In this document: piece after piece, positions 1 to 51,280 of the stretch
Position numbering within the stretch: position 1 is the first letter of the stretch
Layout: every line of letters starts with the position of its first letter
Made by a program: the position numbers and the translations under genes
Assembly (NCBI GenBank): GCA_017962605.1
Contig: JAGCUY010000084.1
Span: 1-51,280 of the forward strand
Length of the DNA: 51,280 nt
Direction of reading: 5' to 3'
From: Kiritimatiellia bacterium
GTDB lineage: Bacteria > Verrucomicrobiota > Kiritimatiellia > RFP12 > JAAYLN01
Notes under the pieces: model-generated
Told to the model about the DNA's origin: nothing
Database searches by the model: none
The model's input: the letters and a program-made list of their open reading frames with translations, nothing else

Positions 1-1
1 C

Positions 2-928
2 GGCGCGGCATTCAACATCGGACCGCGCATACGCGGCGCACTGCTGCTGGTCGCGGCGCTCGCCATGCTCCTCGTTGCCGCGCGTTCGCTGGGCTGGATG
101 CCGTTCGCGTCGCGGACTTCGCGCCGCCGCAACCGTCAGGTCCACCGCACCCGCACCCCCACCGCCCTTCGTCCGCTGCTTGTCGGCGCGGCCAACGGCT
201 TCATTCCTTGCGGGCCGCTCCAGTCGGTGCAGCTCTGGGCGCTTGCGAGTGGCGGCGCCGCGCGTGGGGCGGTCGCCATGCTTGCATTCGGACTTGGAAC
301 GGCACCGGCCCTCTTCGCCGTCGGCGCGGCGGCGGGCTTCTTCTCGCGGCGCCGCGCGGTCTTCGGACGCATTGCGGCGGCTATTCTGATCGCACTGGCC
401 CTCGGCATGGCGCGGCGTGGCATCCGTGCCTGGTCGTCCGACCCGGACGCCATCACCTACGACTGCTGCGAACGCCGGGAGGTGTCGGAAGCCGAAACGC
501 CCCCGCCGGAATCGTCTTCGCCCTACCTCGACCTCGCGCCAGGGGCGGACGGCTTTGTCGTCGTGCCGCTCTCGCGCGTCACGGACAAGGCGCTCTACGT
601 CAATGTCCCATCCGCCGACGCCTCGCAGCCCATTGTGCAGCTCATCGCAATCCGTGACGGTGCCGGCCGCGCCCGCATCGCCTTAAACACCTGTCAGGCC
701 TGCAACCCGTCGCCTCGCGCCTTTTTCATGCAACGCGCAGACGGACGGCTCGTCTGCCAGAACTGCGGCAACGACTTCGGTCCCGAAGCCGTCGGCGCCG
801 CCGCGCGCGGCTGCAACCCCGCCCCGATCCCCGGAGTCCGCGAAACCGCCGACGCCATCCTCGTCCCCGCCACTGCGCTCGACGCCGTCCGCCCCGCCTT
901 CGCCAATTGGGCCGGTCCGCGGAAGTAA
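2..928 (+). CDS. Membrane protein, 5'-partial; the frame is open to the window start. It has multi-TM segments with a GFIPCGP motif (DsbD_2/TauE-like) and a Cys-rich C-terminal domain (CxxC...CxxC).
   Basis: The frame of the 65..928 ORF stays open upstream to nt 2. There are hydrophobic TM stretches and a GxxPCGP motif. The C-terminus carries NTCQACNP...CQNCGNDF cysteine pairs. Its position next to copA suggests a metal-homeostasis role. Confidence 0.4.
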   Translation, partial: GAAFNIGPRIRGALLLVAALAMLLVAARSLGWMPFASRTSRRRNRQVHRTRTPTALRPLLVGAANGFIPCGPLQSVQLWALASGGAARGAVAMLAFGLGTAPALFAVGAAAGFFSRRRAVFGRIAAAILIALALGMARRGIRAWSSDPDAITYDCCERREVSEAETPPPESSSPYLDLAPGADGFVVVPLSRVTDKALYVNVPSADASQPIVQLIAIRDGAGRARIALNTCQACNPSPRAFFMQRADGRLVCQNCGNDFGPEAVGAAARGCNPAPIPGVRETADAILVPATALDAVRPAFANWAGPRK

Positions 929-969
929 TGCCCATGGACTAATCAGCTTGTGCTATCATTTTTCCCCGT

Positions 970-1998
970 ATGAATGAATCAACCTTGTCAGACCCCGGCA
1001 AAATGACCACCGCATTCGAACTTGCCGACCGAATCATCGGCGGCGGCGAGCCAGCCACCGCCGAGGAACTCTTAGACCTTCTCCGCAACGCCCCGCGCGC
1101 CGAGCTCCACGAGGCCGCGCACCGCGTCACCGCCGCCTGCGCGCCGCGCCGTTTCGACTTCTGCGGCATTGTGAACGCGCGCGCCGGCCGCTGTTCGGAG
1201 AACTGCAAGTGGTGCGCGCAAAGCGCCTACTGGGAGACGGGTTGCGAAATCCACAGCTGGATTGGCACGGAGGCTTGCGTCCGGGCCGCCGCCAATGCCG
1301 AGGCGAACGGCGTCGGCCGCATCGGCATCGTCACAAGCGGGCGGGCCCAGAGCCCGGCCGACATCGACGCGCTTTGCGACGCCCTTCGCGCCATGAGGCG
1401 CGAGACGCGCATCCACCTCTGCGGTTCGCTCGGCCTCCTGTCGCCATCCGACATCGCGCGGCTGAAGGAGGCCGGCCTTGAACGCGTCCACTGCAACATC
1501 GAAACCGCCCCGTCGCACTTCGGCGACCTGTGCACCACGCACACGCAGGCGCAGAAGCTCGAGACGCTGCGGGCCGCGCGCGACGCCGGACTCGAAATCT
1601 GCTGCGGCGGCATCATCGGCATGGGGGAAAGCGACGAGCAGCTCGTCGAGTTCGCCCTAGCGCTTGCCGAAATCGCACCGGCCTCGATTCCCGTGAACAT
1701 CCTGCACCCGATTCCGGGAACTCCGCTGGGTGCGCACACGCCGCTGCCCGTGGAGCGAATCCTCGACTCCATAGCCATCCTGCGCCTTGCCAATCCCCGC
1801 ACGCCCCTGCGCTTCGCCGGCGGACGCGTGCTGCTTTCGGATGATGACGCTCGCCGCGCCATCTTCTGCGGCATCAACGCCGGCATCGCCGGACCGCTCC
1901 TCACCACACCAGGCGCCAACTACGCCGACGACCGCGCCCTCGCAACCGAAGCGGGCTACGCCGTGGGCCAGGAATTACGCTATGAACTCGAAAGATAA
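970..1998 (+). CDS. bioB: Biotin synthase BioB (radical SAM)
   Basis: The CSENCKWCAQS CxxxCxxC radical-SAM motif matches BioB CPEDCKYCPQS. HCNIETAP corresponds to YNHNLDT, CCGGIIGMGES to CSGGIVGLGE, and SIPVNILHPIPGTPL to SVPINxLVxVxGTPL. Confidence 0.75.
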   Translation: MNESTLSDPGKMTTAFELADRIIGGGEPATAEELLDLLRNAPRAELHEAAHRVTAACAPRRFDFCGIVNARAGRCSENCKWCAQSAYWETGCEIHSWIGTEACVRAAANAEANGVGRIGIVTSGRAQSPADIDALCDALRAMRRETRIHLCGSLGLLSPSDIARLKEAGLERVHCNIETAPSHFGDLCTTHTQAQKLETLRAARDAGLEICCGGIIGMGESDEQLVEFALALAEIAPASIPVNILHPIPGTPLGAHTPLPVERILDSIAILRLANPRTPLRFAGGRVLLSDDDARRAIFCGINAGIAGPLLTTPGANYADDRALATEAGYAVGQELRYELER

Positions 1999-4198
1999 TC
2001 GCCGTTTCTCCGTAACTGGCATGACCTGCGCCGCGTGCTCCGCCCGCGTTGAGCGGGCGGTCGCAGCCGTGCCGGGGGTGGCGGAATGTTCCGTGAGCCT
2101 GCTGACCAACGAGATGTCCGTAGCAGGCAACGCCACGGACGAGGCCATCGTCGCCGCCGTTGAGAAGGCCGGATATGGGGCAATGCCGCAAGGGCGGCAA
2201 GTCGAAAGTCAAAAGTCGAAAGTCGAAAGTCAAAGGTCGAAAGTCGAAAGTCAGGCGGCTGGGCTGCGCGGGCGGCTTATTGCCTCGCTCGCGCTGCTGG
2301 CCATTTTGATGTATGCGACGATGGGGCACATGATGCTCGGGTGGCCGCTGCCGCGCTGGTTCACGCAGCCTGAACCCAACCATGTCGCAATGGGCCTCGC
2401 GCAGCTGCTCCTTTCGGGCGCGGTGCTTGTCCTGAACCAGCGCTTCTTCACATCAGGCTTCCGCGCAGCCCTGCGCGGCGCGCCGAACATGGACACCCTC
2501 GTCGCCCTCGGCGCCGGCGCCGCATACGCCTGGAGCGTCGCGGTTCTCTTCCTCATGACCCGCGCCCAAGTCCTGGGCGGCACCGCCGCCGCGGAGGCTT
2601 GGATGGGGCAATACTACTTCGAGAGCGCCGCGATGATCGTGACGCTCATTTCCGTCGGCAAGCTGCTTGAGGAGCGCGCGAAGGGCCGGACGACTAGCGC
2701 CCTCGCCGCACTCGTGCGCCTCGCGCCGAAGACGGCGGCCGTCATCCGCGACAGCCGCGAAGTCCAGATTCCCGCCGCGCAGGTACGCGTCGGCGACCTC
2801 TTCCTCGTGCGGCGCGGCATGTCGATACCAGTCGATGGCGTCGTCGAGGAGGGCGAAGGGGCGGTTGACGAATCAATGCTCACCGGCGAGAGCGTGCCGG
2901 TCGCCAAGGCCCCGGGCGCGGCCGTCTCCGCCGCCACGACGAACCTCTCCGGCTTCATGCGCTGCCGCGCCACGCGCGTCGGCGAGGACACCACCCTCGC
3001 GCAGATCGTGCGCCTCATGCGCGACGCCGCCGCGACCAAGGCGCCAATCGCCCGTCTCGCCGACCGCGCAGCCGCAATCTTCGTGCCGGCAATCCTCCTC
3101 ATCGCCATCGTCACGCTGGGCGTCTGGCTGATTGCAGGCGCCGCGCCGGGGTTCGCGCTCGCCCGCGCCATTTCGGTGCTGGTGGTGAGCTGCCCGTGCG
3201 CCCTCGGCCTCGCGACGCCCGTGGCGATCATGGTCGGGTGCGGCGTAGGCGCACGGCGCGGAATCCTATTCAAGAACGCCGCGGCCCTCGAAGCCGCTGG
3301 ACGCGCCGAAATAGTCGTCCTCGACAAGACCGGCACCGTGACCACGGGCAAGCTGGACGACATCTCCGGCGCCGTCGTGGCCGACGCCCCGCGCCCCGAA
3401 GCCGCCGAGGCCATCCGCGACCTTCGCGGCATGGGACTGCGCGTCATGCTCCTCTCCGGAGACAAAGAGGACACTGCGAAGGCAATCGCGGGCGCCGTCG
3501 GCATAGACGACGTCATCGCGGGCGTCCTGCCGGACGGCAAACACGGCGTCGTCGAAGACCTCAAGAAACGGGGGCGCGTGGCCATGGTCGGCGACGGCGT
3601 GAACGACGCCCCCGCCCTGGCCGCAGCAGACCTCGGCCTCGCCATCGGCGCAGGAACAGACGTGGCCATCGACGCCGCAGGCGCCGTGCTAGTCCACAGC
3701 CGCCTGACCGACGTCCCTGCCGCGCTGCGCCTTGGCCACGCCACCCTCCGCAACATCCGCGAGAACCTCTTCTGGGCCTTCTTCTACAACGCCCTGCTGA
3801 TACCGCTGGCCGCCGGGGCCTTCTACCCGCTCTTCGGTTGGAAGATGCACCCCGACCTCGGGGCGCTGGCTATGAGCCTCTCAAGTTTCTGCGTAGTGGC
3901 GAACGCCCTGCGCCTCAATCTGGCAAAACTGGGTGACGCCCAGCCCGAACAAAGGAAGGAAGCAACAATGAGCGAAGAAAAGAAGAACGACAAACGAGTC
4001 CTGGCCGTCCAGGGCATGATGTGCGCGCACTGCGAGGCGCACGTGCGCAAGGCGCTGGAAGCCGTCCCCGGCGTGGCCTCGGCCACGGCCGACCATGAGA
4101 AAGGCGTGGCGGAGGTCGTCCTCTCGGCCCCGGTTGACGACGCCGCCCTCGTCGCGGCCGTCAAGGCGGCCGGCTACGAGGCCGCGCCAATTCTCTAA
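1982..4198 (+). CDS. copA: Copper-translocating P-type ATPase (CopA-like) with N- and C-terminal HMA domains
   Basis: HMA GMTCAACSARVERA is present at the N-terminus, with the CPC motif (SCPCALGLATP), DKTGTVT phosphorylation site and GDGVNDAPAL. A second HMA MMCAHCEAHVRKALE lies at the C-terminus. Start was chosen at ATG 1982 (MNSKDNRRF...), in frame with the long 1787 ORF; it overlaps the bioB 3' end by 17 nt. Confidence 0.85.
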   Translation: MNSKDNRRFSVTGMTCAACSARVERAVAAVPGVAECSVSLLTNEMSVAGNATDEAIVAAVEKAGYGAMPQGRQVESQKSKVESQRSKVESQAAGLRGRLIASLALLAILMYATMGHMMLGWPLPRWFTQPEPNHVAMGLAQLLLSGAVLVLNQRFFTSGFRAALRGAPNMDTLVALGAGAAYAWSVAVLFLMTRAQVLGGTAAAEAWMGQYYFESAAMIVTLISVGKLLEERAKGRTTSALAALVRLAPKTAAVIRDSREVQIPAAQVRVGDLFLVRRGMSIPVDGVVEEGEGAVDESMLTGESVPVAKAPGAAVSAATTNLSGFMRCRATRVGEDTTLAQIVRLMRDAAATKAPIARLADRAAAIFVPAILLIAIVTLGVWLIAGAAPGFALARAISVLVVSCPCALGLATPVAIMVGCGVGARRGILFKNAAALEAAGRAEIVVLDKTGTVTTGKLDDISGAVVADAPRPEAAEAIRDLRGMGLRVMLLSGDKEDTAKAIAGAVGIDDVIAGVLPDGKHGVVEDLKKRGRVAMVGDGVNDAPALAAADLGLAIGAGTDVAIDAAGAVLVHSRLTDVPAALRLGHATLRNIRENLFWAFFYNALLIPLAAGAFYPLFGWKMHPDLGALAMSLSSFCVVANALRLNLAKLGDAQPEQRKEATMSEEKKNDKRVLAVQGMMCAHCEAHVRKALEAVPGVASATADHEKGVAEVVLSAPVDDAALVAAVKAAGYEAAPIL
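2199..2254 (+). repeat. Tandem heptamer array (aagtcra x8, i.e. 21-nt/7-aa units KVESQ(K/R)S) inside the copA linker between the HMA domain and TM1
   Basis: Direct reading gives aagtcga aagtcaa aagtcga aagtcga aagtcaa aggtcga aagtcga aagtcag. It encodes QVESQKSKVESQRSKVESQ. Confidence 0.8.
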
Positions 4199-4423
4199 AC
4201 ATCCCAGGCGCGCCATCGCCAAACTTCAAAACTTCTCCACCCCACCAGCCACTATAATCCGTAAATACAACGAGAGGTTTCTTTTTACCCGAAAGCAACT
4301 TCTCCAACTATGCAGGGGCATAGGAGAACTGACCATGTGCATGATGATTGTTGCGGCGACAGATGCTTATACGCTATTTATCGTGTGTGTTTTTTAGTTT
4401 TTTCAAAAAATACACACAACAAC

Positions 4424-4452
4424 TTGAAAATATCTGCGTGATTTGATATTCT
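4424..4452 (+). promoter_or_regulatory. Sigma70-like promoter (-35 TTGAAA, 17-nt spacer, -10 TATTCT) for the DUF4143 ATPase gene. It is preceded by a TGTGTGT...ACACACA / TTTTTT-c-AAAAAA inverted repeat (4384-4420).
   Basis: Motifs were read directly. The element lies in an AT-rich segment upstream of ATG 4471. Confidence 0.45.
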
Positions 4453-4470
4453 CTTTTACGAGGTTTCGAT

Positions 4471-5712
4471 ATGCGGCTTTTCAAAAGAGAACAGTATTTG
4501 TCGAGGATTCGCGGCTTCTACGATTCTACCGATTTGATAAAGGTCATTTCTGGTGTCCGACGAGCCGGGAAGTCTTCGCTCATGCAAATGATTGCGGACG
4601 AACTCCGCACCCGCAACGTTCCAGAATCAAACCTGATTTTCCTCAATTTGGACAAACGGGGCTTCAGAGGCGTCAAATCCCAAAAACAGCTGGAAGACCT
4701 GATTGCCAGCCAGTCGCTTGCAAATGGGACAAAATATCTCTTTATTGATGAAATCCAAAATGTGGAAGGCTTCGAAGAGGTCCTCAATGGGTTCAGGGAG
4801 GAGAACGAGTACTCGATTTTCATAACTGGGTCGAATTCCTATCTGCTTAGTGGCGAACTTGCCACAAAACTTACTGGCCGATACATTGAATTTGAGATTT
4901 TTCCGCTGAACTTCGTAGAATACGAGGAAATGAAAGCTTTTTACGGAAAGACTATTGATACGAACCCCTTGGCAGAATTGAACAGCTTCATATTGGAAGG
5001 AGGTTTTCCGAGAGCCCTTCTTTTCGACGATATCGACGACAAGAGAAAATACACCGAAGAACTCGTCCGTGAAATATTTGAAAAGGACATCCGTCGGCGC
5101 GTGAAAATAAAGAACAAGGAAACCTTCGAAGCCGTCCGCAATTTTCTCATCAACAACTTCGGCGCCGAAATGAGTGTTCGGAGTCTGCGCAACGCGCTAG
5201 AAGGCGCAGGTGTGACAATTAGCGAGGCGACGGCATCAAGGTATGTCAGTGCACTTGTGAACGCAAAGGTATTGTGTGAATGTCCACGATTCGATCTGAA
5301 ATCGAAACGATCCCTGCGTGGGGGGAAAAAACATTATTTGTCGGATTTAAGTTTTTTCTTCGCCCAAAACACGGACAACACCATAAACTACGGCCCCGTT
5401 CTAGAAAACATCTTTTTCACATATTTGAAAGGTGTGGGACGTTCCGTAAGTGTAGGGAAAATTGGTACGCTTGAATGTGATTTCATTGTCCGCACAGCCC
5501 CAATGGCATACGCATATTTTCAAATTGCCTACACGATACTGTCCAGCAAGGATACTGAAGACAGGGAATTCCGCGCGCTAGAACATATTCGGGATGGCTA
5601 TCCAAAATATGTCCTGACTGCGGACTATCTGCTACAAAGGCGCAATGGGATAATCCACGAGAATATCCTTGACTTCATGAAGCGCAATTCCTTCTCTTCG
5701 CGTGGAGTTTGA
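4471..5712 (+). CDS. AAA+ ATPase of the AAA_14/DUF4143 family (COG1373-like), with a C-terminal PD-(D/E)xK-like region
   Basis: The N-terminus carries Walker A GVRRAGKSSL and a Walker B-like LFIDEIQN. The family signature opens the protein: M-x-RxxYLxxI...DxxxIKVISGVRRxGKS. It sits in a lower-GC island (about 4200-5790). Confidence 0.8.
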   Translation: MRLFKREQYLSRIRGFYDSTDLIKVISGVRRAGKSSLMQMIADELRTRNVPESNLIFLNLDKRGFRGVKSQKQLEDLIASQSLANGTKYLFIDEIQNVEGFEEVLNGFREENEYSIFITGSNSYLLSGELATKLTGRYIEFEIFPLNFVEYEEMKAFYGKTIDTNPLAELNSFILEGGFPRALLFDDIDDKRKYTEELVREIFEKDIRRRVKIKNKETFEAVRNFLINNFGAEMSVRSLRNALEGAGVTISEATASRYVSALVNAKVLCECPRFDLKSKRSLRGGKKHYLSDLSFFFAQNTDNTINYGPVLENIFFTYLKGVGRSVSVGKIGTLECDFIVRTAPMAYAYFQIAYTILSSKDTEDREFRALEHIRDGYPKYVLTADYLLQRRNGIIHENILDFMKRNSFSSRGV

Positions 5713-5769
5713 TCCGCGCCTCTTGAAGCGTGTTTCATGCTCCAGGAGTAGAACGATGTCTGGGAGATA

Positions 5770-5778
5770 TGGTATAAT
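5770..5778 (+). promoter_or_regulatory. Extended -10 element TGgTATAAT, 9 nt upstream of the pspC-like ATG (a leaderless or near-leaderless transcript is possible)
   Basis: TGnTATAAT was read directly. No good -35 is present. Confidence 0.4.
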
Positions 5779-5787
5779 TTATTACCT

Positions 5788-5985
5788 ATGGAAAAGAAAC
5801 TTCGTCGTTCTTCACGCAACAGGGTCATCGCAGGCGTATGCGGCGGCATCGGCGCCTATTTCGGCGTAGATCCCGTTGCCGTGCGCATCGCCCTCGTCCT
5901 CTTCACGCTCTTCGGCGGAGCGGGCGTGCTGGTTTACCTCGTGTGCTGGCTCTGCATGCCGCTGGACATCGACCCTTTCGCATAG
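5788..5985 (+). CDS. PspC-domain membrane protein
   Basis: SRNRVIAGVCGGIGAYFGVDPVAVRIALVLFTLFGGAGVLVYLVCWLCMP is the canonical PspC domain signature. A GTGCCC-N10-GGGCAC hairpin follows the stop (5985-6006). Confidence 0.8.
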   Translation: MEKKLRRSSRNRVIAGVCGGIGAYFGVDPVAVRIALVLFTLFGGAGVLVYLVCWLCMPLDIDPFA

Positions 5986-6103
5986 TGCCCCCACCACCAT
6001 GGGCACAATCCCCTTCATGGTGATTCGCAAGGAGTCGTTCCTCGTGTGACGCTGGACCAGAAGGATAATTCTAGCGAGGAACAATCTAAATATCTTCATA
6101 TTT

Positions 6104-7417
6104 GTGTGCATGAAAGAACCATCCGACATCCGGCCGAACGGCCGCGCTCTCATCCCGTTCCTCGTCTTCGTCGCCTTCTACCTCGGGCTCTCGCTGCAGG
6201 CCGGCGACTTCTACCGGGTACCGATGCCGATCGCGTTCGTCGTCGCCTCCGCGGCGGCGCTCTTCCTCGGCCGGCCGGTGTCGCTCGAGAAGAAGATCGA
6301 CGCCTACGCCGCCTCGATGGGCGAGCCGAACATCATGATAATGTGCATGGTGTTCATCCTCGCCGGCTCGTTTGCCACAATCGCGAAAGGCTCCGGCGCC
6401 GTTGACGCTGCCGTCGCCATCGCGCAGGCACTCGTTCCTGCACGCTTCATGCTCGCGGGGATGTTCCTCGTCTCCTCGCTCGTCTCGCTTGCGATCGGCA
6501 CGAGTTGCGGCACAATCGCGGCGCTCGTCCCGATTGCCGCCGGGCTCGTCGGGCCGCTCGGCATCGACCCGGCGCTCATGGTCGGCTCGGTAGTGGGCGG
6601 CGCGATGTTCGGCGACAACCTCTCGCTCATCTCCGACACGACGATCGCAGCGACGCGCACGCAGGGCATCGAGATGCGCGCCAAGTTCCTCGCCAACCTC
6701 CGCATCGCACTCCCGGCGGCGGTCGCGGCGCTGCTCCTCTACGCCGCCCTTGGCCGCGGCACGGCGGAGCTAGCGGGCACGCCGGTCGGCTGGCGCGAGT
6801 GCGTGCTCGTGCTCCCCTACGGGCTCGTCCTCCTACTCGCGCTCGCGGGCATGAACGTGATGGCGCTCCTCTTCGGCGGGACACTCCTTTCGGCGGTCCT
6901 TGGCATAGCCTTCGGGAAGATTGACGCCTGGGGCGCGCTCGACCTCGTCGGCAAGGGCACGCTCGGGATGAGCGAGACGCTCATCGTGGCGCTCCTCGCG
7001 GGCGGTCTGCTCGGCCTCATCCGCCAAAACGGCGGCATTGCGTGGATCATGGAGAAAATCGGCGCGATGGTCCGCGGCGCGCGCGGGTGCGAGCTCGGCG
7101 TGCTGGTCCTCGTCTTCGCGGTGAATCTCTTTACCGCCAACAACACCGTCGCGATCATCGTCGCGGGCCCGGTCGCAAAGTCGCTCGCCGACAGATTCGG
7201 CGCGAAGCCCGAACGCGTGGCGAGCGTCCTTGACACCGGCTCGTGCATCCTGCAGGGCGTGATTCCCTACGGCGCGCAGCTGCTGATGGCGGTCTCGCTC
7301 GCGGCCGGCGCGGGCGCGAAGGTCGGCGCGTTCCAGCTCATCGGACGGCTCTACTACCAGGCGCTCCTGCTCGTCGTCGTTCTCGTCGCCATCGCACTTC
7401 CCCGTCGCCGCGCTTGA
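6104..7417 (+). CDS. nhaC: Na+/H+ antiporter of the NhaC family
   Basis: The 437-aa polytopic membrane protein carries the NhaC-like GSFATIAKGSGAVDAAV motif. Its TM topology is repeated. Confidence 0.65.
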   Translation: MCMKEPSDIRPNGRALIPFLVFVAFYLGLSLQAGDFYRVPMPIAFVVASAAALFLGRPVSLEKKIDAYAASMGEPNIMIMCMVFILAGSFATIAKGSGAVDAAVAIAQALVPARFMLAGMFLVSSLVSLAIGTSCGTIAALVPIAAGLVGPLGIDPALMVGSVVGGAMFGDNLSLISDTTIAATRTQGIEMRAKFLANLRIALPAAVAALLLYAALGRGTAELAGTPVGWRECVLVLPYGLVLLLALAGMNVMALLFGGTLLSAVLGIAFGKIDAWGALDLVGKGTLGMSETLIVALLAGGLLGLIRQNGGIAWIMEKIGAMVRGARGCELGVLVLVFAVNLFTANNTVAIIVAGPVAKSLADRFGAKPERVASVLDTGSCILQGVIPYGAQLLMAVSLAAGAGAKVGAFQLIGRLYYQALLLVVVLVAIALPRRRA

Positions 7418-7488
7418 CGCCGCCCGCCCCGCCTTCGCGTCTTGGGCAGGGCCACAACACTAATCGGCTTGTGTTATTCTTTTCTACC

Positions 7489-8370
7489 ATGAAGAAGATG
7501 ATTGCCAACTGCGCCGACGACCGCATCCACGCCGCCGAAGCGGGCAACAGCGAAGCCGCTGGAGCCCTCGGCAAACTAGACGCTCTGCGCTCCGCTTTGC
7601 GCGACTTCGGCTCCGCCGCCGTCGCCTTCTCGGCGGGCGTCGATTCGACTTTCCTCCTGCGAGTGGCGCATGAGGCGCTTGGCGACCGCGTCGTCGCCGT
7701 CACGGCGAGGTCGCGCTCTTTCCCGGCACGCGAAATCGACGAGGCCGCCGCCTTCTGCCTTGCCGAGGGCGTCCGCCATGTCATCCTCGATTCGGAGGAG
7801 CTGGACGTTCCGGGTTTCGCGGAGAATCCGCCAGACCGCTGCTACCACTGCAAGAAGGCCCTCTTTGGCAAGATGCTCGACTTCGCCCGCGAAAACGGCC
7901 TTGCCGCCGTGCTGGAAGGTTCCAACCTCGACGACGACGGCGACTACCGCCCCGGCCGCCGCGCAATTCGCGAACTTGGCGTCCGCTGTCCGCTGCACGA
8001 TGCCGGACTGACAAAGGCCGAAATCCGCGCCCTGTCACGCGAAATGGGGTTGGCGACGGCGGACAAGCCGTCGTTTGCCTGCCTCGCCTCGCGCTTCCCC
8101 TACGGCGAGCGCATCACGGCCGAAGGTCTGGACCGCGTCGGCCGCGCCGAGGACTGGTTGCGCGGCGCCTTCCCCGGCCTAGCGCAGCTGCGCGTCCGCT
8201 GCCACGGCGGAACCGTCGCCCGCATCGAAGTCGCGGCCACAGACATCCCGCGCCTCGCCGCCCGCGCCGCCGACATCTCCGCCGCCCTCCGCGCCATGGG
8301 CTTCGCATACGTCTCCCTCGATCTCCAAGGCTACCGCACAGGCAGCCTCAACGAGACGCTCGATAAATAA
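7489..8370 (+). CDS. larE: ATP-dependent sacrificial sulfur transferase LarE-like (PP-loop ATPase, TIGR00268 family)
   Basis: The PP-loop SAGVDSTFLL and the CLASRFPYGE cysteine-containing motif are present. Start was chosen at ATG 7489 (MKKMIAN...). The upstream part of the 7243 ORF is an Arg/Ala-rich artefact overlapping the nhaC 3' end. Confidence 0.7.
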   Translation: MKKMIANCADDRIHAAEAGNSEAAGALGKLDALRSALRDFGSAAVAFSAGVDSTFLLRVAHEALGDRVVAVTARSRSFPAREIDEAAAFCLAEGVRHVILDSEELDVPGFAENPPDRCYHCKKALFGKMLDFARENGLAAVLEGSNLDDDGDYRPGRRAIRELGVRCPLHDAGLTKAEIRALSREMGLATADKPSFACLASRFPYGERITAEGLDRVGRAEDWLRGAFPGLAQLRVRCHGGTVARIEVAATDIPRLAARAADISAALRAMGFAYVSLDLQGYRTGSLNETLDK

Positions 8371-8399
8371 TTACGCCCATCTCCGCCAGTCGGGAATTC

Positions 8400-8428
8400 T
8401 TGACTTATTCAACCTTTTGAACTATACT
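8400..8428 (+). promoter_or_regulatory. Consensus sigma70 promoter (-35 TTGACT, 17-nt spacer, -10 TATACT) upstream of nifU-nifS
   Basis: The sequence is TTGACTtattcaaccttttgaacTATACT, about 50 nt upstream of ATG 8480. Confidence 0.6.
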
Positions 8429-8479
8429 GGATATATTCACAACCTAAATGGTTGTCATTCGATTTTTAGGAACTGAACC

Positions 8480-8884
8480 ATGTGGAACTATACTGAAAAG
8501 ACCCTCGACCACTTCCGCAACCCGCGCAACGTTGGCAAGGTGGAAAATCCCGACGGCGAGGGAACCGTTGGATCGCTCGCCTGCGGAGACGCCCTTTCGC
8601 TCTCGTTCAAGCTTGACGCGGAGGGGCGCATCGCCGACGTAAAGTTCCAGACTTTCGGCTGCGCGAGCGCCATCGCATCCTCCTCCGCGCTGACGGAGAT
8701 GATCAAGGGAAAGACCCTCGAAGAGGCAGAGAAGATCACAAACAAGGACATCGCCGACTACCTCGGCGGCCTCCCGCCGCAGAAGATGCACTGCTCGGTG
8801 ATGGGCCGCGAGGCGCTTGAGGCCGCCATCAAGAACTACCGGACTGGCGAGAAGGTCGTCCGCAACGTGAAGGCGGTGCCATGA
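8480..8884 (+). CDS. nifU: Fe-S cluster scaffold protein NifU/IscU (N-terminal domain type)
   Basis: [42 protein letters not shown] and [14 protein letters not shown] are the three conserved Cys motifs of IscU/NifU. Confidence 0.9.
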
Positions 8885-10050
8885 TGAGCGGAGGTCCCAT
8901 CGCCTACCTCGACAACAACGCCACGACGATGCCCGCGCCGGAAGTCGTCGAGGCGATGCTCCCCTTTTTCACGGAGAAGTGGGGCAACCCTTCGAGCATG
9001 CACCTCTTCGGCGGCGAGGTGATGCGCTATGTCGATGAAGCCCGCGCCCGCGTCGCGGCATTCATCGGCGCGACTCCCGAGGAAATAATCTTTACCTCCT
9101 GCGCGACGGAATCCGACAACGCCGCCATCTTCGGCGCGGCCGGAGCGCTTGGTCCGGAGACGACGCTCATCACCTCGAAGGTGGAGCATCCCGCAGTGCT
9201 TGGCCCGCTTCGCCACCTCACAAAGACACGCGGCCACAGGCTCGTCGAGATTGGCGTGGACGGCGGCGGCAACCTCGACATGTCCGCCTACGCGGAGGCC
9301 CTGGCCCAGCCGGGGCCGAAGGCCGTCTTCATCATGTGGGCCAACAACGAGACTGGCGTGATCTTCGACATGCCTGAAATCGCCCGCATGGCGAAGGAGG
9401 CAGGGGCCTTCATCCACACCGACGCCGTCCAGGCGGCAGGCAAGATTCCCCTCGACGTATCGAAGGTGCCGGTTGACACCCTCGCCTTTGCCGGACACAA
9501 GATCCACGCGCCAAAAGGGGTTGGCGTCCTCTACGCGCGGCGCGGCACGCGTCTGGCACCCTACATGATAGGCGGCCACCAGGAACGCGGCAAGCGCGGC
9601 GGCACGGAGAACGTCCCATACATCGTGGGGCTGGCCAAGGCGTGCGACCTCGCGGCGCGGCACCTTGCGGACGCGCCGGCGGTGGCGCGGCTGCGCGACA
9701 AGCTAGAACAGGGCATTCTGGCCACATGCCCCGGGGCAAGCGTCAATGGCGACCGTGAGAAGAGGGTTCCTAACACCACCAACATCAGCTTCGAGTTCAT
9801 CGAAGGCGAGGCGCTGATCTACCACCTTTCCGACAAGGGCATCTGCGCCTCATCCGGTTCGGCCTGCTCATCCGACTCGTTGGAGCCCTCGCATGTGATC
9901 AGGGCGATGGGAGTCCCGTTCACCAAAGCGCACGGGGCGCTGCGCTTCAGCCTAAGCCGCTACACCACCGAAGCCGAGATCGACCACGTTCTGGCGGAAA
10001 TGCCGGGAATCGTCGCGCGCCTCCGCTCCCTCTCCCCCTTCGTTCCCTGA
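8881..10050 (+). CDS. nifS: Cysteine desulfurase NifS/IscS (PLP-dependent, class V aminotransferase)
   Basis: The PLP lysine sits in [17 protein letters not shown] and the active-site Cys in SSGSACSS. There is a 4-nt overlap with nifU. Confidence 0.9.
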
Positions 10051-10054
10051 GAAC

Positions 10055-10492
10055 TTGCGGGAGTTGCGGGAAATGGCGAAAGGGTGTATTATTCCCTGCA
10101 TGGACAAGAAGAAGGAAAAGGCCGGGGAATCGGCGAAGGGCAAGCGCAAGCGGCTGCGGCGCGGCGCAGGGCCAATGATGGCCCAGGCGAGGCGCGACCT
10201 GGCCCTCGCCTTCTCGCGCCTAGGCTCCGCGCAGGAGGTCGAGCAGGCTTTTATCGACTTCCTCACCGCTTCCGAACTGCGCGACCTCCAGGCGCGCTGG
10301 CTGATTTTCAAGATGCTGGAAGAGGGCGTCACGCAGCGCGAAATATCGCGCATCCTCGGCGTGAGCCTATGCAAGATAACGCGCGGCTCGCGCTTCCTGA
10401 AGTCGCCCAGGACAATCGTCCACAGGATGCTGGCGGCAACTAGCGGTAAGCCCCGTAGCGAACAGCCAGAAGATCCGGCGGAATCTCCTTGA
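10055..10492 (+). CDS. TrpR-like YerC/YecD family DNA-binding protein. The true start is uncertain, possibly an internal Met.
   Basis: EVEQAFIDFLTASELRDLQARWLIFKMLEEGVTQREISRILGVSLCKITRGSRFLK matches the YerC/YecD Trp-repressor-like fold pattern. The 3' end overlaps the convergent helicase gene by about 50 nt. Confidence 0.55.
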   Translation: MRELREMAKGCIIPCMDKKKEKAGESAKGKRKRLRRGAGPMMAQARRDLALAFSRLGSAQEVEQAFIDFLTASELRDLQARWLIFKMLEEGVTQREISRILGVSLCKITRGSRFLKSPRTIVHRMLAATSGKPRSEQPEDPAESP

Positions 10493-12407
10493 CGAAGCGC
10501 GAGGGCTTGCAGGGCATTGTCCCGCCGTCAAAGGTCTTCCGCATGTTGGGCATGAAGATCTCCAGGTGCTTTTTGGCGCGGGTGACCGCCACGTAGAATA
10601 GGCGGCGCTCCTCGCTGTCGTCGCCCTGTTCGCCAATGGCGCGCGACGAGGGGAACATGTCCTCGTTGGCCCAGATTATGAAGACGACCGGCCATTCAAG
10701 CCCCTTGGCCTGGTGGACGGTGCTCAGGCGGATGACGTCCCTTCCCTCGGCCTCGGCGCGCCCCACCTCCGTTTCGGCGTTGGTGTTCAGGGCGACCGTC
10801 TGGAGGAACTCGCGCAGTGATTTGCACTGCCCAATCTGGACGCCGACTTCGGAGATGTCGTCGATGCGCTCGTCCGGATTGTCGAAGTTCTTCTCAAGGT
10901 AGGCCTGGTAGAAGTTGTCGATAAAGCCTGAGGCCAGTCCGGGCACATCCTCGACGCCTGACTTGGCGACCTTCTCGAAATAGCGGGCGATGAGGGCGGA
11001 AATCGGCTTCCAAGCCTCGCGTGGCGCCGCTGGCAGGGCCTCGAGGACGCGCATGCGCCCCTCTTCGGTGCTGAGGTCGCAGACGCGCCCCAGGCGCTCC
11101 CAGAGCTTCTCCGCAGTCTTCTGCCCCAGCTTGGGCAGAAGCAGGAAGAGGCGCTCGAAAGATATGGCGTCGCGGGGGTCGTCAATGAGGTGCAGGAGCG
11201 CCATGAAGTCCTTGACGTGCGCCGTCTCGAATACGCCGACGCCCGAGGTGATCAGGAAGGGGAGGCGCGACTTCGACATCAGCATCTGGAGGTCGATGGA
11301 CTGGTAGTGGCTCCTGTAGAGGACGGCGATGTCCGAATACCTGAAGCCCATGTCGAGGAAGTTGCGGATCTGCTTGACGACCTCGACGGACTGAGAGACG
11401 CCGTCGTGGACGCGGAAGACTGCGGGCTTGGAGCCGTGGCTGCGGGTCGCCTTCAGCTGCTTGTCGAACTGGTCGCGGTTGTGGGCGATGCTGGCGTTGG
11501 CGACGTCGAGGATTTCGGGGGTGCTCCTGTAGTTGCGCTCAAGCTTGACTATCTTCGCGCCGGGGTAGCGGCGGGGGAAGTCCATGATGTTGCGGAAGTC
11601 AGCGCCGCGCCAGGTGTAGATGCACTGGAAGTCGTCGCCGACCGCCGTGACATTGCCGCCCTCGCCGAGGAGATCGACGAGCTTCGACTGGACGGTGTTG
11701 GTGTCCTGATATTCGTCGACGAGGATGTAGCGGAACTTGCGCCGGTAGTAGTCGAGAACCTCGGGCTTGGCCTCGAAGAGGCGTAGGCAGTTCACTAGGA
11801 GGTCGTCGAAGTCCATGGCGCCGACGTCGAACTTGATGCGCTCGTATGCCTCGTGGACGGCTATGATGGCCTGGTGGTCCTGTGGATGGGAATCGTATTT
11901 CTCGATGAGGACCTCCTCAAGCGGGAGGCAGCGGTTTGCGGCGTTGCCGAAGAAGGAGGCGAGGACGTCGCGCTTCGGGAAGTTGTCGCCGCCGACGCCC
12001 ACCTCCGCCATCGCCTTGGCGATAAGGGAGCGGCTGTCCGTCCTGTCGGCGATGGCGAAGTTCTCGCGGTAGCCGAGGACGGCGGCGTTGGTGCGCAGGA
12101 TGCGGTTGCAGACATGGTGGAAGGTCCCGCTCCAGACGCTGCCAACCGATGGGCCTACGACGGTGCGGGCGCGCTCGAGCATCTCGTTTGCGGCCTTGTT
12201 GGTAAAGGTGAGGAGGAGAATAGAGGAGGGCTCCACGCCGCGCTCCACCAAGTGCGCCACGCGATAGACGAGGGTCTGGGTCTTGCCGGTTCCGGCCGCA
12301 GCGAGGATAAGCAGCGGGCCGTCGCCCGCCGTGGCGGCCTCCAGCTGCTCCGGATTCAGAATCTTTTCCAAGTCCTCGAGCATTACGCCGCTACCTCGCC
12401 ACGACAA
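10440..12407 (-). CDS. UvrD/PcrA/Rep-family DNA helicase
   Basis: The N-terminus has LNPEQLEAATAGDGPLLILAAAGTGKTQTLVYRVAHLV (Walker A) and LLLTFTNKAANEM. Canonical SF1 helicase motifs are present throughout. Confidence 0.85.
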   Translation of the reverse strand: MSWRGSGVMLEDLEKILNPEQLEAATAGDGPLLILAAAGTGKTQTLVYRVAHLVERGVEPSSILLLTFTNKAANEMLERARTVVGPSVGSVWSGTFHHVCNRILRTNAAVLGYRENFAIADRTDSRSLIAKAMAEVGVGGDNFPKRDVLASFFGNAANRCLPLEEVLIEKYDSHPQDHQAIIAVHEAYERIKFDVGAMDFDDLLVNCLRLFEAKPEVLDYYRRKFRYILVDEYQDTNTVQSKLVDLLGEGGNVTAVGDDFQCIYTWRGADFRNIMDFPRRYPGAKIVKLERNYRSTPEILDVANASIAHNRDQFDKQLKATRSHGSKPAVFRVHDGVSQSVEVVKQIRNFLDMGFRYSDIAVLYRSHYQSIDLQMLMSKSRLPFLITSGVGVFETAHVKDFMALLHLIDDPRDAISFERLFLLLPKLGQKTAEKLWERLGRVCDLSTEEGRMRVLEALPAAPREAWKPISALIARYFEKVAKSGVEDVPGLASGFIDNFYQAYLEKNFDNPDERIDDISEVGVQIGQCKSLREFLQTVALNTNAETEVGRAEAEGRDVIRLSTVHQAKGLEWPVVFIIWANEDMFPSSRAIGEQGDDSEERRLFYVAVTRAKKHLEIFMPNMRKTFDGGTMPCKPSRFVKEIPPDLLAVRYGAYR

Positions 12408-14295
12408 TTTCCATCGCCCTCACGGCGCGGCTCTCAATTGAGAATGAAATCGACGTGGAGTCGGGCGCCACCACGCTGGAAATGCGGATGTCGATGAAGT
12501 CGTCGCTGTAGCGCTGGCCAAAGTATGCGTCGTTGATGGTCGTCTGGGTGTCGCCCATGTCTATGCCGTATTCCTGCTCGATGTGCGAGGCGATCTTCGA
12601 CACGACCTTCTTCGCCCTTTCGGCCTTGATAACCTCGCCGTTTCTCTCGAATGTGAGGCCGGAAATGCGCCGGCCGCCCTCGGTGTCCACCAGCGTAATG
12701 CGCACCTGCGGGAAGACCTTGTAGATTGGCTCCGCCAGCTCGACTTCAAAGATGCGGCCGTCGAGGCCGACCTTGCCAACGGTGTTGGTAGTGGTGCCGA
12801 ACACGATTGGGTCGCCTTCCTTCGGCGTCTCCGCGATCACCCTGCCGAACTCGATTCCCTGGAACTGCGAGAAGCGGCCGAGCTCCTCGGCGGTGAAGGT
12901 CTTGCGAACCGGCGCGTTGGCCAGCTCGATGTTGGTCTTGCCGCCAAGCGACGCGAAGAGAATCACCGCAACGGCGATGACCACAATGCCGGCAAGCGCC
13001 CAGAGGGCCTTGCGGGCGGCCGCCCTTGCCTGCTCCTCCTTGAAGGCGGCATCCGCTATTTCAAGGCGCTCGTAAGCCTCGCGCTGGCGCCGCCGGCGAT
13101 GCTCCACCGCATCGAGCCGCTTCTTGCGCGCCTCGATCTCCTCAGGCGTCGGCACCTTCCTGCGCGCCTTGACAGGCACCGGTGGCGTCCGCTGCTGGCG
13201 GTGACGCTGCTGCGCGCCAGGAGGCATCGCCCCTGGCGGCGGCATGACGCCGGGGGGCAGCCCGTCAGGCGGAAAGACGCCGGGAGGCACTGCGCCAGGC
13301 GGCGGAATCACTCCAGGCAGGACACGGATCGGCGAAGGCCGTTCCTGCGCGGGTGCGACGCCCTCTCCTGCCCTGCCCTGCCCTTGCGGCGCCGGCGGCC
13401 TCCTGGCCTTCGAGACCTTCACCGCCACGGCAGAAACAACCTCCGGCATCTCCACCTGCGGCATGTCGCCGGCCATGAGCTCCGCGCACGTCGCCGGCCT
13501 CTCGGCAGGGTTCTTCGACAGCGCCCGCATCACAGCCCGCGTAAATGGAGTCTCCGGCTCAAGCGGCTCCGCCGCGCCGTGCATAACTTGATATTCGACC
13601 TGCCCTCGGTAGAATGGCGGGTGCCCCGCCATGCTCTCGTAGGCAATAGCCGCAAAGGAGTAGATGTCCTGGGCCGCAGTAGGCGCCTCGCCCATCAGCT
13701 GTTCGGGCGACATCCACGAAACTGCGCCTGCGGCCGCGCCGCCACGAGTCCGCGCCAGGGCCTCGCGCACCGCGCCCGAAACGCAGAAGCCCACGATAGT
13801 CGGCACTGCCTCCTCGTCAACCACTATGTTGGAAGGGCGGAGGTCGCCGTGGACGATGCCCTTCTCGTGGGCATAGTCAAGCGCGCTGGCTATTGGCGCC
13901 AGCATCGCCTTTGCCTCGGCCTCGCCAAGCCGACCCCACTCGTCCAGGCACTGCGGCAGCGGGCGGCCATCCACATGGTCGAAGACGAAGAAGGGGATTG
14001 TCTCCATATCAACGAAGGCGCGCGCGGAGGCGATGCCGTCGTGGAGGAGCTTGAGGGATTCCGCAGCGGCGGCCCTGACCTCGGCCATCGTGCGGCCGCT
14101 GCCGGAGACCTCCGGCGGCATGAAGGCGAGTTCGACTTCCACGTTGTCGAGTTCGAGGTCTTGCGCGACCCAGCGCAAAAAGGCGGCCTCTCCGCCCGCC
14201 ACACGGACGAGCCGATAACGACCTGCCAAAATCTGCCCCGGACTGACTACCATATTGTTGAAAAAAACTCTTGGACATTCTACCAAATCCACCAC
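12391..14295 (-). CDS. Ser/Thr protein kinase with a Pro-rich linker, a single TM and a C-terminal extracytoplasmic domain
   Basis: Kinase subdomains are present: ILAGRYRLVRV..., catalytic loop HGDLRPSNIVVD, and SPEQ. A PPG-repeat linker precedes a hydrophobic segment ALWALAGIVVIAVAVILFASL. An alternative start at Met15 (nt 14253) is possible. Confidence 0.7.
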   Translation of the reverse strand: MVDLVECPRVFFNNMVVSPGQILAGRYRLVRVAGGEAAFLRWVAQDLELDNVEVELAFMPPEVSGSGRTMAEVRAAAAESLKLLHDGIASARAFVDMETIPFFVFDHVDGRPLPQCLDEWGRLGEAEAKAMLAPIASALDYAHEKGIVHGDLRPSNIVVDEEAVPTIVGFCVSGAVREALARTRGGAAAGAVSWMSPEQLMGEAPTAAQDIYSFAAIAYESMAGHPPFYRGQVEYQVMHGAAEPLEPETPFTRAVMRALSKNPAERPATCAELMAGDMPQVEMPEVVSAVAVKVSKARRPPAPQGQGRAGEGVAPAQERPSPIRVLPGVIPPPGAVPPGVFPPDGLPPGVMPPPGAMPPGAQQRHRQQRTPPVPVKARRKVPTPEEIEARKKRLDAVEHRRRRQREAYERLEIADAAFKEEQARAAARKALWALAGIVVIAVAVILFASLGGKTNIELANAPVRKTFTAEELGRFSQFQGIEFGRVIAETPKEGDPIVFGTTTNTVGKVGLDGRIFEVELAEPIYKVFPQVRITLVDTEGGRRISGLTFERNGEVIKAERAKKVVSKIASHIEQEYGIDMGDTQTTINDAYFGQRYSDDFIDIRISSVVAPDSTSISFSIESRAVRAMEIVVAR

Positions 14296-14360
14296 TCACT
14301 TGCCAGTTCCTTGCAATTTGGCGCGGAATGTGCGATGATTGTGTAGTTGAAAAGAGGACA

Positions 14361-15320
14361 ATGCAAATGGTTTCAGATGCCAGAATCAAACTTGAATTGA
14401 ACAACGCGCTTGGCGGAACGGACTTCGCCGTCGGCAAGCGAATCAGCGGCAAGGTGCGCGACAGCTACCTGCTGCCAGGCGGCCGCCGCGCCCTCGTCAC
14501 GACCGACCGCGTCTCCGCCTTCGACCGCATCCTCGGCACCATCCCCTTCAAGGGCCAGGTGCTGAACCAGATCGCCGCATACTGGTTCGAGGCAACGAAG
14601 GACATTGTTCCGAACCACGTCATCTCAACGCCCGATCCCAACGTCATGGTCGTCGCCGAATGCGAGCAGCTCCCGCTGGAGTTCATCGTACGCGGCTACA
14701 TCACCGGCGTGACCGAGACATCAGCCTGGACGAACTACGCCCGCGGCGCCCGCGTCATCTGCGGCAACAAGCTTCCCGACGGACTCCGCAAGGACCAGAA
14801 GCTCGAGCGCCCAATCCTCACCCCCACCACCAAGCACGAAGTCCACGACCGCAACATCTCCCGCGACGAGGCAATCTCCGAGGGCCTCATCTCGCCGGAA
14901 CTCTTCGACGAGGCCGCGGCGGTCTGCTTCAAGATGTTCGAGGCGGGGACGCGCGAGGCCGCCAAGCGCGGGCTGATCCTCGTGGACACCAAATACGAGC
15001 TGGGCCTCCTCAACGGCAAGCTCGTCGTTTCTGATGAAATCCACACCCCCGACTCCTCCCGCTACTGGTATGCCGACACCTACGAAGAGCTCTTCGCCAA
15101 GGGCGAGCCGCAGCGCAAACTCGACAAGGAATACGTGCGCGAGTGGCTTGCGGCGCGCGGCTTCCGGGGCGAGGGCGAACCGCCCGCGCTGACCGACGAG
15201 GTGCGCATCGAGGCGGCCAAGCGCTACATCACCGCCTACGAGCTCATCACCGGCCGCGACTTCATCCCCGCCGAGGGCGCGATCGCGCCCCGCGTTGAGG
15301 CCGCCCTAAAAAAACTCTAG
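14361..15320 (+). CDS. purC: Phosphoribosylaminoimidazole-succinocarboxamide synthase (SAICAR synthetase, PurC)
   Basis: [41 protein letters not shown] matches the PurC signature. Start was chosen at ATG 14361, with RBS aaagagga 8 nt upstream. Confidence 0.85.
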
Positions 15321-15350
15321 AACCGCTAGTAGTTCTAGAAGCGCTAGAAC
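15317..15350 (+). promoter_or_regulatory. Triple CTAGAAC / GTTCTAG / CTAGAAC alternating palindromes spanning the purC stop codon. They could be an intergenic stem-loop or an operator between purC and gspG.
   Basis: The sequence ctagaaccgctagtagttctagaagcgctagaac forms two alternative 7-bp stem hairpins. No T-tract follows. Confidence 0.35.
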
Positions 15351-15375
15351 TGGCAACCTTTAAGGAGAAAAAGCA

Positions 15376-15807
15376 ATGCAAAAACACACCGCCACCAACG
15401 AAGCCGCCACCCGCATCGTCCGCGCCGCCCGCGAGGGCTTCACGCTCATCGAGCTCCTGCTCGTCATCGCCATCCTGGGCATCCTGGCGACCATCGTCGT
15501 GCCGAACATCGCCGGCAAGCCCGAAGAGGCGAAGATCGCCGCAGCGCGCTCCTCTATTGGCGGCATCATCACCGCCGTCCAGGCCTACGAAGTGTCCGCC
15601 GGGAAGATGCCCGACAGCCTCGACGACCTGACCGTCGAAACAGAGAACCGCGCCGCCCTCCTCAGCAAGTCCAAGCTGCTCGACCCCTGGGGCACCGAAT
15701 ACAAGTTCACCAAGAAGACGAAATTCACCTTCGAGGTGCGCTCCGCCGGCCCTGACGGCAACATGAACAGCGAGGACGACATCTACGACACCAATGGCGG
15801 CAACTAG
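15376..15807 (+). CDS. gspG: Type II secretion major pseudopilin GspG
   Basis: The prepilin leader plus GFTLIELLLVIAILGILATIVVPN is followed by the GspG-typical LLDPWGTEYKF...SAGPDG. RBS aaggag sits upstream. Confidence 0.8.
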   Translation: MQKHTATNEAATRIVRAAREGFTLIELLLVIAILGILATIVVPNIAGKPEEAKIAAARSSIGGIITAVQAYEVSAGKMPDSLDDLTVETENRAALLSKSKLLDPWGTEYKFTKKTKFTFEVRSAGPDGNMNSEDDIYDTNGGN

Positions 15808-15865
15808 CCCGCAGGGAAATGGCGCAGACCGATGCTCGCGCCCTTCTATTGGAGGTGCGCGGCAA

Positions 15866-16690
15866 GTGGCCGCGCACACATGCGCGGGTTTCACTCTCAT
15901 TGAACTTCTTGTGGTCATCGCGATCGTCCTCGCGCTGGCCGTAGCCATTGTGCCAAACATCGGCGCCGGCATCTCCGGCACGCAGCTTTCCACGGCCTCG
16001 CGCAGCATCCTCCAGGCGGCGCGCTACGCCCGCACCATGGCTATCCTCCACCAAATTGAAACCGAACTTGTCCTAGTCTCGGCGGCAGAGGGGGCGCGTC
16101 TCGGAGCCTCCAGCGACGGCAAGCCTGACCCACGGGGCGCTCGCATCGAGGTGCGGATTGCAGAGGAGACAATGCGCCAAGCCCGCGCCGATGCCACCGA
16201 AGCCGATGCCGACGCGACCGCAACAGATGAAGGCGAGAGCGACGAAGCCGCCGGCTCCTTCGCGGAAGACGAGGAAGGCATCCCGTTGTCGGGCATCGCG
16301 GCCGGCGTGGCCTCCACTGGAGCCGCCCTGGGAGACCTCGCCGCCGAAGTCCACGCCACATTCCCCTGCGGAACCGTTGCCTTTGAGTTCGTGCGCTTCA
16401 CCGACGAGGACGAGGAGGAAGACCCAGACTCCGAAGTCCTCCGCCGGGCGCAGGAGGCCGCCACCGGCAAGGCTAAGTCGGATAGCGACGGCTTCGACGA
16501 CGAGGAAGGCGCCACGGACGAAGACGACGCGTCTGACCGCACCATATCATTCCTCTTCGACAGCGACGGCATCTGCCGTCCATTCGACCTACTGCTGAAG
16601 GACTCCCCCGACGCCGACGAGTCCGAATCCCTGACAATCTCCATCGACCGCTGGGGGCGCGGCAAAATAGAGGGGCGCGACGATGACTAA
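15866..16690 (+). CDS. Pseudopilin (GspH-like) with prepilin-type N-terminus and a strongly acidic (D/E-rich) C-terminal half. A GTG start is proposed.
   Basis: AGFTLIELLVVIAIVLALAVAIVPN is a class III signal. No in-frame ATG lies near the motif, so GTG 15866 is proposed, giving leader MAAHTCAG|FTLIEL. Confidence 0.55.
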   Translation: MAAHTCAGFTLIELLVVIAIVLALAVAIVPNIGAGISGTQLSTASRSILQAARYARTMAILHQIETELVLVSAAEGARLGASSDGKPDPRGARIEVRIAEETMRQARADATEADADATATDEGESDEAAGSFAEDEEGIPLSGIAAGVASTGAALGDLAAEVHATFPCGTVAFEFVRFTDEDEEEDPDSEVLRRAQEAATGKAKSDSDGFDDEEGATDEDDASDRTISFLFDSDGICRPFDLLLKDSPDADESESLTISIDRWGRGKIEGRDDD

Positions 16691-17129
16691 CCCCCCGCGC
16701 AAAGACGGCGGATTCTCGCTGATCGAAGTCCTCATCGCCACGGCGATCCTGGCCGTCGGCCTCCTTGCCGTATTCTCCGCGCTCTCCCCTGCCCTGGCCG
16801 TATTCCAAGCCTCCAAGCGCCTCCAGGAAATCCAGTGGGTGATGGCGCTCGGCGAACTCAAGCACCCGGTCGCGGGCTTCAGTGAGCTCGAGGATCTCGT
16901 AATCGAGGAGGACGACGAACTGGCCATTGACGACGAGAAGCTCGGCGAGGGATTTGTCTTTTCGCGGGAGATCGACGAGAAGATACTTGAAGACGATGAA
17001 GACAAGCAATACGACGACGGCATATATGTGATGCGCACCAAAATCGCCTGGGGCGAAGGCGACGAGGAATGCGAGGAATTCGTGCAGCTGGTCTGGAAGA
17101 AGGACGCGGGAGGCTACGAGAAGAAATGA
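16683..17129 (+). CDS. Pseudopilin (GspI-like) with prepilin-type N-terminus
   Basis: GGFSLIEVLIATAILAVGLL is present. The start ATGA overlaps the previous stop. Confidence 0.6.
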   Translation: MTNPPRKDGGFSLIEVLIATAILAVGLLAVFSALSPALAVFQASKRLQEIQWVMALGELKHPVAGFSELEDLVIEEDDELAIDDEKLGEGFVFSREIDEKILEDDEDKQYDDGIYVMRTKIAWGEGDEECEEFVQLVWKKDAGGYEKK

Positions 17130-18106
17130 AGCGCTGCGGATTCACCATGATCGAGCTGCTGATCGCAATCGCCCTAACCGCGACGATCGTCACCGCCAGC
17201 ATCGTGGCCTTCTCCACCGCCAGCCGCATCTGGCGCAATGGCGCCGATGCCGCCGACGCCATCCACCACGGCGACTACGTGATGGAGCAACTGGCCTCCG
17301 CACTCCGCTCCGCATACTATCCCGACGCCACCCAGCCCAGCTCGCAGCACGGCATGGTCCTGGTGAACGACGGCAACGAAGACGAGGCCCACGACTCCCT
17401 CTCATGGGTGAAGTTCGGCTCGGCGCTCGTCGGCCGCAACTCCGGCATAGCCGACTCCCCGCACCGCATCGTCGTATATACTGTGGAAGAGGGCGAGGAG
17501 GATGACGAGGCGCTGGCCGAGGGCGGGCTTGTCGTCAAGGCGTGGCGCCTATCCGCGCAGATCGAGGACTTCGACCCCGAAGACGAGGAATACGTCAAGC
17601 CGCGCCTCCTCATGCCCGACGTCCTGGCCCTGGACTTCAAGGTCCTCGACCCAGAGGGCAACCTCGCGGAGGGGAAAGACCCCGTGCCCGACCAAGATGA
17701 CTTCGACGAGCAGGGCGGCTTTGAGTGGATTGACGAAGACTGGAAGGACGACTATACCAACCGCCTCCCCTACGCCGTGGTGGCGACCCTCTACCTGAAA
17801 CCGTCGGAGAAAGGCGCCGAGCCAATCGCGCTGCGGCGGCTGATCACGCTGCCCACGGCACCGCTATCGTGGCGCGACAAGGGCGCCGCCGGCGGCGACA
17901 CCGAAACCAGCGGCAACGAATCTGCTAACGGCAAAAACAAGAACAAGAACGAGGATGCCAACGGGAACAAGAACAAGAACGGCAACAGAAACAACGGAAA
18001 CAATGGCAACGGGAACGGAAACAACAACGGAAACAGGAACAACAACCCCAGCGAGAGAATGAGGAAGGATGACACGCGCTCTGCCAAACAGACGGGCGAG
18101 ACTTGA
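17126..18106 (+). CDS. Pseudopilin (GspJ-like) with prepilin-type N-terminus and an Asn/Gly/Lys-rich low-complexity C-terminal tail
   Basis: CGFTMIELLIAIALTATIV is present. Start was chosen at ATG 17126; the 5' part of the 17069 ORF is the 3' end of the previous gene. The tail GNGNKNKNGNRNNGNNGNGNGNNNGNRNNN is encoded by an AAC-rich repeat tract (17920-18060). Confidence 0.55.
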   Translation: MKRCGFTMIELLIAIALTATIVTASIVAFSTASRIWRNGADAADAIHHGDYVMEQLASALRSAYYPDATQPSSQHGMVLVNDGNEDEAHDSLSWVKFGSALVGRNSGIADSPHRIVVYTVEEGEEDDEALAEGGLVVKAWRLSAQIEDFDPEDEEYVKPRLLMPDVLALDFKVLDPEGNLAEGKDPVPDQDDFDEQGGFEWIDEDWKDDYTNRLPYAVVATLYLKPSEKGAEPIALRRLITLPTAPLSWRDKGAAGGDTETSGNESANGKNKNKNEDANGNKNKNGNRNNGNNGNGNGNNNGNRNNNPSERMRKDDTRSAKQTGET

Positions 18107-19235
18107 ACGATTCTTGCTCAAGCTCATCCAGCACGAAGGCGACGACCAGGGCCAGCCGCGCCCGATTCGCTGGCTGCTCTCAATCCTTGAGGGCTGCTCG
18201 CGGCTCTTCGGCATCGTCGTCCGCCTGCGAGCCTGGCTCTACGAGGCGGGGCTGAAGCGCCGCTTCCCCCTTGGCTGCCAGGTAATCAGCGTAGGCAACG
18301 TCACCGTTGGCGGCACAGGCAAGACGCCAGTCGTGGAAATCCTCGCGCGGACGCTGCGCGACGAAGGCCGCGCCGTGGCCATCATCAGCCGCGGCTACCG
18401 CAAGAAGGAGACGCCCTTCCTCCAGCGCCTTCTCCATGGTGAAGGCTTCGCGCCACGCGTCGTGAGCGACGGGCACCGCGTCCTACTCGGCAGCGACATG
18501 AGCGGCGACGAGCCGTTCATGCTGGCCAGCAACCTGCCTGGCGTCGTGGTCCTCGTCGATAAGAACCGCGTCAAGGCCGGGCGCTACGCCATCCGCCACT
18601 TCGGGTGCGACGTCCTCATCCTCGACGACGGCTTCCAATACATGAAGCTGCGCCACTCGCATGAAATCGTCCTCGTCGATTCCACCAACCCCTTCGGCAA
18701 CGGCCATCTGCTTCCGCGCGGCATCCTGCGCGAGCCGGCGGCGAACATCCGCCGCGCCAACTTCATCTTCATCACGAAGTCGGATGGCCAGACGGATGCG
18801 CTGCGGGCGCGGCTGAAGCGCCTCAACCAGACAGCCGAAATCGCGGAATGCCGCCATACGCCGCGCTTCTACCGCAACGTCTATTCGGCGGAGACCATGC
18901 CGCTTGAGAAAATCGCGGGCATGAAAGTCGTCACGCTCGCCGGGATCGCGGCGCCGATGGGCTTTGAGAACTCCGTGTCCGCGATGGGCGGGCGCATCCT
19001 CGCCCACGAGCGATTCCCCGACCACTACCGCTACCGCACGCAGGACATAATCAACATTATAAACAACGCGGACGAACTCGGCGCCGACGCGATCCTCACC
19101 ACGGAGAAAGACGCCGTCCGCCTCCCGCACCTGGCGCACCCCAAGGTACCGATTTTCTACATGCGCATGGAAATCGAGATCGTCCGTGGCTTCGACAACT
19201 TCCGCCAGTGCGTTGACCGCATCTGCATGGATTAG
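18069..19235 (+). CDS. lpxK: Tetraacyldisaccharide 4'-kinase LpxK
   Basis: [38 protein letters not shown] is the LpxK P-loop signature. Start could instead be TTG 18114, which would avoid the 38-nt overlap with the upstream gene. Confidence 0.8.
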
Positions 19236-19332
19236 CCGCATGCGACTATTTCAAAAGTTCGCAAAAGAGTACACAGGACAGCACATTAATAATCGTAGAA
19301 GAAAATAAAACAAACATAAACAAAAAAAATAC

Positions 19333-19361
19333 TTGACAAAAAAATTAAAAAAACATATAAT
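19333..19361 (+). promoter_or_regulatory. Perfect consensus sigma70 promoter (-35 TTGACA, 17-nt spacer, -10 TATAAT) in a very AT-rich 160-nt tract. RBS AGGAG sits 9 nt before ATG 19397.
   Basis: The sequence is TTGACAaaaaaattaaaaaaacaTATAAT. The local GC collapse marks a boundary after lpxK. Confidence 0.6.
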
Positions 19362-19396
19362 TATTTCATCAAAATTAAAAAGGAGCAATTACGAAT

Positions 19397-19735
19397 ATGA
19401 GCGAAAAGGAATTTCTGAGTCTGGAAGAAGTCGCCGAAATGCTCGGGGTGACTTACCAGTTGGTTTACAAGCTGGCGCGCAGCGGGGAGATTCCCGCAGT
19501 GCGGCTGGGAAAGCTCTACCGCGTTTCCCGCGCAGATCTGGCGGAATATCTTGAATCCAAGAAACGCGAAACGCAGGGCGGCGGGACCTGTTCAGTCTGC
19601 GGCGAGGTTTACCGCAGCAGGCAGTCGCTCCAGCATGTTTGCCAGGAGGACGGTTGCAATGAGGCCATCTGCAATGACTGCTGGACGCGCAGGGGCGTAC
19701 GCAAATGCATCGAACATGGTGGCGCGGTAAAGTAG
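19397..19735 (+). CDS. Excisionase-family (HTH_17/MerR-superfamily) DNA-binding protein with a C-terminal Cys-rich zinc-ribbon extension
   Basis: LSLEEVAEMLGVTYQLVYKLARSGEIPAVRLGKLYRVSRADLAEYLE matches the excisionase-family HTH. The C-terminus carries CSVCGE...CQEDGCNEAICNDCW...CIEH. Confidence 0.65.
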   Translation: MSEKEFLSLEEVAEMLGVTYQLVYKLARSGEIPAVRLGKLYRVSRADLAEYLESKKRETQGGGTCSVCGEVYRSRQSLQHVCQEDGCNEAICNDCWTRRGVRKCIEHGGAVK

Positions 19736-19824
19736 GTGCCGCAGCAGCAAGTGTTTTTCAAGTATAAAAATTCTTGACGGCCACGTGTGGTTTTTGTTAG
19801 CATTAATTTTATTGGAGTAAGACA

Positions 19825-21381
19825 ATGCATTCAGTGGAGACAATGCCTGAAATCGACGCCGCAACGCATACGGCGCAGGACGTTGTCTGCCCACAGTGCG
19901 GATGCCCGACCGACTCTGGCCGTTTTTGCCAACATTGCGGTGCACGGCTTGACAAGGTTGCGCCAGTCGAGAGTAGCGCGAACACGCAATGCAATAATAG
20001 AGACAATTCGCTCTATGCGACTTCATTGCCCCAAGCGCCCAATTTGTCTGAGTTTCCACAAACGCCAGAGCTGCAACAAACGCCAGAGCTGCAACAAACG
20101 CCAGAGTTGCCCAAGTTGCCTGAATTGCCAAAGTTGCAAAAGCTGCCAACGATATCGGGAATGCCCAGGCAAGGCGTAGCGACCGCACATAATCGGGCAT
20201 TCTCGCTTGAATGCAGTCTCCCTGAACGGTTTGTTGAGGGTATGACTGCGGCAGTGCTGTTTCGAATTCGTCGCGAGTGGCGCGAAGCGGAGGAAACAAC
20301 AATTTCCCTTATTGATGGCAAGCGCGTTTTGGCAGGGCCTGTAACGAGAAAGGGCATTTTAGGTCGTAAGGGCGATGAAGTCTCGCTAAACTTCCAACCA
20401 GACGTGTCAGGCGCAATTTCAGTTCTAGTCAAGATAGAGAGCCGTTTTGGCGGGATGGCTGAAAGCGAGGTTCGCACCGCGCCGCTGCTCCTGCCGGTTG
20501 AACCTGCAACCGAAGCACCGGCCCATGGGCCCGTTTCAATTAATGTCAACAATGATGGAGGAATTGTTGACTTGCAATCCAATGGTTTTGCCGCGCAGCT
20601 GGGGCTGTCAAGAGGCGACCGTCTTAACACCATTTCGAATCCGCGCATTTTCAGGCAGGTGGAAGGGATGGCCATTGTTGCGTCGCCCACGCGCCTCACA
20701 TTGGAGCATCATGGGTGTCGCCTTCATTTGATTTCTCGATCCCCTGCCTGGTTTGGCAGACAGCATGAGCGCCCTGACAAAGGGCGGACACTTGACAATG
20801 CCGCAACGCTGTGGTGCTTTACGGCAGACGGGGCGGATCCTGACGCGACTTTGTCGCAATGGATTTCCAGAACGCATTTTCTACTGGAGCGAGATGGCGC
20901 GCGATGCAGATTGCGTGACGGAGCACCGGCACGCGACAAGTCCGGGAACATTCTTTCAGGCGGGCCAATTACGGCGTCGGGTTGCGGCATAGCAGTCGAT
21001 GGAGAGGAATTGCCGCCACGCGGAGCCAAGACACTCGCATCGGGACATGAGGCTAACGTCGTGCTGGCGCCAAGAATGCGTGACGGCGGGGCGTTGTCGT
21101 TGCGCCTTCGGACTTTATTGGATTGCGCGCGCCGCGGTTGCTCGGCAGGGGCGCTGCTACGCCGCGCCGACAGTGTTCCAGAAGCATACATGGTCCTCTG
21201 GGGTGAAACCGATCTGGGAGAATTTGACGAATCCCTGCGCAATTGGACGGCGCTCTGGGATGGCGCGCGTTTTCTCGTCCGCGGGCAAGATGGCGTAGAA
21301 CATGCAATTGCGGCAGGCGACGCATTTGGGCCGATGAACGCGCCAGTATTCGTGACCCCGTTCAGGCAGATAGGCATGTGA
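19825..21381 (+). CDS. Hypothetical protein with an N-terminal zinc ribbon, a PELQQT/PKL tandem-repeat linker and a C-terminal region with a possible FHA-like segment
   Basis: The N-terminus has CPQCGCPTDSGRFCQHCGARL. Repeat nt 20050-20160 is an 18-mer x3 followed by 9-mers. The C-terminal ISRTHFLLERDGARCRLRDG...GNILSG is weakly FHA-like. Confidence 0.4.
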   Translation: MHSVETMPEIDAATHTAQDVVCPQCGCPTDSGRFCQHCGARLDKVAPVESSANTQCNNRDNSLYATSLPQAPNLSEFPQTPELQQTPELQQTPELPKLPELPKLQKLPTISGMPRQGVATAHNRAFSLECSLPERFVEGMTAAVLFRIRREWREAEETTISLIDGKRVLAGPVTRKGILGRKGDEVSLNFQPDVSGAISVLVKIESRFGGMAESEVRTAPLLLPVEPATEAPAHGPVSINVNNDGGIVDLQSNGFAAQLGLSRGDRLNTISNPRIFRQVEGMAIVASPTRLTLEHHGCRLHLISRSPAWFGRQHERPDKGRTLDNAATLWCFTADGADPDATLSQWISRTHFLLERDGARCRLRDGAPARDKSGNILSGGPITASGCGIAVDGEELPPRGAKTLASGHEANVVLAPRMRDGGALSLRLRTLLDCARRGCSAGALLRRADSVPEAYMVLWGETDLGEFDESLRNWTALWDGARFLVRGQDGVEHAIAAGDAFGPMNAPVFVTPFRQIGM

Positions 21382-21451
21382 CCGGGACATGACAATGGTC
21401 TTAGGTAAAAAAATAGGGACTTCAACTTTCAATAAAAAATAAGGACAAAAC

Positions 21452-23500
21452 ATGGGACTCTTCTACGACAAATGCAATGCAATCGTTAATCGTGCCACAG
21501 GCGAGGCCCTGACAGGCGAAGCACTTGAGGCGGCCCGAATGTTGTTGAATGGCGTTGACGGCAACGGCAACCCAGTCCACCTACATGGGAAAGACGCCGA
21601 GGCGGTGCTCGCCACACGCGGCTGGGGAATCTGCGGCAATCCAGTTGCAAAAAAGGCCCGCTTCTGCCGCGAATGCGGCACAGGCGCGCCAAACGGATGG
21701 GTAAAATGCCCCAACTGCGGCAAATGGATTGGCAACGACGCCCGCTACTGCCCGCACTGCAACCACCCGTTGCACCCGGAAGAGCGCGTTGACATCGCGG
21801 GCGGAGTGTGGGATCGCGCCCCAGGCGTCTTCGCGCAGCGCTTTGAGTGCGGCGAGGACGAGCGCCAGCTTAGGGAGGGAATCATGGTGCAGGAGGGGAC
21901 GGTCGCCATCCTCATGGACGGCGGTCGGAAGACCCACATTCTCAGCCCAGGCCGCCATACTCCGGATGGGACGCTTCGTGCCATCAACTGGTTCGGCAAC
22001 CCGCCGCCGCGCTCCATCGTCCTTGTTGCATCCGGCGACATGGTCTTCTCCGTCTCGTTCCAAGGGTTGCGCTCCGCCGAAGAGTTGCCTGTGACGGCGA
22101 CTGCGGATGTGACGCTGCGGTTCGTCCCCAGCAAGGCCACCGCTTTTCTCGAAAACTTCCTAAAGGAACGCCGCAGCGTCTCCGCCGAAGCGGTATGCGA
22201 ATGGCTGATGGCCGAAGCCCAGTCCGCCGCCAAGGACATGGCGATTCAATCCACTGTGGAAGACCTTGTCAAGGATCCGGACAGACGTCCGCGCTTCGAA
22301 ACAGCGCTCACCCGTGCGCTTGAAGAGATACTTGACCGCAACGGCCTTTCGCTCGTCCGCGTCGGCGCGGTCGAGTTCAGCGGCGCCGACTACGAAAAGA
22401 TGCGCGCAAAATACGCCGAACTCGACAAGGCCCGCCGCGAGCTGGAGTTCAAGCGCGCCAATCTGGCGCTGATCGTTTCCGAAGAGGAAACCGACCTGGC
22501 GGACGCCAAGGAGCGCGAAGAGCGCAATATCGCCGATGGCGAGGCGCGTGCGGAACGCGAGGCCAAGGACACGGAGTTCCACGCGAAGAAAGAGAAGGAA
22601 GTCAAGGATTATCTGGATCAGTTGGCGCAGGAGAAGGAACTAGCCGATATCGACCGTTCCGAGGAGCTCCAGCTGGCGCTTCGCGTCTCGTCCGGGCGGC
22701 TGGCCCGCAAGGACGCGGAACTGGAGGCGGCGGCGCGTCTTGAGCGCGATGCCCGCGAAACGGAGACACTCGCCCACAAGCTGGGGCTGGACCTGCAGCT
22801 GAAGGAATACACCCGCGACTCGCTGCTGAAGGATGCCGAAGCCGCCGCGCGCGTCGCCGCAGTAAAGCGCGACGAGCGCATTGCCGAAGCCCGCGCGGAC
22901 GCCGAAATCACCGTCCTTTCAGTCGAAGCCTGGGCGAAGCAGGCCGCCGCCGCCGGCCGCGGCTACAAGGAATACCTGATTCAGATCGCCGCCGGGCAGG
23001 ACGCGATGAACAGAGTACAGACGGATCATCTTACGCGCCTTCTGGATATCAAGGCACGCAACGCCGCAATTAAGGCAGAGGCCGACCGCAACCGCGCGGA
23101 AATTACTAAAGGCCGCAGTTACAGCGAACTGGCTGCCTTCTACGGCGAAGACCCCGGCGCCCGCAAGGAATTCGCCGAATTGGAGAAACTCCGTATCCAG
23201 TCCAACATGGCGCAGCAGCAGATCCTCGCGATGCAGGCGGGCCAGTCGCAGTGGGCGGCGGCCGCCTACGCCGACGGCGAAAGGGCTGCTGCTGCGGCAG
23301 CAGCGGCGAAGGACAGCGCCGCGCGGGAAGTCCTCGCCGAGGTTAAAAAGAACAAGGACGAACTCCGCGCCGACCTGAAGGACATGCGCGAGCATGATGA
23401 AAGGCTCTTCGGCGCCGCAGCCGCAGTCGCGACAAAAGCCGCCGAGAAGCCAATTCCCCCGCCGCCGCCTCCCCCACCGACGCAGCAGATCATCAAGTAG
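21452..23500 (+). CDS. Double zinc-ribbon protein with an SPFH/band-7 (flotillin-like) domain and a ~400-aa Glu/Ala/Arg-rich coiled coil, ending in a poly-Pro tail
   Basis: The N-terminus has CGNPVAKKARFCRECG and CPNCGKWIGNDARYCPHCNHPL. GIMVQEGTVAILMDGGRKTHILSPGRHT...PVTATADVTLRFV resembles the SPFH core. A long EA-rich heptad region precedes a C-terminal PPPPPPPPT. Confidence 0.45.
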   Translation: MGLFYDKCNAIVNRATGEALTGEALEAARMLLNGVDGNGNPVHLHGKDAEAVLATRGWGICGNPVAKKARFCRECGTGAPNGWVKCPNCGKWIGNDARYCPHCNHPLHPEERVDIAGGVWDRAPGVFAQRFECGEDERQLREGIMVQEGTVAILMDGGRKTHILSPGRHTPDGTLRAINWFGNPPPRSIVLVASGDMVFSVSFQGLRSAEELPVTATADVTLRFVPSKATAFLENFLKERRSVSAEAVCEWLMAEAQSAAKDMAIQSTVEDLVKDPDRRPRFETALTRALEEILDRNGLSLVRVGAVEFSGADYEKMRAKYAELDKARRELEFKRANLALIVSEEETDLADAKEREERNIADGEARAEREAKDTEFHAKKEKEVKDYLDQLAQEKELADIDRSEELQLALRVSSGRLARKDAELEAAARLERDARETETLAHKLGLDLQLKEYTRDSLLKDAEAAARVAAVKRDERIAEARADAEITVLSVEAWAKQAAAAGRGYKEYLIQIAAGQDAMNRVQTDHLTRLLDIKARNAAIKAEADRNRAEITKGRSYSELAAFYGEDPGARKEFAELEKLRIQSNMAQQQILAMQAGQSQWAAAAYADGERAAAAAAAAKDSAAREVLAEVKKNKDELRADLKDMREHDERLFGAAAAVATKAAEKPIPPPPPPPPTQQIIK

Positions 23501-23557
23501 GAAACTTCCAACTGTTAACCAAACTAACAAGGTCAACTAAGTCAACAAAGGAGAAAA

Positions 23558-24301
23558 ATGAACATACATGCAACACTATTGACGACAACTGCGGCAATCG
23601 TTTTCGCGTCAGGCTGCAGGACAGTCCTGCCGGTCGCCACCTATCCTGCGCGGGCGCAGGCAGACTCCCTCCGCGTGGCGGTTGTCGCGCAGAACGAGGA
23701 AGGGAAGGGCGACGCAATCTCAACAGCCGCCGCGTCAGCCACGCGCAAGGCACTTGTCGAGAAGGGTTTCCGCGTGGAGGATTCGGATTCGCCTGATGTG
23801 CGTGTCTCGCTTGACGTCTCGCACCGTGAGGTGAACCGCGCCGGCGACTTCATCCTCATGGAGGGACAGGTCGTGGCCCGCGCGACGGTTCCGGCTCGCG
23901 AGAACCGCGTCCTCGGGGACGAACTCATAAAGGCGCGCGCCCAACGTGCCCTTGGCGAAAGCGCGGCTATAGACGAACTAACCAAGGCATTGGTGCCGCA
24001 GGTGACGGACTGGGCGTCGCGCTCGATTTCAGTCAGCGCGACTGGCGTCAGGGCGCAGACTGTCGTAATATCATACGCCAAGGCGAGCGCCAAGAGATTG
24101 CCTGAATTCAAGACGAAGTTCGTCACTGCGGTTCTTTCAACCACAGGAGTCCGCTCGTGCGTTCTCGTCAGCGAGAACGCCGTTCCGCCTACGGCCGAAT
24201 TCCGCGTCGTTTATGACGAAGGAGCGTTCCCGGCAGGGCTTGTGAACGAAATCGCAGTCCGTCATCCCGAACTCAACCTGCGCCCAGGCGCGCCATTTTG
24301 A
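23558..24301 (+). CDS. Lipoprotein (lipobox AIVFASGC), paralogous to domains of the two downstream secreted proteins
   Basis: A signal peptide plus Cys lipobox is present. The region GFRVEDSDSPDVRVSLDVSHREVNRAGDFILMEGQVVARATVPARENRVLGDE aligns with GFKVAFDAENADVALQLSVRKSVFDRTGSYAVMEGSVRAIAAIPARKGFYLGE of the next gene. Confidence 0.5.
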   Translation: MNIHATLLTTTAAIVFASGCRTVLPVATYPARAQADSLRVAVVAQNEEGKGDAISTAAASATRKALVEKGFRVEDSDSPDVRVSLDVSHREVNRAGDFILMEGQVVARATVPARENRVLGDELIKARAQRALGESAAIDELTKALVPQVTDWASRSISVSATGVRAQTVVISYAKASAKRLPEFKTKFVTAVLSTTGVRSCVLVSENAVPPTAEFRVVYDEGAFPAGLVNEIAVRHPELNLRPGAPF

Positions 24302-24326
24302 AAGCCCAACAGCAAAGGAAAAGACA

Positions 24327-25595
24327 ATGAACAACACCAGGCAAATCGTATGTGCGGCGCTATTCGCGGCAAGCATGGCCATTCCCTCCGCCACCCAGGC
24401 GCAGTATGATGTACGCAAGTCCGCTCCGCCTACTGAATTCCCGCGCGAAGTCCGCGCCTCGTTGCGGGAACTCATCGGGGGTGAAGTCCGAGAATCGCTC
24501 AAGGACGCCTCCATTCCCAGCGGGCACGCCATAGTCGTAGCCCCGATTTCCGGCGACCTCGACAACGAGACCCGCAACCAGCTCAAGAACGCCATCTCGG
24601 CGGCAGGGCTCGTCTGCGTCGAGGCGAGCGACGACAAGTGGGAGGCGATAATGAAGGAACTAGGTTTCAACGAAGGCTTCAAAGACATGCTCGACCAGCG
24701 CACCATGACGCGTCTCGGCGAACTTCTCCCCTCTGAAGTCCTCCTCTACGGGAAAATCCGCACCTCTCGGGGTATGGCCGGCGGCAAGCGCGTCCCTGCC
24801 AAGGCGCCTGATGTGGAGCTTTCGCTTCACGCCGCCGATTTGCGGACGCGCCGCCATGTCTGGGGCAGAGACTTTGTATTTTGCAAAACGAATTCAGTCC
24901 CGCCTCCGCCACAACAGCCCACCCCGCGCTTGCTTCCTGCCGACGCGACATCTGCCGATTTATCCGTGTTTGTCACGGCGCGGCCGCAAGACGACGATTC
25001 CTCCGATTTGGCACTCGAACTCCTCTCAATCGCCCGCGAAACGATTGGCAGACAGGGCTTCAAGGTTGCGTTTGACGCCGAGAATGCCGATGTTGCCCTC
25101 CAGCTCTCCGTCCGCAAGTCGGTATTCGACCGCACGGGGAGCTACGCCGTTATGGAAGGCTCGGTTCGTGCGATTGCGGCGATTCCCGCCCGCAAGGGGT
25201 TCTACCTCGGCGAGACGCACATAGACCGCGAACGCGGCGAGCGCAGTCTTGGGGATCGCGACGCCATGCTCTCCGTACGCGACGGGATTGAGCCGAAGCT
25301 CGTTTCGTGGATCGGACAAAATGTGACAGTTGAGAAAACCGGTCTTGCAGCCGTAACGATTCCATGTGACATTTCAATGATGGAAGATGAAAACGCCAAG
25401 GCGAAATTCATAAGCGACTTCTGCGCCGGAGCCGCCAGAATCGACGGCGTCGTCCGGTGTTCTCTTGCCACGCAGACAGATGACCGCGCCGATTTCTATT
25501 TTGCCTATTTGCCGGAAAAACTCCCCGAAGGCCCGGCAAACGCCGTACGTTCCCGCTATCCGGAACTTTTCCCTGTTTCCGAACAAATTTACTAA
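24327..25595 (+). CDS. Secreted protein (signal peptide) with two tandem copies of the lipoprotein-family domain
   Basis: The N-terminus is MNNTRQIVCAALFAASMAIPSATQA. There is internal duplication and paralogy to the 23558 and 25618 genes. Confidence 0.5.
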   Translation: MNNTRQIVCAALFAASMAIPSATQAQYDVRKSAPPTEFPREVRASLRELIGGEVRESLKDASIPSGHAIVVAPISGDLDNETRNQLKNAISAAGLVCVEASDDKWEAIMKELGFNEGFKDMLDQRTMTRLGELLPSEVLLYGKIRTSRGMAGGKRVPAKAPDVELSLHAADLRTRRHVWGRDFVFCKTNSVPPPPQQPTPRLLPADATSADLSVFVTARPQDDDSSDLALELLSIARETIGRQGFKVAFDAENADVALQLSVRKSVFDRTGSYAVMEGSVRAIAAIPARKGFYLGETHIDRERGERSLGDRDAMLSVRDGIEPKLVSWIGQNVTVEKTGLAAVTIPCDISMMEDENAKAKFISDFCAGAARIDGVVRCSLATQTDDRADFYFAYLPEKLPEGPANAVRSRYPELFPVSEQIY

Positions 25596-25617
25596 TCAGG
25601 CTAAAGGAGTTCCCGCA

Positions 25618-26802
25618 ATGAAAAAAAGCATCGCAGCCCTTTTCACCGCTTTCGTAACCTGTGCGTTTGCCGCGTTCGCACAGTCCGTCAACCCCAATGT
25701 CGAGCCCGGCGCCCCAAGGGCGAAACCCGCCCCCGGCCACGCCCATGTGGGCGAGGTCCTCGATTTCGTCGATCCGGCATTTCCTTCGGACACCCTTCGT
25801 CAGACAATCCAGGAGACTGTTGACCGCTTTGGCGAGGCGCTGCGCGCGTCGTCAGTCCCGAAAGACGTGCCGCTTACGCTCCTGCCAGTCGTCGGCGACC
25901 GCACGGGCTACGTCGCGTCGCTCATGAAGAGCGCCATCACCGATGCCGGGCGAAAGTATGTCGTCGCCGAAAACGATTCCGAATGGAAGGCCATTCCCGC
26001 ACATGTCGAATGGTCCGAACGCAAAGGCGACATCCTTGACAAGGAGACGCTGTTGAAGTTCGGCGCCCTGCAGGCCGCCCGCATCCTGCTCGTTGCAGAA
26101 ATCCGCGTGGCGCAGATTTCGGATCGCGGCGTCCTTGTTGAGATAGACGCCCATGCGGCAGATGCCAGGACAGCCAACCACATCTGGGGCGGCGTCTTCA
26201 CGCGCCGCCGCTACGTTGGCGCGGAGCTTCCTGTGAAGGCGATAGACCTGCCGCGGGAAGTGCGCGACACGCTTCAAAACGAACTGCTCGCGAAGACCGT
26301 CGCCTCGCTGAAGGACTGTCCCGCGCTTGCCAAATACCCGCGCATCGCCTTTGTCCCCCTTTCGGCCGACGAGGATGGCTACGCGACGGACATTCTCCGC
26401 GAGGCATTCGTCAAGGCCGGCGTCTCGCTCGTCAACCTTGATGCCTCGTCGCCATCCGAGGCTCGCGCCATCCTGCGTGACAAGCCCGCGAACAAGGCCG
26501 ACGCCTTCCTCTACGGGACTGTTCGCAAGTTGCGCGAAGTGTCCATTGATGAAAAGCCAGAGGGCGTCGCCACGAACTACACGGTCGAGTGGACGGTCTC
26601 CGTCGAGACCGCCGGAGACCGCCTTCAGCCCTATGTCGCGACAATCCAGGCCACCGGGACGGACTTCCATAAAAACGGCTGGTGGGATCGCGTCTGCCAC
26701 CATCTTCCATTCCTGCGCGGTCGTGGTTGGACACTTGTCTGCCTAATAATCGTCCTCGCAGTTGTCTTCGCAGTTCTCCGCGCCACGACACGCGTCCGCT
26801 AG
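25618..26802 (+). CDS. Secreted protein (signal peptide) with the paralogous tandem-domain architecture and a C-terminal TM anchor
   Basis: Start was chosen at ATG 25618 (MKKSIAALFTAFVTCAFAAFAQS), with RBS aaaggag upstream. The C-terminus GWTLVCLIIVLAVVFAVL is hydrophobic. The upstream part of the 25465 ORF overlaps the previous gene. Confidence 0.5.
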   Translation: MKKSIAALFTAFVTCAFAAFAQSVNPNVEPGAPRAKPAPGHAHVGEVLDFVDPAFPSDTLRQTIQETVDRFGEALRASSVPKDVPLTLLPVVGDRTGYVASLMKSAITDAGRKYVVAENDSEWKAIPAHVEWSERKGDILDKETLLKFGALQAARILLVAEIRVAQISDRGVLVEIDAHAADARTANHIWGGVFTRRRYVGAELPVKAIDLPREVRDTLQNELLAKTVASLKDCPALAKYPRIAFVPLSADEDGYATDILREAFVKAGVSLVNLDASSPSEARAILRDKPANKADAFLYGTVRKLREVSIDEKPEGVATNYTVEWTVSVETAGDRLQPYVATIQATGTDFHKNGWWDRVCHHLPFLRGRGWTLVCLIIVLAVVFAVLRATTRVR

Positions 26803-26817
26803 AAGGAACTCCACGCC

Positions 26818-27732
26818 ATGGAAGCCGGTTTCCCGAAAAAGTGCTGCGTCTGCGGACGCTCCCTGCCTAACAAATACGCCGTCGCCGGCACCCGCGTCTC
26901 CGCGGATGGCGGCGAGGAGGCGTTCTGTGCATGGCACTGGAATCCGGAATCCAAGCGGCACAACGCCGCCGACACATCAACCGAAGAACCAGACCCAGCC
27001 ATCATTGCCCCCATGGAACCCGTCTCACCAATCCCCGCAACTGTGCAGCTCACAGTCGAGCAGAAGAAGTCCGCCGCGCGCGCGGCCCTTGACGCCATTG
27101 CAAAACTCGGCGCCGGCGTCGCCAGCCTTGTGAAGAAACTTTCCAGTGTCCAGGATCCGCAGGAGATGATCGACTCCTTCGGTGCGGCGCTGGAAGCGAA
27201 TCGCCAACGGCGCGAGCCGCTCCAAACCCGTTACGAAGCTCTCTTTGCGGAAATCGCTGCAAAAAAGAAGCTGTGGGTTGCAGCGCCCCCAGCGCGCAAG
27301 AAGATTCTTGAACTTGAACTTCGCTCGCTCCTATCCGAGTACCAGGGCCTTGAACGTCAGCTCACCGCGTATTTTGAGAACGAGCGGACGCTCGTCACTG
27401 TCCGTACGCGCGTCGAGGAGATTGTGGCGCTGGAGATGCGTAAAGTTTCCGAGAATCAGATCGACCGTCTTACAGACAAGCTCGACGACGCAGTGGATGA
27501 CGCCGAGGATGTAAACGGGGCGCTATCAGACCTTGAAAAGGCCGGGGCTCGCCGCGAAGGGGATTCCGCTTCACTTGAGGAAGCCCTATCCGGATTCGAC
27601 CTTGACGGCCTGACGCCTGAAAACGGCATCGCCGAGCCGCAGCCTGTCGCGGCCGCGGACGTTGCCATCCCTGCGGAGCCGGCGGCACCCGCCGCCGCAC
27701 CGATGCCAGACCTGGCCGATTTAATGCCTTAA
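26818..27732 (+). CDS. Zinc-ribbon protein fused to an ESCRT-III (Snf7/CHMP)-like helical domain
   Basis: The N-terminus has CCVCGRSLPN...CAWH. The helical region ELELRSLLSEYQGLERQLTAYFENERTLVTVRTRVEEIVALEMRKVSENQIDRLTDKLDDAVDDAEDVNGALSDL follows the Snf7 alpha3-alpha5 pattern (MDIDKVDDLMDEIQEQMELADEIS-like). The C-terminus is an acidic tail. Confidence 0.5.
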   Translation: MEAGFPKKCCVCGRSLPNKYAVAGTRVSADGGEEAFCAWHWNPESKRHNAADTSTEEPDPAIIAPMEPVSPIPATVQLTVEQKKSAARAALDAIAKLGAGVASLVKKLSSVQDPQEMIDSFGAALEANRQRREPLQTRYEALFAEIAAKKKLWVAAPPARKKILELELRSLLSEYQGLERQLTAYFENERTLVTVRTRVEEIVALEMRKVSENQIDRLTDKLDDAVDDAEDVNGALSDLEKAGARREGDSASLEEALSGFDLDGLTPENGIAEPQPVAAADVAIPAEPAAPAAAPMPDLADLMP

Positions 27733-27766
27733 CCGCCACCTTACTAAAAGCTAAACTCATAAAACC

Positions 27767-28057
27767 ATGGAACCAGAACCGAAACTCCCCCAGATGCCGT
27801 CGCTCCCCCCGCTTCCAAGCATGCCTGCCGCGCCGGCCCTACAGCAGTTGCCTCAGCCTCCTTCGCAGGCCGCAGATCCGTTCAAGGCGTTTGACACTGC
27901 GTTCAACCAAAGCCTGAACGCGGCCATTTCTGGCGGGCTTGACGCCGTCCAGGCGCTGGCGCAACCGGTTGTGCCGCCATCGGCGCCGTCCGCTCCGGCA
28001 CCGTCAAAATACTCCCTCCCTGGCGTTTCACAGCCAGAAGTCCCCGGCACTGTTTAA
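27767..28057 (+). CDS. Small Pro/Ala/Ser-rich protein of unknown function
   Basis: The 96-aa ORF is tightly packed between neighbours. It reads PSLPPLPSMPAAPALQQLPQPPSQ...PSAPSAPAPS. Confidence 0.35.
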   Translation: MEPEPKLPQMPSLPPLPSMPAAPALQQLPQPPSQAADPFKAFDTAFNQSLNAAISGGLDAVQALAQPVVPPSAPSAPAPSKYSLPGVSQPEVPGTV

Positions 28058-28073
28058 AAATGAGGAGGCAATC

Positions 28074-28709
28074 ATGGGCTTTTTAGATTTTCTGCTGCCA
28101 AAAGAGCGCGCACGCAAGGCTAGACGCGACCGCCGCCACGCTTTCCGCGAGGCCGAGAGGGCAATAGACTCCGTCAAGGAGAGACAGAGGGATTTGGAAA
28201 AGGAGGCGAAGAAGCAGTGGGTGGCGGCCCGCGAGGCCACGAAGAACGGCGAGAAGGCCGCAGCGCAGCGCGCCCTCGTAGCCTACCGCGCCTCGCAGAC
28301 GCTCATTCTCAAGCTTGAGCAGAAGCGCTGGCTCTTCGAGCAGTATTACACCAAGATGCAGGTGGCCGGCTCCGATTCCCAGTTTGCGTCGGCGCTCGGC
28401 GCGCTGAACAAAGTTGTGGACATCGATCCCGAAAAGGTCATGGATGTTTTTGATACCGCCAACGACCTCCTCGGGGAGCAAGCCGACAGCGACCGTTTCT
28501 GGGAAAAGATGTATAACAAGGAGGCAGAAGGCGCCACCACCGCCGCCGAGGACCGGATTCCGTCAATGGAAGACCTCGGAGCGCAGCTTGAGCAGGAGGT
28601 CGCAGCCGAACTCGGCGGTGCGGCCGCGCCCGCCGCGGCCGCCGGTGAAATTGACTCGCGCATCGCGGCAGGGCAGGAACGCGTCCGCTCCTTGCTTGAA
28701 GGCAAATAG
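28074..28709 (+). CDS. ESCRT-III (Snf7/CHMP family)-like protein
   Basis: Start was chosen at ATG 28074, with RBS gaggagg 6 nt upstream. The first ~40 residues are basic and the last ~80 acidic. KNGEKAAAQRALVAYRASQTLILKLEQKRWLFEQYYTKMQVAGSDSQFASALGALNKVVDIDPEKVMDVFDTANDLLGEQADS aligns with Snf7 KKGNKEAAKILAKQLVRKRKQIEKLYAQKAQLESVEMQLE...AMKAMNKNMDIDKVDDLMDEIQEQMELADE. A C-terminal amphipathic helix could serve as a MIT-interacting motif. Confidence 0.6.
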   Translation: MGFLDFLLPKERARKARRDRRHAFREAERAIDSVKERQRDLEKEAKKQWVAAREATKNGEKAAAQRALVAYRASQTLILKLEQKRWLFEQYYTKMQVAGSDSQFASALGALNKVVDIDPEKVMDVFDTANDLLGEQADSDRFWEKMYNKEAEGATTAAEDRIPSMEDLGAQLEQEVAAELGGAAAPAAAAGEIDSRIAAGQERVRSLLEGK

Positions 28710-28726
28710 TAAAGGAGGGATGAACC

Positions 28727-29095
28727 ATGAGTGAAATGTCTCACAAGGAAGTTGCGGAGCGACTGGACGGCTATCGTGCCCGGCGCGCCGCCAGGAGATT
28801 TGCGGCAATTGCGGCGATAGTCGTTGTCGTCGTCGCCGCAGTGGGGGTCACAATGCGGATGTCGGCCGCGCACGACGCCGCCATCGCCGAAAAAGCCCGC
28901 GTGGAGTCTATTCTCCAAAAGCCGCTTCTGGAATGGAGCGAGGCCGAACGCGCCGAGTTCCCGGAGGAATACGAGAACCGCCGCCAGAAGGAGCGCGCCA
29001 TGAACCCCGCGCTTTGGACGGCCGCCGAAAAGAAGACGGAGTGGTGGCGCTACTCCAAGCTGCTGTTGAAGAGCAAGCTCAGGCGCCGTAAGTAG
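28727..29095 (+). CDS. Small single-pass membrane protein
   Basis: The TM segment is FAAIAAIVVVVVAAVGV. The C-terminus is basic and Trp-containing. Confidence 0.4.
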   Translation: MSEMSHKEVAERLDGYRARRAARRFAAIAAIVVVVVAAVGVTMRMSAAHDAAIAEKARVESILQKPLLEWSEAERAEFPEEYENRRQKERAMNPALWTAAEKKTEWWRYSKLLLKSKLRRRK

Positions 29096-29110
29096 TCCCG
29101 CCATTTCTCT

Positions 29111-30259
29111 GTGGACATGAGCTTCTATTCCGACAAGAAGACCGAGCACGAAACCGCGTGCGAGGCGGCGATCAAGGCTGGGGACACGGCCTCCGCCATA
29201 TTCCACGCCGCCAAGGCGGCGGAGTTCTGCTACATCCTTGCCAGGGAAACATCCGGGCCGGTTTCAGCAAGCTACGTCGCCACCGCCGATGGCTGGCTGG
29301 AAATCGCCGAAAAGCTCAGAACGACCCCTCTTCCCAAAGGCAAGGCGGACATTAGGCCCGAGCCCCACGGAGAGTCGGGCCGTTCAGGCGAGCCGTCCAC
29401 CGCGCCTCCTTCCCCTTCTTCCGAATTCCAAATCACCGCCGATACGGGCGTCTCCTTCGACGACATCGACGGCATGGCCGCCGCCAAGGCCGCCATCTAC
29501 GACATGGTGATAAACCCCATGCTCCAGCCGGAGAAGGCGAAGGCGCTCAACATCAAGCCAGGCGGCGGCGTCCTCCTCTACGGCCCCCCCGGCAACGGCA
29601 AGACGTTGTTCGGCAAGGCCATCGCCCACGAAATCAAGGCGCCATTCTTCTTTGCCTCCGGCGCCCAGATCCGCTCCAAGTGGCACGGTGAGAGCGAGCA
29701 GAAGCTCTCCAGCCTTATCCACGCCGCCCAAGCCGAACCCGTGGCCGTCCTTTTCCTCGACGAAATCGACGGTCTGCTCCCCCGACGCACCGAGAACTCC
29801 TCGGCCGTTGACAACCGCCTCGTCACGCAGTTCCTCGCAGACGTCGGCGGTTTTAGGGACAGCCCCAACACACTCCTCATCCTCGGCGCCACAAACAAGC
29901 CCTGGGAGATTGACGAGGCCGTCTTCCGCACAGGCCGCTTCGACGAGAAGCTGCACATCGGCATTCCTGACGCGGCCGCGCGTCTCGGGATGCTGCGTCG
30001 CACCTTCAAGAACGCGCCGCTTGAAGCGGATGTCAACTTGGACAACTGGGCGGCGCGTCTCGAAAACTACTCTGGATCCGACATCGTGGGGATTGCCCGC
30101 AAGGCATGCCAGATCGCATTCCGGCGCTCAATCGACGAATCCTCCGATCCGCTTGTCCGAGCCTCCGACCTCGAACAGGCCGTCCGAGCGATTCCCTCAT
30201 CAATCACCCCGGCGCTCCTAGCCCAATACGAAGCCTTCGACAGGCAGCGCTTTGGCTAG
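29111..30259 (+). CDS. MIT-domain AAA ATPase of the Vps4/katanin/spastin (meiotic) clade
   Basis: The N-terminal ~70 residues form a 3-helix MIT-like region (AIKAGDTASAIFHAAKAAEFCYILARE...YVATADGWLEIAEKL). Walker A is GVLLYGPPGNGKT and Walker B VLFLDEIDGL. SRH GATNKPWEIDEAVFRTGRFDEKLHIGIPD carries the clade-specific PW. Confidence 0.7.
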   Translation: MDMSFYSDKKTEHETACEAAIKAGDTASAIFHAAKAAEFCYILARETSGPVSASYVATADGWLEIAEKLRTTPLPKGKADIRPEPHGESGRSGEPSTAPPSPSSEFQITADTGVSFDDIDGMAAAKAAIYDMVINPMLQPEKAKALNIKPGGGVLLYGPPGNGKTLFGKAIAHEIKAPFFFASGAQIRSKWHGESEQKLSSLIHAAQAEPVAVLFLDEIDGLLPRRTENSSAVDNRLVTQFLADVGGFRDSPNTLLILGATNKPWEIDEAVFRTGRFDEKLHIGIPDAAARLGMLRRTFKNAPLEADVNLDNWAARLENYSGSDIVGIARKACQIAFRRSIDESSDPLVRASDLEQAVRAIPSSITPALLAQYEAFDRQRFG

Positions 30260-30320
30260 CTAACACCTAAATCCATTTGACGTTTCATCACTGATTTTTG
30301 TATTATAAACACTGCCCGCC

Positions 30321-32828
30321 ATGAATTACTACCTACGCAAAAACGGCAATGTCGTCGGCCCGATGTCTCAGCCCGACTTCCTCGCCCGCATCGCTTCCGG
30401 CGAGTATTCAGCCACAGACGAAATGTCCACGGACGGCAAAGTCTGGACGCGTTTGGGCCTCACCGGATACGCGCGCTCCATCCAGCAGGCGCGCTTTGTC
30501 TCCACACCGCGCCTCGACTCGGTCGTGCGCGACCTTACTGGGCAATCCCCGGCAAATGGAGATGCACCGGCCGGCGACGAGACGCAGAAGGCACCGCAGA
30601 AGACGGCGTTCCCCGCAACCCCGCAGCCGGCTTACCGCCGCTCCTCCCCGGCGAGGAAGGCGATTTCCGTCCTAGTGGTTCTCCTCCTCGCCGCCATCGC
30701 GGCGCTGGCGTTTTTCCTCCTGCGGTCCGGGGAAAAATGTAGCGAATCTGGAACCTGTTCCATTATCGATGATCCGCCCACTCAGGGAAAACGGTGTGCG
30801 CTTTTGGTTGCCCTCGACGAGTATGATCCGCAAAAGTACAACGGGCAGCCGCCTAACAGCCGGAAAGGGAGCGGCAGGGCGGATTTATCCAACATGGAAG
30901 CCGCGTGCCGCGAACTTGGCGCCTTCGACAAGGTGGTCACGCTTCATGACTCCCAGGCTACGGTCGCTGCAATTCGCGGACATTTGAAAGAAATGGAAAA
31001 TACGCTTGGCGATGGCGACGAGTTCTTGTTTTTCTTCTCAAGCCATGGGGGGAGGACCGACAAGTATTCGAGCGACAAGGACACGTTTCTTTGCGCCTAT
31101 GATGGCTTGTACTGGGAAGAACTCATAAGGAGGGATTTCCTTGGATTCGGGAAAGGCGTTCGGGTGGTTTCCATAATAAGTGCCTGCCATTCTGCCGGGT
31201 TGTTCGAAAAAAACGCATTCGGCAACATGGCTGGTAATGGGGCTTTCGATTCCCGTGAATTTTTGAGCCACATGGCGGACACCGACGGGAAGCGTCTTGC
31301 TGGAGAAAAGATTTCCGAACTGGACATAGGATGGATTGTGTCGGCCGAGAAAGACCAGTCGAGTTTGCGTTCTAGCAACGGCACAGGAAGTCTTTTCGGT
31401 TCGTATGCGATTGTCAGGGAAGGGTGGAATGGAGGCGCGGCCGATGGCCTCGTCGATGCAGTGGTGTCTAAAAACGGCGCCAAGGCGGTTTCATCAACCG
31501 ATGAGTTCCTGAAAGTTGATTCCATTGACGTTCAAGACCCATGTGGAAAGGTGTCTTTTCTTGATTTGGCCCTGTATGCTGTCAGAAAGTGGAAAGATGT
31601 TCATTGGCAGGATAAAGGGAAGGACTTCCAATCGGTTCCACAATTCGTCAACCCGAATGTTCTGAAGGCGTTTGTCGCAGGCAGGACGGGGTCTGTCGGA
31701 AAAGACACGTCAATAGAAACGATTGACGATAATTCTGCGCTTGTAGCCAAGGCCGCGCCGGTCATGGCGGCGGTGGCGACCAAGGCGGCGGCAATGAACG
31801 CATCCGCCTCCACTGCGACAGGGACGGCCGCGAAGGGCGCGGGGGCGGGGCGGGGAATGCTGCCGTCCGAGTTCGCCGCAAAGGCGATGAAGGAGGCGTC
31901 CGCCTCCAAGGCCGCGACAGCCGATGGCAGGGTGCGCACAATGGAGGAGATGTTTTCCGCGATGGAGCGGGAGGACGTCTCGCCGGTGAAGCAGGCGGTG
32001 TCGATGGACGACCCTCTGGTGAAGAAGGCGCTGGCGAAATACATCGCCCCGTCCGCCGAGTCGCAGAAGCTCCTGCTCACCAACATTCTGAACAGCGAGC
32101 ATGTTCTCGAAAAGTTCTCCGACGTGGCGAAGAATACGCGCTTTGAATACCTTGCGGCGGACGATGTTGTCAATGCCGACTCCTCCATCGGCCGCGACGG
32201 AGACGCCGAGTTCGGCCGCATCCGCCTCTACGGCGGTCTTGTCCGCATGGCCCGCGCCATGGGCGCCGTCCTCTGCTTTGGTGACCCGGCGCGCTCCAGC
32301 GATGAAAAGGTCCTGCTTGGATTCCTGCTCGACCTCGGCTCCGCCATCCGCAAGGCCGGGAACCATTTTTCGCGCGACGAAATGATGGCGCTCATGGAGC
32401 GCCACGGCGTCGATCCCGCCGGCTTCGCCTCGACAGTCGGACGCTCCAGCGCCGAAAAGGTCGCAAACGCCATCGTGGAGTCCGTTCTCGCCCATGAATT
32501 CGGCCACATCGCGAAGGGCCATCTCAACGGCGGCGACGCAAACCACGTCGTGTCGCAGATTGAGGAAAAGGAGGCCGACCTATTTGCCTCCACTATCGCC
32601 GCATCAGTGCCGGAAGGGGCGGAGGTGTTTGCCGGGCAGGTGTTGTCGATGATCGTGTTCTCCTTCATCGATGACGGCACGGGCGAGCGTCTGCGCACCC
32701 ACCCCGTGCCGCGTGAGCGCGTAATTGACGCCATCCGCGCCAATCCAGACTATGCAGCCGCCGCCAAGCTCACGGAGGAGGGAGTCCGTGCATTCTACAA
32801 AGCGATTGACGAAAGGAAGGGGGAGTAA
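30321..32828 (+). CDS. Multidomain membrane protease: N-terminal DUF4339/GYF-like domain, one TM, a caspase-like peptidase C14 domain, and a C-terminal HExxH (M48/HtpX-like) metallopeptidase domain
   Basis: The N-terminus is YYLRKNGNVVGPMSQPDFLARIASGEYSATDEMSTDGKVWTRLG (DUF4339-like). The TM is ISVLVVLLLAAIAALAFFLL. The caspase His-Gly (FFFSSHGG) and Cys (IISACHSAG) dyad is present. HEFGHIAKGH...EEKEADLFA matches the M48 motif HExxH...E(x)EAD. Confidence 0.6.
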   Translation: MNYYLRKNGNVVGPMSQPDFLARIASGEYSATDEMSTDGKVWTRLGLTGYARSIQQARFVSTPRLDSVVRDLTGQSPANGDAPAGDETQKAPQKTAFPATPQPAYRRSSPARKAISVLVVLLLAAIAALAFFLLRSGEKCSESGTCSIIDDPPTQGKRCALLVALDEYDPQKYNGQPPNSRKGSGRADLSNMEAACRELGAFDKVVTLHDSQATVAAIRGHLKEMENTLGDGDEFLFFFSSHGGRTDKYSSDKDTFLCAYDGLYWEELIRRDFLGFGKGVRVVSIISACHSAGLFEKNAFGNMAGNGAFDSREFLSHMADTDGKRLAGEKISELDIGWIVSAEKDQSSLRSSNGTGSLFGSYAIVREGWNGGAADGLVDAVVSKNGAKAVSSTDEFLKVDSIDVQDPCGKVSFLDLALYAVRKWKDVHWQDKGKDFQSVPQFVNPNVLKAFVAGRTGSVGKDTSIETIDDNSALVAKAAPVMAAVATKAAAMNASASTATGTAAKGAGAGRGMLPSEFAAKAMKEASASKAATADGRVRTMEEMFSAMEREDVSPVKQAVSMDDPLVKKALAKYIAPSAESQKLLLTNILNSEHVLEKFSDVAKNTRFEYLAADDVVNADSSIGRDGDAEFGRIRLYGGLVRMARAMGAVLCFGDPARSSDEKVLLGFLLDLGSAIRKAGNHFSRDEMMALMERHGVDPAGFASTVGRSSAEKVANAIVESVLAHEFGHIAKGHLNGGDANHVVSQIEEKEADLFASTIAASVPEGAEVFAGQVLSMIVFSFIDDGTGERLRTHPVPRERVIDAIRANPDYAAAAKLTEEGVRAFYKAIDERKGE

Positions 32829-32832
32829 TCCT

Positions 32833-35319
32833 ATGAAAAAAGCCGTTCATACCGTCCTGCTCGCAACCGCGCTGCCGCTTGCCGTCAGCGCTGCCACGCC
32901 GCTTCTCCTGCCCGGTGGCGCAAAGACGCTCGCTCCCGGAAGCACCGAGGAAACGCGCAAGTCGCTCGTAGCCGTCGGCAAGTCGCTCGCGGAAGACACT
33001 TCAACCGATGTCTGGATTGTCCAATACGACCCTGAAAAGACGATGGCCTCCGCCATCCGCAACCTCGTTTCAAGCGTAGGCGCACAACTCCTTTCGCCAG
33101 TCGCAGGCGGCGCGTATCTCGTCCGCGCCACAAAGGCCCAGCAGCTTGCCATTCTTGAGAGCGGGCAAATCGAGGCGACGCGCCAATATGACCCCTCCGA
33201 CAAGTGCGCGCCAATCAATGATTCCGGGCTGGCGAAAGGATTCGCCTTGGGCGGCGCGAGTTCCGGAGACGCGGTTTTCGTCGTGTCCGCCTTCGACGGG
33301 GCCGACAACGCCGCCCTCCGCGAGCAGGTCGCCGCCCTGAAGGGGTGCGAAGTGCTGGACGGAGGCGAAGGGATCTTGCGCGTCCGCATGACGGCGGCGG
33401 GCCGTGCCGCAGCAGCAGCGCTTCCGGAAGTCGCGTCCATCGGCGAATGGATTGAACCCCGGCTCATCAACGATGTCGCCGTCCAGGCCATGCACGTCAA
33501 TTCCATCTGGCCATCGCGCCAGGCACCGGCACAGACGGATAAAGCAGTCTCCAATGTCCGGGACGCCGCCCCGGAGAGTCGTCGCGTCACCGCCGTGGAC
33601 TTTTTCTCGAAAGGGTTGCTGACGGCAGACGGCTTCGACGCGTCGGAGCCGAAGGTCGCACGGAACGCGCCGCGGCAATCCGAGGCCAAGGAGACCATTG
33701 CCGCAGTGGAAAGCGCATCCTCGGCCACCACGACTTCGCTCGGACTCACCGGGAAGGGGCAAATCGTCGCCGTTTGCGACACAGGGCTCGACACCGGAAA
33801 CCTTTCGACGCTCCATCCCGACGTGCGCGGACGTATTGTCAAGACGTTCGCCTACGGACGGCCCGCCGAAAAGCAGAACTGGACGGGCGACTGGAGCGAC
33901 GAGTCTGGACACGGCACGCACGTTGCCGGTTCCGTTCTTGGAAACGGCGCCGCTTCCGGCGGCAAGTACACGGGGCCCGCATACGAGGCGCGAATCGTGT
34001 TTCAATCGCATGGCAGCAAGCAGTTCTGGGTGGAGGACAAAAACGGGAACCGTCGTCTCACAACCAAGATAACTGGATTTGGGAATTTGGCATCTATCGG
34101 GGTCAACCCGTACAGCGCTGTGCTTGTACATGCCTATCAATCCACAGACCAGGACGGCAATTCGCCTAAAATCCATTCAAATAGCTGGGGAGGAAACGCC
34201 GAGGGGGAGTATGCCGATTCGTCGCGGAGTTTCGACCTCGTCTCTTTCTTTCTGCCGGATTTTCTGACGGTCGTTGCGGCGGGCAACGAAGGCGTTGACC
34301 ATAAACCGCCTTACGGCGTCATTGACCCGGGAAGCATGGGGTCTCCGGCGACTGCAAAAAACTGCCTCACGGTCGGTGCGGCGGAAAATTACCGCAACAA
34401 CGGTGGGTATTCAGAAAAAGTATGGTCTTTTGGAAGTTGGGAAGAAGATTTCCCGAACAATCCGATCGCCCAGGATTTCATCTCGCGTCCCCAATCCGGC
34501 TCACAAGGCATGGCCGCGTTTTCATCGCGCGGGCCATGCCTGGACGGCAGGGTGAAACCGGATGTTGTCGCTCCTGGAACAGACATCCTGTCCGTTCGGT
34601 CGAGGGCGAAGCCGCAAATTCCATCTTCGTGGGGGCCCTTTGACGAATTCTACCATTTTTGCGGCGGCACAAGCATGGCGTGCCCCCTCGTCGCCGGCAC
34701 GGCGGCGCTCGTGCGGCAATGGCTCGTGGAGCGCAAGGGAGTTGCGAATCCCGACGCCGCCACGATGAAGGCGATTCTTTGCGCCGGTGCTAAGTCCCTC
34801 GCCCCAGGACAATACGGCACGGGGCAATATCGTGAAATCCCGGCAGTTTGGGAAGGCGACGATCCAAAGAAGTATCCCAACAACGTCGAGGGTTGGGGCA
34901 TGGTGGATTTGGAGAATTCTGTTGCCAATCCCGACGGCGTCGCATTCCGGGATGGCCAAATAATCTCCGAGGGCGAATCCCTGACATTCCGCGTCAAAGT
35001 GCCCGGTGGCAGACCGCTCTGCATCCTGATGGCCTATTCCGACGCGCCCGCGACATCCTTTTCCGGCGGTCTCATCAACGATATCGACCTCACCGTGACC
35101 GATCCGTCTGGAAAGCTCTGGTTCCCGAACTGCAACGACGGCCCGGATCGCGTGAACAACGTCGAGGGCGTCCGCTGGGACTCCGCCCCGGCTGGCGAAT
35201 ACATCGCGACTGTCCGCGCCGCGTCCATTCAGAGTCCAATGGATCAAAAACTCACGAACGGCCGCGAAAACGCGGCCCGATTCTCGCTCGTCGCGAACGG
35301 AGCACGGGAAATTCTGTAG
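32833..35319 (+). CDS. Subtilisin-like serine protease (peptidase S8) with signal peptide and a duplicated N-terminal pro-region
   Basis: Start was chosen at ATG 32833 (MKKAVHTVLLATALPLAVSA). The catalytic triad motifs are VAVCDTGLD (Asp), HGTHVAGSV (His) and GGTSMACPLVAGTAALV (Ser). Confidence 0.8.
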   Translation: MKKAVHTVLLATALPLAVSAATPLLLPGGAKTLAPGSTEETRKSLVAVGKSLAEDTSTDVWIVQYDPEKTMASAIRNLVSSVGAQLLSPVAGGAYLVRATKAQQLAILESGQIEATRQYDPSDKCAPINDSGLAKGFALGGASSGDAVFVVSAFDGADNAALREQVAALKGCEVLDGGEGILRVRMTAAGRAAAAALPEVASIGEWIEPRLINDVAVQAMHVNSIWPSRQAPAQTDKAVSNVRDAAPESRRVTAVDFFSKGLLTADGFDASEPKVARNAPRQSEAKETIAAVESASSATTTSLGLTGKGQIVAVCDTGLDTGNLSTLHPDVRGRIVKTFAYGRPAEKQNWTGDWSDESGHGTHVAGSVLGNGAASGGKYTGPAYEARIVFQSHGSKQFWVEDKNGNRRLTTKITGFGNLASIGVNPYSAVLVHAYQSTDQDGNSPKIHSNSWGGNAEGEYADSSRSFDLVSFFLPDFLTVVAAGNEGVDHKPPYGVIDPGSMGSPATAKNCLTVGAAENYRNNGGYSEKVWSFGSWEEDFPNNPIAQDFISRPQSGSQGMAAFSSRGPCLDGRVKPDVVAPGTDILSVRSRAKPQIPSSWGPFDEFYHFCGGTSMACPLVAGTAALVRQWLVERKGVANPDAATMKAILCAGAKSLAPGQYGTGQYREIPAVWEGDDPKKYPNNVEGWGMVDLENSVANPDGVAFRDGQIISEGESLTFRVKVPGGRPLCILMAYSDAPATSFSGGLINDIDLTVTDPSGKLWFPNCNDGPDRVNNVEGVRWDSAPAGEYIATVRAASIQSPMDQKLTNGRENAARFSLVANGAREIL

Positions 35320-35329
35320 GAACCGAATC

Positions 35330-36664
35330 ATGAAAACATCATTCAAATCCTTCAACCGTCTGCTTTGCGCCATTTCGCTCGGCGCAGCCTTCGCCGCTCC
35401 TCCGGCTGGCGCCCGCGAGACCTTACTGGATACGGATGTAACCTTCTTTGGCTCTGTGGTCTTCCAACCGGGCCAGGAGGCCGCATCCTTCAAGCCGCGG
35501 AATCCGCCCGTGCTTCTCGGCATACAGGCATTTGACGACGGGTCGCTCGTGATGCGCGGATCTGATTCCAGCGGCAATGGGGCGACAATGGACTACGCCA
35601 TCGCGGACATCATCGGGCAGGAAAGCGGCTCTCCAATGCTGGCGTTCGCCTCCCAGACCGCTATTTCGTTCGTTTTCTTTTCAAATGAGGACGGTTTTGT
35701 CGAACTTGACTTTATACAGGACCAGGGACTGCTGCTCACCCCGCTTGACATCGGAGACACCCGCCAGGGGCGCGCCGCCGAGATGGAAGGAGGCGCAATG
35801 CCCATTGTTTCCATTTCCCGCTTGGGCGAAATCGACTCCTGGGTGACGAGTCGATTTTCCGGAGGCGGGTCAACGGCTTCGTCCGCGCTAGATTTTGTCT
35901 CCTCGCCCGGTGCGATGTCTGCGTCGGCGGAATACTCTGGGCTTTCGGCATTCTCCGGGGCGTTTCGGCATCTCCGGGACACAGACGGCGCAGCGTTCGA
36001 CACAGGCGTCAAGGCGGATGCGTCCGATCCGGGGCAGACTCTTTCGCACACCGAGTGGGGCACTCTCTTCCAGCTTCCCACAAGCCCCAGAAACCGGAAC
36101 ATGCAGTTTGAATACCGCAAGCATCCAGCAGTGTGCACTGTCCAGGTTTCCGACAGAGCCGTCACCATGATGGGGGAGGGGTCGCTCAAGGGAACTGTCA
36201 CCTATCGCGGGCCTCTTCAGGCCGGCGGACGCGAGTTCAGGGTTTACGAGACAACGACCTGCGCCGAACACATTGTGGTCTCACCGGAAGGGGACATTGT
36301 GTATTTTTTCCACGTCCCGGGGCAGTTCTACCGGATTCTCCTCTTTGACAGGGGCGACACCGTGGAGCGGCGCACGAGGGAGTCGATGTCTGCCTCGAAC
36401 AGGTTTCCCGGCTTCCCGTTCCCCGAAATCCAGGAATTGTCCAAGTGGTGCTTTGCGCAGCCCGTCCACGCCGACCCCTCGAAAGGGCCAAATCCACGCA
36501 CCGGCAAGTATGAACGGGCTAAATGCCCGCGGTGCCATGGGAAGGGGACAGTCCCGCATGTAATACCTAAATATGGGGAGGGCGGGCCGTGCGACTGCGG
36601 GGTGCCGGGTTGCACTTTCAAGGAAGTTTACCATATCCACGTTCCCTGCCCGATGTGTGAGTGA
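35330..36664 (+). CDS. Secreted hypothetical protein with a C-terminal DnaJ-type zinc-finger-like motif (CPRCHGKG...CDCGVPGC...CPMC)
   Basis: The signal peptide is MKTSFKSFNRLLCAISLGAAFAAPPAGA. The C-terminus is Cys-rich. Confidence 0.45.
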   Translation: MKTSFKSFNRLLCAISLGAAFAAPPAGARETLLDTDVTFFGSVVFQPGQEAASFKPRNPPVLLGIQAFDDGSLVMRGSDSSGNGATMDYAIADIIGQESGSPMLAFASQTAISFVFFSNEDGFVELDFIQDQGLLLTPLDIGDTRQGRAAEMEGGAMPIVSISRLGEIDSWVTSRFSGGGSTASSALDFVSSPGAMSASAEYSGLSAFSGAFRHLRDTDGAAFDTGVKADASDPGQTLSHTEWGTLFQLPTSPRNRNMQFEYRKHPAVCTVQVSDRAVTMMGEGSLKGTVTYRGPLQAGGREFRVYETTTCAEHIVVSPEGDIVYFFHVPGQFYRILLFDRGDTVERRTRESMSASNRFPGFPFPEIQELSKWCFAQPVHADPSKGPNPRTGKYERAKCPRCHGKGTVPHVIPKYGEGGPCDCGVPGCTFKEVYHIHVPCPMCE

Positions 36665-36668
36665 AACC

Positions 36669-37331
36669 ATGAAAAAAACACTAAGCATCATCGCGTGTGC
36701 CACGCTTGCCATTTTGTCCACATCCTGTGCCGCCGTAAATTCGGGTCGGCCGCTGGCGGAGTTGCTTCTCCCCGCCGGCCGAGTGGCGCTCGTGCGCGAC
36801 GGAGGCGTCGCGCTTCGAGGGGCGCTTCAGCCGTCAGATCCAAGCCAGGCGGTGTATATCCTCCAGTATGATCTGGACGAGACGCCGTCTTCCGCCGCTC
36901 GGAAGGCGATTGCCGAATCTGGCGCGACGCTCCTTTCGCCAGTCTCCGGCGGCGCATATCTCGTCCGGGCGACGGCGACGCAGGCGCTTGCAATACTTGA
37001 CGCCGGAATTGTCGCCGCAGCGCGCGAATATCTGGCGGAGGACAAGATCGCCCCCGGGCTTTCCGGCGGTCTTGAGAACGCAGCTCCCTCGACAGGCGCC
37101 GCCAATTCGCGAATTCTGGTAGTTTCCTTTTTCCACGACTGCGAGCCCGCCGCGGTTAAGGAAGCCATTGCCGCAATCGATGGCTGCGAAGTCCTCGACG
37201 GCGCTGATGGGATGTTCCGTGTCAGCGCCACTTCCGCAGCCATTCCATGTGTCGCCTCTCTTCCGCAGATCCAGTCCATCGGCCCTTGGCTCGAACCGAA
37301 AGCGGCATTCCAAGACTCCAACGCATCGTGA
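36669..37331 (+). CDS. Lipoprotein paralogous to the N-terminal pro-region of the upstream S8 subtilase (free-standing propeptide/inhibitor-like)
   Basis: Start was chosen at ATG 36669 (MKKTLSIIACATLAILSTSC lipobox). YILQYDLDE...LLSPVSGGAYLVRATATQALAILDAGIVAAAREY...ILVVSFFHDCEPAAVKEAIAAIDGCEVLDGADGMFRVSATSAAIP...IQSIGPWLEP aligns with WIVQYDPEK...LLSPVAGGAYLVRATKAQQLAILESGQIEATRQY...VFVVSAFDGADNAALREQVAALKGCEVLDGGEGILRVRMTAAGRA...VASIGEWIEP of the subtilase. Confidence 0.55.
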   Translation: MKKTLSIIACATLAILSTSCAAVNSGRPLAELLLPAGRVALVRDGGVALRGALQPSDPSQAVYILQYDLDETPSSAARKAIAESGATLLSPVSGGAYLVRATATQALAILDAGIVAAAREYLAEDKIAPGLSGGLENAAPSTGAANSRILVVSFFHDCEPAAVKEAIAAIDGCEVLDGADGMFRVSATSAAIPCVASLPQIQSIGPWLEPKAAFQDSNAS

Positions 37332-37352
37332 ACTGGTGATGGCGACAAGAAC

Positions 37353-37901
37353 ATGACCGTCTGCATCCCAATGAAAACACTCGAAAAGTCATTCCACACG
37401 GCGGCAGTCTCGCTTGTTGCGGTTTTCCTGGCATCCGGCTGCGCAACGCTAGTAAGCGGATCACATCAACAGTTCAAGATTGACAGCACCCCGCCGGGCG
37501 CAAAAATCTCCTACAACGGGAAGGAGATAGGGACAACGCCGTTTGAAGGGCCCGTTCCAAGAACCGAAAATGCGGAAATCGTCATTTCATTGGATGATTA
37601 CGAGACGAAGACGGTCAATCGGCACGCGAACATGAATCCCATGGTGGCCGGAAATCTTGTGTCATTCTTCGTTCCAGGCGTCATCGTCGACATTTCGACG
37701 GGCGCTTTCTACAAATTCAAAAATCCGACTGTTGAAGTGACATTGAAGAAAACACATGTCCCCAGCCTCGAGTTCTGGCGCAAAATGCTTGAATCAGGTG
37801 CAATAACAAAGGAAATGTACCGCGAGAAAACCATGGAGTTGCGGCAAAGCGGCAAAATCGACGAAGCGACCATGAGGGAAGAATTGCTACAAACGAAATA
37901 G
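37353..37901 (+). CDS. PEGA-domain lipoprotein
   Basis: The lipobox is FLASGC. FKIDSTPPGAKISYNGKEIGTTPFEGPV matches the PEGA motif. Local GC is lower. Confidence 0.55.
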   Translation: MTVCIPMKTLEKSFHTAAVSLVAVFLASGCATLVSGSHQQFKIDSTPPGAKISYNGKEIGTTPFEGPVPRTENAEIVISLDDYETKTVNRHANMNPMVAGNLVSFFVPGVIVDISTGAFYKFKNPTVEVTLKKTHVPSLEFWRKMLESGAITKEMYREKTMELRQSGKIDEATMREELLQTK

Positions 37902-37911
37902 GCAAAAGGCA

Positions 37912-40782
37912 ATGAATTCAAAACATCAAGCGTTTTTCGATTCCGACTATGCCAATCCACCTTCGATGGATTCAATACGGACTATTGGTTCCATCACTAC
38001 AGAGCATTCTACCAAATCTCTTGGCTCCGTAGATCAATACGAACTGTTGCGAAAACTTGGCGGCGGCGGTTTTGGCGTGGTGTATCTCGCGCACGACACC
38101 TCTGGCGACATAGACGTCGCCATAAAGACGCTTCACCCACTCCTAAAACGTAACACGGAGGAGATGGAAAAACTTCGGGACAAGTTCAAACTCGTCAGCA
38201 ACCTGGCACATTCGAACATCGCCTCGCCGCTCGTCCTTCTCCCTTGCCGCGAAATTGCAATCCACGACCCAGAAGCCCGCAGGGAACTTGACCTTTCCCC
38301 GGGAGATGCGGTGATGGTCATGCGCTACGCCCCTGGCGTTACGCTATCCAAGTGGCGTAAGCAGTTCACCAATGGAATAGTGCCTTTCAAAGAGGTTTGC
38401 GAAATCGGCAAACAGGTCGCCTCTGCTCTTGACTACGCACATAGGGAAGAGCACATCGTCCACCGCGACATAAAGCCCGCCAATATCATGGTCGAAACGC
38501 AGGAAGGCGGGAAAATACGCATTCGGATTCTCGACTTCGGCCTGGCGGCCGAAATCCGCGCGTCTATGTCGCGCGTGTCAATGGAGACATGCGACACTTC
38601 CGGGACGCGCCCCTACATGGCGCCAGAGCAATGGAGCGGCCGTTTTCAAAATGGGAACACGGATCAATACGCCCTCGCGTGCGTCCTGTTCGAATTGCTT
38701 TCCGGCGCCCCTCCGTTTGCCGGAGTCTTTGAAACGGGCGACCCCGCAATCATGCGCTCGGCGGTCCAATCCGAGCCGCCGCCCACGCTCCCCGGTCTTT
38801 CACCGGCGGCAAACGCCGCTTTCGCCCGCGCCCTCGCAAAATCCCCCGACGCCCGCTTCCCCTCGTGCGAAGAGTTCATAGCAGCCCTTGGGAAAGCGCT
38901 TTTCGAAGCGCCACCGTCTGGAGCAAGGCGTTTTTTCGACGCCGGGCGCTCATTCTTTGTCAACCGCAACTCCACCCGCCGCGACTCGTCTCCCACGGCA
39001 GATTCCGTCCATTCTGCCTCCACGACTAATTCAAACGCCCCCATAGACACACAGCCGCCGTCCGGGCCAGTCAAACCGCCGCGTCCCAAGTGGCTGCCGA
39101 TTGCGGCCGTCGCCGTAATCGTCCTTCTAATGTACTTCCTTTTCAGGGGAAGCGATGCTCGTCCAGTGGAAGAACCGACACCAGATGTAACTGTAAATAT
39201 GCATTCGGAGGAGAACGATAAATCATATCTCATCGAAATAGAGAAGAAAGAACGTCTCGAAAAATGGAAAGATGAAGCGAAGATCGTTTCCGAAAGCATC
39301 TCCTACTATTCAAAATGGACTGAACATCCCTACTCAAGCCGCTTTGAAAGGGCTCACGATGCGATAAAGACCATATTGGCCGCCACTACGGCGCCAACCC
39401 CGATGGCCGAGGCCGAAAAAGCCATTGAAGACTTGAGGTCTCTAAAATCATGGATGGATGAAAAATCCAAAATCCGCGAAGACTTTGAAGCCCGATGCCT
39501 CGATGTGGAAACAAAACTTGGCAAGCTTGTGAAGGACGAATACGCGGATGCTGCGGCGGACGTTATTAAAATAGCGCAAGACTCGATTGCGCAGGCAAAG
39601 GGGATTCGCGATTCCGGCGATTACGATTCGGCGCTCAAAGCACTGGCCGAGGCAAACGGACTTATGCCCCGTGCTGAAGAAAAGATTAATGATAAAAGAA
39701 GAGCCAACGAAGAAGCGCTTGCCCAATTGACCGAGATAAAGCGGGACGCCAGTGCTAAAATCCAGGGAAGCCAGAATTTGCTTGCCAGATGGAATGACAA
39801 GGCGTGGTCGGATCGCGCCGAAGCCATCAAGAGTGCCGCCACGACAATCGTCCGCAGTTCCGCCCCCGAAGATATCCCGGCTGCAAAAAAGGCGCTTGAT
39901 GCCATTTCTACTGAGGTAAAGTGGATGAATGACAATAGCGTTTCGCGTCAGACGCTCGACAATGTCGAAAAAGAGATGCGCGAACTTCTCAACGGGCTTT
40001 CGCCAACCGTCCGCAAATACGCCAACAGGGAGTTCAGCAACGCAGAAAGTCTCCGCAATGAAGCCGAAAAGCTTCGAGAGGCGGGGAAATACCCCGAATC
40101 GGCAGAGAAGAGCCGCAAGGCGAAAGAGAATTACAGTAGAGCCAAAAATATGGCTGACTATGTTGAAAAAAGGCTGACACGCATTGAAATCGCGAAAAGG
40201 GCGGGGGCGGCCGACGCAGCCGCCATGTCCTGCTATGAATGGGGGGACATGGTCTGGAAGGCTAAAAAGGACGAAGTGGAGGCGGCGGCGAAAAAACTGG
40301 CAAAATGCGCCGATGCCGACGATGCCGAAAATGCCGAAAATCTTAGAAACAACATTGGAGAAGCGCTTTCATGGGCGAAAAAGAACGACTCTGTCTGCCG
40401 GCAAATCGACGACATGCAGAAACAACTGGATGCTCTCAACAAGGAAGCTAAAAGGATCGACATAGCTGGCATTCGGCCGGTAAGCGAATCCAGCGCCATC
40501 GCTCTCTTGGAAAAATCCTCTGAAAACCGCAAGACCGGGAAATTTCCCGAAGCCAAAGCGGATTTAGAAAAGGCAATCGAGATTTTGACAAAGGCCGTTT
40601 CTGAAACAAAGGCGGAGCGGGCGGCAAGAGGGTTGAGGCTCGCGCGGGATTTCGCCAACCAAGGTAAATGGCGCGAATGCCTTGATGCTGCGAACTTCGT
40701 TATGGAGAACTGGGACTCAACAAACGCCGAGGTGCAGGCGCTTGCCAAAAAAGCCCATGAGAACCTGCATTCCCTTAAGTAA
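37912..40782 (+). CDS. Ser/Thr protein kinase with one TM and a ~550-aa C-terminal helical-repeat (coiled-coil/TPR-like) domain
   Basis: Kinase motifs are YELLRKLGGGGFGVVYLAHD, VAIKTL, HRDIKPANIMV, ILDFGLAAE and TRPYMAPEQ. The TM is WLPIAAVAVIVLLMYFLF. The C-terminal module GKWRECLDAANFVMENWDSTNAEVQALAKKA is shared with the kinase-FGE paralogs. Confidence 0.85.
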   Translation: MNSKHQAFFDSDYANPPSMDSIRTIGSITTEHSTKSLGSVDQYELLRKLGGGGFGVVYLAHDTSGDIDVAIKTLHPLLKRNTEEMEKLRDKFKLVSNLAHSNIASPLVLLPCREIAIHDPEARRELDLSPGDAVMVMRYAPGVTLSKWRKQFTNGIVPFKEVCEIGKQVASALDYAHREEHIVHRDIKPANIMVETQEGGKIRIRILDFGLAAEIRASMSRVSMETCDTSGTRPYMAPEQWSGRFQNGNTDQYALACVLFELLSGAPPFAGVFETGDPAIMRSAVQSEPPPTLPGLSPAANAAFARALAKSPDARFPSCEEFIAALGKALFEAPPSGARRFFDAGRSFFVNRNSTRRDSSPTADSVHSASTTNSNAPIDTQPPSGPVKPPRPKWLPIAAVAVIVLLMYFLFRGSDARPVEEPTPDVTVNMHSEENDKSYLIEIEKKERLEKWKDEAKIVSESISYYSKWTEHPYSSRFERAHDAIKTILAATTAPTPMAEAEKAIEDLRSLKSWMDEKSKIREDFEARCLDVETKLGKLVKDEYADAAADVIKIAQDSIAQAKGIRDSGDYDSALKALAEANGLMPRAEEKINDKRRANEEALAQLTEIKRDASAKIQGSQNLLARWNDKAWSDRAEAIKSAATTIVRSSAPEDIPAAKKALDAISTEVKWMNDNSVSRQTLDNVEKEMRELLNGLSPTVRKYANREFSNAESLRNEAEKLREAGKYPESAEKSRKAKENYSRAKNMADYVEKRLTRIEIAKRAGAADAAAMSCYEWGDMVWKAKKDEVEAAAKKLAKCADADDAENAENLRNNIGEALSWAKKNDSVCRQIDDMQKQLDALNKEAKRIDIAGIRPVSESSAIALLEKSSENRKTGKFPEAKADLEKAIEILTKAVSETKAERAARGLRLARDFANQGKWRECLDAANFVMENWDSTNAEVQALAKKAHENLHSLK

Positions 40783-40848
40783 ACATTCTTCCGCTTGCCG
40801 GTGTCGGCGGCGGTTTTCAAACAATGAACCAACAGGGTAAAACTAACA

Positions 40849-41652
40849 ATGAATAAAGTACCAATAATTGCGGTAGCCGCGATGGCCGCCGCACTTCCAC
40901 TGTGGGCGGAGGAAGTCGAACCCGCTCCAACCATCGAAGAGGGCAAGGACGATTCCAGTAAAATCGAACTCTCCGTTCGTGCCGGTGTAATCGGCGACCG
41001 CGATGCGTCTTTTATAAAAACCGGCCCTTCTCTTCAACTGGAAGCGAGATTCACTCTCTTTGACAGTTGCGTTGACCTGGTCGGCCGCGGATACTATGCG
41101 CAACCCAAAGCAAAAAAAGGGTATTCGGAAACGCTGGTCACCGATAAACCTCCCTATCAAGGCTTCCCGACAACATGGACAGATGTGGCGACCATCACGG
41201 ATAGCGAGGATGGCGATTTGCTTGGCGGCAGCGCCCAGCTACAACTGAATTTTGCGAGGAACTGCAAAGTGAATCCATATGTCGTTGCCGGCGTCGCTTA
41301 CGAAAAGGAAAAGCTGGAATGCGACATACATGAGTCGTTGGATTGGAAAGTCCGTGCGTATGGCCGGGATTGGCCTTTCCACTATGAAGAAGACAGACCC
41401 CAAAAGTGGGATGAAGACGGCACGGCGTTTGTCGGCCGCGTCGGCTGCGAATTCGACCTTTCGCCGTTCTGGTTTGTCGCGGAAGGCTCATACATGACCA
41501 AACTCTACGACTCCGAGGACAAAGGGCAGTTCGAGTTGGCGGGCCGCGCCGGCTTCCAGTGGACGAAGTCCTGCCGCATCGACGCCGGCATCGACTACTA
41601 CACCGAGTGGGAGCAGTTCTTCGTTGGCTTAGGCCTCACGCTCTGCCTGTAG
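40849..41652 (+). CDS. Putative outer-membrane beta-barrel protein
   Basis: The signal peptide is MNKVPIIAVAAMAAALPLWA. Alternating amphipathic strands end with an aromatic-rich C-terminal strand. Confidence 0.45.
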   Translation: MNKVPIIAVAAMAAALPLWAEEVEPAPTIEEGKDDSSKIELSVRAGVIGDRDASFIKTGPSLQLEARFTLFDSCVDLVGRGYYAQPKAKKGYSETLVTDKPPYQGFPTTWTDVATITDSEDGDLLGGSAQLQLNFARNCKVNPYVVAGVAYEKEKLECDIHESLDWKVRAYGRDWPFHYEEDRPQKWDEDGTAFVGRVGCEFDLSPFWFVAEGSYMTKLYDSEDKGQFELAGRAGFQWTKSCRIDAGIDYYTEWEQFFVGLGLTLCL

Positions 41653-41723
41653 AAGTTTTTTGAAGCACCCATGCGCGGCGCCGGGATCGCGCCGCGCATG
41701 ATCTAATTGAATGCAAGGGCGTT

Positions 41724-44185
41724 ATGGACATTGGCGACAATTCTCTTGGCAGCGCAGCAACCATGGCCGAAGGCAACGCCGCAGTCCAGTTTATGCCTTA
41801 TGACGAGCCGTCGCTCGGCTCCGCGCCAACGCTACCTGGCGGCGCAGGGCGGCGGCCCAATCGCCCCGCGCCCGGAGACGACCTTCTTGGGCGCTATACG
41901 GTTCTCGAAGAACTGGGCCAGGGCGGCATGGGTGTGGTTTACAAGTGCCTCGACCGCGAAGGCGGCATCGAGGTCGCCATCAAGTGCCTTCCACCCGAAG
42001 TGACGCGGATCCGGGACGAACTGGAGGAGATTCGGGAAAACTACCAGATAGTCGCCCGCCTTCACCACTCGTCGATTTCCGGTCTGCGCTACTTGGAGCG
42101 CGATTCGGCGAGCGGCGACTACTACGTGGTGATGGACCTCGCGGAAGGCGAGGATCTTTCGCGCATCCTACGCCGCCGGCGCGGGAGGCCAATGCCGCTC
42201 CATGAGGCTTTGGACATCCTGCGCCCCGTTGCCGCAGCGCTTGACTACGCGCATGGGGAAGGCGTCCTGCACCGCGACGTTAAGCCGGCGAACGTGAAAG
42301 TTGAGGCGCTAGGTTGGGAATCTCGCGCAGAGACGCAGAGACGCAGAGACGCAGAGAAGGTGGGGCGAGCTCTCCGAGCGAGCCGCGCAAAAAGGGCGGT
42401 AGAGGCTGGCTTGTAGCGGCACTGCTGGCGCTCGTCGTTGGCGGAGGCATTTGGTTTGCCGTGGGAAATAATGGCGAGCCGCAACTGGGAGGGGCAACGT
42501 CCACGTTGCCCGCTCCGCCGGCTGTCGAAGCGCCCACCGCCTCGCCCACCACCCCGGCCAGCCCGGAAGTCCCGCCACACCAGGCGGGGCCGTCTGCCGC
42601 ACCTGTGGCAGCGGTTCCGCAGAACAAGCCAGAGCCGGCGCCAGTCGCATCTGCTCCTGTCCTCCCCGCCGCACCGGCGGATGATGCCCCGCTTGGCGAT
42701 TGGGAGGATTACCTCCTATCGCTCAAGGAGCGGCGCCAGTCGCTTTTGGACGAGGGCTATCCTGAAAACGGCGAACAGGTCAAGGCAGTCGCCGCGGCGA
42801 TTGCAGTCGCGGACGAACGCATCGCCGCTATGACGGCGAGCATTGAGGAAATCGAGCGCAATGCCCGCGTCGCCAAGGCGCACAAGGACGCCGAACGCGC
42901 CTCCAACCGCTCCCGCATCGCCGAGATCAAACGAAATGTCGGGCGCAAGGTCGCCTCCGCCGCGAAATACGCTGGCGTCGATGACAAGCTTTTCGTGGGA
43001 CGGCGTAAGACCATTGCCGACGCCACGAACCAGCTGGAGAGGATTTCCGACCCCGACGAAATCGAAACCGTGAAGAGACTCCGCATCGATATCGACGACG
43101 CCGTGGACTGGATTCTCCGCAACGGCCCCGCGCGGGAGGGGATCGTCTCGCAGGAGGAGGAACTCAAGGCACTGGGGCCAGAGTTGGAGCGCGTTGGCGC
43201 GGCCAGGCTGGCGGCGCAGTCATTCAACGCCGCGAGGCGCCAGGAGCGCGAAAGCGCCAGTTTGCGGGACAAGGCCGACTACGAAGGCGCCGCCGGGGGC
43301 TATCGGCAGGCGAAGGCCCTCTACGAAAAGGCCATCGCGGAGGCGAAAACGGCACAGGCTGAAGCGTGCGTGGTGCGCGCGGAGTGCCTGAAAACATCTG
43401 GCCTTTGGGAGGATTGCCTCAAGGCCGCCGACGAGGCGCTTGAATGGGATGCCGGCAACGCGAAGGCGCAGACGCTGAAACAGGAGGCGCAGAATGCCAT
43501 CGACGCCGAGCGCAAGGCGAAGGAAGAGGCCGAGCGAAAGAAACGCGAGGCCGAGGAGGCGGCGAGGCGGGATCTGGAGGCAAAGGCCGCAGCCGAGAAG
43601 GCGGAACGCGAACGGCAGGAGCGTGAGCGCCAGGAGTCCGAGCGCAGGAAGCGCGAGACTGAAGAGGCTGCGCGGACACCAAGGGCGGGAGACCTCAAGG
43701 CCGTTGCTGTAGGCTCGCAGACGATCCGCCTTCACTGGTGCCCCGCCGGGTCGTTCATGATGGGTAGCCCGTCAACCGAGAAGGACTGCGGCAGCGACGA
43801 AACGCCACAGCATCTCGTGACTCTGACGCAAGGCTTCTGGATGGGCGAAACTGAGGTGACGCAAGGGTTGTGGGAGGAGGTCTTGGGGAACAATCCAGCC
43901 AATTTTAAGTCCGGCGACGACTACCCCGTGGAGCGCGTCTCATGGGAGGACTGCCAGGAGTTCATGAAGAAATTGAACGCCCGTTTTCCGCAATCCGGCC
44001 TCCGTTGGGCGTTGCCGACCGAGGCGCAATGGGAATACGCCTGCCGAGCTGGGACAACCGGCTCCTACAGCGGTTCGGGGCGTCTCGATGACATTGGGTG
44101 GTATGATGGAAATAGCGGGAGCAAGACTCATCCGGTGAAGCAGAAGCAGCCGAACGCCTGGGGACTTTTACTTCTTTGCACTTGA
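41724..44185 (+). pseudogene. Degenerate paralog of the Ser/Thr-kinase–TM–coiled-coil–FGE-sulfatase-domain family. It is frameshifted inside an octamer tandem repeat, lacks the kinase C-lobe, and its FGE domain is truncated where a DUF4143 ATPase cassette follows.
   Basis: Frame 0 (41724..42416) encodes the kinase N-lobe through HRDVKPANVKVE. After the (cgcagaga)x4 tract the homologous reading (GGASSPSEP...) continues in frame 2 (the 42314..44185 ORF). The C-terminus ends at PVKQKQPNAWGLLLLCT*, whereas the intact paralog continues GLYDMHGNVWEW.... Confidence 0.6.
42326..42357 (+). repeat. (cgcagaga)x4 octamer tandem repeat at the frameshift site of the degenerate kinase paralog. It is followed by the conserved core ggtggggcgagctctccgagcgagccgc (42359-42386).
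   Basis: The repeat and core were read directly. The intact paralog has 3 copies of the analogous cacagaga at 46312-46335, followed by a homologous core (46339-46364). Confidence 0.8.
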
Positions 44186-44336
44186 GAAAGGGTGCGCGAG
44201 AGATTCGTGCGTGAGCCTTTTCCTTTGGATTCTTGCCGAACGCGACGGCGGCAGCTTTCCCATTCTCGCCGATAAGATTTCCGCACCATAGTCTAGTGTG
44301 TTTGCGTAGCAGTTCGCTCCACCTATTTGGATATGC

Positions 44337-44424
44337 CAAAATCAAGTTTACTAGATTTTGGTAGGCACCAAAATCGAACTGCCTCGATTTTGGTATTGAC
44401 AAAAACGTCCATTTTTTGTAGTAT
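44337..44424 (+). promoter_or_regulatory. Array of four alternating CCAAAATC / GATTTTGG half-sites, including a 9-bp-stem hairpin gattttggtaggcaccaaaatc. The last half-site abuts a consensus sigma70 promoter (-35 TTGACA 44396-44401, 17-nt spacer, -10 TAGTAT 44419-44424) for the DUF4143 ATPase gene.
   Basis: The motifs were read directly. The region is AT-richer than its flanks. Confidence 0.5.
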
Positions 44425-44433
44425 GGCCTCACC

Positions 44434-45639
44434 ATGAAACGTGTTTACGAATCGATGCTGCGCGAGCATTTCGCATCGAACAGGCAGATGGCCTTTGTCT
44501 CAGGTCCACGACAGGTGGGCAAGACTTCCCTCGCCGAGAGCGTCCTGCCTAATGCGACGCTCCTGAACTACGACAACCAGTCGCATGCCCGGATCATCGC
44601 CGCCGGGCCCGAGCGCGTCGCCGAATTCGCCGACCTTGCAAATCCATTGAAGTTGGCCCAGGGCATTGTCTTCGACGAATTGCACAAGTTTCCAAAATGG
44701 AAGGGCCTTTTGAAAGGCTTCTTTGACGTTCACGGGAAGGGCTTGAAAGTGGTCGTGACCGGGAGCGCGCGCCTCGACATCTACAAGCGCGGGGGCGACA
44801 GCCTCATGGGGCGCTACTTCCCTTTCCGCATCCACCCGCTTGGCATAGGCGAACTCGAAGGGGGAGACTTGGACACGGAGGGCTTTTTACGAAAGCCAGG
44901 GAAGCCATCGCGTGAAGCCCTCGACCAACTCCTGCAACTAGGCGGATTCCCAGAGCCGTTTTTAAAAGGGAATGCCCGTTTCCGCAACCAATGGAACCGC
45001 ACCCGGCTGGAAAGACTATTCCGTGAGGACATTCGCGATTTTAGCAGGGTGCAAGACATTATCGGCATCCGCTCGCTGGCGTCTCTTGTCGCGTCGCGGG
45101 TTTGCGGGGGTGTGAACTACGCCGCAATGGCATCGGATCTTTCCGTGGCTCCGGACACGGCGAAGTCCTGGCTTGGAATACTCGAATCGGTCTATTACTC
45201 CTATTCCATCACCCCGTGGTTCAGGAATGTCGCCAATTCCATCAGGAAACAGCCAAAGGTCTATTTGTGGGACTGGAGCGCTTTGCCAGATGGCGGCGCG
45301 AAGAATGAGAACTTCATCGCCTCGCAGTTGCTGAAGGCGGTTCACTGGTGGACTGACACCGGACTTGGCGATTTTTCATTGCACTATTTGCGCGACAAGA
45401 CTGGCCGGGAGGTCGATTTCGTTATTGCGCGGGATGGTGTTCCATTCATGCTTGTCGAATGCAAGTCGTCGATGAAGGAAACGTTGAGCCGGACACTGGA
45501 GGAGGTGCAGCGGCAGATGGCGGTCAAATACGCCTTCCAAGTTGGAATGGACGGCGAGTCATCTGACCTCAACCCCTTTGACTACGAGGGGATGGCCATA
45601 AAAGTTTCCGCATTGGATCTCCTGAAAATGCTGATCTAA
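44434..45639 (+). CDS. AAA+ ATPase of the AAA_14/DUF4143 family with a C-terminal PD-(D/E)xK-like motif
   Basis: The N-terminus is MKRVYESMLREHF...VSGPRQVGKTSL (Walker A). The C-terminal D...EVDFVIARDGVPFMLVECKSS follows the restriction-endonuclease-like D/ExK pattern. Confidence 0.8.
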   Translation: MKRVYESMLREHFASNRQMAFVSGPRQVGKTSLAESVLPNATLLNYDNQSHARIIAAGPERVAEFADLANPLKLAQGIVFDELHKFPKWKGLLKGFFDVHGKGLKVVVTGSARLDIYKRGGDSLMGRYFPFRIHPLGIGELEGGDLDTEGFLRKPGKPSREALDQLLQLGGFPEPFLKGNARFRNQWNRTRLERLFREDIRDFSRVQDIIGIRSLASLVASRVCGGVNYAAMASDLSVAPDTAKSWLGILESVYYSYSITPWFRNVANSIRKQPKVYLWDWSALPDGGAKNENFIASQLLKAVHWWTDTGLGDFSLHYLRDKTGREVDFVIARDGVPFMLVECKSSMKETLSRTLEEVQRQMAVKYAFQVGMDGESSDLNPFDYEGMAIKVSALDLLKMLI

Positions 45640-45697
45640 CCGATGGCTTGCCTCCTACCGCTCCAGACAGGAATCTGATAGAATAAAAGCCAGCCGC

Positions 45698-47779
45698 ATG
45701 GACTATGACGAAAACTCCTTGAACTCTGCACCGACGATGGTCGGTGGCCTCAATGGTAGGGCGCGCTCGCCGAGCGCGCCGCAGGGCAACGCTTCCCTTG
45801 GCTCCGCGCCGACGATGCGCGGGCGCACGACGCCGCGCGGGGAACGCCTGCGCGTCGGCGACTCGCTTCTTGGCCGCTACACCGTGCTTGCCGAGTTGGG
45901 CGAGGGCGGCATGGGGGTCGTTTACAAGTGCCTCGACACCGTCGGCGGCATCGAGGTCGCAATCAAGTGTCTGCCGCCGGAACTCTCGCGCAACGAGTCG
46001 GAGATGGAGGGCATCCGGGAGAACTACGCCATCGTGGCGCGCCTCCATCATTCGGCGATATCCGGCCTGCGGAATCTGGAGAAGGACCCCGACTTCGGCG
46101 AATACTACCTTGTGATGGATCTTGCCCAAGGCGAGGACCTATCCACGATCTTGCGCCGCCGGCGCGGCACGCCGATGGCGCTCGGCGAGGCGCTGGACAT
46201 TTTGCGTCCGCTTGCCTCGGCGCTCGACTACGCCCATGGCGAAAGAGTCCTGCACCGCGACGTCAAGCCTGCGAACGTGAAGGTGGAGACGCTGGTCGCC
46301 GGAAAATCTCACACAGAGACACAGAGACACAAAGAAGGCGGGGCGACTTCTTCGAGCGAGCCGCATGTTCAGCTGCTTGACTTCGGGCTGGCGGCGGAGG
46401 TGCGGTCGTCGATGTCGCGCATGTCGCTGCGCGGCCACGCGGGTTCGAGTGGAACTCCGGCCTACATGGCGCCTGAGCAGTGGGAGGCGAAGCGGCAGAG
46501 CGCGGCGACGGATCAGTATTCGCTGGCGGTGATGGCCTACCAGATGCTCGCGGGCTACCTTCCCTTCGACGCCGATGACATGGCGCTGCTGAAGGACGCG
46601 GTGCTGACGCGCCCGCCGGAGGAGATCGAAGGCGTTCCCGCGCACGTGAACGCGGCGCTGATGCGGGCGCTCGCGAAGAACCCGAAGGAGAGGTTTGCAA
46701 GTTGCGCGGAGTTCGTGAAGTTTCTGCAAAAAAGAGAAACGATATCTCCGAAGCCTCCGCAGGATCAGCCTGATGGAATGGCGGACGATGAAGATTATGT
46801 TGAACTACAGGAGATGGCTGGAGGCGCGCTTCAAAAAGCGGAAAAAATAAGAAGGTATCTTGCCAAACCGCATCCTCTTCCCCCTCGTCGCGGCGCCTGG
46901 CTATGGTGGGGAGCGGCATTAGTGGCTATTGTTTTTGCACACAAATCCATTTCACGCATTTATTGGTCATGGGTCAATGCTCGTCACGCCGTTGAGCAAG
47001 CGAAAGCAGAATGGCAGAAGATGGCACACAAGACCGGCGAGAGCAAGGTCGTTTGCGTCGGTTCGCAGGAGATCGCGCTTCGCTGGTGTCCAGCTACGAC
47101 GAGTGAAGACTGGAAGAGAATTTCTGGCGGTAAAGACTTCTTTATGATGGGGTCGCCATCCTCCGAAGAGGGACGAGACAACGATGAGACGCAACACCGT
47201 GTGACACTCACGAAGGGCTTTTGGATGGGCGAGACCGAGGTGACGCAGGGTTTGTGGAAATATGTCATGGGGTCGAATCCTTCATATTTCAAGTCTGGTG
47301 ACGACTATCCAGTCGAGCAAGTCTCATGGTACGACTGCCAGGAGTTCCTGAAGAAGCTGAATGCCCGCTCTCCACAATCCGGCCTCCGCTGGGATCTGCC
47401 CACCGAGGCGCAATGGGAATACGCCTGCCGGGCCGGAACAACCGGTATGTATGGCGGCTCGGGGCACCTTGACGACATGGGCTGGTATGATGGGAACAGC
47501 GGGAACAAACCCCGCCCTGTAAAGCAGAAACGACCTAATGACTGGGGCCTCTACGATATGCACGGCAATGTCTGGGAGTGGTGCCAGGATCGGCATGGGA
47601 ACTATCCGTCTGATGCCGTGACCGACCCAACCAGCGCCGCATCTGGCGACTGCATCCTACGAGGCGGCAGCTGTTGGTTCGCCTCTCGGATCTGCCGCTC
47701 GGCAAACCGTTACGGGCACGACCCTAGCCCCTGCGGCTGGGACGATGGCTTCCGCGTCGCCTTGGTTTCGGCTGATTAG
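45698..47779 (+). CDS. Ser/Thr protein kinase – TM – FGE-sulfatase (formylglycine-generating-enzyme-like) domain fusion, the intact paralog
   Basis: Kinase motifs are LGEGGMGVVYKCLD, VAIKCLPPE, HRDVKPANVKVE, LLDFGLAAE and TPAYMAPEQ. The TM is AWLWWGAALVAIVF. The FGE domain runs RWCPATTS...GFWMGETEVTQGLW...GLYDMHGNVWEWCQD...RGGSCWFASRICRSANRYG. Confidence 0.85.
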   Translation: MDYDENSLNSAPTMVGGLNGRARSPSAPQGNASLGSAPTMRGRTTPRGERLRVGDSLLGRYTVLAELGEGGMGVVYKCLDTVGGIEVAIKCLPPELSRNESEMEGIRENYAIVARLHHSAISGLRNLEKDPDFGEYYLVMDLAQGEDLSTILRRRRGTPMALGEALDILRPLASALDYAHGERVLHRDVKPANVKVETLVAGKSHTETQRHKEGGATSSSEPHVQLLDFGLAAEVRSSMSRMSLRGHAGSSGTPAYMAPEQWEAKRQSAATDQYSLAVMAYQMLAGYLPFDADDMALLKDAVLTRPPEEIEGVPAHVNAALMRALAKNPKERFASCAEFVKFLQKRETISPKPPQDQPDGMADDEDYVELQEMAGGALQKAEKIRRYLAKPHPLPPRRGAWLWWGAALVAIVFAHKSISRIYWSWVNARHAVEQAKAEWQKMAHKTGESKVVCVGSQEIALRWCPATTSEDWKRISGGKDFFMMGSPSSEEGRDNDETQHRVTLTKGFWMGETEVTQGLWKYVMGSNPSYFKSGDDYPVEQVSWYDCQEFLKKLNARSPQSGLRWDLPTEAQWEYACRAGTTGMYGGSGHLDDMGWYDGNSGNKPRPVKQKRPNDWGLYDMHGNVWEWCQDRHGNYPSDAVTDPTSAASGDCILRGGSCWFASRICRSANRYGHDPSPCGWDDGFRVALVSAD

Positions 47780-47998
47780 CGAGGTCCCGCACCATTTCAC
47801 GAATTGTGATAAATTTTCAGCAACCAAGGTTTTGGAAACGACACTTGCTGAAAAAGTTTTTTCTAAGCAAAGGCATAAGAAAATCGGAGTGTTTCCTATA
47901 CACCTCCCTACATGGCCACGTTCCTGGCGAACGCGAAGTTGAGCGATGTTTTTTGAAGTTTGAATCAAGAAGGGCTCCTGTCGTCTCTTTTGATAATC

Positions 47999-48007
47999 TG
48001 CTATAAT
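47999..48007 (+). promoter_or_regulatory. Extended -10 element TGcTATAAT, 9 nt upstream of an orphan kinase-family start codon (48017)
   Basis: The element was read directly. Confidence 0.35.
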
Positions 48008-48016
48008 ACATGCCCC

Positions 48017-48116
48017 ATGGACCTTGACGAAAACTCCTTGAACTCAATGCCGACAGCCGCCGATGGGACGAGGTGGTCGTTGGCATTGAGTTAAGCGATT
48101 GTTCGTCGTAGTTCAT
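48017..48116. pseudogene. Two head-to-head 5' fragments of kinase-FGE family genes forming a ~100-nt imperfect palindrome. The plus fragment encodes MDLDENSLNSMPTA and the minus fragment MNYDEQSLNSMPTT; both stop after ~25-30 codons.
   Basis: Compare the starts of the full-length paralogs: MDYDENSLNSAPTM (45698) and MDIGDNSLGSAATM (41724). The plus strand reads ATGGACCTTGACGAAAACTCCTTGAACTCAATGCCGACA and the reverse strand ATGAACTACGACGAACAATCGCTTAACTCAATGCCAACG. They face each other across an ~18-nt centre. Confidence 0.55.
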
Positions 48117-48187
48117 GTGGCTATTGTTCTAGCAGAAAGAGAACAAGGATGTGGAAAGAGAAAAGACTCCACGGCTTGCGGCAGCAC

Positions 48188-49360
48188 CTATAGGGCACCG
48201 CTGATGAACTCGACATAATTGTCGCGTGAAACGCATCGCCATTTCGCTTCTGGATAGGAGTCGGCAAATATCTTCGGGCATTTGGCCTTGGCCGCCTTGA
48301 CGGGATTCCATTTGAACTCGTAGGCGGCAAGCCCTTGGTCGGATGATTCCTCAAGGTAGTCTATCTCGTTGGCGCCGTTCCCCTTTGTCCGCCAGAAGAA
48401 CGACTGGACATCACGCTCGGCCAGTTGGTTGCGCTTGATGCGTTCAGCAATAAGATAGTTCTCGAAAAGATGCCCTGTGTCCTCGCGGGCGTCAAGGGGC
48501 AGGTAGTTCCCAATCAGCGCGTTCCTGATGCCTGTGTCGCAAAAGTAGATTTTCCGAGCCTTCTTCAACTCGTTCCGCGCATTTCTCGAATACGCCGGGA
48601 GCCGGAACACGACAAAGGCCTTTTCCAGACGTTCGACATAGGACTCCACAGTCTCGTTGTCCATGCCGATCAAGTCGCCAACCTCTTTATATGAAACTTC
48701 GTTCCCGACCTGCAGGGATAGTGCCTTTGCCAGTTTTCCAAGTTTGTCCGAATTTTGCAGGTTCTTCCACTTGAGGACATCCTTGAAGAGATATGCCGAA
48801 CAAAGATTCTTAAGGACGCGTCGCCGCGCTGTGTCGGAAGGCGCCGTCGCCACGTCAGGGTAGGTGCCATAAAGGAGCCTGGTTTCAAGCATGTTCCTTT
48901 CGGAAACGGCACTCGTCAAACGGGCCAGTTCGGCAAAGGACAGCGTTGGCAAGACATATTGCTCCAAGCGGCCCGTCAGGGGTTCTCCAACTTCTTCCGA
49001 AAGCTCGAATGATGATGAGCCGGTCGCTACGATGCGAATGTCCTTCAAGCGGTCATGGATGATTTTCAAAACCAGGCCAATGTCGCTGATCTTCTGGGCC
49101 TCATCGACAAAAAGCGTCTTTGCCTCACCCATGATGGAGCGAGCCTTTTCGGGGGTCATGGTTTCGTATGCGAGCAGAGATCGTTCAGCAAGGACGTCTC
49201 CGGAAAGCACGGCAACGCCATCCTTCCTGATGGATTCGGCATCGAGGAGGTGTTCCACGAGAGTCGTTTTCCCCGTCTGGCGCGAACCATACAGGATTAC
49301 AACCTTCCGGCCTTGCAGCGCCTCTGCAAGCGCTCTTTCCAAATCTCTTTGCACATACAT
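48188..49360 (-). CDS. AAA+ ATPase of the AAA_14/DUF4143 family, third paralog
   Basis: Start was chosen at ATG (revcomp of 49358-49360), giving MYVQRDLERALAEALQGRKVVILYGSRQTGKTTLVEHLL; the ORF track extends to a TTG at 49381. The C-terminal GANEIDYLEE...AAYEFKWN is PD-(D/E)xK-like. Confidence 0.75.
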   Translation of the reverse strand: MYVQRDLERALAEALQGRKVVILYGSRQTGKTTLVEHLLDAESIRKDGVAVLSGDVLAERSLLAYETMTPEKARSIMGEAKTLFVDEAQKISDIGLVLKIIHDRLKDIRIVATGSSSFELSEEVGEPLTGRLEQYVLPTLSFAELARLTSAVSERNMLETRLLYGTYPDVATAPSDTARRRVLKNLCSAYLFKDVLKWKNLQNSDKLGKLAKALSLQVGNEVSYKEVGDLIGMDNETVESYVERLEKAFVVFRLPAYSRNARNELKKARKIYFCDTGIRNALIGNYLPLDAREDTGHLFENYLIAERIKRNQLAERDVQSFFWRTKGNGANEIDYLEESSDQGLAAYEFKWNPVKAAKAKCPKIFADSYPEAKWRCVSRDNYVEFISGAL

Positions 49361-49380
49361 GGGGAAAAACCTTTGACACA

Positions 49381-49433
49381 ATTATACATCAAACTTTTTG
49401 CGACTGCAACCGCAAAAAGTTGAAACTTTTTGC
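49381..49433 (-). promoter_or_regulatory. Minus-strand sigma70 promoter (-35 TTGCAG = revcomp of 49404-49409; -10 TATAAT = revcomp of 49381-49386; 17-nt spacer). A GCAAAAAG/CTTTTTGC hairpin (49412-49433) precedes it, and a third half-site copy (49394-49401) lies in the spacer.
   Basis: The motifs were read directly. The hairpin + direct half-site + promoter architecture matches that at 44337-44424, though the sequences differ. Confidence 0.45.
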
Positions 49434-49458
49434 GGAAAACCATACGGCCGGATGCCAT

Positions 49459-51280
49459 TTATTGAACTGGAACCAAAGCAACGCGGACGCCCAGATTGTC
49501 GAGGCGGTAGCCGGGATCGAGCCCAAGCCGGGAGGCCGAACGGCAGCCGCGGGCGTCGTAGTACCACGAGCCCCCGCGGAACACGCGGAGCGAGCCGGAC
49601 GACAGCCCGGTCGGATCAGTCACGGTGCCGGACGGATATTTGCCATACCAGTCCTGACACCACTCACAAACATTGCCGTGCATATCGTAAAGGCCCCAGG
49701 CGTTCGCCTCATAGCTGCGCACCGGTGTCGTTTTTTGCTTGTAAGTTCCCTTACGCGTTGTCCCGCAGGGGTAATTGCCGTCGCAGTTCGCCTTGTCGCC
49801 ATTCAAGGCATTCCCCCAGAAATAGGCCGTCTGACTACCAGCCCGGCAGGCGTATTCCCATTGCGCCTCAGTCGGCAGCGCCCAGCAGAGACCAGATTGC
49901 GAGGATTGTGCGTTTATTTTCTTAAGGAACTCCTGGCAGTCGTTCCAGGAGACATTCTCCACGGGGCGCTGCGCAGAGGTCTTCCCGCCAAATCCAAGAA
50001 ACTTCCCGTCGAGGAAGTTTGATGGATTGTTTCCCATGACCTCCTCCCACAATCCCTGCGTGACCGGCGTCTCACCAAGCCAAAAACCATTTGTCAATAT
50101 GACTTCATGCAGCCGTTCATCTATATCTATATCTCGTCCCTCTTCGTCATCTGGACTGCCCATCAAAAAGAAGTCATGTCCTCCGGAAATCTTCTTCCAG
50201 GCAACGCTTGTCGTCGCAGGACACCAGCGGAAGTTCATTGAAACGCCCGGAGCGATTGTCACACTCTTTAATTCACCTGGCCTAGGGTCATTGGCATGGC
50301 GCTGCTCTTCTTCCTTTGTCTTTCGTGCCGCTTCCCTTCGCTCCGTTTCTTCCTTTGCCTTGCGCTCCGCTTCCTCGCGCGCTTTACGTTCCGCTTCTTC
50401 CTTTGCTTTGCGCTCCGCTTCTTCTCTGGCCTTGCGCGCAGCCTCTTCGCGAGCCTTGCGTTCTGTCTCCTCACGTACCCGCCTGGCTTTCTTCAAATCG
50501 CCCAGCGCAGATTCGGCGGCATTGAGGCTTTCTGCGGCGGCGGCGAAGCGGCCAAACTTGCAGGCCTCTTCGGCTATCGCAAGTTCGTCCTCGCCCTTGA
50601 CGACAAACTTAGCGAATTCCTTGTCCGTGCGGTCTTCAGCGGGAATCGCCTTAATTGCTTTTGTCAGCGCCAACTTGCGTCGCAGGACATCGGCCTCGGA
50701 AATGGCCGAAGACTGCGGCTCGCCCGGAGGACTCGCCCTACCATCCTGTCTCTGCGCCCTCTGCGCCTCTGCGTTAAAAGCCCTTTGCGGACTTTGCGGA
50801 CTTTGCGCAAGACAACTTTCCACAAACTCTGCACAACTTGCAAACCTCTCCTTCGGGTTCTTCGCAAGCGCCTTTTGCAACGCCGCGTTCACATGTGCAG
50901 GAATGTCCTCAATCTCTTCTGGTGCGTCGCGCTCAATCGCCGTCCGCATGATAATCGGATCGCCGGTCTCAAAAACACCGGAGAAGGGCGGCGCGCCGGA
51001 TAGCATTTCATAGGCGACGCAGGCAAGCGCATACTGGTCGGTGCGGCCGTCCTGCTTGCGGCCCAGCCACTGCTCAGGCGCCATGTAGGGCCGTGTGCCT
51101 GAAGTGTCGCCAGTCTCCGTCGAGATGCGCGACATCGACGAGCGTATCTCCGCGGCAAGGCCGAAGTCGAGAATACGCACGCGGATTTTGGAAGTGGCTA
51201 GTGCGAAGTGGTTAGTGGTTAGTTGCGGCTCGCCCGGAGAGCTCGCCCCACCATCACCTTTCAACTTTTCAACTCTCAAC
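49459..51280 (-). CDS. Ser/Thr protein kinase – coiled-coil – FGE-sulfatase domain fusion paralog, 5'-partial; the N-terminus lies beyond the window end
   Basis: The kinase C-lobe is ILDFGLAAEIRSSMSRISTETGDTSGTRPYMAPEQ. There is an EAERKAREE octapeptide repeat region. The complete FGE domain is present (GFWLGETPVTQGLW...GLYDMHGNVCEWCQD...RGGSWYYDARGCRSASR). Confidence 0.8.
   Translation of the reverse strand, partial: LRVEKLKGDGGASSPGEPQLTTNHFALATSKIRVRILDFGLAAEIRSSMSRISTETGDTSGTRPYMAPEQWLGRKQDGRTDQYALACVAYEMLSGAPPFSGVFETGDPIIMRTAIERDAPEEIEDIPAHVNAALQKALAKNPKERFASCAEFVESCLAQSPQSPQRAFNAEAQRAQRQDGRASPPGEPQSSAISEADVLRRKLALTKAIKAIPAEDRTDKEFAKFVVKGEDELAIAEEACKFGRFAAAAESLNAAESALGDLKKARRVREETERKAREEAARKAREEAERKAKEEAERKAREEAERKAKEETERREAARKTKEEEQRHANDPRPGELKSVTIAPGVSMNFRWCPATTSVAWKKISGGHDFFLMGSPDDEEGRDIDIDERLHEVILTNGFWLGETPVTQGLWEEVMGNNPSNFLDGKFLGFGGKTSAQRPVENVSWNDCQEFLKKINAQSSQSGLCWALPTEAQWEYACRAGSQTAYFWGNALNGDKANCDGNYPCGTTRKGTYKQKTTPVRSYEANAWGLYDMHGNVCEWCQDWYGKYPSGTVTDPTGLSSGSLRVFRGGSWYYDARGCRSASRLGLDPGYRLDNLGVRVALVPVQ
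50296..50485 (-). repeat. Imperfect 24-nt tandem repeat (~8 copies) encoding (E-E-A-E-R-K-A-R/K)n in the coiled-coil region of the minus-strand kinase-FGE gene
   Basis: Period 24 is visible as ...gcgcgctttacgttccgcttcttc / ctttgctttgcgctccgcttcttc / tctggccttgcgcgcagcctcttc / gcgagccttgcgttctgtctcctc. Confidence 0.7.
50714..50810 (-). repeat. Second internal copy of the core+SSR element in the minus-strand kinase-FGE gene. The core (50714-50743) is flanked by ctctgcgcc-type and ctttgcgga-type short tandem repeats (50744-50810).
   Basis: The coding strand reads gcgcaaagtccgcaaagtccgcaaaggg...cgcagaggcgcagagggcgcagagacagg + atggtagggcgagtcctccgggcgagccgca. It encodes QSPQSPQ...AQRAQRQDGRASPPGEPQ. 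Confidence 0.7.
51224..51280 (-). repeat. Third copy of the core+SSR element in the same gene, sitting between the kinase catalytic loop and the DFG motif. The core (51224-51252) is followed by ytttcaac octamer repeats that run to the window end.
   Basis: The coding strand reads gttgagagttgaaaagttgaaag + gtgatggtggggcgagctctccgggcgagccgcaacta. It encodes KLKGDGGASSPGEPQ. Confidence 0.7.

Follow-up and report, generated by a model that had tools for sequence, protein, structure and literature searches.

Kinase-CLec and FGS sensors are known analogues from conflict systems (PMC7159879, PMC10907252), and kinase-CLec proteins are known DGR targets (PMC7517822, PMC10907252). The stretch of DNA analyzed here, referred to as the window (51,280 nt), comes from the chromosome of an uncultured ruminant-gut Kiritimatiellae bacterium, and the predicted locus within it (41724-51280) makes up the right half of an island that varies between strains. 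On this island, Ser/Thr kinase paralogs with fused TvpA-like FGE/C-type-lectin domains (K4, A, B, and C, with D past the window end) are interleaved with unrelated single-gene PDC-S01 (AAA_14–DUF4143) defense-candidate modules. The FGE/C-type-lectin C-terminal domains are presumed to be ligand-binding sensors. We read the region as a hypervariable sensor-kinase island whose repertoire is probably (at roughly 65%) altered by ordinary, unprogrammed DNA processes acting on modules common to the paralogs.

The leftmost family member, K4 (37912..40782, plus strand), is a 956-aa Hanks-type Ser/Thr kinase (Pfam Pkinase, E 2.4e-37) with a TM helix, a coiled-coil tail, and no FGE domain; its kinase is of the C type and is 58% identical to that of C. 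Copy B (45698..47779, plus strand) is the one intact kinase–TM–FGE gene of the original prediction, encoding 693 aa with Pfam matches to Pkinase (E 5.6e-38) and FGE-sulfatase (E 5.8e-36). It comprises a kinase domain (45878-46696), a TM helix called by eye (46895-46939), a TvpA-like FGE domain (47117-47761), and a VR-like end (47657-47779); the nearest solved structure is TvpA (2Y3C, E 4.7e-30). Copy C, which had been predicted as a third copy leaving the window on the opposite strand, is partial in the window (49459..51280, minus strand; 49459-51279 as an ORF) and complete, with 824 aa, in L083 and L180. It has a K4-type kinase with a loop insert from 51160, a coiled coil with 24-nt repeats, an FGE domain (Pfam), and a VR at 49459-49581. 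A TM helix is present in some members of the kinase family and is lacking in C. The array is wider than originally thought, with K4 upstream and, beyond the window end, a third DUF4143 gene and kinase D, which has two FGE domains. Genes for an IetA-like ATPase, a caspase, and a subtilase adjoin the array, which fits a conflict island. All of the features listed in the original prediction were found where it had placed them; octanucleotide repeat polymorphism, loss-of-function SNPs, and a DGR-like codon signature were absent from it.

Copy A (41724-44185, plus strand) is degenerate, and profile matches agree with the predicted frameshift, missing kinase C-lobe, and truncated FGE domain. ORF 1 (41724..42416) encodes the leader MDIGDNSLGSAATM and the kinase N-lobe and catalytic loop only, matching positions 1-129 of 263 in the Pkinase profile; the DFG motif and the C-lobe are missing. 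ORF 2 (42314..44185) encodes a TM helix (42404-42463), a long coiled coil, and an FGE domain (43739-44170) that matches positions 8-179 of 255 in the FGE-sulfatase profile and is cut off before its variable region. Homology between A and B stops near 44166 as judged by sequence comparison. Copy A is ∼99.6% identical in L088, an assembly of a second haplotype, so that it persists stably as a pseudogene.

The frameshift in A sits within a perfect tandem repeat of CGCAGAGA (42326..42357, plus strand, 4.0 units, TRF), and ORF 1 terminates beyond it. Deletion of one unit fuses the two ORFs into a continuous 817-aa ORF. A homologous tract of ACACAGAG (46311..46335, plus strand, 3.1 units, TRF) is found in B at the same kinase loop, between the catalytic motif and DFG. 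The B tract is polymorphic, with three units in the window and two in L083 (a single observation). This 8-nt deletion is the sole difference over 16.8 kb and inactivates B of L083, which is frameshifted into products of 224 + 455 aa. The repeat would have arisen via local amplification of ETQ codons in the loop. A linker DNA element, GGTGGGGCGAGCTCTCCGAGCGAGCCGC (peptide GGASSPSEP), lies at 42356..42386 on the plus strand of A, with other copies at 45753-45784, 46340-46364, 50713-50744 (minus), and 51225-51255 (minus); three matches were obtained at up to three mismatches compared with 0 expected. The element is read in three frames among homologues, and its A and C copies are 94% identical, whereas the kinases themselves are otherwise only ∼40% identical at the protein level.

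The two divergent DUF4143 AAA ATPase genes predicted at the breakpoints are present and 20% identical to each other, but they do not belong to the duplicated unit; close orthologues occur in unrelated contexts. The DUF4143-1 module (44335..45639, plus strand; gene 44434-45639) encodes an AAA_14 ATPase with a DUF4143 PD-(D/E)XK domain (Pfam). Its orthologues (88-91% aa identity) stand in other genomic contexts and have only 44335-45632 in common with it; in L088 the gene is 5'-deleted, with about half lost. The DUF4143-2 module (48188..49440, minus strand; gene 48188-49381 or 48188-49360; AAA_14 and DUF4143 by Pfam) has orthologues (77-83% aa identity) between housekeeping genes elsewhere, with nucleotide homology confined to about 49440-48198. 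All three DUF4143 genes match the defense candidate PDC-S01 in PADLOC (E 7e-52 for DUF4143-1 and 3.7e-135 for DUF4143-2). They are self-contained modules of about 80-100 nt of upstream DNA plus the ORF, a modularity and identity for which PMC12988326 and PMC13356809 provide support. These modules would have inserted independently between the kinase genes, one such insertion being the likely cause of the truncated 3' end of A.

Three copies of the leader pattern were found in the window (45698 plus, 48017 plus, and 48116 minus), compared with 0 expected by chance. Alignments delimit the promoter-leader module of B (45640..45740, plus strand), which contains the extended −10 TGATAGAAT at 45676, the ATG at 45698, and MDYDENSLNSAPTM. 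This module is the left of two direct repeats flanking the B cassette; in place of the two leaders of the window, L088 has a single one here. The 3' flank of the cassette (47780..47994, plus strand; GC 0.46 including the palindrome described below) had no match to any sequence retrieved for comparison and is missing from L088 together with the B body in a blastn comparison of L088 with the window. At 47997..48136 lies an imperfect palindrome of 140 nt, with 65-nt arms and a 10-nt spacer, made up of two orphan promoter-leader modules on both strands, including their −10 boxes. The plus arm has an ATG at 48017 (MDLDENSLNSMPTAADGTRWSLALS, followed by a stop codon) and retains the predicted extended −10, TGCTATAAT, at 47999-48007. 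The minus arm has an ATG at 48116 (MNYDEQSLNSMPT). Both of the opposed orphan leaders that had been predicted at 48017-48116 are therefore present, and they converge and overlap, but the minus-strand one does not terminate quickly: it continues as a 99-aa ORF in which family similarity is gone after ∼14 codons. The palindrome is seen in both haplotypes, its plus arm having 40 nt identical to the L088 C leader and its minus arm being 91% identical to the L088 D leader. RNA folding of the palindrome gave a dG of −71.7 kcal/mol (z −8.4).

Haplotype 1 comprises six independent assemblies matching the window at ≥99.95% identity, and haplotype 2 comprises L088, L089, and L113. The stable architecture that the original prediction had set against a rearranging locus was found within haplotype 1, where the gene order, pseudogene and orphan 5' ends included, is the same in all six assemblies, although these contigs are near-clonal and are not independent tests of stability. 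Haplotype L088 is without copy B; by the mapped junction, what is missing extends exactly from one direct promoter-leader repeat to the other, with the boundaries falling in these repeats. The single leader of L088 has mismatches to both window leaders at 5 of 28 positions, which a simple deletion between those leaders does not explain. With two haplotypes compared, the difference may reflect either gain or loss of B, and either allele may be ancestral. The C alleles of the window and L088 have 74% identity in the kinase and no homology beyond it. The D alleles are 66-67% identical with FGE2 exchanged, D of L088 having a B-type kinase (81% aa identity) and a B-type FGE2 (70%) and D of the window haplotype a C-type kinase. 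A 130-nt VR-only remnant of the window-type C allele is retained in L088. Within the window haplotype, C and D have in common a conversion tract, ∼98% identical over at least 180 nt, that then decays to ∼70% (58/60, 60/60, 59/60, and then 41/60 in successive 60-nt blocks). The loop inserts of B and of D from L088 are nearly identical in nucleotides against a background of 83%. The loss of B at the leader repeats, the swapped C and D domains, the VR remnant, and the C/D tract bear out the prediction of recombination or gene conversion between paralogs. Loss-of-function SNPs were found in K4 (E653*, one near-clonal contig) and, both in L177, in DUF4143-1 (L74*) and B (K90*). Nonsense changes account for 3/6 SNPs in the array and 0/8 in a 22-kb control region, a comparison based on three SNPs only (Fisher p about 0.055).

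It is possible, but less likely than not, that the array is a set of DGR targets, in which a retroelement elsewhere in the genome rewrites the VRs of C and D (and formerly others) and the 3' ends resemble each other through homing from a single template repeat. In favor of this, the FGE domains are TvpA-like, and kinase-CLec targets provide the precedent cited above. The VRs of C and D in the window haplotype and of D in L088 have a common framework in which variation is limited to NNC/NNT codons, with 13, 11, and 4 variable sites at the three codon positions (7, 9, and 18 upstream) and almost no invariant adenines (2/71, compared with 13/86 upstream). Furthermore, C and D are 82% identical over their final ∼250 nt, amid FGE domains that cannot otherwise be aligned. 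However, an adenine-mismatch scan that was positive for control loci L039 and L071 found no TR/VR pairs in the window, its extension, or L088/L113; there is no reverse transcriptase among the annotated ORFs, and IMG/VR scans found nothing matching the inferred TR or VR framework. The VRs are also identical in five near-clonal assemblies, and a DGR is unable to account for the B indel, the kinase swaps, or the frameshifts. The original prediction had raised inversion between the opposed 5' ends, and a shufflon or vsa-like system, with a recombinase at the leader site flipping segments to join gene bodies to expression sites, might be suspected from leader modules that stand in both orientations, two without gene bodies, and that are conserved at the nucleotide level, including a 21-nt core identical in B and the plus orphan. 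We consider this very improbable, and nothing indicates a programmed DNA-flipping switch. The orientation is the same in 9/9 assemblies (six of haplotype 1 and three of haplotype 2), which as metagenome consensus assemblies are blind to minority isoforms. The window, the 5.7 kb beyond it, and the 10 kb that follow D in L088 yielded no recombinase gene, and the same was true of the 57 kb of haplotype 1 and about 30 kb of haplotype 2 covered. The palindrome arms are 10 nt apart, leaving nothing between them to invert, the one structural change seen at a leader inserted or removed DNA between direct repeats, and each full gene has its own start, so that flipping would yield no new protein.

Neutral decay of dispensable duplicates, with the fragments, frameshifts, and nonsense mutations as debris without adaptive meaning, is a doubtful account of a locus in which the long ORFs of B, C, and D remain intact, with every kinase motif and complete FGE domains. 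Allele replacement has introduced intact domains and not deletions alone, VR variation is concentrated at first and second codon positions, and across Kiritimatiellae and Lentisphaerae the family is both very large and intact. Decay would nevertheless accommodate the stable pseudogene A (99.6% identical in two haplotypes), the independent knock-outs in K4, DUF4143-1, and B, and the half-deleted DUF4143-1 of L088. We regard as unlikely a contingency locus, in which selection would maintain the octanucleotide tracts as phase-variation switches, each turning its sensor kinase on and off reversibly by slipped-strand mispairing, so that the population has mixed receptor repertoires. The tracts are short, a change was observed only once, A would be without a C-lobe even if in frame, and B is also hit by a nonsense SNP, so its loss need not be reversible. 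Moreover, A keeps four units in the second haplotype, and no in-frame A was found among 5.8 billion proteins searched. Such switches would, on the other hand, fit a unit of 8 nt (a length not divisible by 3) placed within both ORFs at the same loop, a one-unit change that alone distinguishes two 16.8-kb contigs and turns B off, and a copy A that is exactly one unit out of frame. Close homologues also have other short tandem modules in this loop, whereas the 12-residue loop of the wider family is free of repeats.

Unprogrammed change at modules common to the paralogs is the reading that we prefer. Homologous recombination and gene conversion would act at the ∼110-nt promoter-leader module, the kinase core, and the FGE variable-region framework, adding or removing whole genes (B) and swapping kinase and FGE domains between positions (C and D). 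The two orphan 5' ends and the orphan VR in the other haplotype would be scars of these events. Replication slippage in the 8-nt tandem repeat would shift the reading frame, with A fixed out of frame and B polymorphic, at rates that may be low for tracts of only 2-4 units. Point nonsense mutations would inactivate individual genes, and DGR-type adenine mutagenesis would have acted at some time on the variable regions of C and D. The island would in these ways alter its repertoire of presumed sensor kinases, a change that may have selective value.

Copy B of the kinase family (45698-47779, plus strand) was found, by ORF map and Pfam, to be an intact gene for a 693-aa protein with a Pkinase domain (E 5.6e-38), a TM helix and a full-length FGE-sulfatase (FGE) domain (E 5.8e-36), as the original prediction had stated. 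The same evidence bore out the degenerate, frameshifted copy placed at 41724-44185. This copy A is split into two plus-strand ORFs. The first (41724-42416) encodes the leader and the kinase N-lobe, and the second (42314-44185) encodes a TM helix and a coiled coil, then an FGE domain that breaks off at position 179 of the 255 in the profile. The Pfam kinase match in A covers profile positions 1-129 of 263 only, with the C-lobe lost and no DFG motif. The third copy, expected on the opposite strand, is copy C (49459-51279, minus strand), which runs past the window end, has 824 aa in total and carries a full-length FGE-sulfatase domain (E 6.9e-45, Pfam). Two DUF4143 AAA ATPase genes, identified by the Pfam families AAA_14 and DUF4143, are also present as predicted: DUF4143-1 (44434-45639, plus strand) and DUF4143-2 (48188-49381, minus strand). 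All the members named in the prediction are therefore there, but the array is larger, with kinase K4 (37912-40782, plus strand) upstream of A and, past the window end, the remainder of C, a third DUF4143 gene (DUF4143-3) and D, a kinase with two FGE domains. The HRDxKPxN and DFG motifs of Hanks-type kinases were found in B, C, D and K4 by Pfam and motif check, and B and C both end in a complete PF03781 domain.

The leader pattern occurs at 45698 (+), 48017 (+) and 48116 (-), where no occurrence would be expected by chance. The last two sites are the plus and minus orphans, 5' ends without gene bodies, for which a conserved leader had been predicted within 48017-48116. The orphan leaders are convergent. 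Along with their -10-like boxes they make up an imperfect palindrome of 140 nt (47997-48136; arms of 65 nt, spacer of 10 nt), which folds at -71.7 kcal/mol (z -8.4). Retention of a promoter by one orphan, likewise predicted, is seen in a TGCTATAAT -10 box at 47999, the copy B counterpart of which is TGATAGAAT at 45676. The upstream parts of the palindrome arms are ~55-60% alike as read from the printed sequences. A snap-back origin of the palindrome was rejected because the arms resemble the leaders of two different paralogs.

A TGnTAgAAT box lies 9-13 nt 5' of the ATG in genes of the family (box-to-ATG stretches 45676-45697, 47999-48016 and 48117-48133, and 9981-10000 in L088, a contig of a second haplotype). 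No Shine-Dalgarno-like sequence is visible by eye between box and ATG which, given the short distance, suggests that the family mRNAs may be leaderless or nearly leaderless. Copy C does not have this module, and its start is 7 nt past the DUF4143-3 stop codon.

Two dynamic interpretations of this arrangement had been offered, namely inversion between the opposed 5' ends and active rearrangement of the locus. Leaders are present in both orientations, but the opposed orphans are separated by a mere 10 nt; a segment containing B might be bounded by the B leader and the minus orphan. Conserved 5'-end sequence of family members in both orientations is also found in site-specific inversion systems, of which the R64 shufflon and Mycoplasma pulmonis vsa are examples. 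In contrast to those systems, neither a recombinase nor an alternative orientation was found here. All nine assemblies (9/9) show one orientation, these being consensus assemblies in which minority isoforms would need reads to be detected. No dedicated recombinase was found among the window ORFs or in the gene tables of the flanking loci, where a site-specific recombinase beyond the window was sought. On both counts the tests for an invertible switch fail. Moreover, the surplus at this locus consists of expression sites rather than of gene bodies as in the shufflon and vsa. Active rearrangement fares no better. In six further assemblies, from different samples, the locus is at least 99.95% identical and its order is unchanged, including the split copy A and the palindrome; by the refuting criterion attached to the original prediction, this constancy argues against active rearrangement, within the limits of contigs that are near-clonal.

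The broader proposal of recombination between paralogs stands in part: conversion and cassette exchange are indicated by comparison with the second haplotype (contigs L088, L089, L090 and L113), which was reached via an orthologue of D (P0003), whereas programmed inversion is not. Gene order in the second haplotype is kept as PEGA, K4, a ~270-aa protein, A, DUF4143-1, DUF4143-2, C, DUF4143-3 and D. The flanking orthologues (PEGA, K4 and the ~270-aa protein) have 68-81% nucleotide identity between haplotypes, but the block of A, DUF4143-1, palindrome and DUF4143-2 (41665-49400) is 99-99.6% identical to L088/L113. The disparity points to recent transfer of this block between species-level lineages.

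Within the block, L088 is without 44415-44973, the 5' half of DUF4143-1, and without 45736-47994, the body of B and its 3' flank. The B leader and the plus orphan, which are direct repeats in the window, are matched in L088 by a single leader. This leader departs from both of those in the window at 5 of 28 positions and is the same as the minus arm. Loss of B by a simple crossover between its two flanking leaders was rejected because of these five differences. Over 40 nt the plus orphan of the window shows no difference from the leader of the L088 C gene. Most simply read, a cassette running from leader to leader, comprising B and the start of the next gene, would have been inserted by homologous exchange, with polarity unproven.

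The C and D genes differ between haplotypes in a similarly modular way. The kinases of the two C alleles are 74% identical, the alleles are non-homologous beyond the kinase, and a TM helix is found in one only. Downstream of its own C, L088 retains a 130-nt remnant that begins exactly at the RGGSW framework of the variable region (VR) of the window-type C. In the D allele of L088 the kinase is B-type (81% aa), its loop insert is identical in nucleotide sequence, and the second FGE domain is also B-type (70%), whereas the window-strain D has a C-type kinase and a different second FGE domain. The first ~180 nt available of the window-strain D are ~98% identical to C, decaying to ~70%, and the contig ends inside the repeat. 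The allele swaps, the VR remnant and the ~98% C/D tract are typical traces of gene conversion and of cassette replacement between paralogs, and they support the recombination part of the original prediction.

Smaller changes separate the near-clonal strains. Over 16.8 kb, contig L083 differs from the window solely in having one octanucleotide unit fewer in B. The unit ACACAGAG is present in three copies in the window and in L001, L002 and L177 but in two in L083, where B is consequently split into 224 + 455 aa. Six SNPs were found in the array in the other near-clonal contigs. Three of the six are nonsense mutations, all transversions (K4 E653* at 39868, DUF4143-1 L74* at 44654 and B K90* at 45965). 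A 22-kb control stretch upstream has eight SNPs, none of them nonsense, and one in-frame 18-nt repeat change. The tandem repeat concerned, ACAAACGCCAGAGCTGCA (x2.9, 20058-20110), lies in an unknown 518-aa gene and has exactly one unit fewer, in frame, in the near-clonal contig L178.

The 8-nt tract of B (46311-46335, x3.1) is homologous in position to a perfect tract of CGCAGAGA in A (42326-42357, x4.0), and both sit in the loop between HRDxKPxN and DFG. At the tract position the K4 loop reads VETQEGGKIRIRILDFG, and the match of the 8-nt unit GAGACGCA to the local ETQ codons indicates that the tract came from local amplification. This explains the tract better than a mobile MITE-like insertion of the tract together with the GGASSPSEP element, a linker considered below. 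In the wider family the loop comprises 12 residues and no repeats, and in close homologues it contains assorted short tandem modules. The loop insert of C (L180 5619-5661, just past the window end) opens by repeating the coding sequence before it as a perfect 20-bp inverted copy (GTGATGGTCGAGACGCTTCC gtc GGAAGCGTCTCGACCATCAC), after which come short tandem repeats of the AGTTGAAA and CTAACCA types, a structure which suggests that the kinase-loop inserts may be of template-switch origin.

Contingency loci are known from tetra- to heptanucleotide repeats in Haemophilus, Neisseria and Helicobacter genes. The present tracts resemble them in being intragenic tandem repeats with a unit that is not a multiple of 3, and in that a difference in unit number between otherwise identical strains shifts the frame. 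These are two of the three properties by which contingency genes were tested here, and the tracts are short. They differ from the known loci in having an 8-nt unit in 2-4 copies and in lying in a cytoplasmic kinase loop rather than in a gene for a surface structure or a methyltransferase; reversibility is putative. Removal of one CGCAGAGA unit in silico joins the two A ORFs into an 817-aa protein, but a search of 5.8 billion proteins with this virtual in-frame A as query recovered no fused protein, the only match being the 574-aa second ORF, and hence gave no sign that A is ever switched on. The same four units are also present in the second haplotype. Copy A thus behaves as a stable pseudogene, and even if restored to frame it would still be without the DFG motif and C-lobe. 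The shortness of the tracts and the stability of the four A units in two haplotypes argue for a low switching rate.

The four DUF4143 genes of the locus and the window have 20-29% mutual identity. Orthologues of DUF4143-2 (77-83% aa) and DUF4143-1 (88-91% aa) occur in unrelated, kinase-free contexts, nucleotide homology being limited to ~80-100 nt upstream and the ORF. Of 80 genome loci encoding kinase-FGE proteins, two have a DUF4143 gene nearby. The three window genes match the PADLOC PDC-S01 system (E 1.9e-127, 7.2e-52 and 3.7e-135) and have its architecture, a single gene with AAA_14 fused to DUF4143 (Pfam and PADLOC models). DUF4143 belongs to the PD-(D/E)XK superfamily (PMC3424549). Among individual defence loci of rumen genomes, PDC-S01 ranks first in frequency (PMC13356809). 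It is a phage-defence candidate, proof of activity being still outstanding across the family (PMC12988326). Descent as part of a duplicated unit, or linkage to the kinases, was rejected on the low identity, the unrelated contexts and the rarity of DUF4143 genes beside kinases. Together with the confined homology and the PDC-S01 matches, these observations show that the DUF4143 genes are independent insertions, neither recombination machinery nor part of a duplicated unit. They are like PDC-S01 elsewhere in being single genes in varied contexts, but three or four unrelated members in a row, with kinase genes in between, are peculiar to this locus. Homology between A and B ends at ~44166 and the DUF4143-1 module starts at 44335; insertion of DUF4143-1 may have removed the 3' end of A.

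The remaining window gene (4471-5712, the match with E 1.9e-127) stands alone between a copper ATPase and a Na+/H+ antiporter, in an islet with a GC content of 0.46-0.49 against 0.66-0.69 in the backbone, which fits a single-gene module of recent acquisition. Among the close homologues of DUF4143-2 (P0122-P0240), many are found only on contigs of 1.3-3 kb, barely over gene length, which is what assembly breaks on either side of a repeated or strain-variable module would produce.

The nearest solved structure to the FGE domain of B is Treponema denticola TvpA (PDB 2Y3C; E 4.7e-30), true formylglycine-generating enzymes scoring ~1e-10. As in TvpA, a C-terminal FGE-type C-type lectin (CLec) domain has its variability concentrated in the last ~40 codons. 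In the window-strain C and D and the L088 D these codons have the common framework GGCTCGTGG NNC NNC NNC GCCCGC NNC TGCCGTTCGGCC... Variable sites in the VR are distributed over codon positions as [13, 11, 4], compared with [7, 9, 18] in the 40 codons upstream, and 2 of 71 invariant sites are adenine, compared with 13 of 86 upstream. This codon-position bias and the near-absence of invariant adenines are what adenine mutagenesis leaves behind when it starts from AAC/AAT codons. Such variation in the C-terminal VR of a CLec/FGE domain is characteristic of targets of diversity-generating retroelements (DGRs). Nevertheless, an active DGR within reach was rejected. A scan for repeat pairs with adenine mismatches recovered true template repeat (TR)/VR pairs in two control DGR loci (L039 and L071) but none in the window, its extension (EXT2), L088 or L113. 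Neither a template repeat nor a reverse transcriptase was found in about 90 kb examined, and pattern scans of IMG/VR gave no match. VR differences between close strains were not found, the VRs of B and C, at 47657-47779 and 49459-49581 respectively, being identical in five near-clonal assemblies. C and D have probably been DGR targets in the past or are so from time to time; any such element would be elsewhere in the genome.

A DNA element of ~25-31 nt (GGTGGGGCGAGCTCTCCGRGCGAGCC) recurs only in this kinase-FGE family, at domain boundaries (42356-42386, 46340-46364, 51225-51255, 50713-50744 and 45753-45784, and in proteins P0002-P0111). It is translated in three frames in homologues, as GGASSPSEP, VGRALRASR and GEGALSERAAS. 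The A and C copies of the element are 94% identical, and the A and C kinases are otherwise ~40% identical (protein). Improbable as we consider it, a germline cassette system is conceivable in which leader and GGTGGGGCGAGCTCTCCGRGCGAGCC joints reassort kinase, middle and lectin cassettes among paralogs and species, without or alongside a retroelement, and octanucleotide tracts add reversible on/off control. If so, the population would hold a combinatorial, phase-variable repertoire of C-type-lectin sensor kinases, a counterpart of antigenic variation on the receptor instead of the antigen.

In the genome collection compared, the nearest genomes are ruminant-gut Kiritimatiellae MAGs (40-46% identity). 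The left half of the window contains housekeeping genes. It includes an AAGTCGA 7-nt tandem repeat (x7.7, 2199-2252, 21-nt super-period, 97% matches) near the 5' end of a long copper P-type ATPase ORF (1787-4198), which could be another slippage-prone tract or lie upstream of the true start. An island starts at ~19.4 kb with a small HTH_17 gene (~19397-19735) and continues with an SPFH/zinc-ribbon protein (21452-23500), an IetA-like AAA+ ATPase (29111-30259), a caspase-domain protein (30321-32828), a subtilase with weak IetS similarity (32725-35319) and a PEGA protein, followed by the kinase array. About eight ORFs without an assigned family are found among the island genes. The block ~19400-37900 has the look of a conflict system of several genes. 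In the window no recombinase or reverse transcriptase, no tRNA and no Rfam family turned up, and a known RNA family or tRNA integration site at the locus was accordingly rejected.

An end-to-end match to PD-T4-6 profiles (E 1.8e-59) was obtained with the kinase domain, which also matches mad6 and PglW. However, NCBIfam scores are far under the curated cut-offs for MAD6 (152 versus 460 bits) and PglW (81 versus 990); the match to the defence kinases PD-T4-6, MADS MAD6 and BREX PglW is one of the generic kinase domain only, and those systems, unlike the copies here, have no FGE domain. Staphylococcal Stk2 is a further defence-associated Ser/Thr kinase. Kinase-CLec fusions have been described as DGR targets in cyanobacteria and Thiohalocapsa (PMC7517822, PMC10907252) and as putative sensors in conflict systems (PMC7517822, PMC10907252, PMC7159879). 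The present genes share with those targets the N-terminal Pkinase fusion and the NNC/NNT codon signature, but diversity here comes from paralog recombination, indels and frameshifts. In the FGS-domain sensors of NTP-dependent conflict systems (Kaur, Burroughs, Iyer and Aravind 2020, PMC7159879), as here, the C-terminal position always belongs to FGS, the signalling or effector domains before it being varied, and paralogs of one genome are unlike each other. The caspase, subtilase and AAA+ ATPase in the neighborhood add to the likeness. In contrast, a vWA-MoxR, STAND or GTPase core was not found beside the kinases, and membership of a ternary system is putative.

The locus is best described, at the level of sequence, as a hypervariable, defence-island-like cluster of TvpA-type lectin-fold sensor kinases, the sensor role being putative. 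Cassette exchange, short-repeat slippage and knock-out mutations have shaped the cluster, probably also retroelement mutagenesis in the past, and PDC-S01 genes have been inserted between its kinase members.

Ser/Thr kinase-FGE lectin-fold fusions are thought to be sensors of ligands or invaders, and their diversification has so far been ascribed to DGRs. Comparison of natural strains, modest in scope at one uncultured lineage and two haplotypes, shows that such a sensor repertoire can also be reshaped by exchange of paralog cassettes at shared promoter-leader and framework sequences. Whole-block transfer between species-level lineages, rapid gene knock-outs and, in a tolerant loop of the kinase, slippage of a very short repeat are further routes. 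The locus, which includes a defined 8-nt tract suited to length counts in reads, provides a sequence-defined place in which to compare recombination- and retroelement-based diversification of one sensor family.

Follow-up and report, generated by a model that had tools for sequence, protein, structure and literature searches.

Within the window, which here means the whole 51,280-nucleotide stretch analysed (contig JAGCUY010000084.1 of a Kiritimatiellia bacterium), a gene for a Hanks-type Ser/Thr kinase joined to an FGE-sulfatase domain changes reading frame inside a perfect octamer tandem repeat, which raises the question of whether this repeat operates as an on/off switch or marks a gene that is being lost. 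The analysis indicates that the tract is probably a slippage frameshift fixed in a multiply damaged, decaying paralog of a birth-and-death cluster, and not an operating phase switch.

The octamer tract and its two reading frames

The tract, (CGCAGAGA)x4, is located at 42326..42357 (+) and was reported by Tandem Repeats Finder (TRF) with a period of 8, 4.0 copies, 100% matches and the consensus CGCAGAGA. The 32-mer that it forms is present a single time in the window, and 100 dinucleotide-preserving shuffles contained no copy of it, even at a tolerance of 3 mismatches. It is the sole perfect tandem of at least three copies with a unit of 4, 7, 8 or 10 nt within the 51 kb, and the sole further non-triplet tandem in the window is CCTGC x3 at 13367. 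In the protein, the tract falls within an insert that occupies the kinase's beta7-beta8 turn, after HRDVKPANVKV and ahead of the DFG motif. Upstream, ORF1 (41724..42416, +; 230 aa) encodes the kinase N-lobe, hinge and catalytic loop, with the motifs GQGGMG, VAIK and HRDVKPAN in its translation and a Pfam match to Pkinase positions 1-129 of 263, and it ends by reading the core element that follows the tract out of frame (VGRALRASR...) up to a stop. ORF2 (42314..44185, +; 623 aa) lies at -1 to the ORF1 frame; it reads repeat and core as ...ETQRRREGGASSPSEP and continues through a transmembrane helix, a Pro-rich linker and a long coiled-coil region into an FGE-sulfatase domain (Pfam positions 8-179 of 255). 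The two frames overlap by 103 nt, which are free of stops in both.

Homology to the intact paralog follows the ORF1 frame before the tract and the ORF2 frame after it (EGGASSPSEP vs EGGATSSSEP), so that the frame does change inside the four-unit array, as the first-pass annotation had stated. When the tract was rebuilt in silico, 0, 3 or 6 units gave a continuous ORF of 809, 817 or 825 aa, and 1, 2, 4, 5, 7 or 8 units led to truncation at 220-238 aa; the present allele thus stands one unit above the in-frame state, and dropping one unit fuses the frames opening at 41724 and 42314, again as had been proposed. The annotation was also correct in placing three in-frame units at 46312-46335 of the intact paralog (TRF; translation). 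The span it gave for the repeat, 42326-42386, holds for the tract, but 42362-42386 is a separate repeated 25-nt core outside the tandem array. The most economical origin of the frameshift would be the gain of one unit (from 3 to 4) by slipped-strand mispairing, shifting the frame by +8 nt. An origin in one step, by recombination of the loop core (GGASSPSEP) with a pre-transmembrane core (VGRALRASR) as in P0007/P0008, was rejected because the downstream transmembrane helix lies in the GGASSPSEP frame.

Further lesions and tract length in public assemblies

In the 817-aa ORF restored by a 3-unit allele, the Pfam matches reach from position 1 to 129 of the 263 in Pkinase and from 8 to 179 of the 255 in FGE-sulfatase, leaving both domains of the in-frame (ON) product partial. 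DFG and APE are absent from both ORF1 and ORF2, so that no complete Hanks-type kinase (PF00069) is encoded, and ORF2 likewise carries no full-length FGE-sulfatase (PF03781, ~255 positions). In BLASTP, the alignment of the restored ORF with the intact paralog ends at residue 219 and restarts at 633, and that with P0002 skips residues 177-396 of P0002; the product is without DFG, activation loop, APE, alphaF-alphaI and the C-terminal third of the FGE-sulfatase fold. The first break coincides exactly with the 3' end of the core at 42362-42386, which is therefore the junction of the C-lobe deletion, and the earlier remark that a missing kinase C-lobe argues partly for decay was borne out, everything from DFG onward being absent. 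On the 3' side, the homology of ORF2 to the intact paralog stops at about 44166, leaving the last ~72 FGE-sulfatase residues missing, and tblastn detected no remnant of these 72 aa downstream of 44166. An AAA_14/DUF4143 ATPase gene (44434..45639, +; identified from Pfam, composition profile and sequence) and its lower-GC upstream region (44166-44433) adjoin this truncated end, and the FGE-sulfatase C-terminus is lost where the ATPase gene now begins. Frameshift, C-lobe deletion and 3' truncation are thus combined in one gene, where at least two independent lesions were taken as the mark of a pseudogene. Its N-lobe is 68-69% identical to those of intact paralogs, and its architecture without a C-lobe was shared by no homolog examined. 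A fused protein of about 817 aa was not found among 752 homologs from 5.8 billion protein clusters, and the ORF1 protein cluster consists of 230-aa members, with proteins of other length or fused ORF1 proteins absent.

The first-pass annotation had proposed looking for length heterogeneity in the tract. Run on assemblies, that is, on consensus sequences in which minor 3- or 5-unit alleles within populations would be invisible, this check returned four units throughout: the tract has 4 units in 11/11 other public contigs carrying the locus (GCA_016295205.1, ERZ27256979, ERZ28653423, ERZ28653958, ERZ28018878, ERZ28653882, ERZ28018842, Logan SRR12529116, GCA_016282515.1, JGI 3300041004 and JAEEGL010873322.1), several of which may come from related samples. 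These contigs form two sequence versions with unlike flanks and 10-11 differing positions within the gene, and no copy-number variation between strains at 42326-42357 was seen in either; the haplotypes diverge by only about 0.4% in the gene, so the invariance spans a short evolutionary time. The second haplotype, L009, is without 44403-44973 and without the whole intact paralog. Every contig returned by tract-independent look-ups via ORF2 has the 230-aa ORF1, and a scan of JGI metagenomes (flank-gap-flank, 2-5 units permitted) yielded a single contig, whose degenerate copy has 4 units and whose P0003-type gene has 3, and no new tract allele. Substitutions between the haplotypes amount to 10 in 2.46 kb, too few for dN/dS; six are clustered within 43 nt, a patch for which no donor was found among the sequences compared. 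In ORF1, 5/6 fall at third codon positions and in ORF2 3/4 at first or second positions, numbers too small to weigh. Loss-of-function variants at the SNP level, among them E653*, L74* and K90*, are present in same-strain assemblies but were dropped as population-level inactivation because 15/16 same-strain differences are transversions, which indicates assembly or sequencing error.

Four units everywhere, together with two further lesions, point to ordinary gene decay and not to a working on/off switch. The first-pass annotation had suggested a possible phase switch of the contingency-locus type, which found no support in the constant copy number, the missing fused protein or the incomplete ON product. 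It had also named a constant four copies alongside independent lesions as the pattern of plain pseudogenisation, and this is the pattern seen, with the tract invariant in public assemblies and the C-lobe and FGE-sulfatase losses beside it.

As observations that speak against decay, both frames are still open in both haplotypes (ORF1 230, ORF2 623 codons) and the tract is still perfect; moreover, ORF2 started from TTG 42314 could in principle give a basic N-terminus and a transmembrane helix, a plausible signal anchor.

The intact paralog, the repeat module and cluster turnover

The degenerate gene belongs to a family in which a Hanks-type Ser/Thr kinase is combined with an extracytoplasmic FGE-sulfatase (SUMF1-like) domain at the C-terminus, present in Kiritimatiellae, Lentisphaerae and other PVC bacteria. 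Two further members in the window, at 45698..47779 (+) and 49459..51279 (-), show the expected Pkinase, transmembrane helix and FGE-sulfatase, whereas the degenerate copy is without the kinase from DFG to its end and without the C-terminal part of the FGE-sulfatase. The former, an intact paralog of 693 aa with both domains full (Pfam; translation), carries the homologous tract CACAGAGA CACAGAGA CACAAAGA at 46312..46335 (+; TRF and locus comparison), whose 3 units, 2 perfect and 1 imperfect, are read in frame. In ERZ27256979, this tract has 2 units instead of 3, and the gene is split into 224 + 455 aa; over 19,557 nt, this contig differs from the window by 0 substitutions and by one gap, the lost 8-nt unit. 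Octamer tracts of this type may thus be mutable and able to slip, one event having been observed among the five assemblies carrying that paralog.

The octamers form part of a composite module in which they are followed by the core GGGGCGAGCTCTCCGRGCGAGCCGC. The core element next to the degenerate tract, GGGGCGAGCTCTCCGAGCGAGCCGC (25 nt; 42362..42386, +), was defined by copy count, alignment and BLASTP, with 4 copies in the window vs 0 expected. The copy in the intact paralog (46340..46364, +) has 3 mismatches, and another lies in the beta7-beta8 loop (51225..51249, -) of the third kinase-FGE paralog, which runs off the window. This third paralog has a second module past its kinase domain (50715..50773, -), consisting of CGCAGAGG-type units plus core and read as AEAQRAQRQDGRASPPGEP; direct module copies can therefore bracket a kinase C-lobe, an arrangement found in this paralog as well as in P0007, P0008, P0009 and P0026. 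In the degenerate gene, the whole C-lobe may have been deleted by recombination between two such direct copies. By eye, the core copies in the window resemble a direct repeat, and some relatives (L025) have a 10-bp palindrome.

Across the kinase family, the module occupies the beta7-beta8 loop, the alphaD-alphaE loop and linkers, and its reading varies by protein in frame and orientation (GGASSPSEP, VGRALRASR or, in reverse, RLAGTARPT). Other kinases carry it in loops with about 3 octamer units, and a 9-nt unit, by which the reading frame is preserved, is frequent in related metagenome-assembled genomes (MAGs). The same DNA module stands in frame at non-homologous sites in many genes, as intragenic repeat elements do. 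In very GC-rich MAG contigs, long spurious ORFs in several frames blur coding vs intergenic placement. Rickettsia palindromic elements and other intragenic MITE-like repeats are known to insert in frame into protein-coding genes (PMC10969869), and the module resembles the Rickettsia elements in being a short sequence in many unrelated coding sites (surface loops, linkers) that is tolerated as an extra peptide. It differs from them in its length (about 50-60 nt vs about 150 nt) and in its core, which looks like a direct repeat GGCGAGC...GCGAGCC with no clear palindrome. No terminal inverted repeat or target-site duplication has so far been identified in it, and its mobility is suggested solely by a patchy distribution.

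Downstream of the intact paralog, a 5' end of a kinase gene (MDLDENSLNSMPT...; 48012..48054, +), present as a stub (48017-48055), is a direct repeat of 45693-45735, and these two repeats flank the paralog that the L009 haplotype is without. The kinase/FGE-sulfatase cluster may thus turn over by short-repeat recombination. Like frameshifted pseudogenes of birth-and-death families, the degenerate gene combines a frameshift with an internal deletion and a 3' truncation, among intact paralogs nearby, a gene stub and presence or absence of a whole paralog between strains. Unlike the usual pseudogenes of this kind, its frameshift lies in a perfect microsatellite of a dispersed module, which makes the mutational route unusually clear and potentially reversible. 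A literature search on Kiritimatiellae kinases, repeats or pseudogenes returned nothing.

Other readings of the locus and its significance

Apart from decay with a fixed slippage frameshift, the locus could be one product of a switch acting at the level of the family, in which the module would let intact paralogs, 45698-47779 among them, switch stochastically and the degenerate copy stayed off and then decayed. We consider this unlikely. The single 8-nt difference between ERZ27256979 and the window, and the modules with about 3 units in the loops of other kinases, are what such a switch would predict; however, plain decay would equally produce one loss-of-function deletion in a family with redundant members, the intact tract in which this one event in five assemblies occurred has two perfect units and one imperfect, and the frame-keeping 9-nt unit is common in related MAGs. 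In its fullest form, which is likewise unlikely, the module ([C(R)CAGAGA]n plus GGGGCGAGC...GCGAGCC core) would be a mobile mini-element tolerated in frame that seeds non-triplet, slippage-prone tracts in the surface loops of a large sensor-kinase family, so that individual paralogs of ruminant-gut Kiritimatiellae would be switched stochastically off and possibly on; the 4-unit copy would have remained off and degenerated, and the intact paralog with 2 units would be the switch caught in the act.

That the degenerate gene itself is an active contingency locus, OFF with 4 units and ON with 3 or 6, would demand a function for an N-lobe-only pseudokinase fused to transmembrane helix, coiled coil and only part of an FGE-sulfatase, and we regard it as very improbable. 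Its formal layout fits that of the SSR contingency loci of host-adapted bacteria, examples of which are the tetranucleotide tracts of Haemophilus influenzae, the pentanucleotide opa tracts of Neisseria and SSR-bearing hsd genes (PMC7383803): a perfectly repeated unit of a length not divisible by three sits within coding sequence, the frames on either side are open, a one-unit change toggles the frame, and a paralogous tract differs by one unit in one assembly. The published criteria also accept tracts of at least 3 units as candidates, a minimum that the present tract reaches. They put the switching rate of a 3-unit tetranucleotide tract very low, at 0.5-2 x 10^-6, and just four units would here imply low rates as well. 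In contrast to such loci, the tract shows no copy-number variation in the available assemblies (11 other contigs, two haplotypes), both domains of the ON state are partial, lacking the kinase and FGE-sulfatase parts described above, the fused protein is not on record, no homolog has the architecture, and the gene stands as a decayed copy in an array of redundant paralogs. In the same paper (PMC7383803), absence of variation between strains is treated as evidence against phase variation, and short hsdR SSR tracts that reach the length criteria and show no such variation are judged by the authors probably not to phase vary. The octamer tract resembles these hsdR tracts in having no more than 4 units, which in principle could be gained or lost, and the same copy number across the homologs examined; unlike the hsdR genes, which are intact and in frame, it is fixed out of frame in a gene with further lesions.

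Equally remote is a gene fission, in which the frameshift would have made a new shorter gene, with ORF2 expressed alone from TTG 42314 or GTG 42461 as a membrane-anchored coiled-coil protein. ORF2 is open over 1.87 kb, the TTG start gives a basic segment ahead of the transmembrane helix, and gene callers predict a product of 526-574 aa; against this, the GTG start of the gene caller falls past the transmembrane helix, the FGE-sulfatase domain is truncated (8-179 of 255) and no homolog has the ORF2 architecture, and the codon positions of the ORF2 haplotype substitutions, for what so few can tell, do not favour it either. Recoding within the 103-nt overlap, whether by programmed -1 ribosomal frameshifting or by slippage of transcription, would yield the fused protein from the 4-unit allele and seems still more far-fetched: the -1 relation of ORF2, the stop-free overlap and the run CAAAAAGGG at 42388-42396 would allow it, but no canonical X XXY YYZ heptamer occurs in the overlap, no Rfam family matches the window, the A run is a mere 5 bases long, the protein made would be just as crippled and the intact paralog needs no recoding. 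An assembly or sequencing artefact hiding a true three-unit tract can be practically dismissed, since, although short tandem repeats can be mis-assembled and the same-strain SNPs look error-like, 11 other contigs from different assemblers and projects have the 4-unit tract and its 32 nt are far below the read length and k-mers used (k141).

Decay with a fixed frameshift, presumably from slippage, is thus the reading to which we hold, with the gene probably without function. The stretch 41724-44185 would accordingly be annotated as one pseudogene, rather than as a 'protein kinase' and a 'SUMF1/EgtB/PvdO family enzyme'. A textbook contingency-locus layout is insufficient to call phase variation; such a call also requires a look at invariance between strains and at whether the ON product is intact. 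As it stands, the case is clear but ordinary, a decaying paralog in which a microsatellite frameshift has become fixed. Should the module prove mobile and its tracts mutable within populations, the signalling genes of an uncultured gut lineage would have in it a new source of on/off heterogeneity.

Octamer tract and reading frames

The tandem repeat of the degenerate kinase/FGE-sulfatase paralog is a perfect (CGCAGAGA)x4 array at 42326-42357 (TRF: period 8, 4.0 copies, 100% matches). Its 32-mer occurs once in the window, dinucleotide-preserving shuffling (100 replicates, up to three mismatches accepted) never gave it, and no other perfect tandem of an 8-nt unit with at least three copies is present anywhere in the 51-kb window. 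Two reading frames cover the degenerate copy: ORF1 (41724-42416; 230 aa), whose Pkinase profile match is limited to positions 1-129 of 263, and ORF2 (42314-44185; 623 aa, -1 frame), matching positions 8-179 of 255 of the FGE-sulfatase profile. The intact paralog (45698-47779; 693 aa) matches both profiles in full and carries CACAGAGA CACAGAGA CACAAAGA at the homologous site (46312-46335). Protein and DNA alignments place the homology to this paralog in the ORF1 frame before the tract and in the ORF2 frame past it, where ...VKVEALGWESRAETQRRREGGASSPSEP of the degenerate copy pairs with ...VKVETLVAGKSHTETQRHKEGGATSSSEP of the intact one. Rebuilding the tract in silico with 0-8 units gave a single continuous ORF (809, 817, and 825 aa) at 0, 3, and 6 units only. 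The first-pass annotation had described a frame change inside four octamers, an analogous in-frame tract of three copies in the intact paralog, and fusion of both frames (here an 817-aa ORF) on removal of one unit; TRF, the switch in homology, and the copy series show this description and its arithmetic to be correct.

Unit number and further lesions

The tract is quite probably a case of a known kind, in which a microsatellite shifts the frame of a pseudogene belonging to a birth-and-death family. Unit-number change does occur at these octamers. Contig L002 (ERZ27256979) aligned with 19,557 nt of the window without a mismatch and with one gap, namely one 8-nt unit lost from the tract of the intact paralog (3 to 2 units; 46312-46335 versus 14589-14604 in L002), which splits that gene into 224 and 455 aa. 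This direct evidence is the one observation that keeps alive the idea of a family-level switch by which intact paralogs would be controlled, but as a single event among five assemblies of that paralog it leaves such a switch rather improbable. Single-base differences between the window and the same-strain contigs L003-L007 (39868, 44654, 45965, and 13 other positions), including three nonsense changes (E653*, L74*, K90*), were not taken as polymorphism, since 15 of 16 are transversions and probably reflect assembly or sequencing error.

An active switch at the tract of the degenerate copy itself, a possibility raised by the first-pass annotation, is very unlikely. Exact-protein look-up with ORF1 retrieved ERZ27256979, ERZ28653423, ERZ28653958, ERZ28018878, ERZ28653882, ERZ28018842, Logan SRR12529116, GCA_016282515.1, and JGI 3300041004, and look-up with ORF2 retrieved GCA_016295205.1; the tract had exactly four units in every contig, the ORF1 look-up being biased toward this state because ORF1 exists in it only. 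A repeat look-up via ORF2 products, independent of the tract, returned the same contigs, with the 230-aa ORF1 upstream in each. A scan of JGI metagenome contigs (flank-gap-flank pattern, 2-5 units allowed) added one further record, also with four units. The fused 817-aa protein was found in none of 5.8 billion protein clusters, the best match being ORF2 alone (574 aa, 99% identity), and all members of the ORF1 cluster have 230 aa. Contigs L002-L008 share 99.9-100% identity with the window, and L001 and L009-L011 show 10-11 differing positions within the gene and rearranged flanks; in L009 the upstream genes are others, the DUF4143 gene has a 570-bp deletion, and the intact paralog is absent. 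As both sequence versions carry four units, this state is older than the flank rearrangements. Ten substitutions separate the two haplotypes, and six of these, five at third codon positions, fall within 43 nt of the kinase N-lobe (41891-41933); this cluster may be a gene-conversion patch, and no donor was found among the sequences compared.

Other lesions also weigh against an active switch. Aligned with the intact paralog, the in-silico fused protein matches over residues 1-219, ends at ...GGASSPSEP(R), and picks up again no earlier than residue 633, inside the FGE domain; against the family protein P0002, its N-lobe (23-193) corresponds to 5-176, after which the alignment skips to 319 against 397. 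The kinase C-lobe is missing, as the first-pass annotation had remarked: DFG, activation loop, APE, and alphaF-alphaI helices are gone, and the DNA homology stops precisely where a 25-nt core, GGGGCGAGCTCTCCGAGCGAGCCGC (42362-42386), has its 3' end. This architecture was found in none of the homologs retrieved. By what is established of the kinase fold, an N-lobe with its catalytic loop cannot be active as a kinase when the core of the C-lobe is absent, and therefore even the ON (in-frame) allele would encode a crippled protein. The FGE-sulfatase domain is also cut: homology to the intact copy stops at 44166 (...PNAWGL, then LLLCT*), with 72 residues lost, of which tblastn found no remnant downstream, where a lower-GC segment and then the DUF4143 gene follow.

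A tract invariant at four units, over a small divergence (~0.4%) and as the majority allele of assemblies from samples some of which may be related, together with these lesions, is what the first-pass annotation had itself named as refuting its phase-switch reading, which is not upheld. The arrangement is like that of SSR contingency loci, but two features that define such loci, copy-number variation between strains and a functional ON product, were looked for and are not seen here. Short, invariant SSR tracts are judged not to phase vary in PMC7383803, and the octamer tract matches the situation described there. Gene fission, with ORF2 functional by itself, is conceivable but improbable, the FGE-sulfatase domain being truncated. 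Programmed frameshifting, yielding the fused protein from the four-unit allele, is unlikely, with no slippery heptamer in the ORF1/ORF2 overlap and no Rfam match, and an assembly artefact behind the fourth unit is excluded by its presence in independent assemblies.

The kinase gene cluster

Exact window proteins are recorded as MBP5543612.1, MBP5543613.1, and MBP5543615.1 (MAG, Kiritimatiellae bacterium), and the homologs are kinase-FGE-sulfatase proteins in MAGs of Kiritimatiellae and Lentisphaeria. According to Pfam, the cluster also includes a 956-aa kinase (37912-40782), a third kinase-FGE copy (49459-51279, minus strand) extending past the window edge, and two AAA_14/DUF4143 ATPase genes (44434-45639, plus strand; 48188-49381, minus strand) interleaved with the kinase genes. 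The same alternation is seen in L002 (20210-20693) and in another MAG (L031, 155-1504). Upstream of the DUF4143 gene, 44320-44430 holds several CCAAAATC / GATTTTGG inverted repeats, operator-like in appearance. In one assembly, L006 (ERZ28653882), a 31-nt deletion (40314-40344) at a ATGCCGAAA x3 repeat frameshifts the 956-aa kinase gene. Low-complexity coding repeats occur in the third paralog (50331-50460; 24-nt period, an EEAERKAR-type coiled coil) and at 17932-18046 (AAC/AAG/GGC-rich units, 6-24-nt period). The heptamer AAGTCGA (x7.7; 2199-2253), inside a long ORF (1787-4198), is also scored as a 21-nt period with 97% matches, and this effective period preserves the frame.

Composite repeat module and proposed history

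Octamer tract, short spacer, and 25-nt core form a composite module, its units being C(R)CAGAG(R) and its core GGGGCGAGCTCTCCGRGCGAGCCGC. Four copies of the core lie in the window (0 expected), always within kinase-FGE paralogs: in the beta7-beta8 loops of the three paralogs and in the linker behind the kinase domain of the third, there preceded by CGCAGAGG-type units (module or core copies at 42326-42386, 46312-46364, 50715-50773 (-), and 51225-51249 (-)). HRD...DFG spacing was recognisable in 101 family proteins: the turn is of the canonical length of 10-11 residues in 73 of them and measures 15-17 residues in 15, and 13 carry inserts of 19-60 residues; several long inserts share the motifs GGASSPSEP or GGASRPGEP, TQRRRD or SHAESAE, and LVTRHSS. 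One DNA core, read in both orientations and at least two frames, encodes GGASSPSEP, VGRALRASR, or, on reversal, RLAGTARPT; each of these peptides is present in different members of the family, often right behind the kinase domain and ahead of the transmembrane helix. In other MAGs, the alphaD-alphaE loop holds the module with three octamer units (L025, 1871-1930) or one gene carries it twice (L031, 1865 and 2483), and in related rumen-type MAGs it has 9-nt units and stands at gene ends and between domains. It is also recorded in contigs L013-L021.

The ancestral full-length kinase-FGE gene would have held two direct copies of the module, one in the beta7-beta8 loop and the other past the kinase domain, ahead of the transmembrane helix; the window's third paralog and the family proteins P0007 and P0008 show this two-copy arrangement around the C-lobe. 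Recombination between these copies may have deleted the C-lobe, with the junction remaining at the core, an additional octamer unit would have shifted the frame, and rearrangement with the DUF4143 gene could have cost the 3' end, no order among the events being implied. Short-repeat recombination of this kind is seen elsewhere in the cluster: a direct repeat of 43 nt from the 5' end of a kinase gene (45693-45735 and 48012-48054) flanks the intact paralog, its second copy forming a 13-codon 5' stub (48017-48055; MDLDENSLNSMPT), and L009 has one copy of the repeat and lacks 45727-47994, with the intact paralog.

The composite module may be a candidate mini-element tolerated in frame, reminiscent of the Rickettsia palindromic elements, which are in-frame intragenic repeats (PMC10969869), its mobility here being only hypothetical. 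The octamer tract is no device evolved at this locus but one component of a short-repeat module that is dispersed and tolerated by kinase loops.

Follow-up and report, generated by a model that had tools for sequence, protein, structure and literature searches.

The conserved 27-base core that recurs in the kinase genes of the window (the whole stretch of DNA analysed, 51,280 nt) is most probably a GTAG/GTGG-tagged REP, a repeat of the type used as substrate by RAYT transposases, lying within kinase ORFs beside tandem arrays that are independent of it. The kind of element is already known, as GTAG REPs have been described before, intragenic ones in Verrucomicrobia included; what is new is this REP family and its kinase setting.

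REP copies in a cluster of kinase genes

Four cores were recovered where the original prediction had placed them, at 42363-42386 (+), 46341-46364 (+, 1 mismatch), 50715-50738 (-) and 51225-51248 (-), and the same search returned a fifth relative at 45759-45782 (+) with 3 mismatches; these five matches compare with 0 in 100 dinucleotide-preserving shuffles of the window. All five REPs are intragenic and belong to one gene family, a cluster of Ser/Thr-kinase/FGE-sulfatase paralogues. The features of genes A, B and C that enter into the argument are as follows.

41724..42416 (+): gene A upstream ORF, running from the kinase N-lobe to the catalytic loop, with an octamer array and a REP in the wrong frame
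42314..44185 (+): gene A downstream ORF, in another frame, with GGASSPSEP, a TM helix, a coiled coil and a truncated FGE-sulfatase domain
42320..42358 (+): gene A array module, leader ATCTCGC and four octamers (GCAGAGAC three times, GCAGAGAA once)
42359..42385 (+): REP copy A, GGTG-GGC-GA-GCTC-TCC-GAGC-GA-GCC-G
45698..47779 (+): gene B, an intact Ser/Thr kinase that also has a TM helix and an FGE-sulfatase domain; contains two REPs and one array
45755..45781 (+): fifth REP, a variant, GGTA-GGCGCGCTC-GCC-GAGCGCGCC-G
46306..46336 (+): gene B array module, leader ATCTCAC and three octamers (ACAGAGAC twice, ACAAAGAA once), 24 nt, in frame
46337..46363 (+): REP copy B, decayed, with tag GGCG instead of GGTG; encodes GGATSSSEP
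49459..51280 (-): gene C, 5' end beyond the window; encodes a kinase with a coiled coil and an FGE-sulfatase domain; contains two REPs
51253..51280 (-): array of GTTGAAAR, about four units, upstream of REP C1 and running past the window end
51226..51252 (-): REP copy C1, at the beta7-beta8 turn; encodes GGASSPGEP; one T·G wobble in the stem
51191..51223 (-): heptamer-type array CTAACCA CTAACCA CTTCGCA CTAGCCA (LTTNHFALAT), directly downstream of REP C1
50750..50807 (-): two arrays, CGCAAAGTC x2.8 and GCGCAGAGG x2.8, upstream of REP C2
50716..50742 (-): REP copy C2, GGTA-GGC-GA-GTCC-TCC-GGGC-GA-GCC-G; encodes GRASPPGEP; in the linker after the kinase domain

The window REPs lie at sites that tolerate extra residues: some in the beta7-beta8 turn that separates catalytic loop from DFG, one in the N-terminal tail and one in the linker that follows the kinase domain. 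Translations and profile matches bear out the earlier placement of three cores between the HRD...N catalytic loop and DFG of the paralogues, and the fourth, thought to lie in a coiled-coil region, falls more exactly in the linker that joins the kinase domain to the coiled coil. That the cores are translated in frame is right for genes B and C and wrong for gene A, whose kinase frame reads VGRALRASR across the REP and meets a stop 30 nt later, at 42416; read-through in frame thereby extends to four of the five copies. Stop codons are absent from the REP in five or six of its frames, and the frame used in the window kinases yields a Gly/Ser/Pro-rich peptide. In the AlphaFold2 model of the gene B kinase domain (mean pLDDT 91), the only long low-confidence coil coincides with the 22-aa insert, between strands 140-143 and 169-172, and the REP/array insert (spanned, for example, by the peptide HKEGGATSSSEPHVQ) is accordingly modelled as a disordered loop. 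A PEP-CTERM-like sorting signal (…SEP followed by a TM segment) was also considered for these peptides and dropped, its arrangement and position being a misfit.

The individual copies differ in their state of preservation. Copy A has the exact sequence of a variant that is among the commonest in PVC genomes; the variant at 45755..45781, whose 9-bp stem is perfectly paired, contributes GRARSPSAP to the N-terminal tail of the gene B product; and the inner stem of copy B is weakened by a C-C mismatch and a T·G wobble. GGTG or GGTA precedes four of the five, the decayed B copy being the exception. The two REPs of gene C (824 aa at full length, in L121) are in direct orientation on either side of the kinase C-lobe, and the window REPs as a whole are singletons or direct pairs about 500 nt apart, with no inverted REPIN-type doublet among them. 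Taking the 51-kb window together with about 6 kb from L121, there are about seven REP copies, all in kinase genes, and duplication plus gene conversion, with no transposition, could explain their spread within this genome. The kinase at 37912, which had been called unrelated, is not so: its C-lobe closely resembles that of gene C. Its HRD-DFG spacer measures 16 aa vs 12 aa in canonical relatives.

The REP consists of a 4-nt tag GT[AG]G, a 9-bp stem, a 3-nt loop YCC and a 3' G, the stem being composed of GGC, then a tandem G·A/A·G mismatch, then four variable yet paired positions, so that the stem-loop consensus is GGC-GA-NNNN-TCC-NNNN-GA-GCC. The two GGGCGAGC direct repeats formerly seen in the core are better read as the two arms of this imperfect palindrome. 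Across 52 distinct variants, gathered by a pattern that fixes the outer three pairs of the stem, the inner pairs vary (GCTC/GAGC, GCCC/GGGC, GGCG/CGCC, GCCG/CGGC, GCAC/GTGC and others) with the 9-bp stem kept. The covariation score of the stem is 0.325 vs 0.072 when shuffled (0.325 was reached in 0 of 500 shuffles), double-sided changes number 62 vs 13.6 in shuffles, and pairing drops from 79% to 19-48% once the partner columns are slid. Folding as single-stranded DNA gave the four window cores energies no better than those of shuffles (z -0.30 to +0.64), and the composites of array and core likewise showed no energy gain over shuffles; only the variant at 45755 stands out (-12.9 kcal/mol, z -2.65). 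The suggestion that the cores form hairpins is thus upheld by compensatory covariation of the stem and not by single-sequence folding energy, which failed to single out four of the five copies, and we read the REP as a hairpin because the covariation supports it. A scan of the whole window at the Rfam 15 gathering thresholds returned 0 RNA family matches.

The REP family in other genomes

Rather than being confined to these paralogues and absent elsewhere, the core is multi-copy across many PVC-superphylum genomes, and the REP is present many times per genome in MAGs of Kiritimatiellae, Lentisphaerae/Victivallales and Verrucomicrobiota. When one genome per species was scanned, at least 118 loci emerged; among the matches listed, almost all are in PVC-superphylum MAGs, with several per genome, and RUG14821, BS750m-G19 and a CAZWPN Victivallales MAG each carry REPs on several contigs. 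The GT[AG] tag stands on 100 of 127 pattern matches in other genomes, and the tagged REPs have an inverted partner within 150 nt in 31 of 100 cases and a direct neighbour in 25 of 100. Most copies in other genomes lie near ORF ends or between ORFs, about 8-10% being convincingly inside genes by crude ORF and GC-position rules that are noisy in GC-rich genomes; we therefore relied on Pfam-verified cases. REPs in frame were found in unrelated proteins, namely AlaRS, threonine synthase (two in tandem), an RHS protein, an SNase and, in the antisense frame, a GT9 enzyme.

REP-flanked RAYT genes were met in two related genomes. In L062, two REPs in opposite orientation, at 1631 (+) and 2130 (-), stand on either side of a putative RAYT ORF that matches the NCBIfam model NF047646, 'REP-associated tyrosine transposase', at 80.1 bits (cut-off 80) and Pfam Y1_Tnp at 27.1 bits, above the cut-off. 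In L082, an ORF with a REP cluster on each side scores 65.7 bits on NF047646 and only 13 bits on Y1_Tnp, and it also matches the TnpArep of PDB 4ER8 (E 1.4e-5). The original prediction of a mobile or recombinogenic DNA module that tolerates translation, as opposed to low-complexity protein, is thereby sustained by the many copies in PVC genomes, mostly outside genes or at their ends, together with the hairpin covariation, the flanked RAYT genes and the in-frame copies in unrelated housekeeping proteins. Counting against it, the core is not clearly better conserved than its flanks: genes A and B share 24/28 positions in the core vs 75% in the flanking N-lobe, values that are not distinguishable.

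The family resembles the known GTAG REP and RAYT/TnpA-REP systems (E. coli REP/BIME, with PDB 4ER8; Pseudomonas REPINs; Opitutus terrae) in its 5' GT[AG]G tag, imperfect palindrome and mismatched 9-bp stem, in its many copies per genome, inverted doublets, clusters and flanking of one HUH tyrosine-transposase gene, and in having some copies inside ORFs, the GTGG tag and abundant intragenic copies recalling a verrucomicrobium. It differs in its hosts, here Kiritimatiellae, Lentisphaerae and uncultured Verrucomicrobiota, and in the situation of the window copies: within the 51 kb there is no RAYT gene and no extragenic REP copy, a predominantly extragenic location being part of the definition of a REP. 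BIMEs of E. coli are extragenic mosaics of REPs and other short conserved motifs in varying order; the combination of REPs with other short motifs is shared with the elements described here, but the linker motifs of BIMEs are not tandem arrays. A functional parallel is offered by the Rickettsia palindromic elements (RPEs), said to have been described by Ogata and colleagues in 2000, of which RPE-1 is reportedly about 100-150 nt long, and for which we know of no RAYT association. Like the present REPs, RPEs are small palindromic repeats found in frame in many unrelated genes, at surface positions of apparently functional proteins; the resemblance is confined to this in-frame tolerance, since the element here is 27 nt long, of another sequence, in PVC hosts and of the GTAG-REP class. 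A survey that records GTAG REPs from the PVC superphylum discusses RPEs as well (Di Nocera et al. 2013, PMC3733652). It treats REPs inside genes as a recognised minority condition of the family, and according to it no known genome is richer in intragenic GTAG REPs than that of O. terrae, where the tag is often GTGG (PMC3733652). The O. terrae families GTAG-17 to -20, with the REP peptides GTGVPPV, HGRDARAT and VAGVADP (PMC3733652), differ from the present family in stem-loop sequence and in peptides (here GGASSPSEP).

The kinase insertion site and its tandem arrays

The HRD-DFG spacer of 118 homologues is 11-12 aa long in 77, 16-19 aa in 16 and 23-61 aa in 25, and the longest class is built of REP peptides and array peptides; in the kinases, REP and array modules share the beta7-beta8 turn, a variable-insert site across homologues. 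At the orthologous sites of kinases from another genome, that of REP C2 among them, stands a REP variant that is different yet fully paired, and each genome has its own intact variant despite about 66% protein identity, which argues for turnover or constraint, not passive inheritance. Differences between species are compensatory in DNA, SSPSEP vs SRPGEP corresponding to GCTC/GAGC vs GCCG/CGGC. The arrays that homologues carry here are mostly of 7- or 9-nt units, repeated in frame-keeping multiples.

Were G-G-A-S-S-P-x-E-P an ordinary protein motif, such as a regulatory or phosphorylated loop of the kinase conserved by descent, one could point to the reading of the core in the same frame in gene B, gene C and the downstream ORF of gene A, and to the occupied orthologous positions in other genomes. 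However, these 27 nt are found chiefly outside genes and on either strand, in inverted pairs and around transposase genes; other proteins read them in other frames (GSLGELAPP in the GT9 enzyme, AARPEDSPH); the species differences are compensatory at the level of DNA; and 77 of the 118 homologues have no insert at all. This explanation is already contradicted, and we consider it exceedingly improbable.

Tandem Repeats Finder agrees that each of the four cores abuts a tandem array of 7-9-nt units. It reports CGCAGAGA x4.0 at 42326-42357 in gene A (period 8, 100% matches) and ACACAGAG x3.1 at 46311-46335 in gene B; upstream of REP C2 it reports CTCTGCGCC x2.8 at 50750-50773 and CTTTGCGGA x2.8 at 50783-50807; and near REP C1, TTTCAACT x2 at 51259-51274 runs off the window end, contigs of independent assemblies breaking at this GTTGAAAR array (51253..51280). 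Downstream of REP C1 it adds repeats of 7-nt period (51207-51223) and 14-nt period (51191-51217), which the earlier list lacked; CTCGTCA arrays in the kinases of L123 and L124 are analogous and stand at the same place. The octamer type consists of the leader ATCTCAC followed by about three RCAGAGNN units.

The 7-9-nt arrays form a second class of interspersed element that is independent of the REP and no part of it. The same array types, alike in leader and units, turn up again at other, unrelated loci and across unrelated phyla, the ATCTCAC-octamer element having been found in genomes of 30% to 76% G+C, where it often forms hairpins with tandem-octamer arms (inverted array pairs). We rejected the possibility that array and core form one element: among PVC loci, 7-9-nt arrays lie within 150 nt of a REP in only about 13-16% of cases vs about 7% by chance, the latter an estimate from REP density, and this weak enrichment may reflect a shared non-coding location; at metagenome loci, a REP is near just 1 of 128 arrays. 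The copA heptamer array, once taken for a related phenomenon, is related to the arrays and not to the core. An ORF of the GxxExxY type lies directly downstream of 5 of the 128 arrays, which is suggestive only, and a literature search with the array sequences returned nothing relevant. Cyanobacterial STRR heptamer arrays and small dispersed repeats, reportedly described by Mazel and colleagues in 1990 and Elhai and colleagues in 2008, offer a parallel: the STRRs are likewise interspersed 7-nt arrays of several types, between or inside genes and associated with small mobile hairpin repeats; they differ in units and phylum, and the arrays described here have the leader ATCTCAC and, elsewhere, commonly form inverted pairs.

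These observations suggest a history in which a composite of REP and array would have entered an ancestor of the kinase lineage and since been remodelled, probably as the arrays underwent slipped-strand mispairing, the paralogues converted one another and REPs were exchanged with the pool of the genome. Genes C and D share 98% identity across the composite but about 65% beyond it, a step that indicates gene conversion. Gene A lacks the kinase C-lobe, its upstream ORF matching Pfam Pkinase over profile positions 1-129 only, and the loss may have come about by a deletion starting at the REP. A sense REP just before the TM segment, looked for with REP-REP recombination in gene A in mind, was found in no homologue. 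Gene C does have its C-lobe between two direct REPs; for gene A, such recombination is conjectural.

A more static history, in which one ancient REP insertion was inherited by the paralogues and homogenised by gene conversion, with nothing mobile or recombinogenic today and with arrays produced by local slippage from the kinase's own GAGACGC (V-E-T) codons, strikes us as unlikely. It would suit the restriction of the window copies to one gene family, the conversion tract between genes C and D, the decay of copy B, the resemblance of the GAGACGC codons to the array unit and the 15+15-nt palindrome built on these codons in gene C just beyond the window. Against it, arrays with a shared leader and shared units are seen across unrelated loci and phyla, so that they are not purely local, the alignment of genes A and B reveals no REP-like sequence in the part of the gene A N-terminal tail that corresponds to the REP at 45755, and each genome has its own intact variant at orthologous sites. 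At the other extreme stand two linked proposals that we put forward as speculative and doubtful: that the octamer arrays are arms of an undescribed hairpin or TIR-like element, whose half-elements captured in ORFs, as in the kinases, could act as genuine frameshift switches; and that intragenic REPs are live members of the REP pool, which may be replaced or homogenised by RAYT-linked conversion or selected for their hairpin in mRNA or ssDNA. The second could explain why species have their own perfectly paired variants at orthologous kinase sites.

Array unit number and reading frame

The octamer unit is not a multiple of three; gene B is in frame with three units, and gene A, with four, is out of frame, its downstream ORF being joined in an 817-aa ORF when one unit is removed in silico. 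L121 is identical to the window over 11.8 kb (0 substitutions) save for a single 8-nt gap that corresponds to one CACAGAGA unit in gene B. Gene B has three octamers in the window, L001, L002 and L122 and two in L121, the independence of these five assemblies as samples being uncertain, and the 2-unit allele splits it into ORFs of 224 aa and 455 aa.

Short-read assemblers may collapse or expand tandem repeats, and contigs from several assemblies do end inside the array/REP composites, where assemblers evidently struggle. That the difference in unit number is an assembly artefact is nonetheless very unlikely: the 24-nt array is far shorter than a read, contigs built at k=141 span it, and the rest of the 11.8 kb is identical. 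In any case, such an artefact would touch the polymorphism only and not the nature of the element.

Programmed phase variation of the kinase genes is possible. The arrays would then be contingency-locus switches in which slipped-strand mispairing by 8 nt toggles the paralogues, with the REP a passenger, and the consequence would be a population with a varying repertoire of membrane kinase/FGE sensors. The unit length, the alleles of three units in four assemblies and two in the fifth within otherwise identical sequence, the position of gene A exactly one unit out of frame and the in-frame state of three units in the distant homologue L125 all speak for it. SSR contingency loci such as the tetranucleotide repeats of Haemophilus and the CTCTT repeats of Neisseria opa are alike in having an intragenic repeat whose unit is not a multiple of three and whose change by one unit shifts the frame, and a pair of alleles one unit apart was seen here; the likeness rests on sequence and not on rate, reversibility or phenotype, and the octamer comes from an interspersed element. 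However, the 2-4 units are far below those of classical contingency loci, a single polymorphism was observed in assemblies that may not be independent, and the homologues mostly keep frame with their 7- or 9-nt units. Additionally, gene A is without a kinase C-lobe and has a truncated FGE domain, gene D has a nonsense codon in its array, and L122 carries nonsense substitutions elsewhere in the cluster, losses that look like the decay of redundant paralogues. On balance we find the switch unlikely, and the frameshifts may be mutational decay or switching of redundant paralogues rather than a proven regulatory device.

For annotation, the peptides G[GR]ASSPSEP, GGASRPGEP and GRARSPSAP in MAGs of Kiritimatiellota, Lentisphaerota and Verrucomicrobiota are marks of REP DNA and not a protein motif, as are the antisense readings GSLGELAPP and RLARRARPT, and the REP/array elements are a cause of breaks in short-read assemblies. 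The kinases illustrate clearly how REPs and tandem-array elements can be absorbed into an enzyme's catalytic domain where a loop is permissive, with turnover of the modules across species and at least one gene inactivated by an 8-nt unit change. If the intragenic REPs are live and the arrays act as switches, these genes would be a tractable case in which to ask whether intragenic REPs are still processed by their transposase and whether interspersed arrays supply ready-made phase-variation switches.

Cores in the window and their pairing

In the window, the pattern GGGCGAGYYCTYCGRGCGAGCCGC (up to 3 mismatches) matches five times, against none in 100 shuffles; four of these matches are the cores of the original prediction, whose adjoining arrays are also present as described, and one more, the fifth, is found at 45759-45782. 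The arrays beside the cores are given by Tandem Repeats Finder as CGCAGAGA x4, ACACAGAG x3.1, CTCTGCGCC x2.8, CTTTGCGGA x2.8 and TTTCAACT x2, together with a 7/14-nt array on the opposite side of the last core. The cores lie in paralogous genes that join a Ser/Thr kinase to a TM segment, a coiled coil and an FGE-sulfatase domain; these genes are listed here with the position of the fifth core:

41724-44185, gene A
45698-47779, gene B
45755-45781, plus strand, fifth core, variant GGTAGGGCGCGCTCGCCGAGCGCGCCG with a perfect stem, read as GRARSPSAP in the gene B N-terminal tail
49459 to past the window end, minus strand, gene C

Three of the four predicted cores do separate the catalytic loop from DFG, whereas the fourth, which had been assigned to a coiled coil, follows the gene C kinase domain. 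The part of the gene A N-terminal tail that matches gene B at the fifth core contains no REP-like sequence; variants of the GRARSPSAP type also occur in the homologous kinases P0008, P0017, P0037 and P0039. From 37912 to 51280, and on contigs L121, L124 and L125, ATPase genes of the AAA_14/DUF4143 or ATPase_2 type are interleaved with the kinase/FGE-sulfatase genes, a pairing in at least three genomes that suggests a conserved two-gene module.

The core reads GT[AG]G, GGC-GA-GCTC, TCC, GAGC-GA-GCC, G. What had been described as two direct repeats are instead the two arms of a hairpin: one GCGAGC pairs with the other across a tandem G·A/A·G mismatch. Sister variants among the loci listed have exchanged the four inner pairs (GCCC/GGGC, GGCG/CGCC, GCCG/CGGC, GCAC/GTGC, CACA/TGTG), and some carry G-C or C-G in place of the G·A pairs. 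Across 52 distinct variants, whose three outer pairs were set by the search pattern and which are therefore informative at the inner six pairs only, the covariation score is 0.325 vs 0.072 in shuffles (reached by 0 of 500), double-sided changes number 62 vs 13.6, and sliding the partner columns lowers pairing from 79% to 19-48%. The hairpin is borne out by covariation but not by single-sequence folding, in which the four cores do no better than shuffles (z -0.30 to +0.64) and the perfect 45755 variant alone does (z -2.65).

Spread of the core and its assignment to REP elements

A loosened-core scan of one genome per bacterial species matched at least 118 loci, so that the core extends well beyond the paralogues into many PVC MAGs. 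Tagged matches among those listed come nearly all from MAGs of Kiritimatiellae, Victivallales/Lentisphaerae and Verrucomicrobiota, often on several contigs per genome, while 27 untagged ones, from Actinomycetota, Burkholderiales and others, resemble chance matches that fall within genes. Among the matches listed, 31 of 100 tagged copies form doublets with an inverted copy no more than 150 nt away, and 25 of 100 have a direct neighbour. A search of the listed loci for HUH…Y transposase motifs found two ORFs bracketed by cores:

L062 (Verrucomicrobia UBA5540), one core before the ORF and an inverted core after it
L082 (Lentisphaerae RUG572), clusters of cores on both sides of the ORF

The L062 ORF scores 80.1 bits (cut-off 80) and the L082 ORF 65.7 bits against NCBIfam NF047646, 'REP-associated tyrosine transposase'; with Pfam Y1_Tnp the former reaches 27.1 bits, above cut-off, and the latter only 13 bits, and the L082 ORF matches the E. 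coli TnpA-REP structure 4ER8 (E 1.4e-5). Tag, mismatched stem, doublets and flanked transposase are hallmarks of GTAG-type REPs, and the core is therefore a REP of the RAYT (REP-associated tyrosine transposase) type. GTAG REP families have been reported in the PVC superphylum, with a GTGG tag noted in Opitutus terrae, the genome richest in intragenic GTAG REPs, one of them within a Ser/Thr kinase (Di Nocera et al., PMC3733652). The REP peptides found here differ from those listed in that work, and the core thus represents a further family of an established kind.

In several rumen PVC MAGs (L030, L046, L066, L077, L084, L098, L108, L119) the REP is followed by a conserved sequence of ~40 nt, AATTCCCCAAAAACCACGTTCCGCACCATAATCTCAC, and then by paired inverted GAGACGA/GTCTCAC heptamer arrays; together these form a larger recurring mosaic element.

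Tandem arrays as an independent class

The octamers of genes A and B, like those of loci L125, L076 and L077, are preceded by a conserved leader, ATCTC[AG]C, and a metagenome scan for this leader plus two units matched at least 120 loci. Among the matches listed, locus G+C spans 0.30-0.76 and arms most often have three units (87 of 128 arrays). A strict inverted partner is present for 34 of these 128 arrays, which implies that the array element folds into a hairpin with tandem octamers as its arms. A REP lies nearby in only 1 of the 128 listed. PVC genomes hold further unit types, also as inverted array pairs (GAGACGA, CTCGTCA, CACAAAGA, GAGTGTGT), sometimes within the spacer of a REP doublet. 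The arrays are an element class independent of the REP; the literature searched yielded no description of their sequences, and their nearest known analogues are the cyanobacterial STRR heptamers.

The copA-like ORF (1787-4198, plus strand) carries at 2199-2254 a heptamer array, AAGTCGA x7.7, whose effective 21-nt period keeps the frame; its product, QVESQKSKVESQRSKVESQ, falls after the heavy-metal-binding domain and ahead of the first TM helix. This peptide type also occurs in kinase-loop inserts of other species (P0021, P0023), so that the proposed kinship of the copA array applies to the arrays and does not extend to the core.

Other observations concern arrays elsewhere. Among the metagenome matches listed (L127-L246), a small GxxExxY-type ORF lies directly downstream of the array in 5 of 128, and at some ATCTCAC-octamer loci the two arms flank longer cargo instead of a short loop. 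The window has additional short tandem arrays at 20058-20149, 17932-18046, 23526-23550, 40313-40341 and 15317-15349 (an 18-mer x2.9 then GCCAAAGTT x5.6; AACGGAAAC-type Asn/Gly-rich repeats; AACAAAGTC x2.8; ATGCCGAAA x3.2; CTAGAAGCG x3.7), several of which share an AAAGT[CT] motif with the gene C arrays. At 4001-6000, G+C is 0.49 vs 0.62-0.69 on both sides, and ORF 4471-5712 in this stretch may be a recently acquired gene.

Translated copies, the kinase loop and possible paralogue decay

The REP consensus has no stop codon in any frame, and the GTAG form has a stop in one. Copies occur in unrelated proteins:

L063, in the catalytic domain of alanyl-tRNA synthetase, Pfam-verified, in frame
L085, two tandem REPs between the PALP and C-terminal domains of threonine synthase, Pfam-verified, in frame
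L103, in an RHS protein, Pfam-verified, in frame
L014 and L113, after an SNase domain, Pfam-verified, in frame
L094, antisense frame (GSLGELAPP), in a GT9 glycosyltransferase, Pfam-verified
L091, antisense frame, in an unassigned 962-aa ORF

Translation of the REP is thus generally tolerated.

Among 118 kinase homologues, the HRD-DFG spacer is 11-12 aa in 77, 16-19 aa in 16 and 23-61 aa in 25, and the long spacers are mosaics of REP peptides (GGASSPGEP, GGASRPGEP and decayed forms) and array peptides (SHTEAQRHRE, VESRKSESQKS, LVTRHSSLVT). An AlphaFold2 model of the gene B kinase domain (mean pLDDT 91, pTM 0.89) leaves the insert as an unstructured low-confidence loop between strands 140-143 and 169-172, which can be read as beta7 and beta8. 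Gene C and kinases of another genome (L124, P0064; 66% identity over 450 aa) have REPs at the same two positions, with stems GCTC/GGGC and GTCC/GGGC in gene C and GCCG/CGGC at both sites in the other genome; left of the first REP the sequences are unrelated. In L125, a more distant homologue, the leader and three octamers persist but the REP is reduced to its first 8 nt. Shared sites, genome-specific stems and this remnant argue that the insert is old in the lineage and has been repeatedly rebuilt; the HRD-DFG loop is a permissive site with module turnover. About 40 nt past the window end (gene C; L121 5625-5655) lies a 15+15-nt palindrome, GTCGAGACGCTTCCG-T-CGGAAGCGTCTCGAC, whose left arm consists of V-E-T-L-P codons belonging to the kinase itself, so that the insert starts with the adjoining coding sequence copied in inverted orientation (…VETLPSEASRP…); the peptide LP[AS]EAS[QR]PS also occurs in P0019, P0021, P0023, P0049 and P0050.

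Gene A is split precisely at its octamer array: the kinase frame passes the core as VGRALRASR and stops at 42416, and a second frame encodes GGASSPSEP-TM-coiled coil-FGE. Four units are present in 5 of 5 assemblies; three would yield an 817-aa ORF. The entire kinase C-lobe is also missing from gene A, and its FGE domain is truncated. Contigs L001, L002 and L122 differ from the window by 1-3 substitutions and no indels. Copy number differs in one assembly: L121, from another ENA analysis, is free of substitutions against the window across 11.8 kb and has one 8-nt gap, the loss of one CACAGAGA unit from gene B, which is called as ORFs of 224 and 455 aa. The remainder of gene C also lies on L121, as does gene D (L121 1-3466), a fourth paralogue with an in-frame TAA within its array. 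The array-REP-array composite of gene D and window 50858-51280 (gene C) are 98% identical over the first 100 nt and ~65% over the remaining ~600 nt aligned, a drop ~300 nt in that points to a gene-conversion tract ending in the kinase C-lobe. Independent contigs terminate within array/REP composites, and unit polymorphism, conversion tract and contig breaks together mark the composites as a mutational hot spot. Over 13.8 kb, L122 shows only three differences, all A/T transversions (41309, 44654, 45965), at least two of which fall where genes are called as split or shortened (the AAA_14 gene; gene B as 591 aa); the differences may be sequencing errors or additional inactivating variants. The frameshifts might serve as a switch, but with so few units, and since genes A and D and L122 carry other lesions, decay of redundant paralogues explains them at least as well.

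The original observation is confirmed, and its interpretation as a module that tolerates translation is supported, the core being a REP inside ORFs. This GT[AG]G-tagged REP family belongs to PVC bacteria; here it lies within ORFs and is combined with an independent tandem-array class. GTAG-type REPs were already known as a kind of element; new in detail are the REP family, its place in a kinase loop and the frameshift polymorphism of the octamers.
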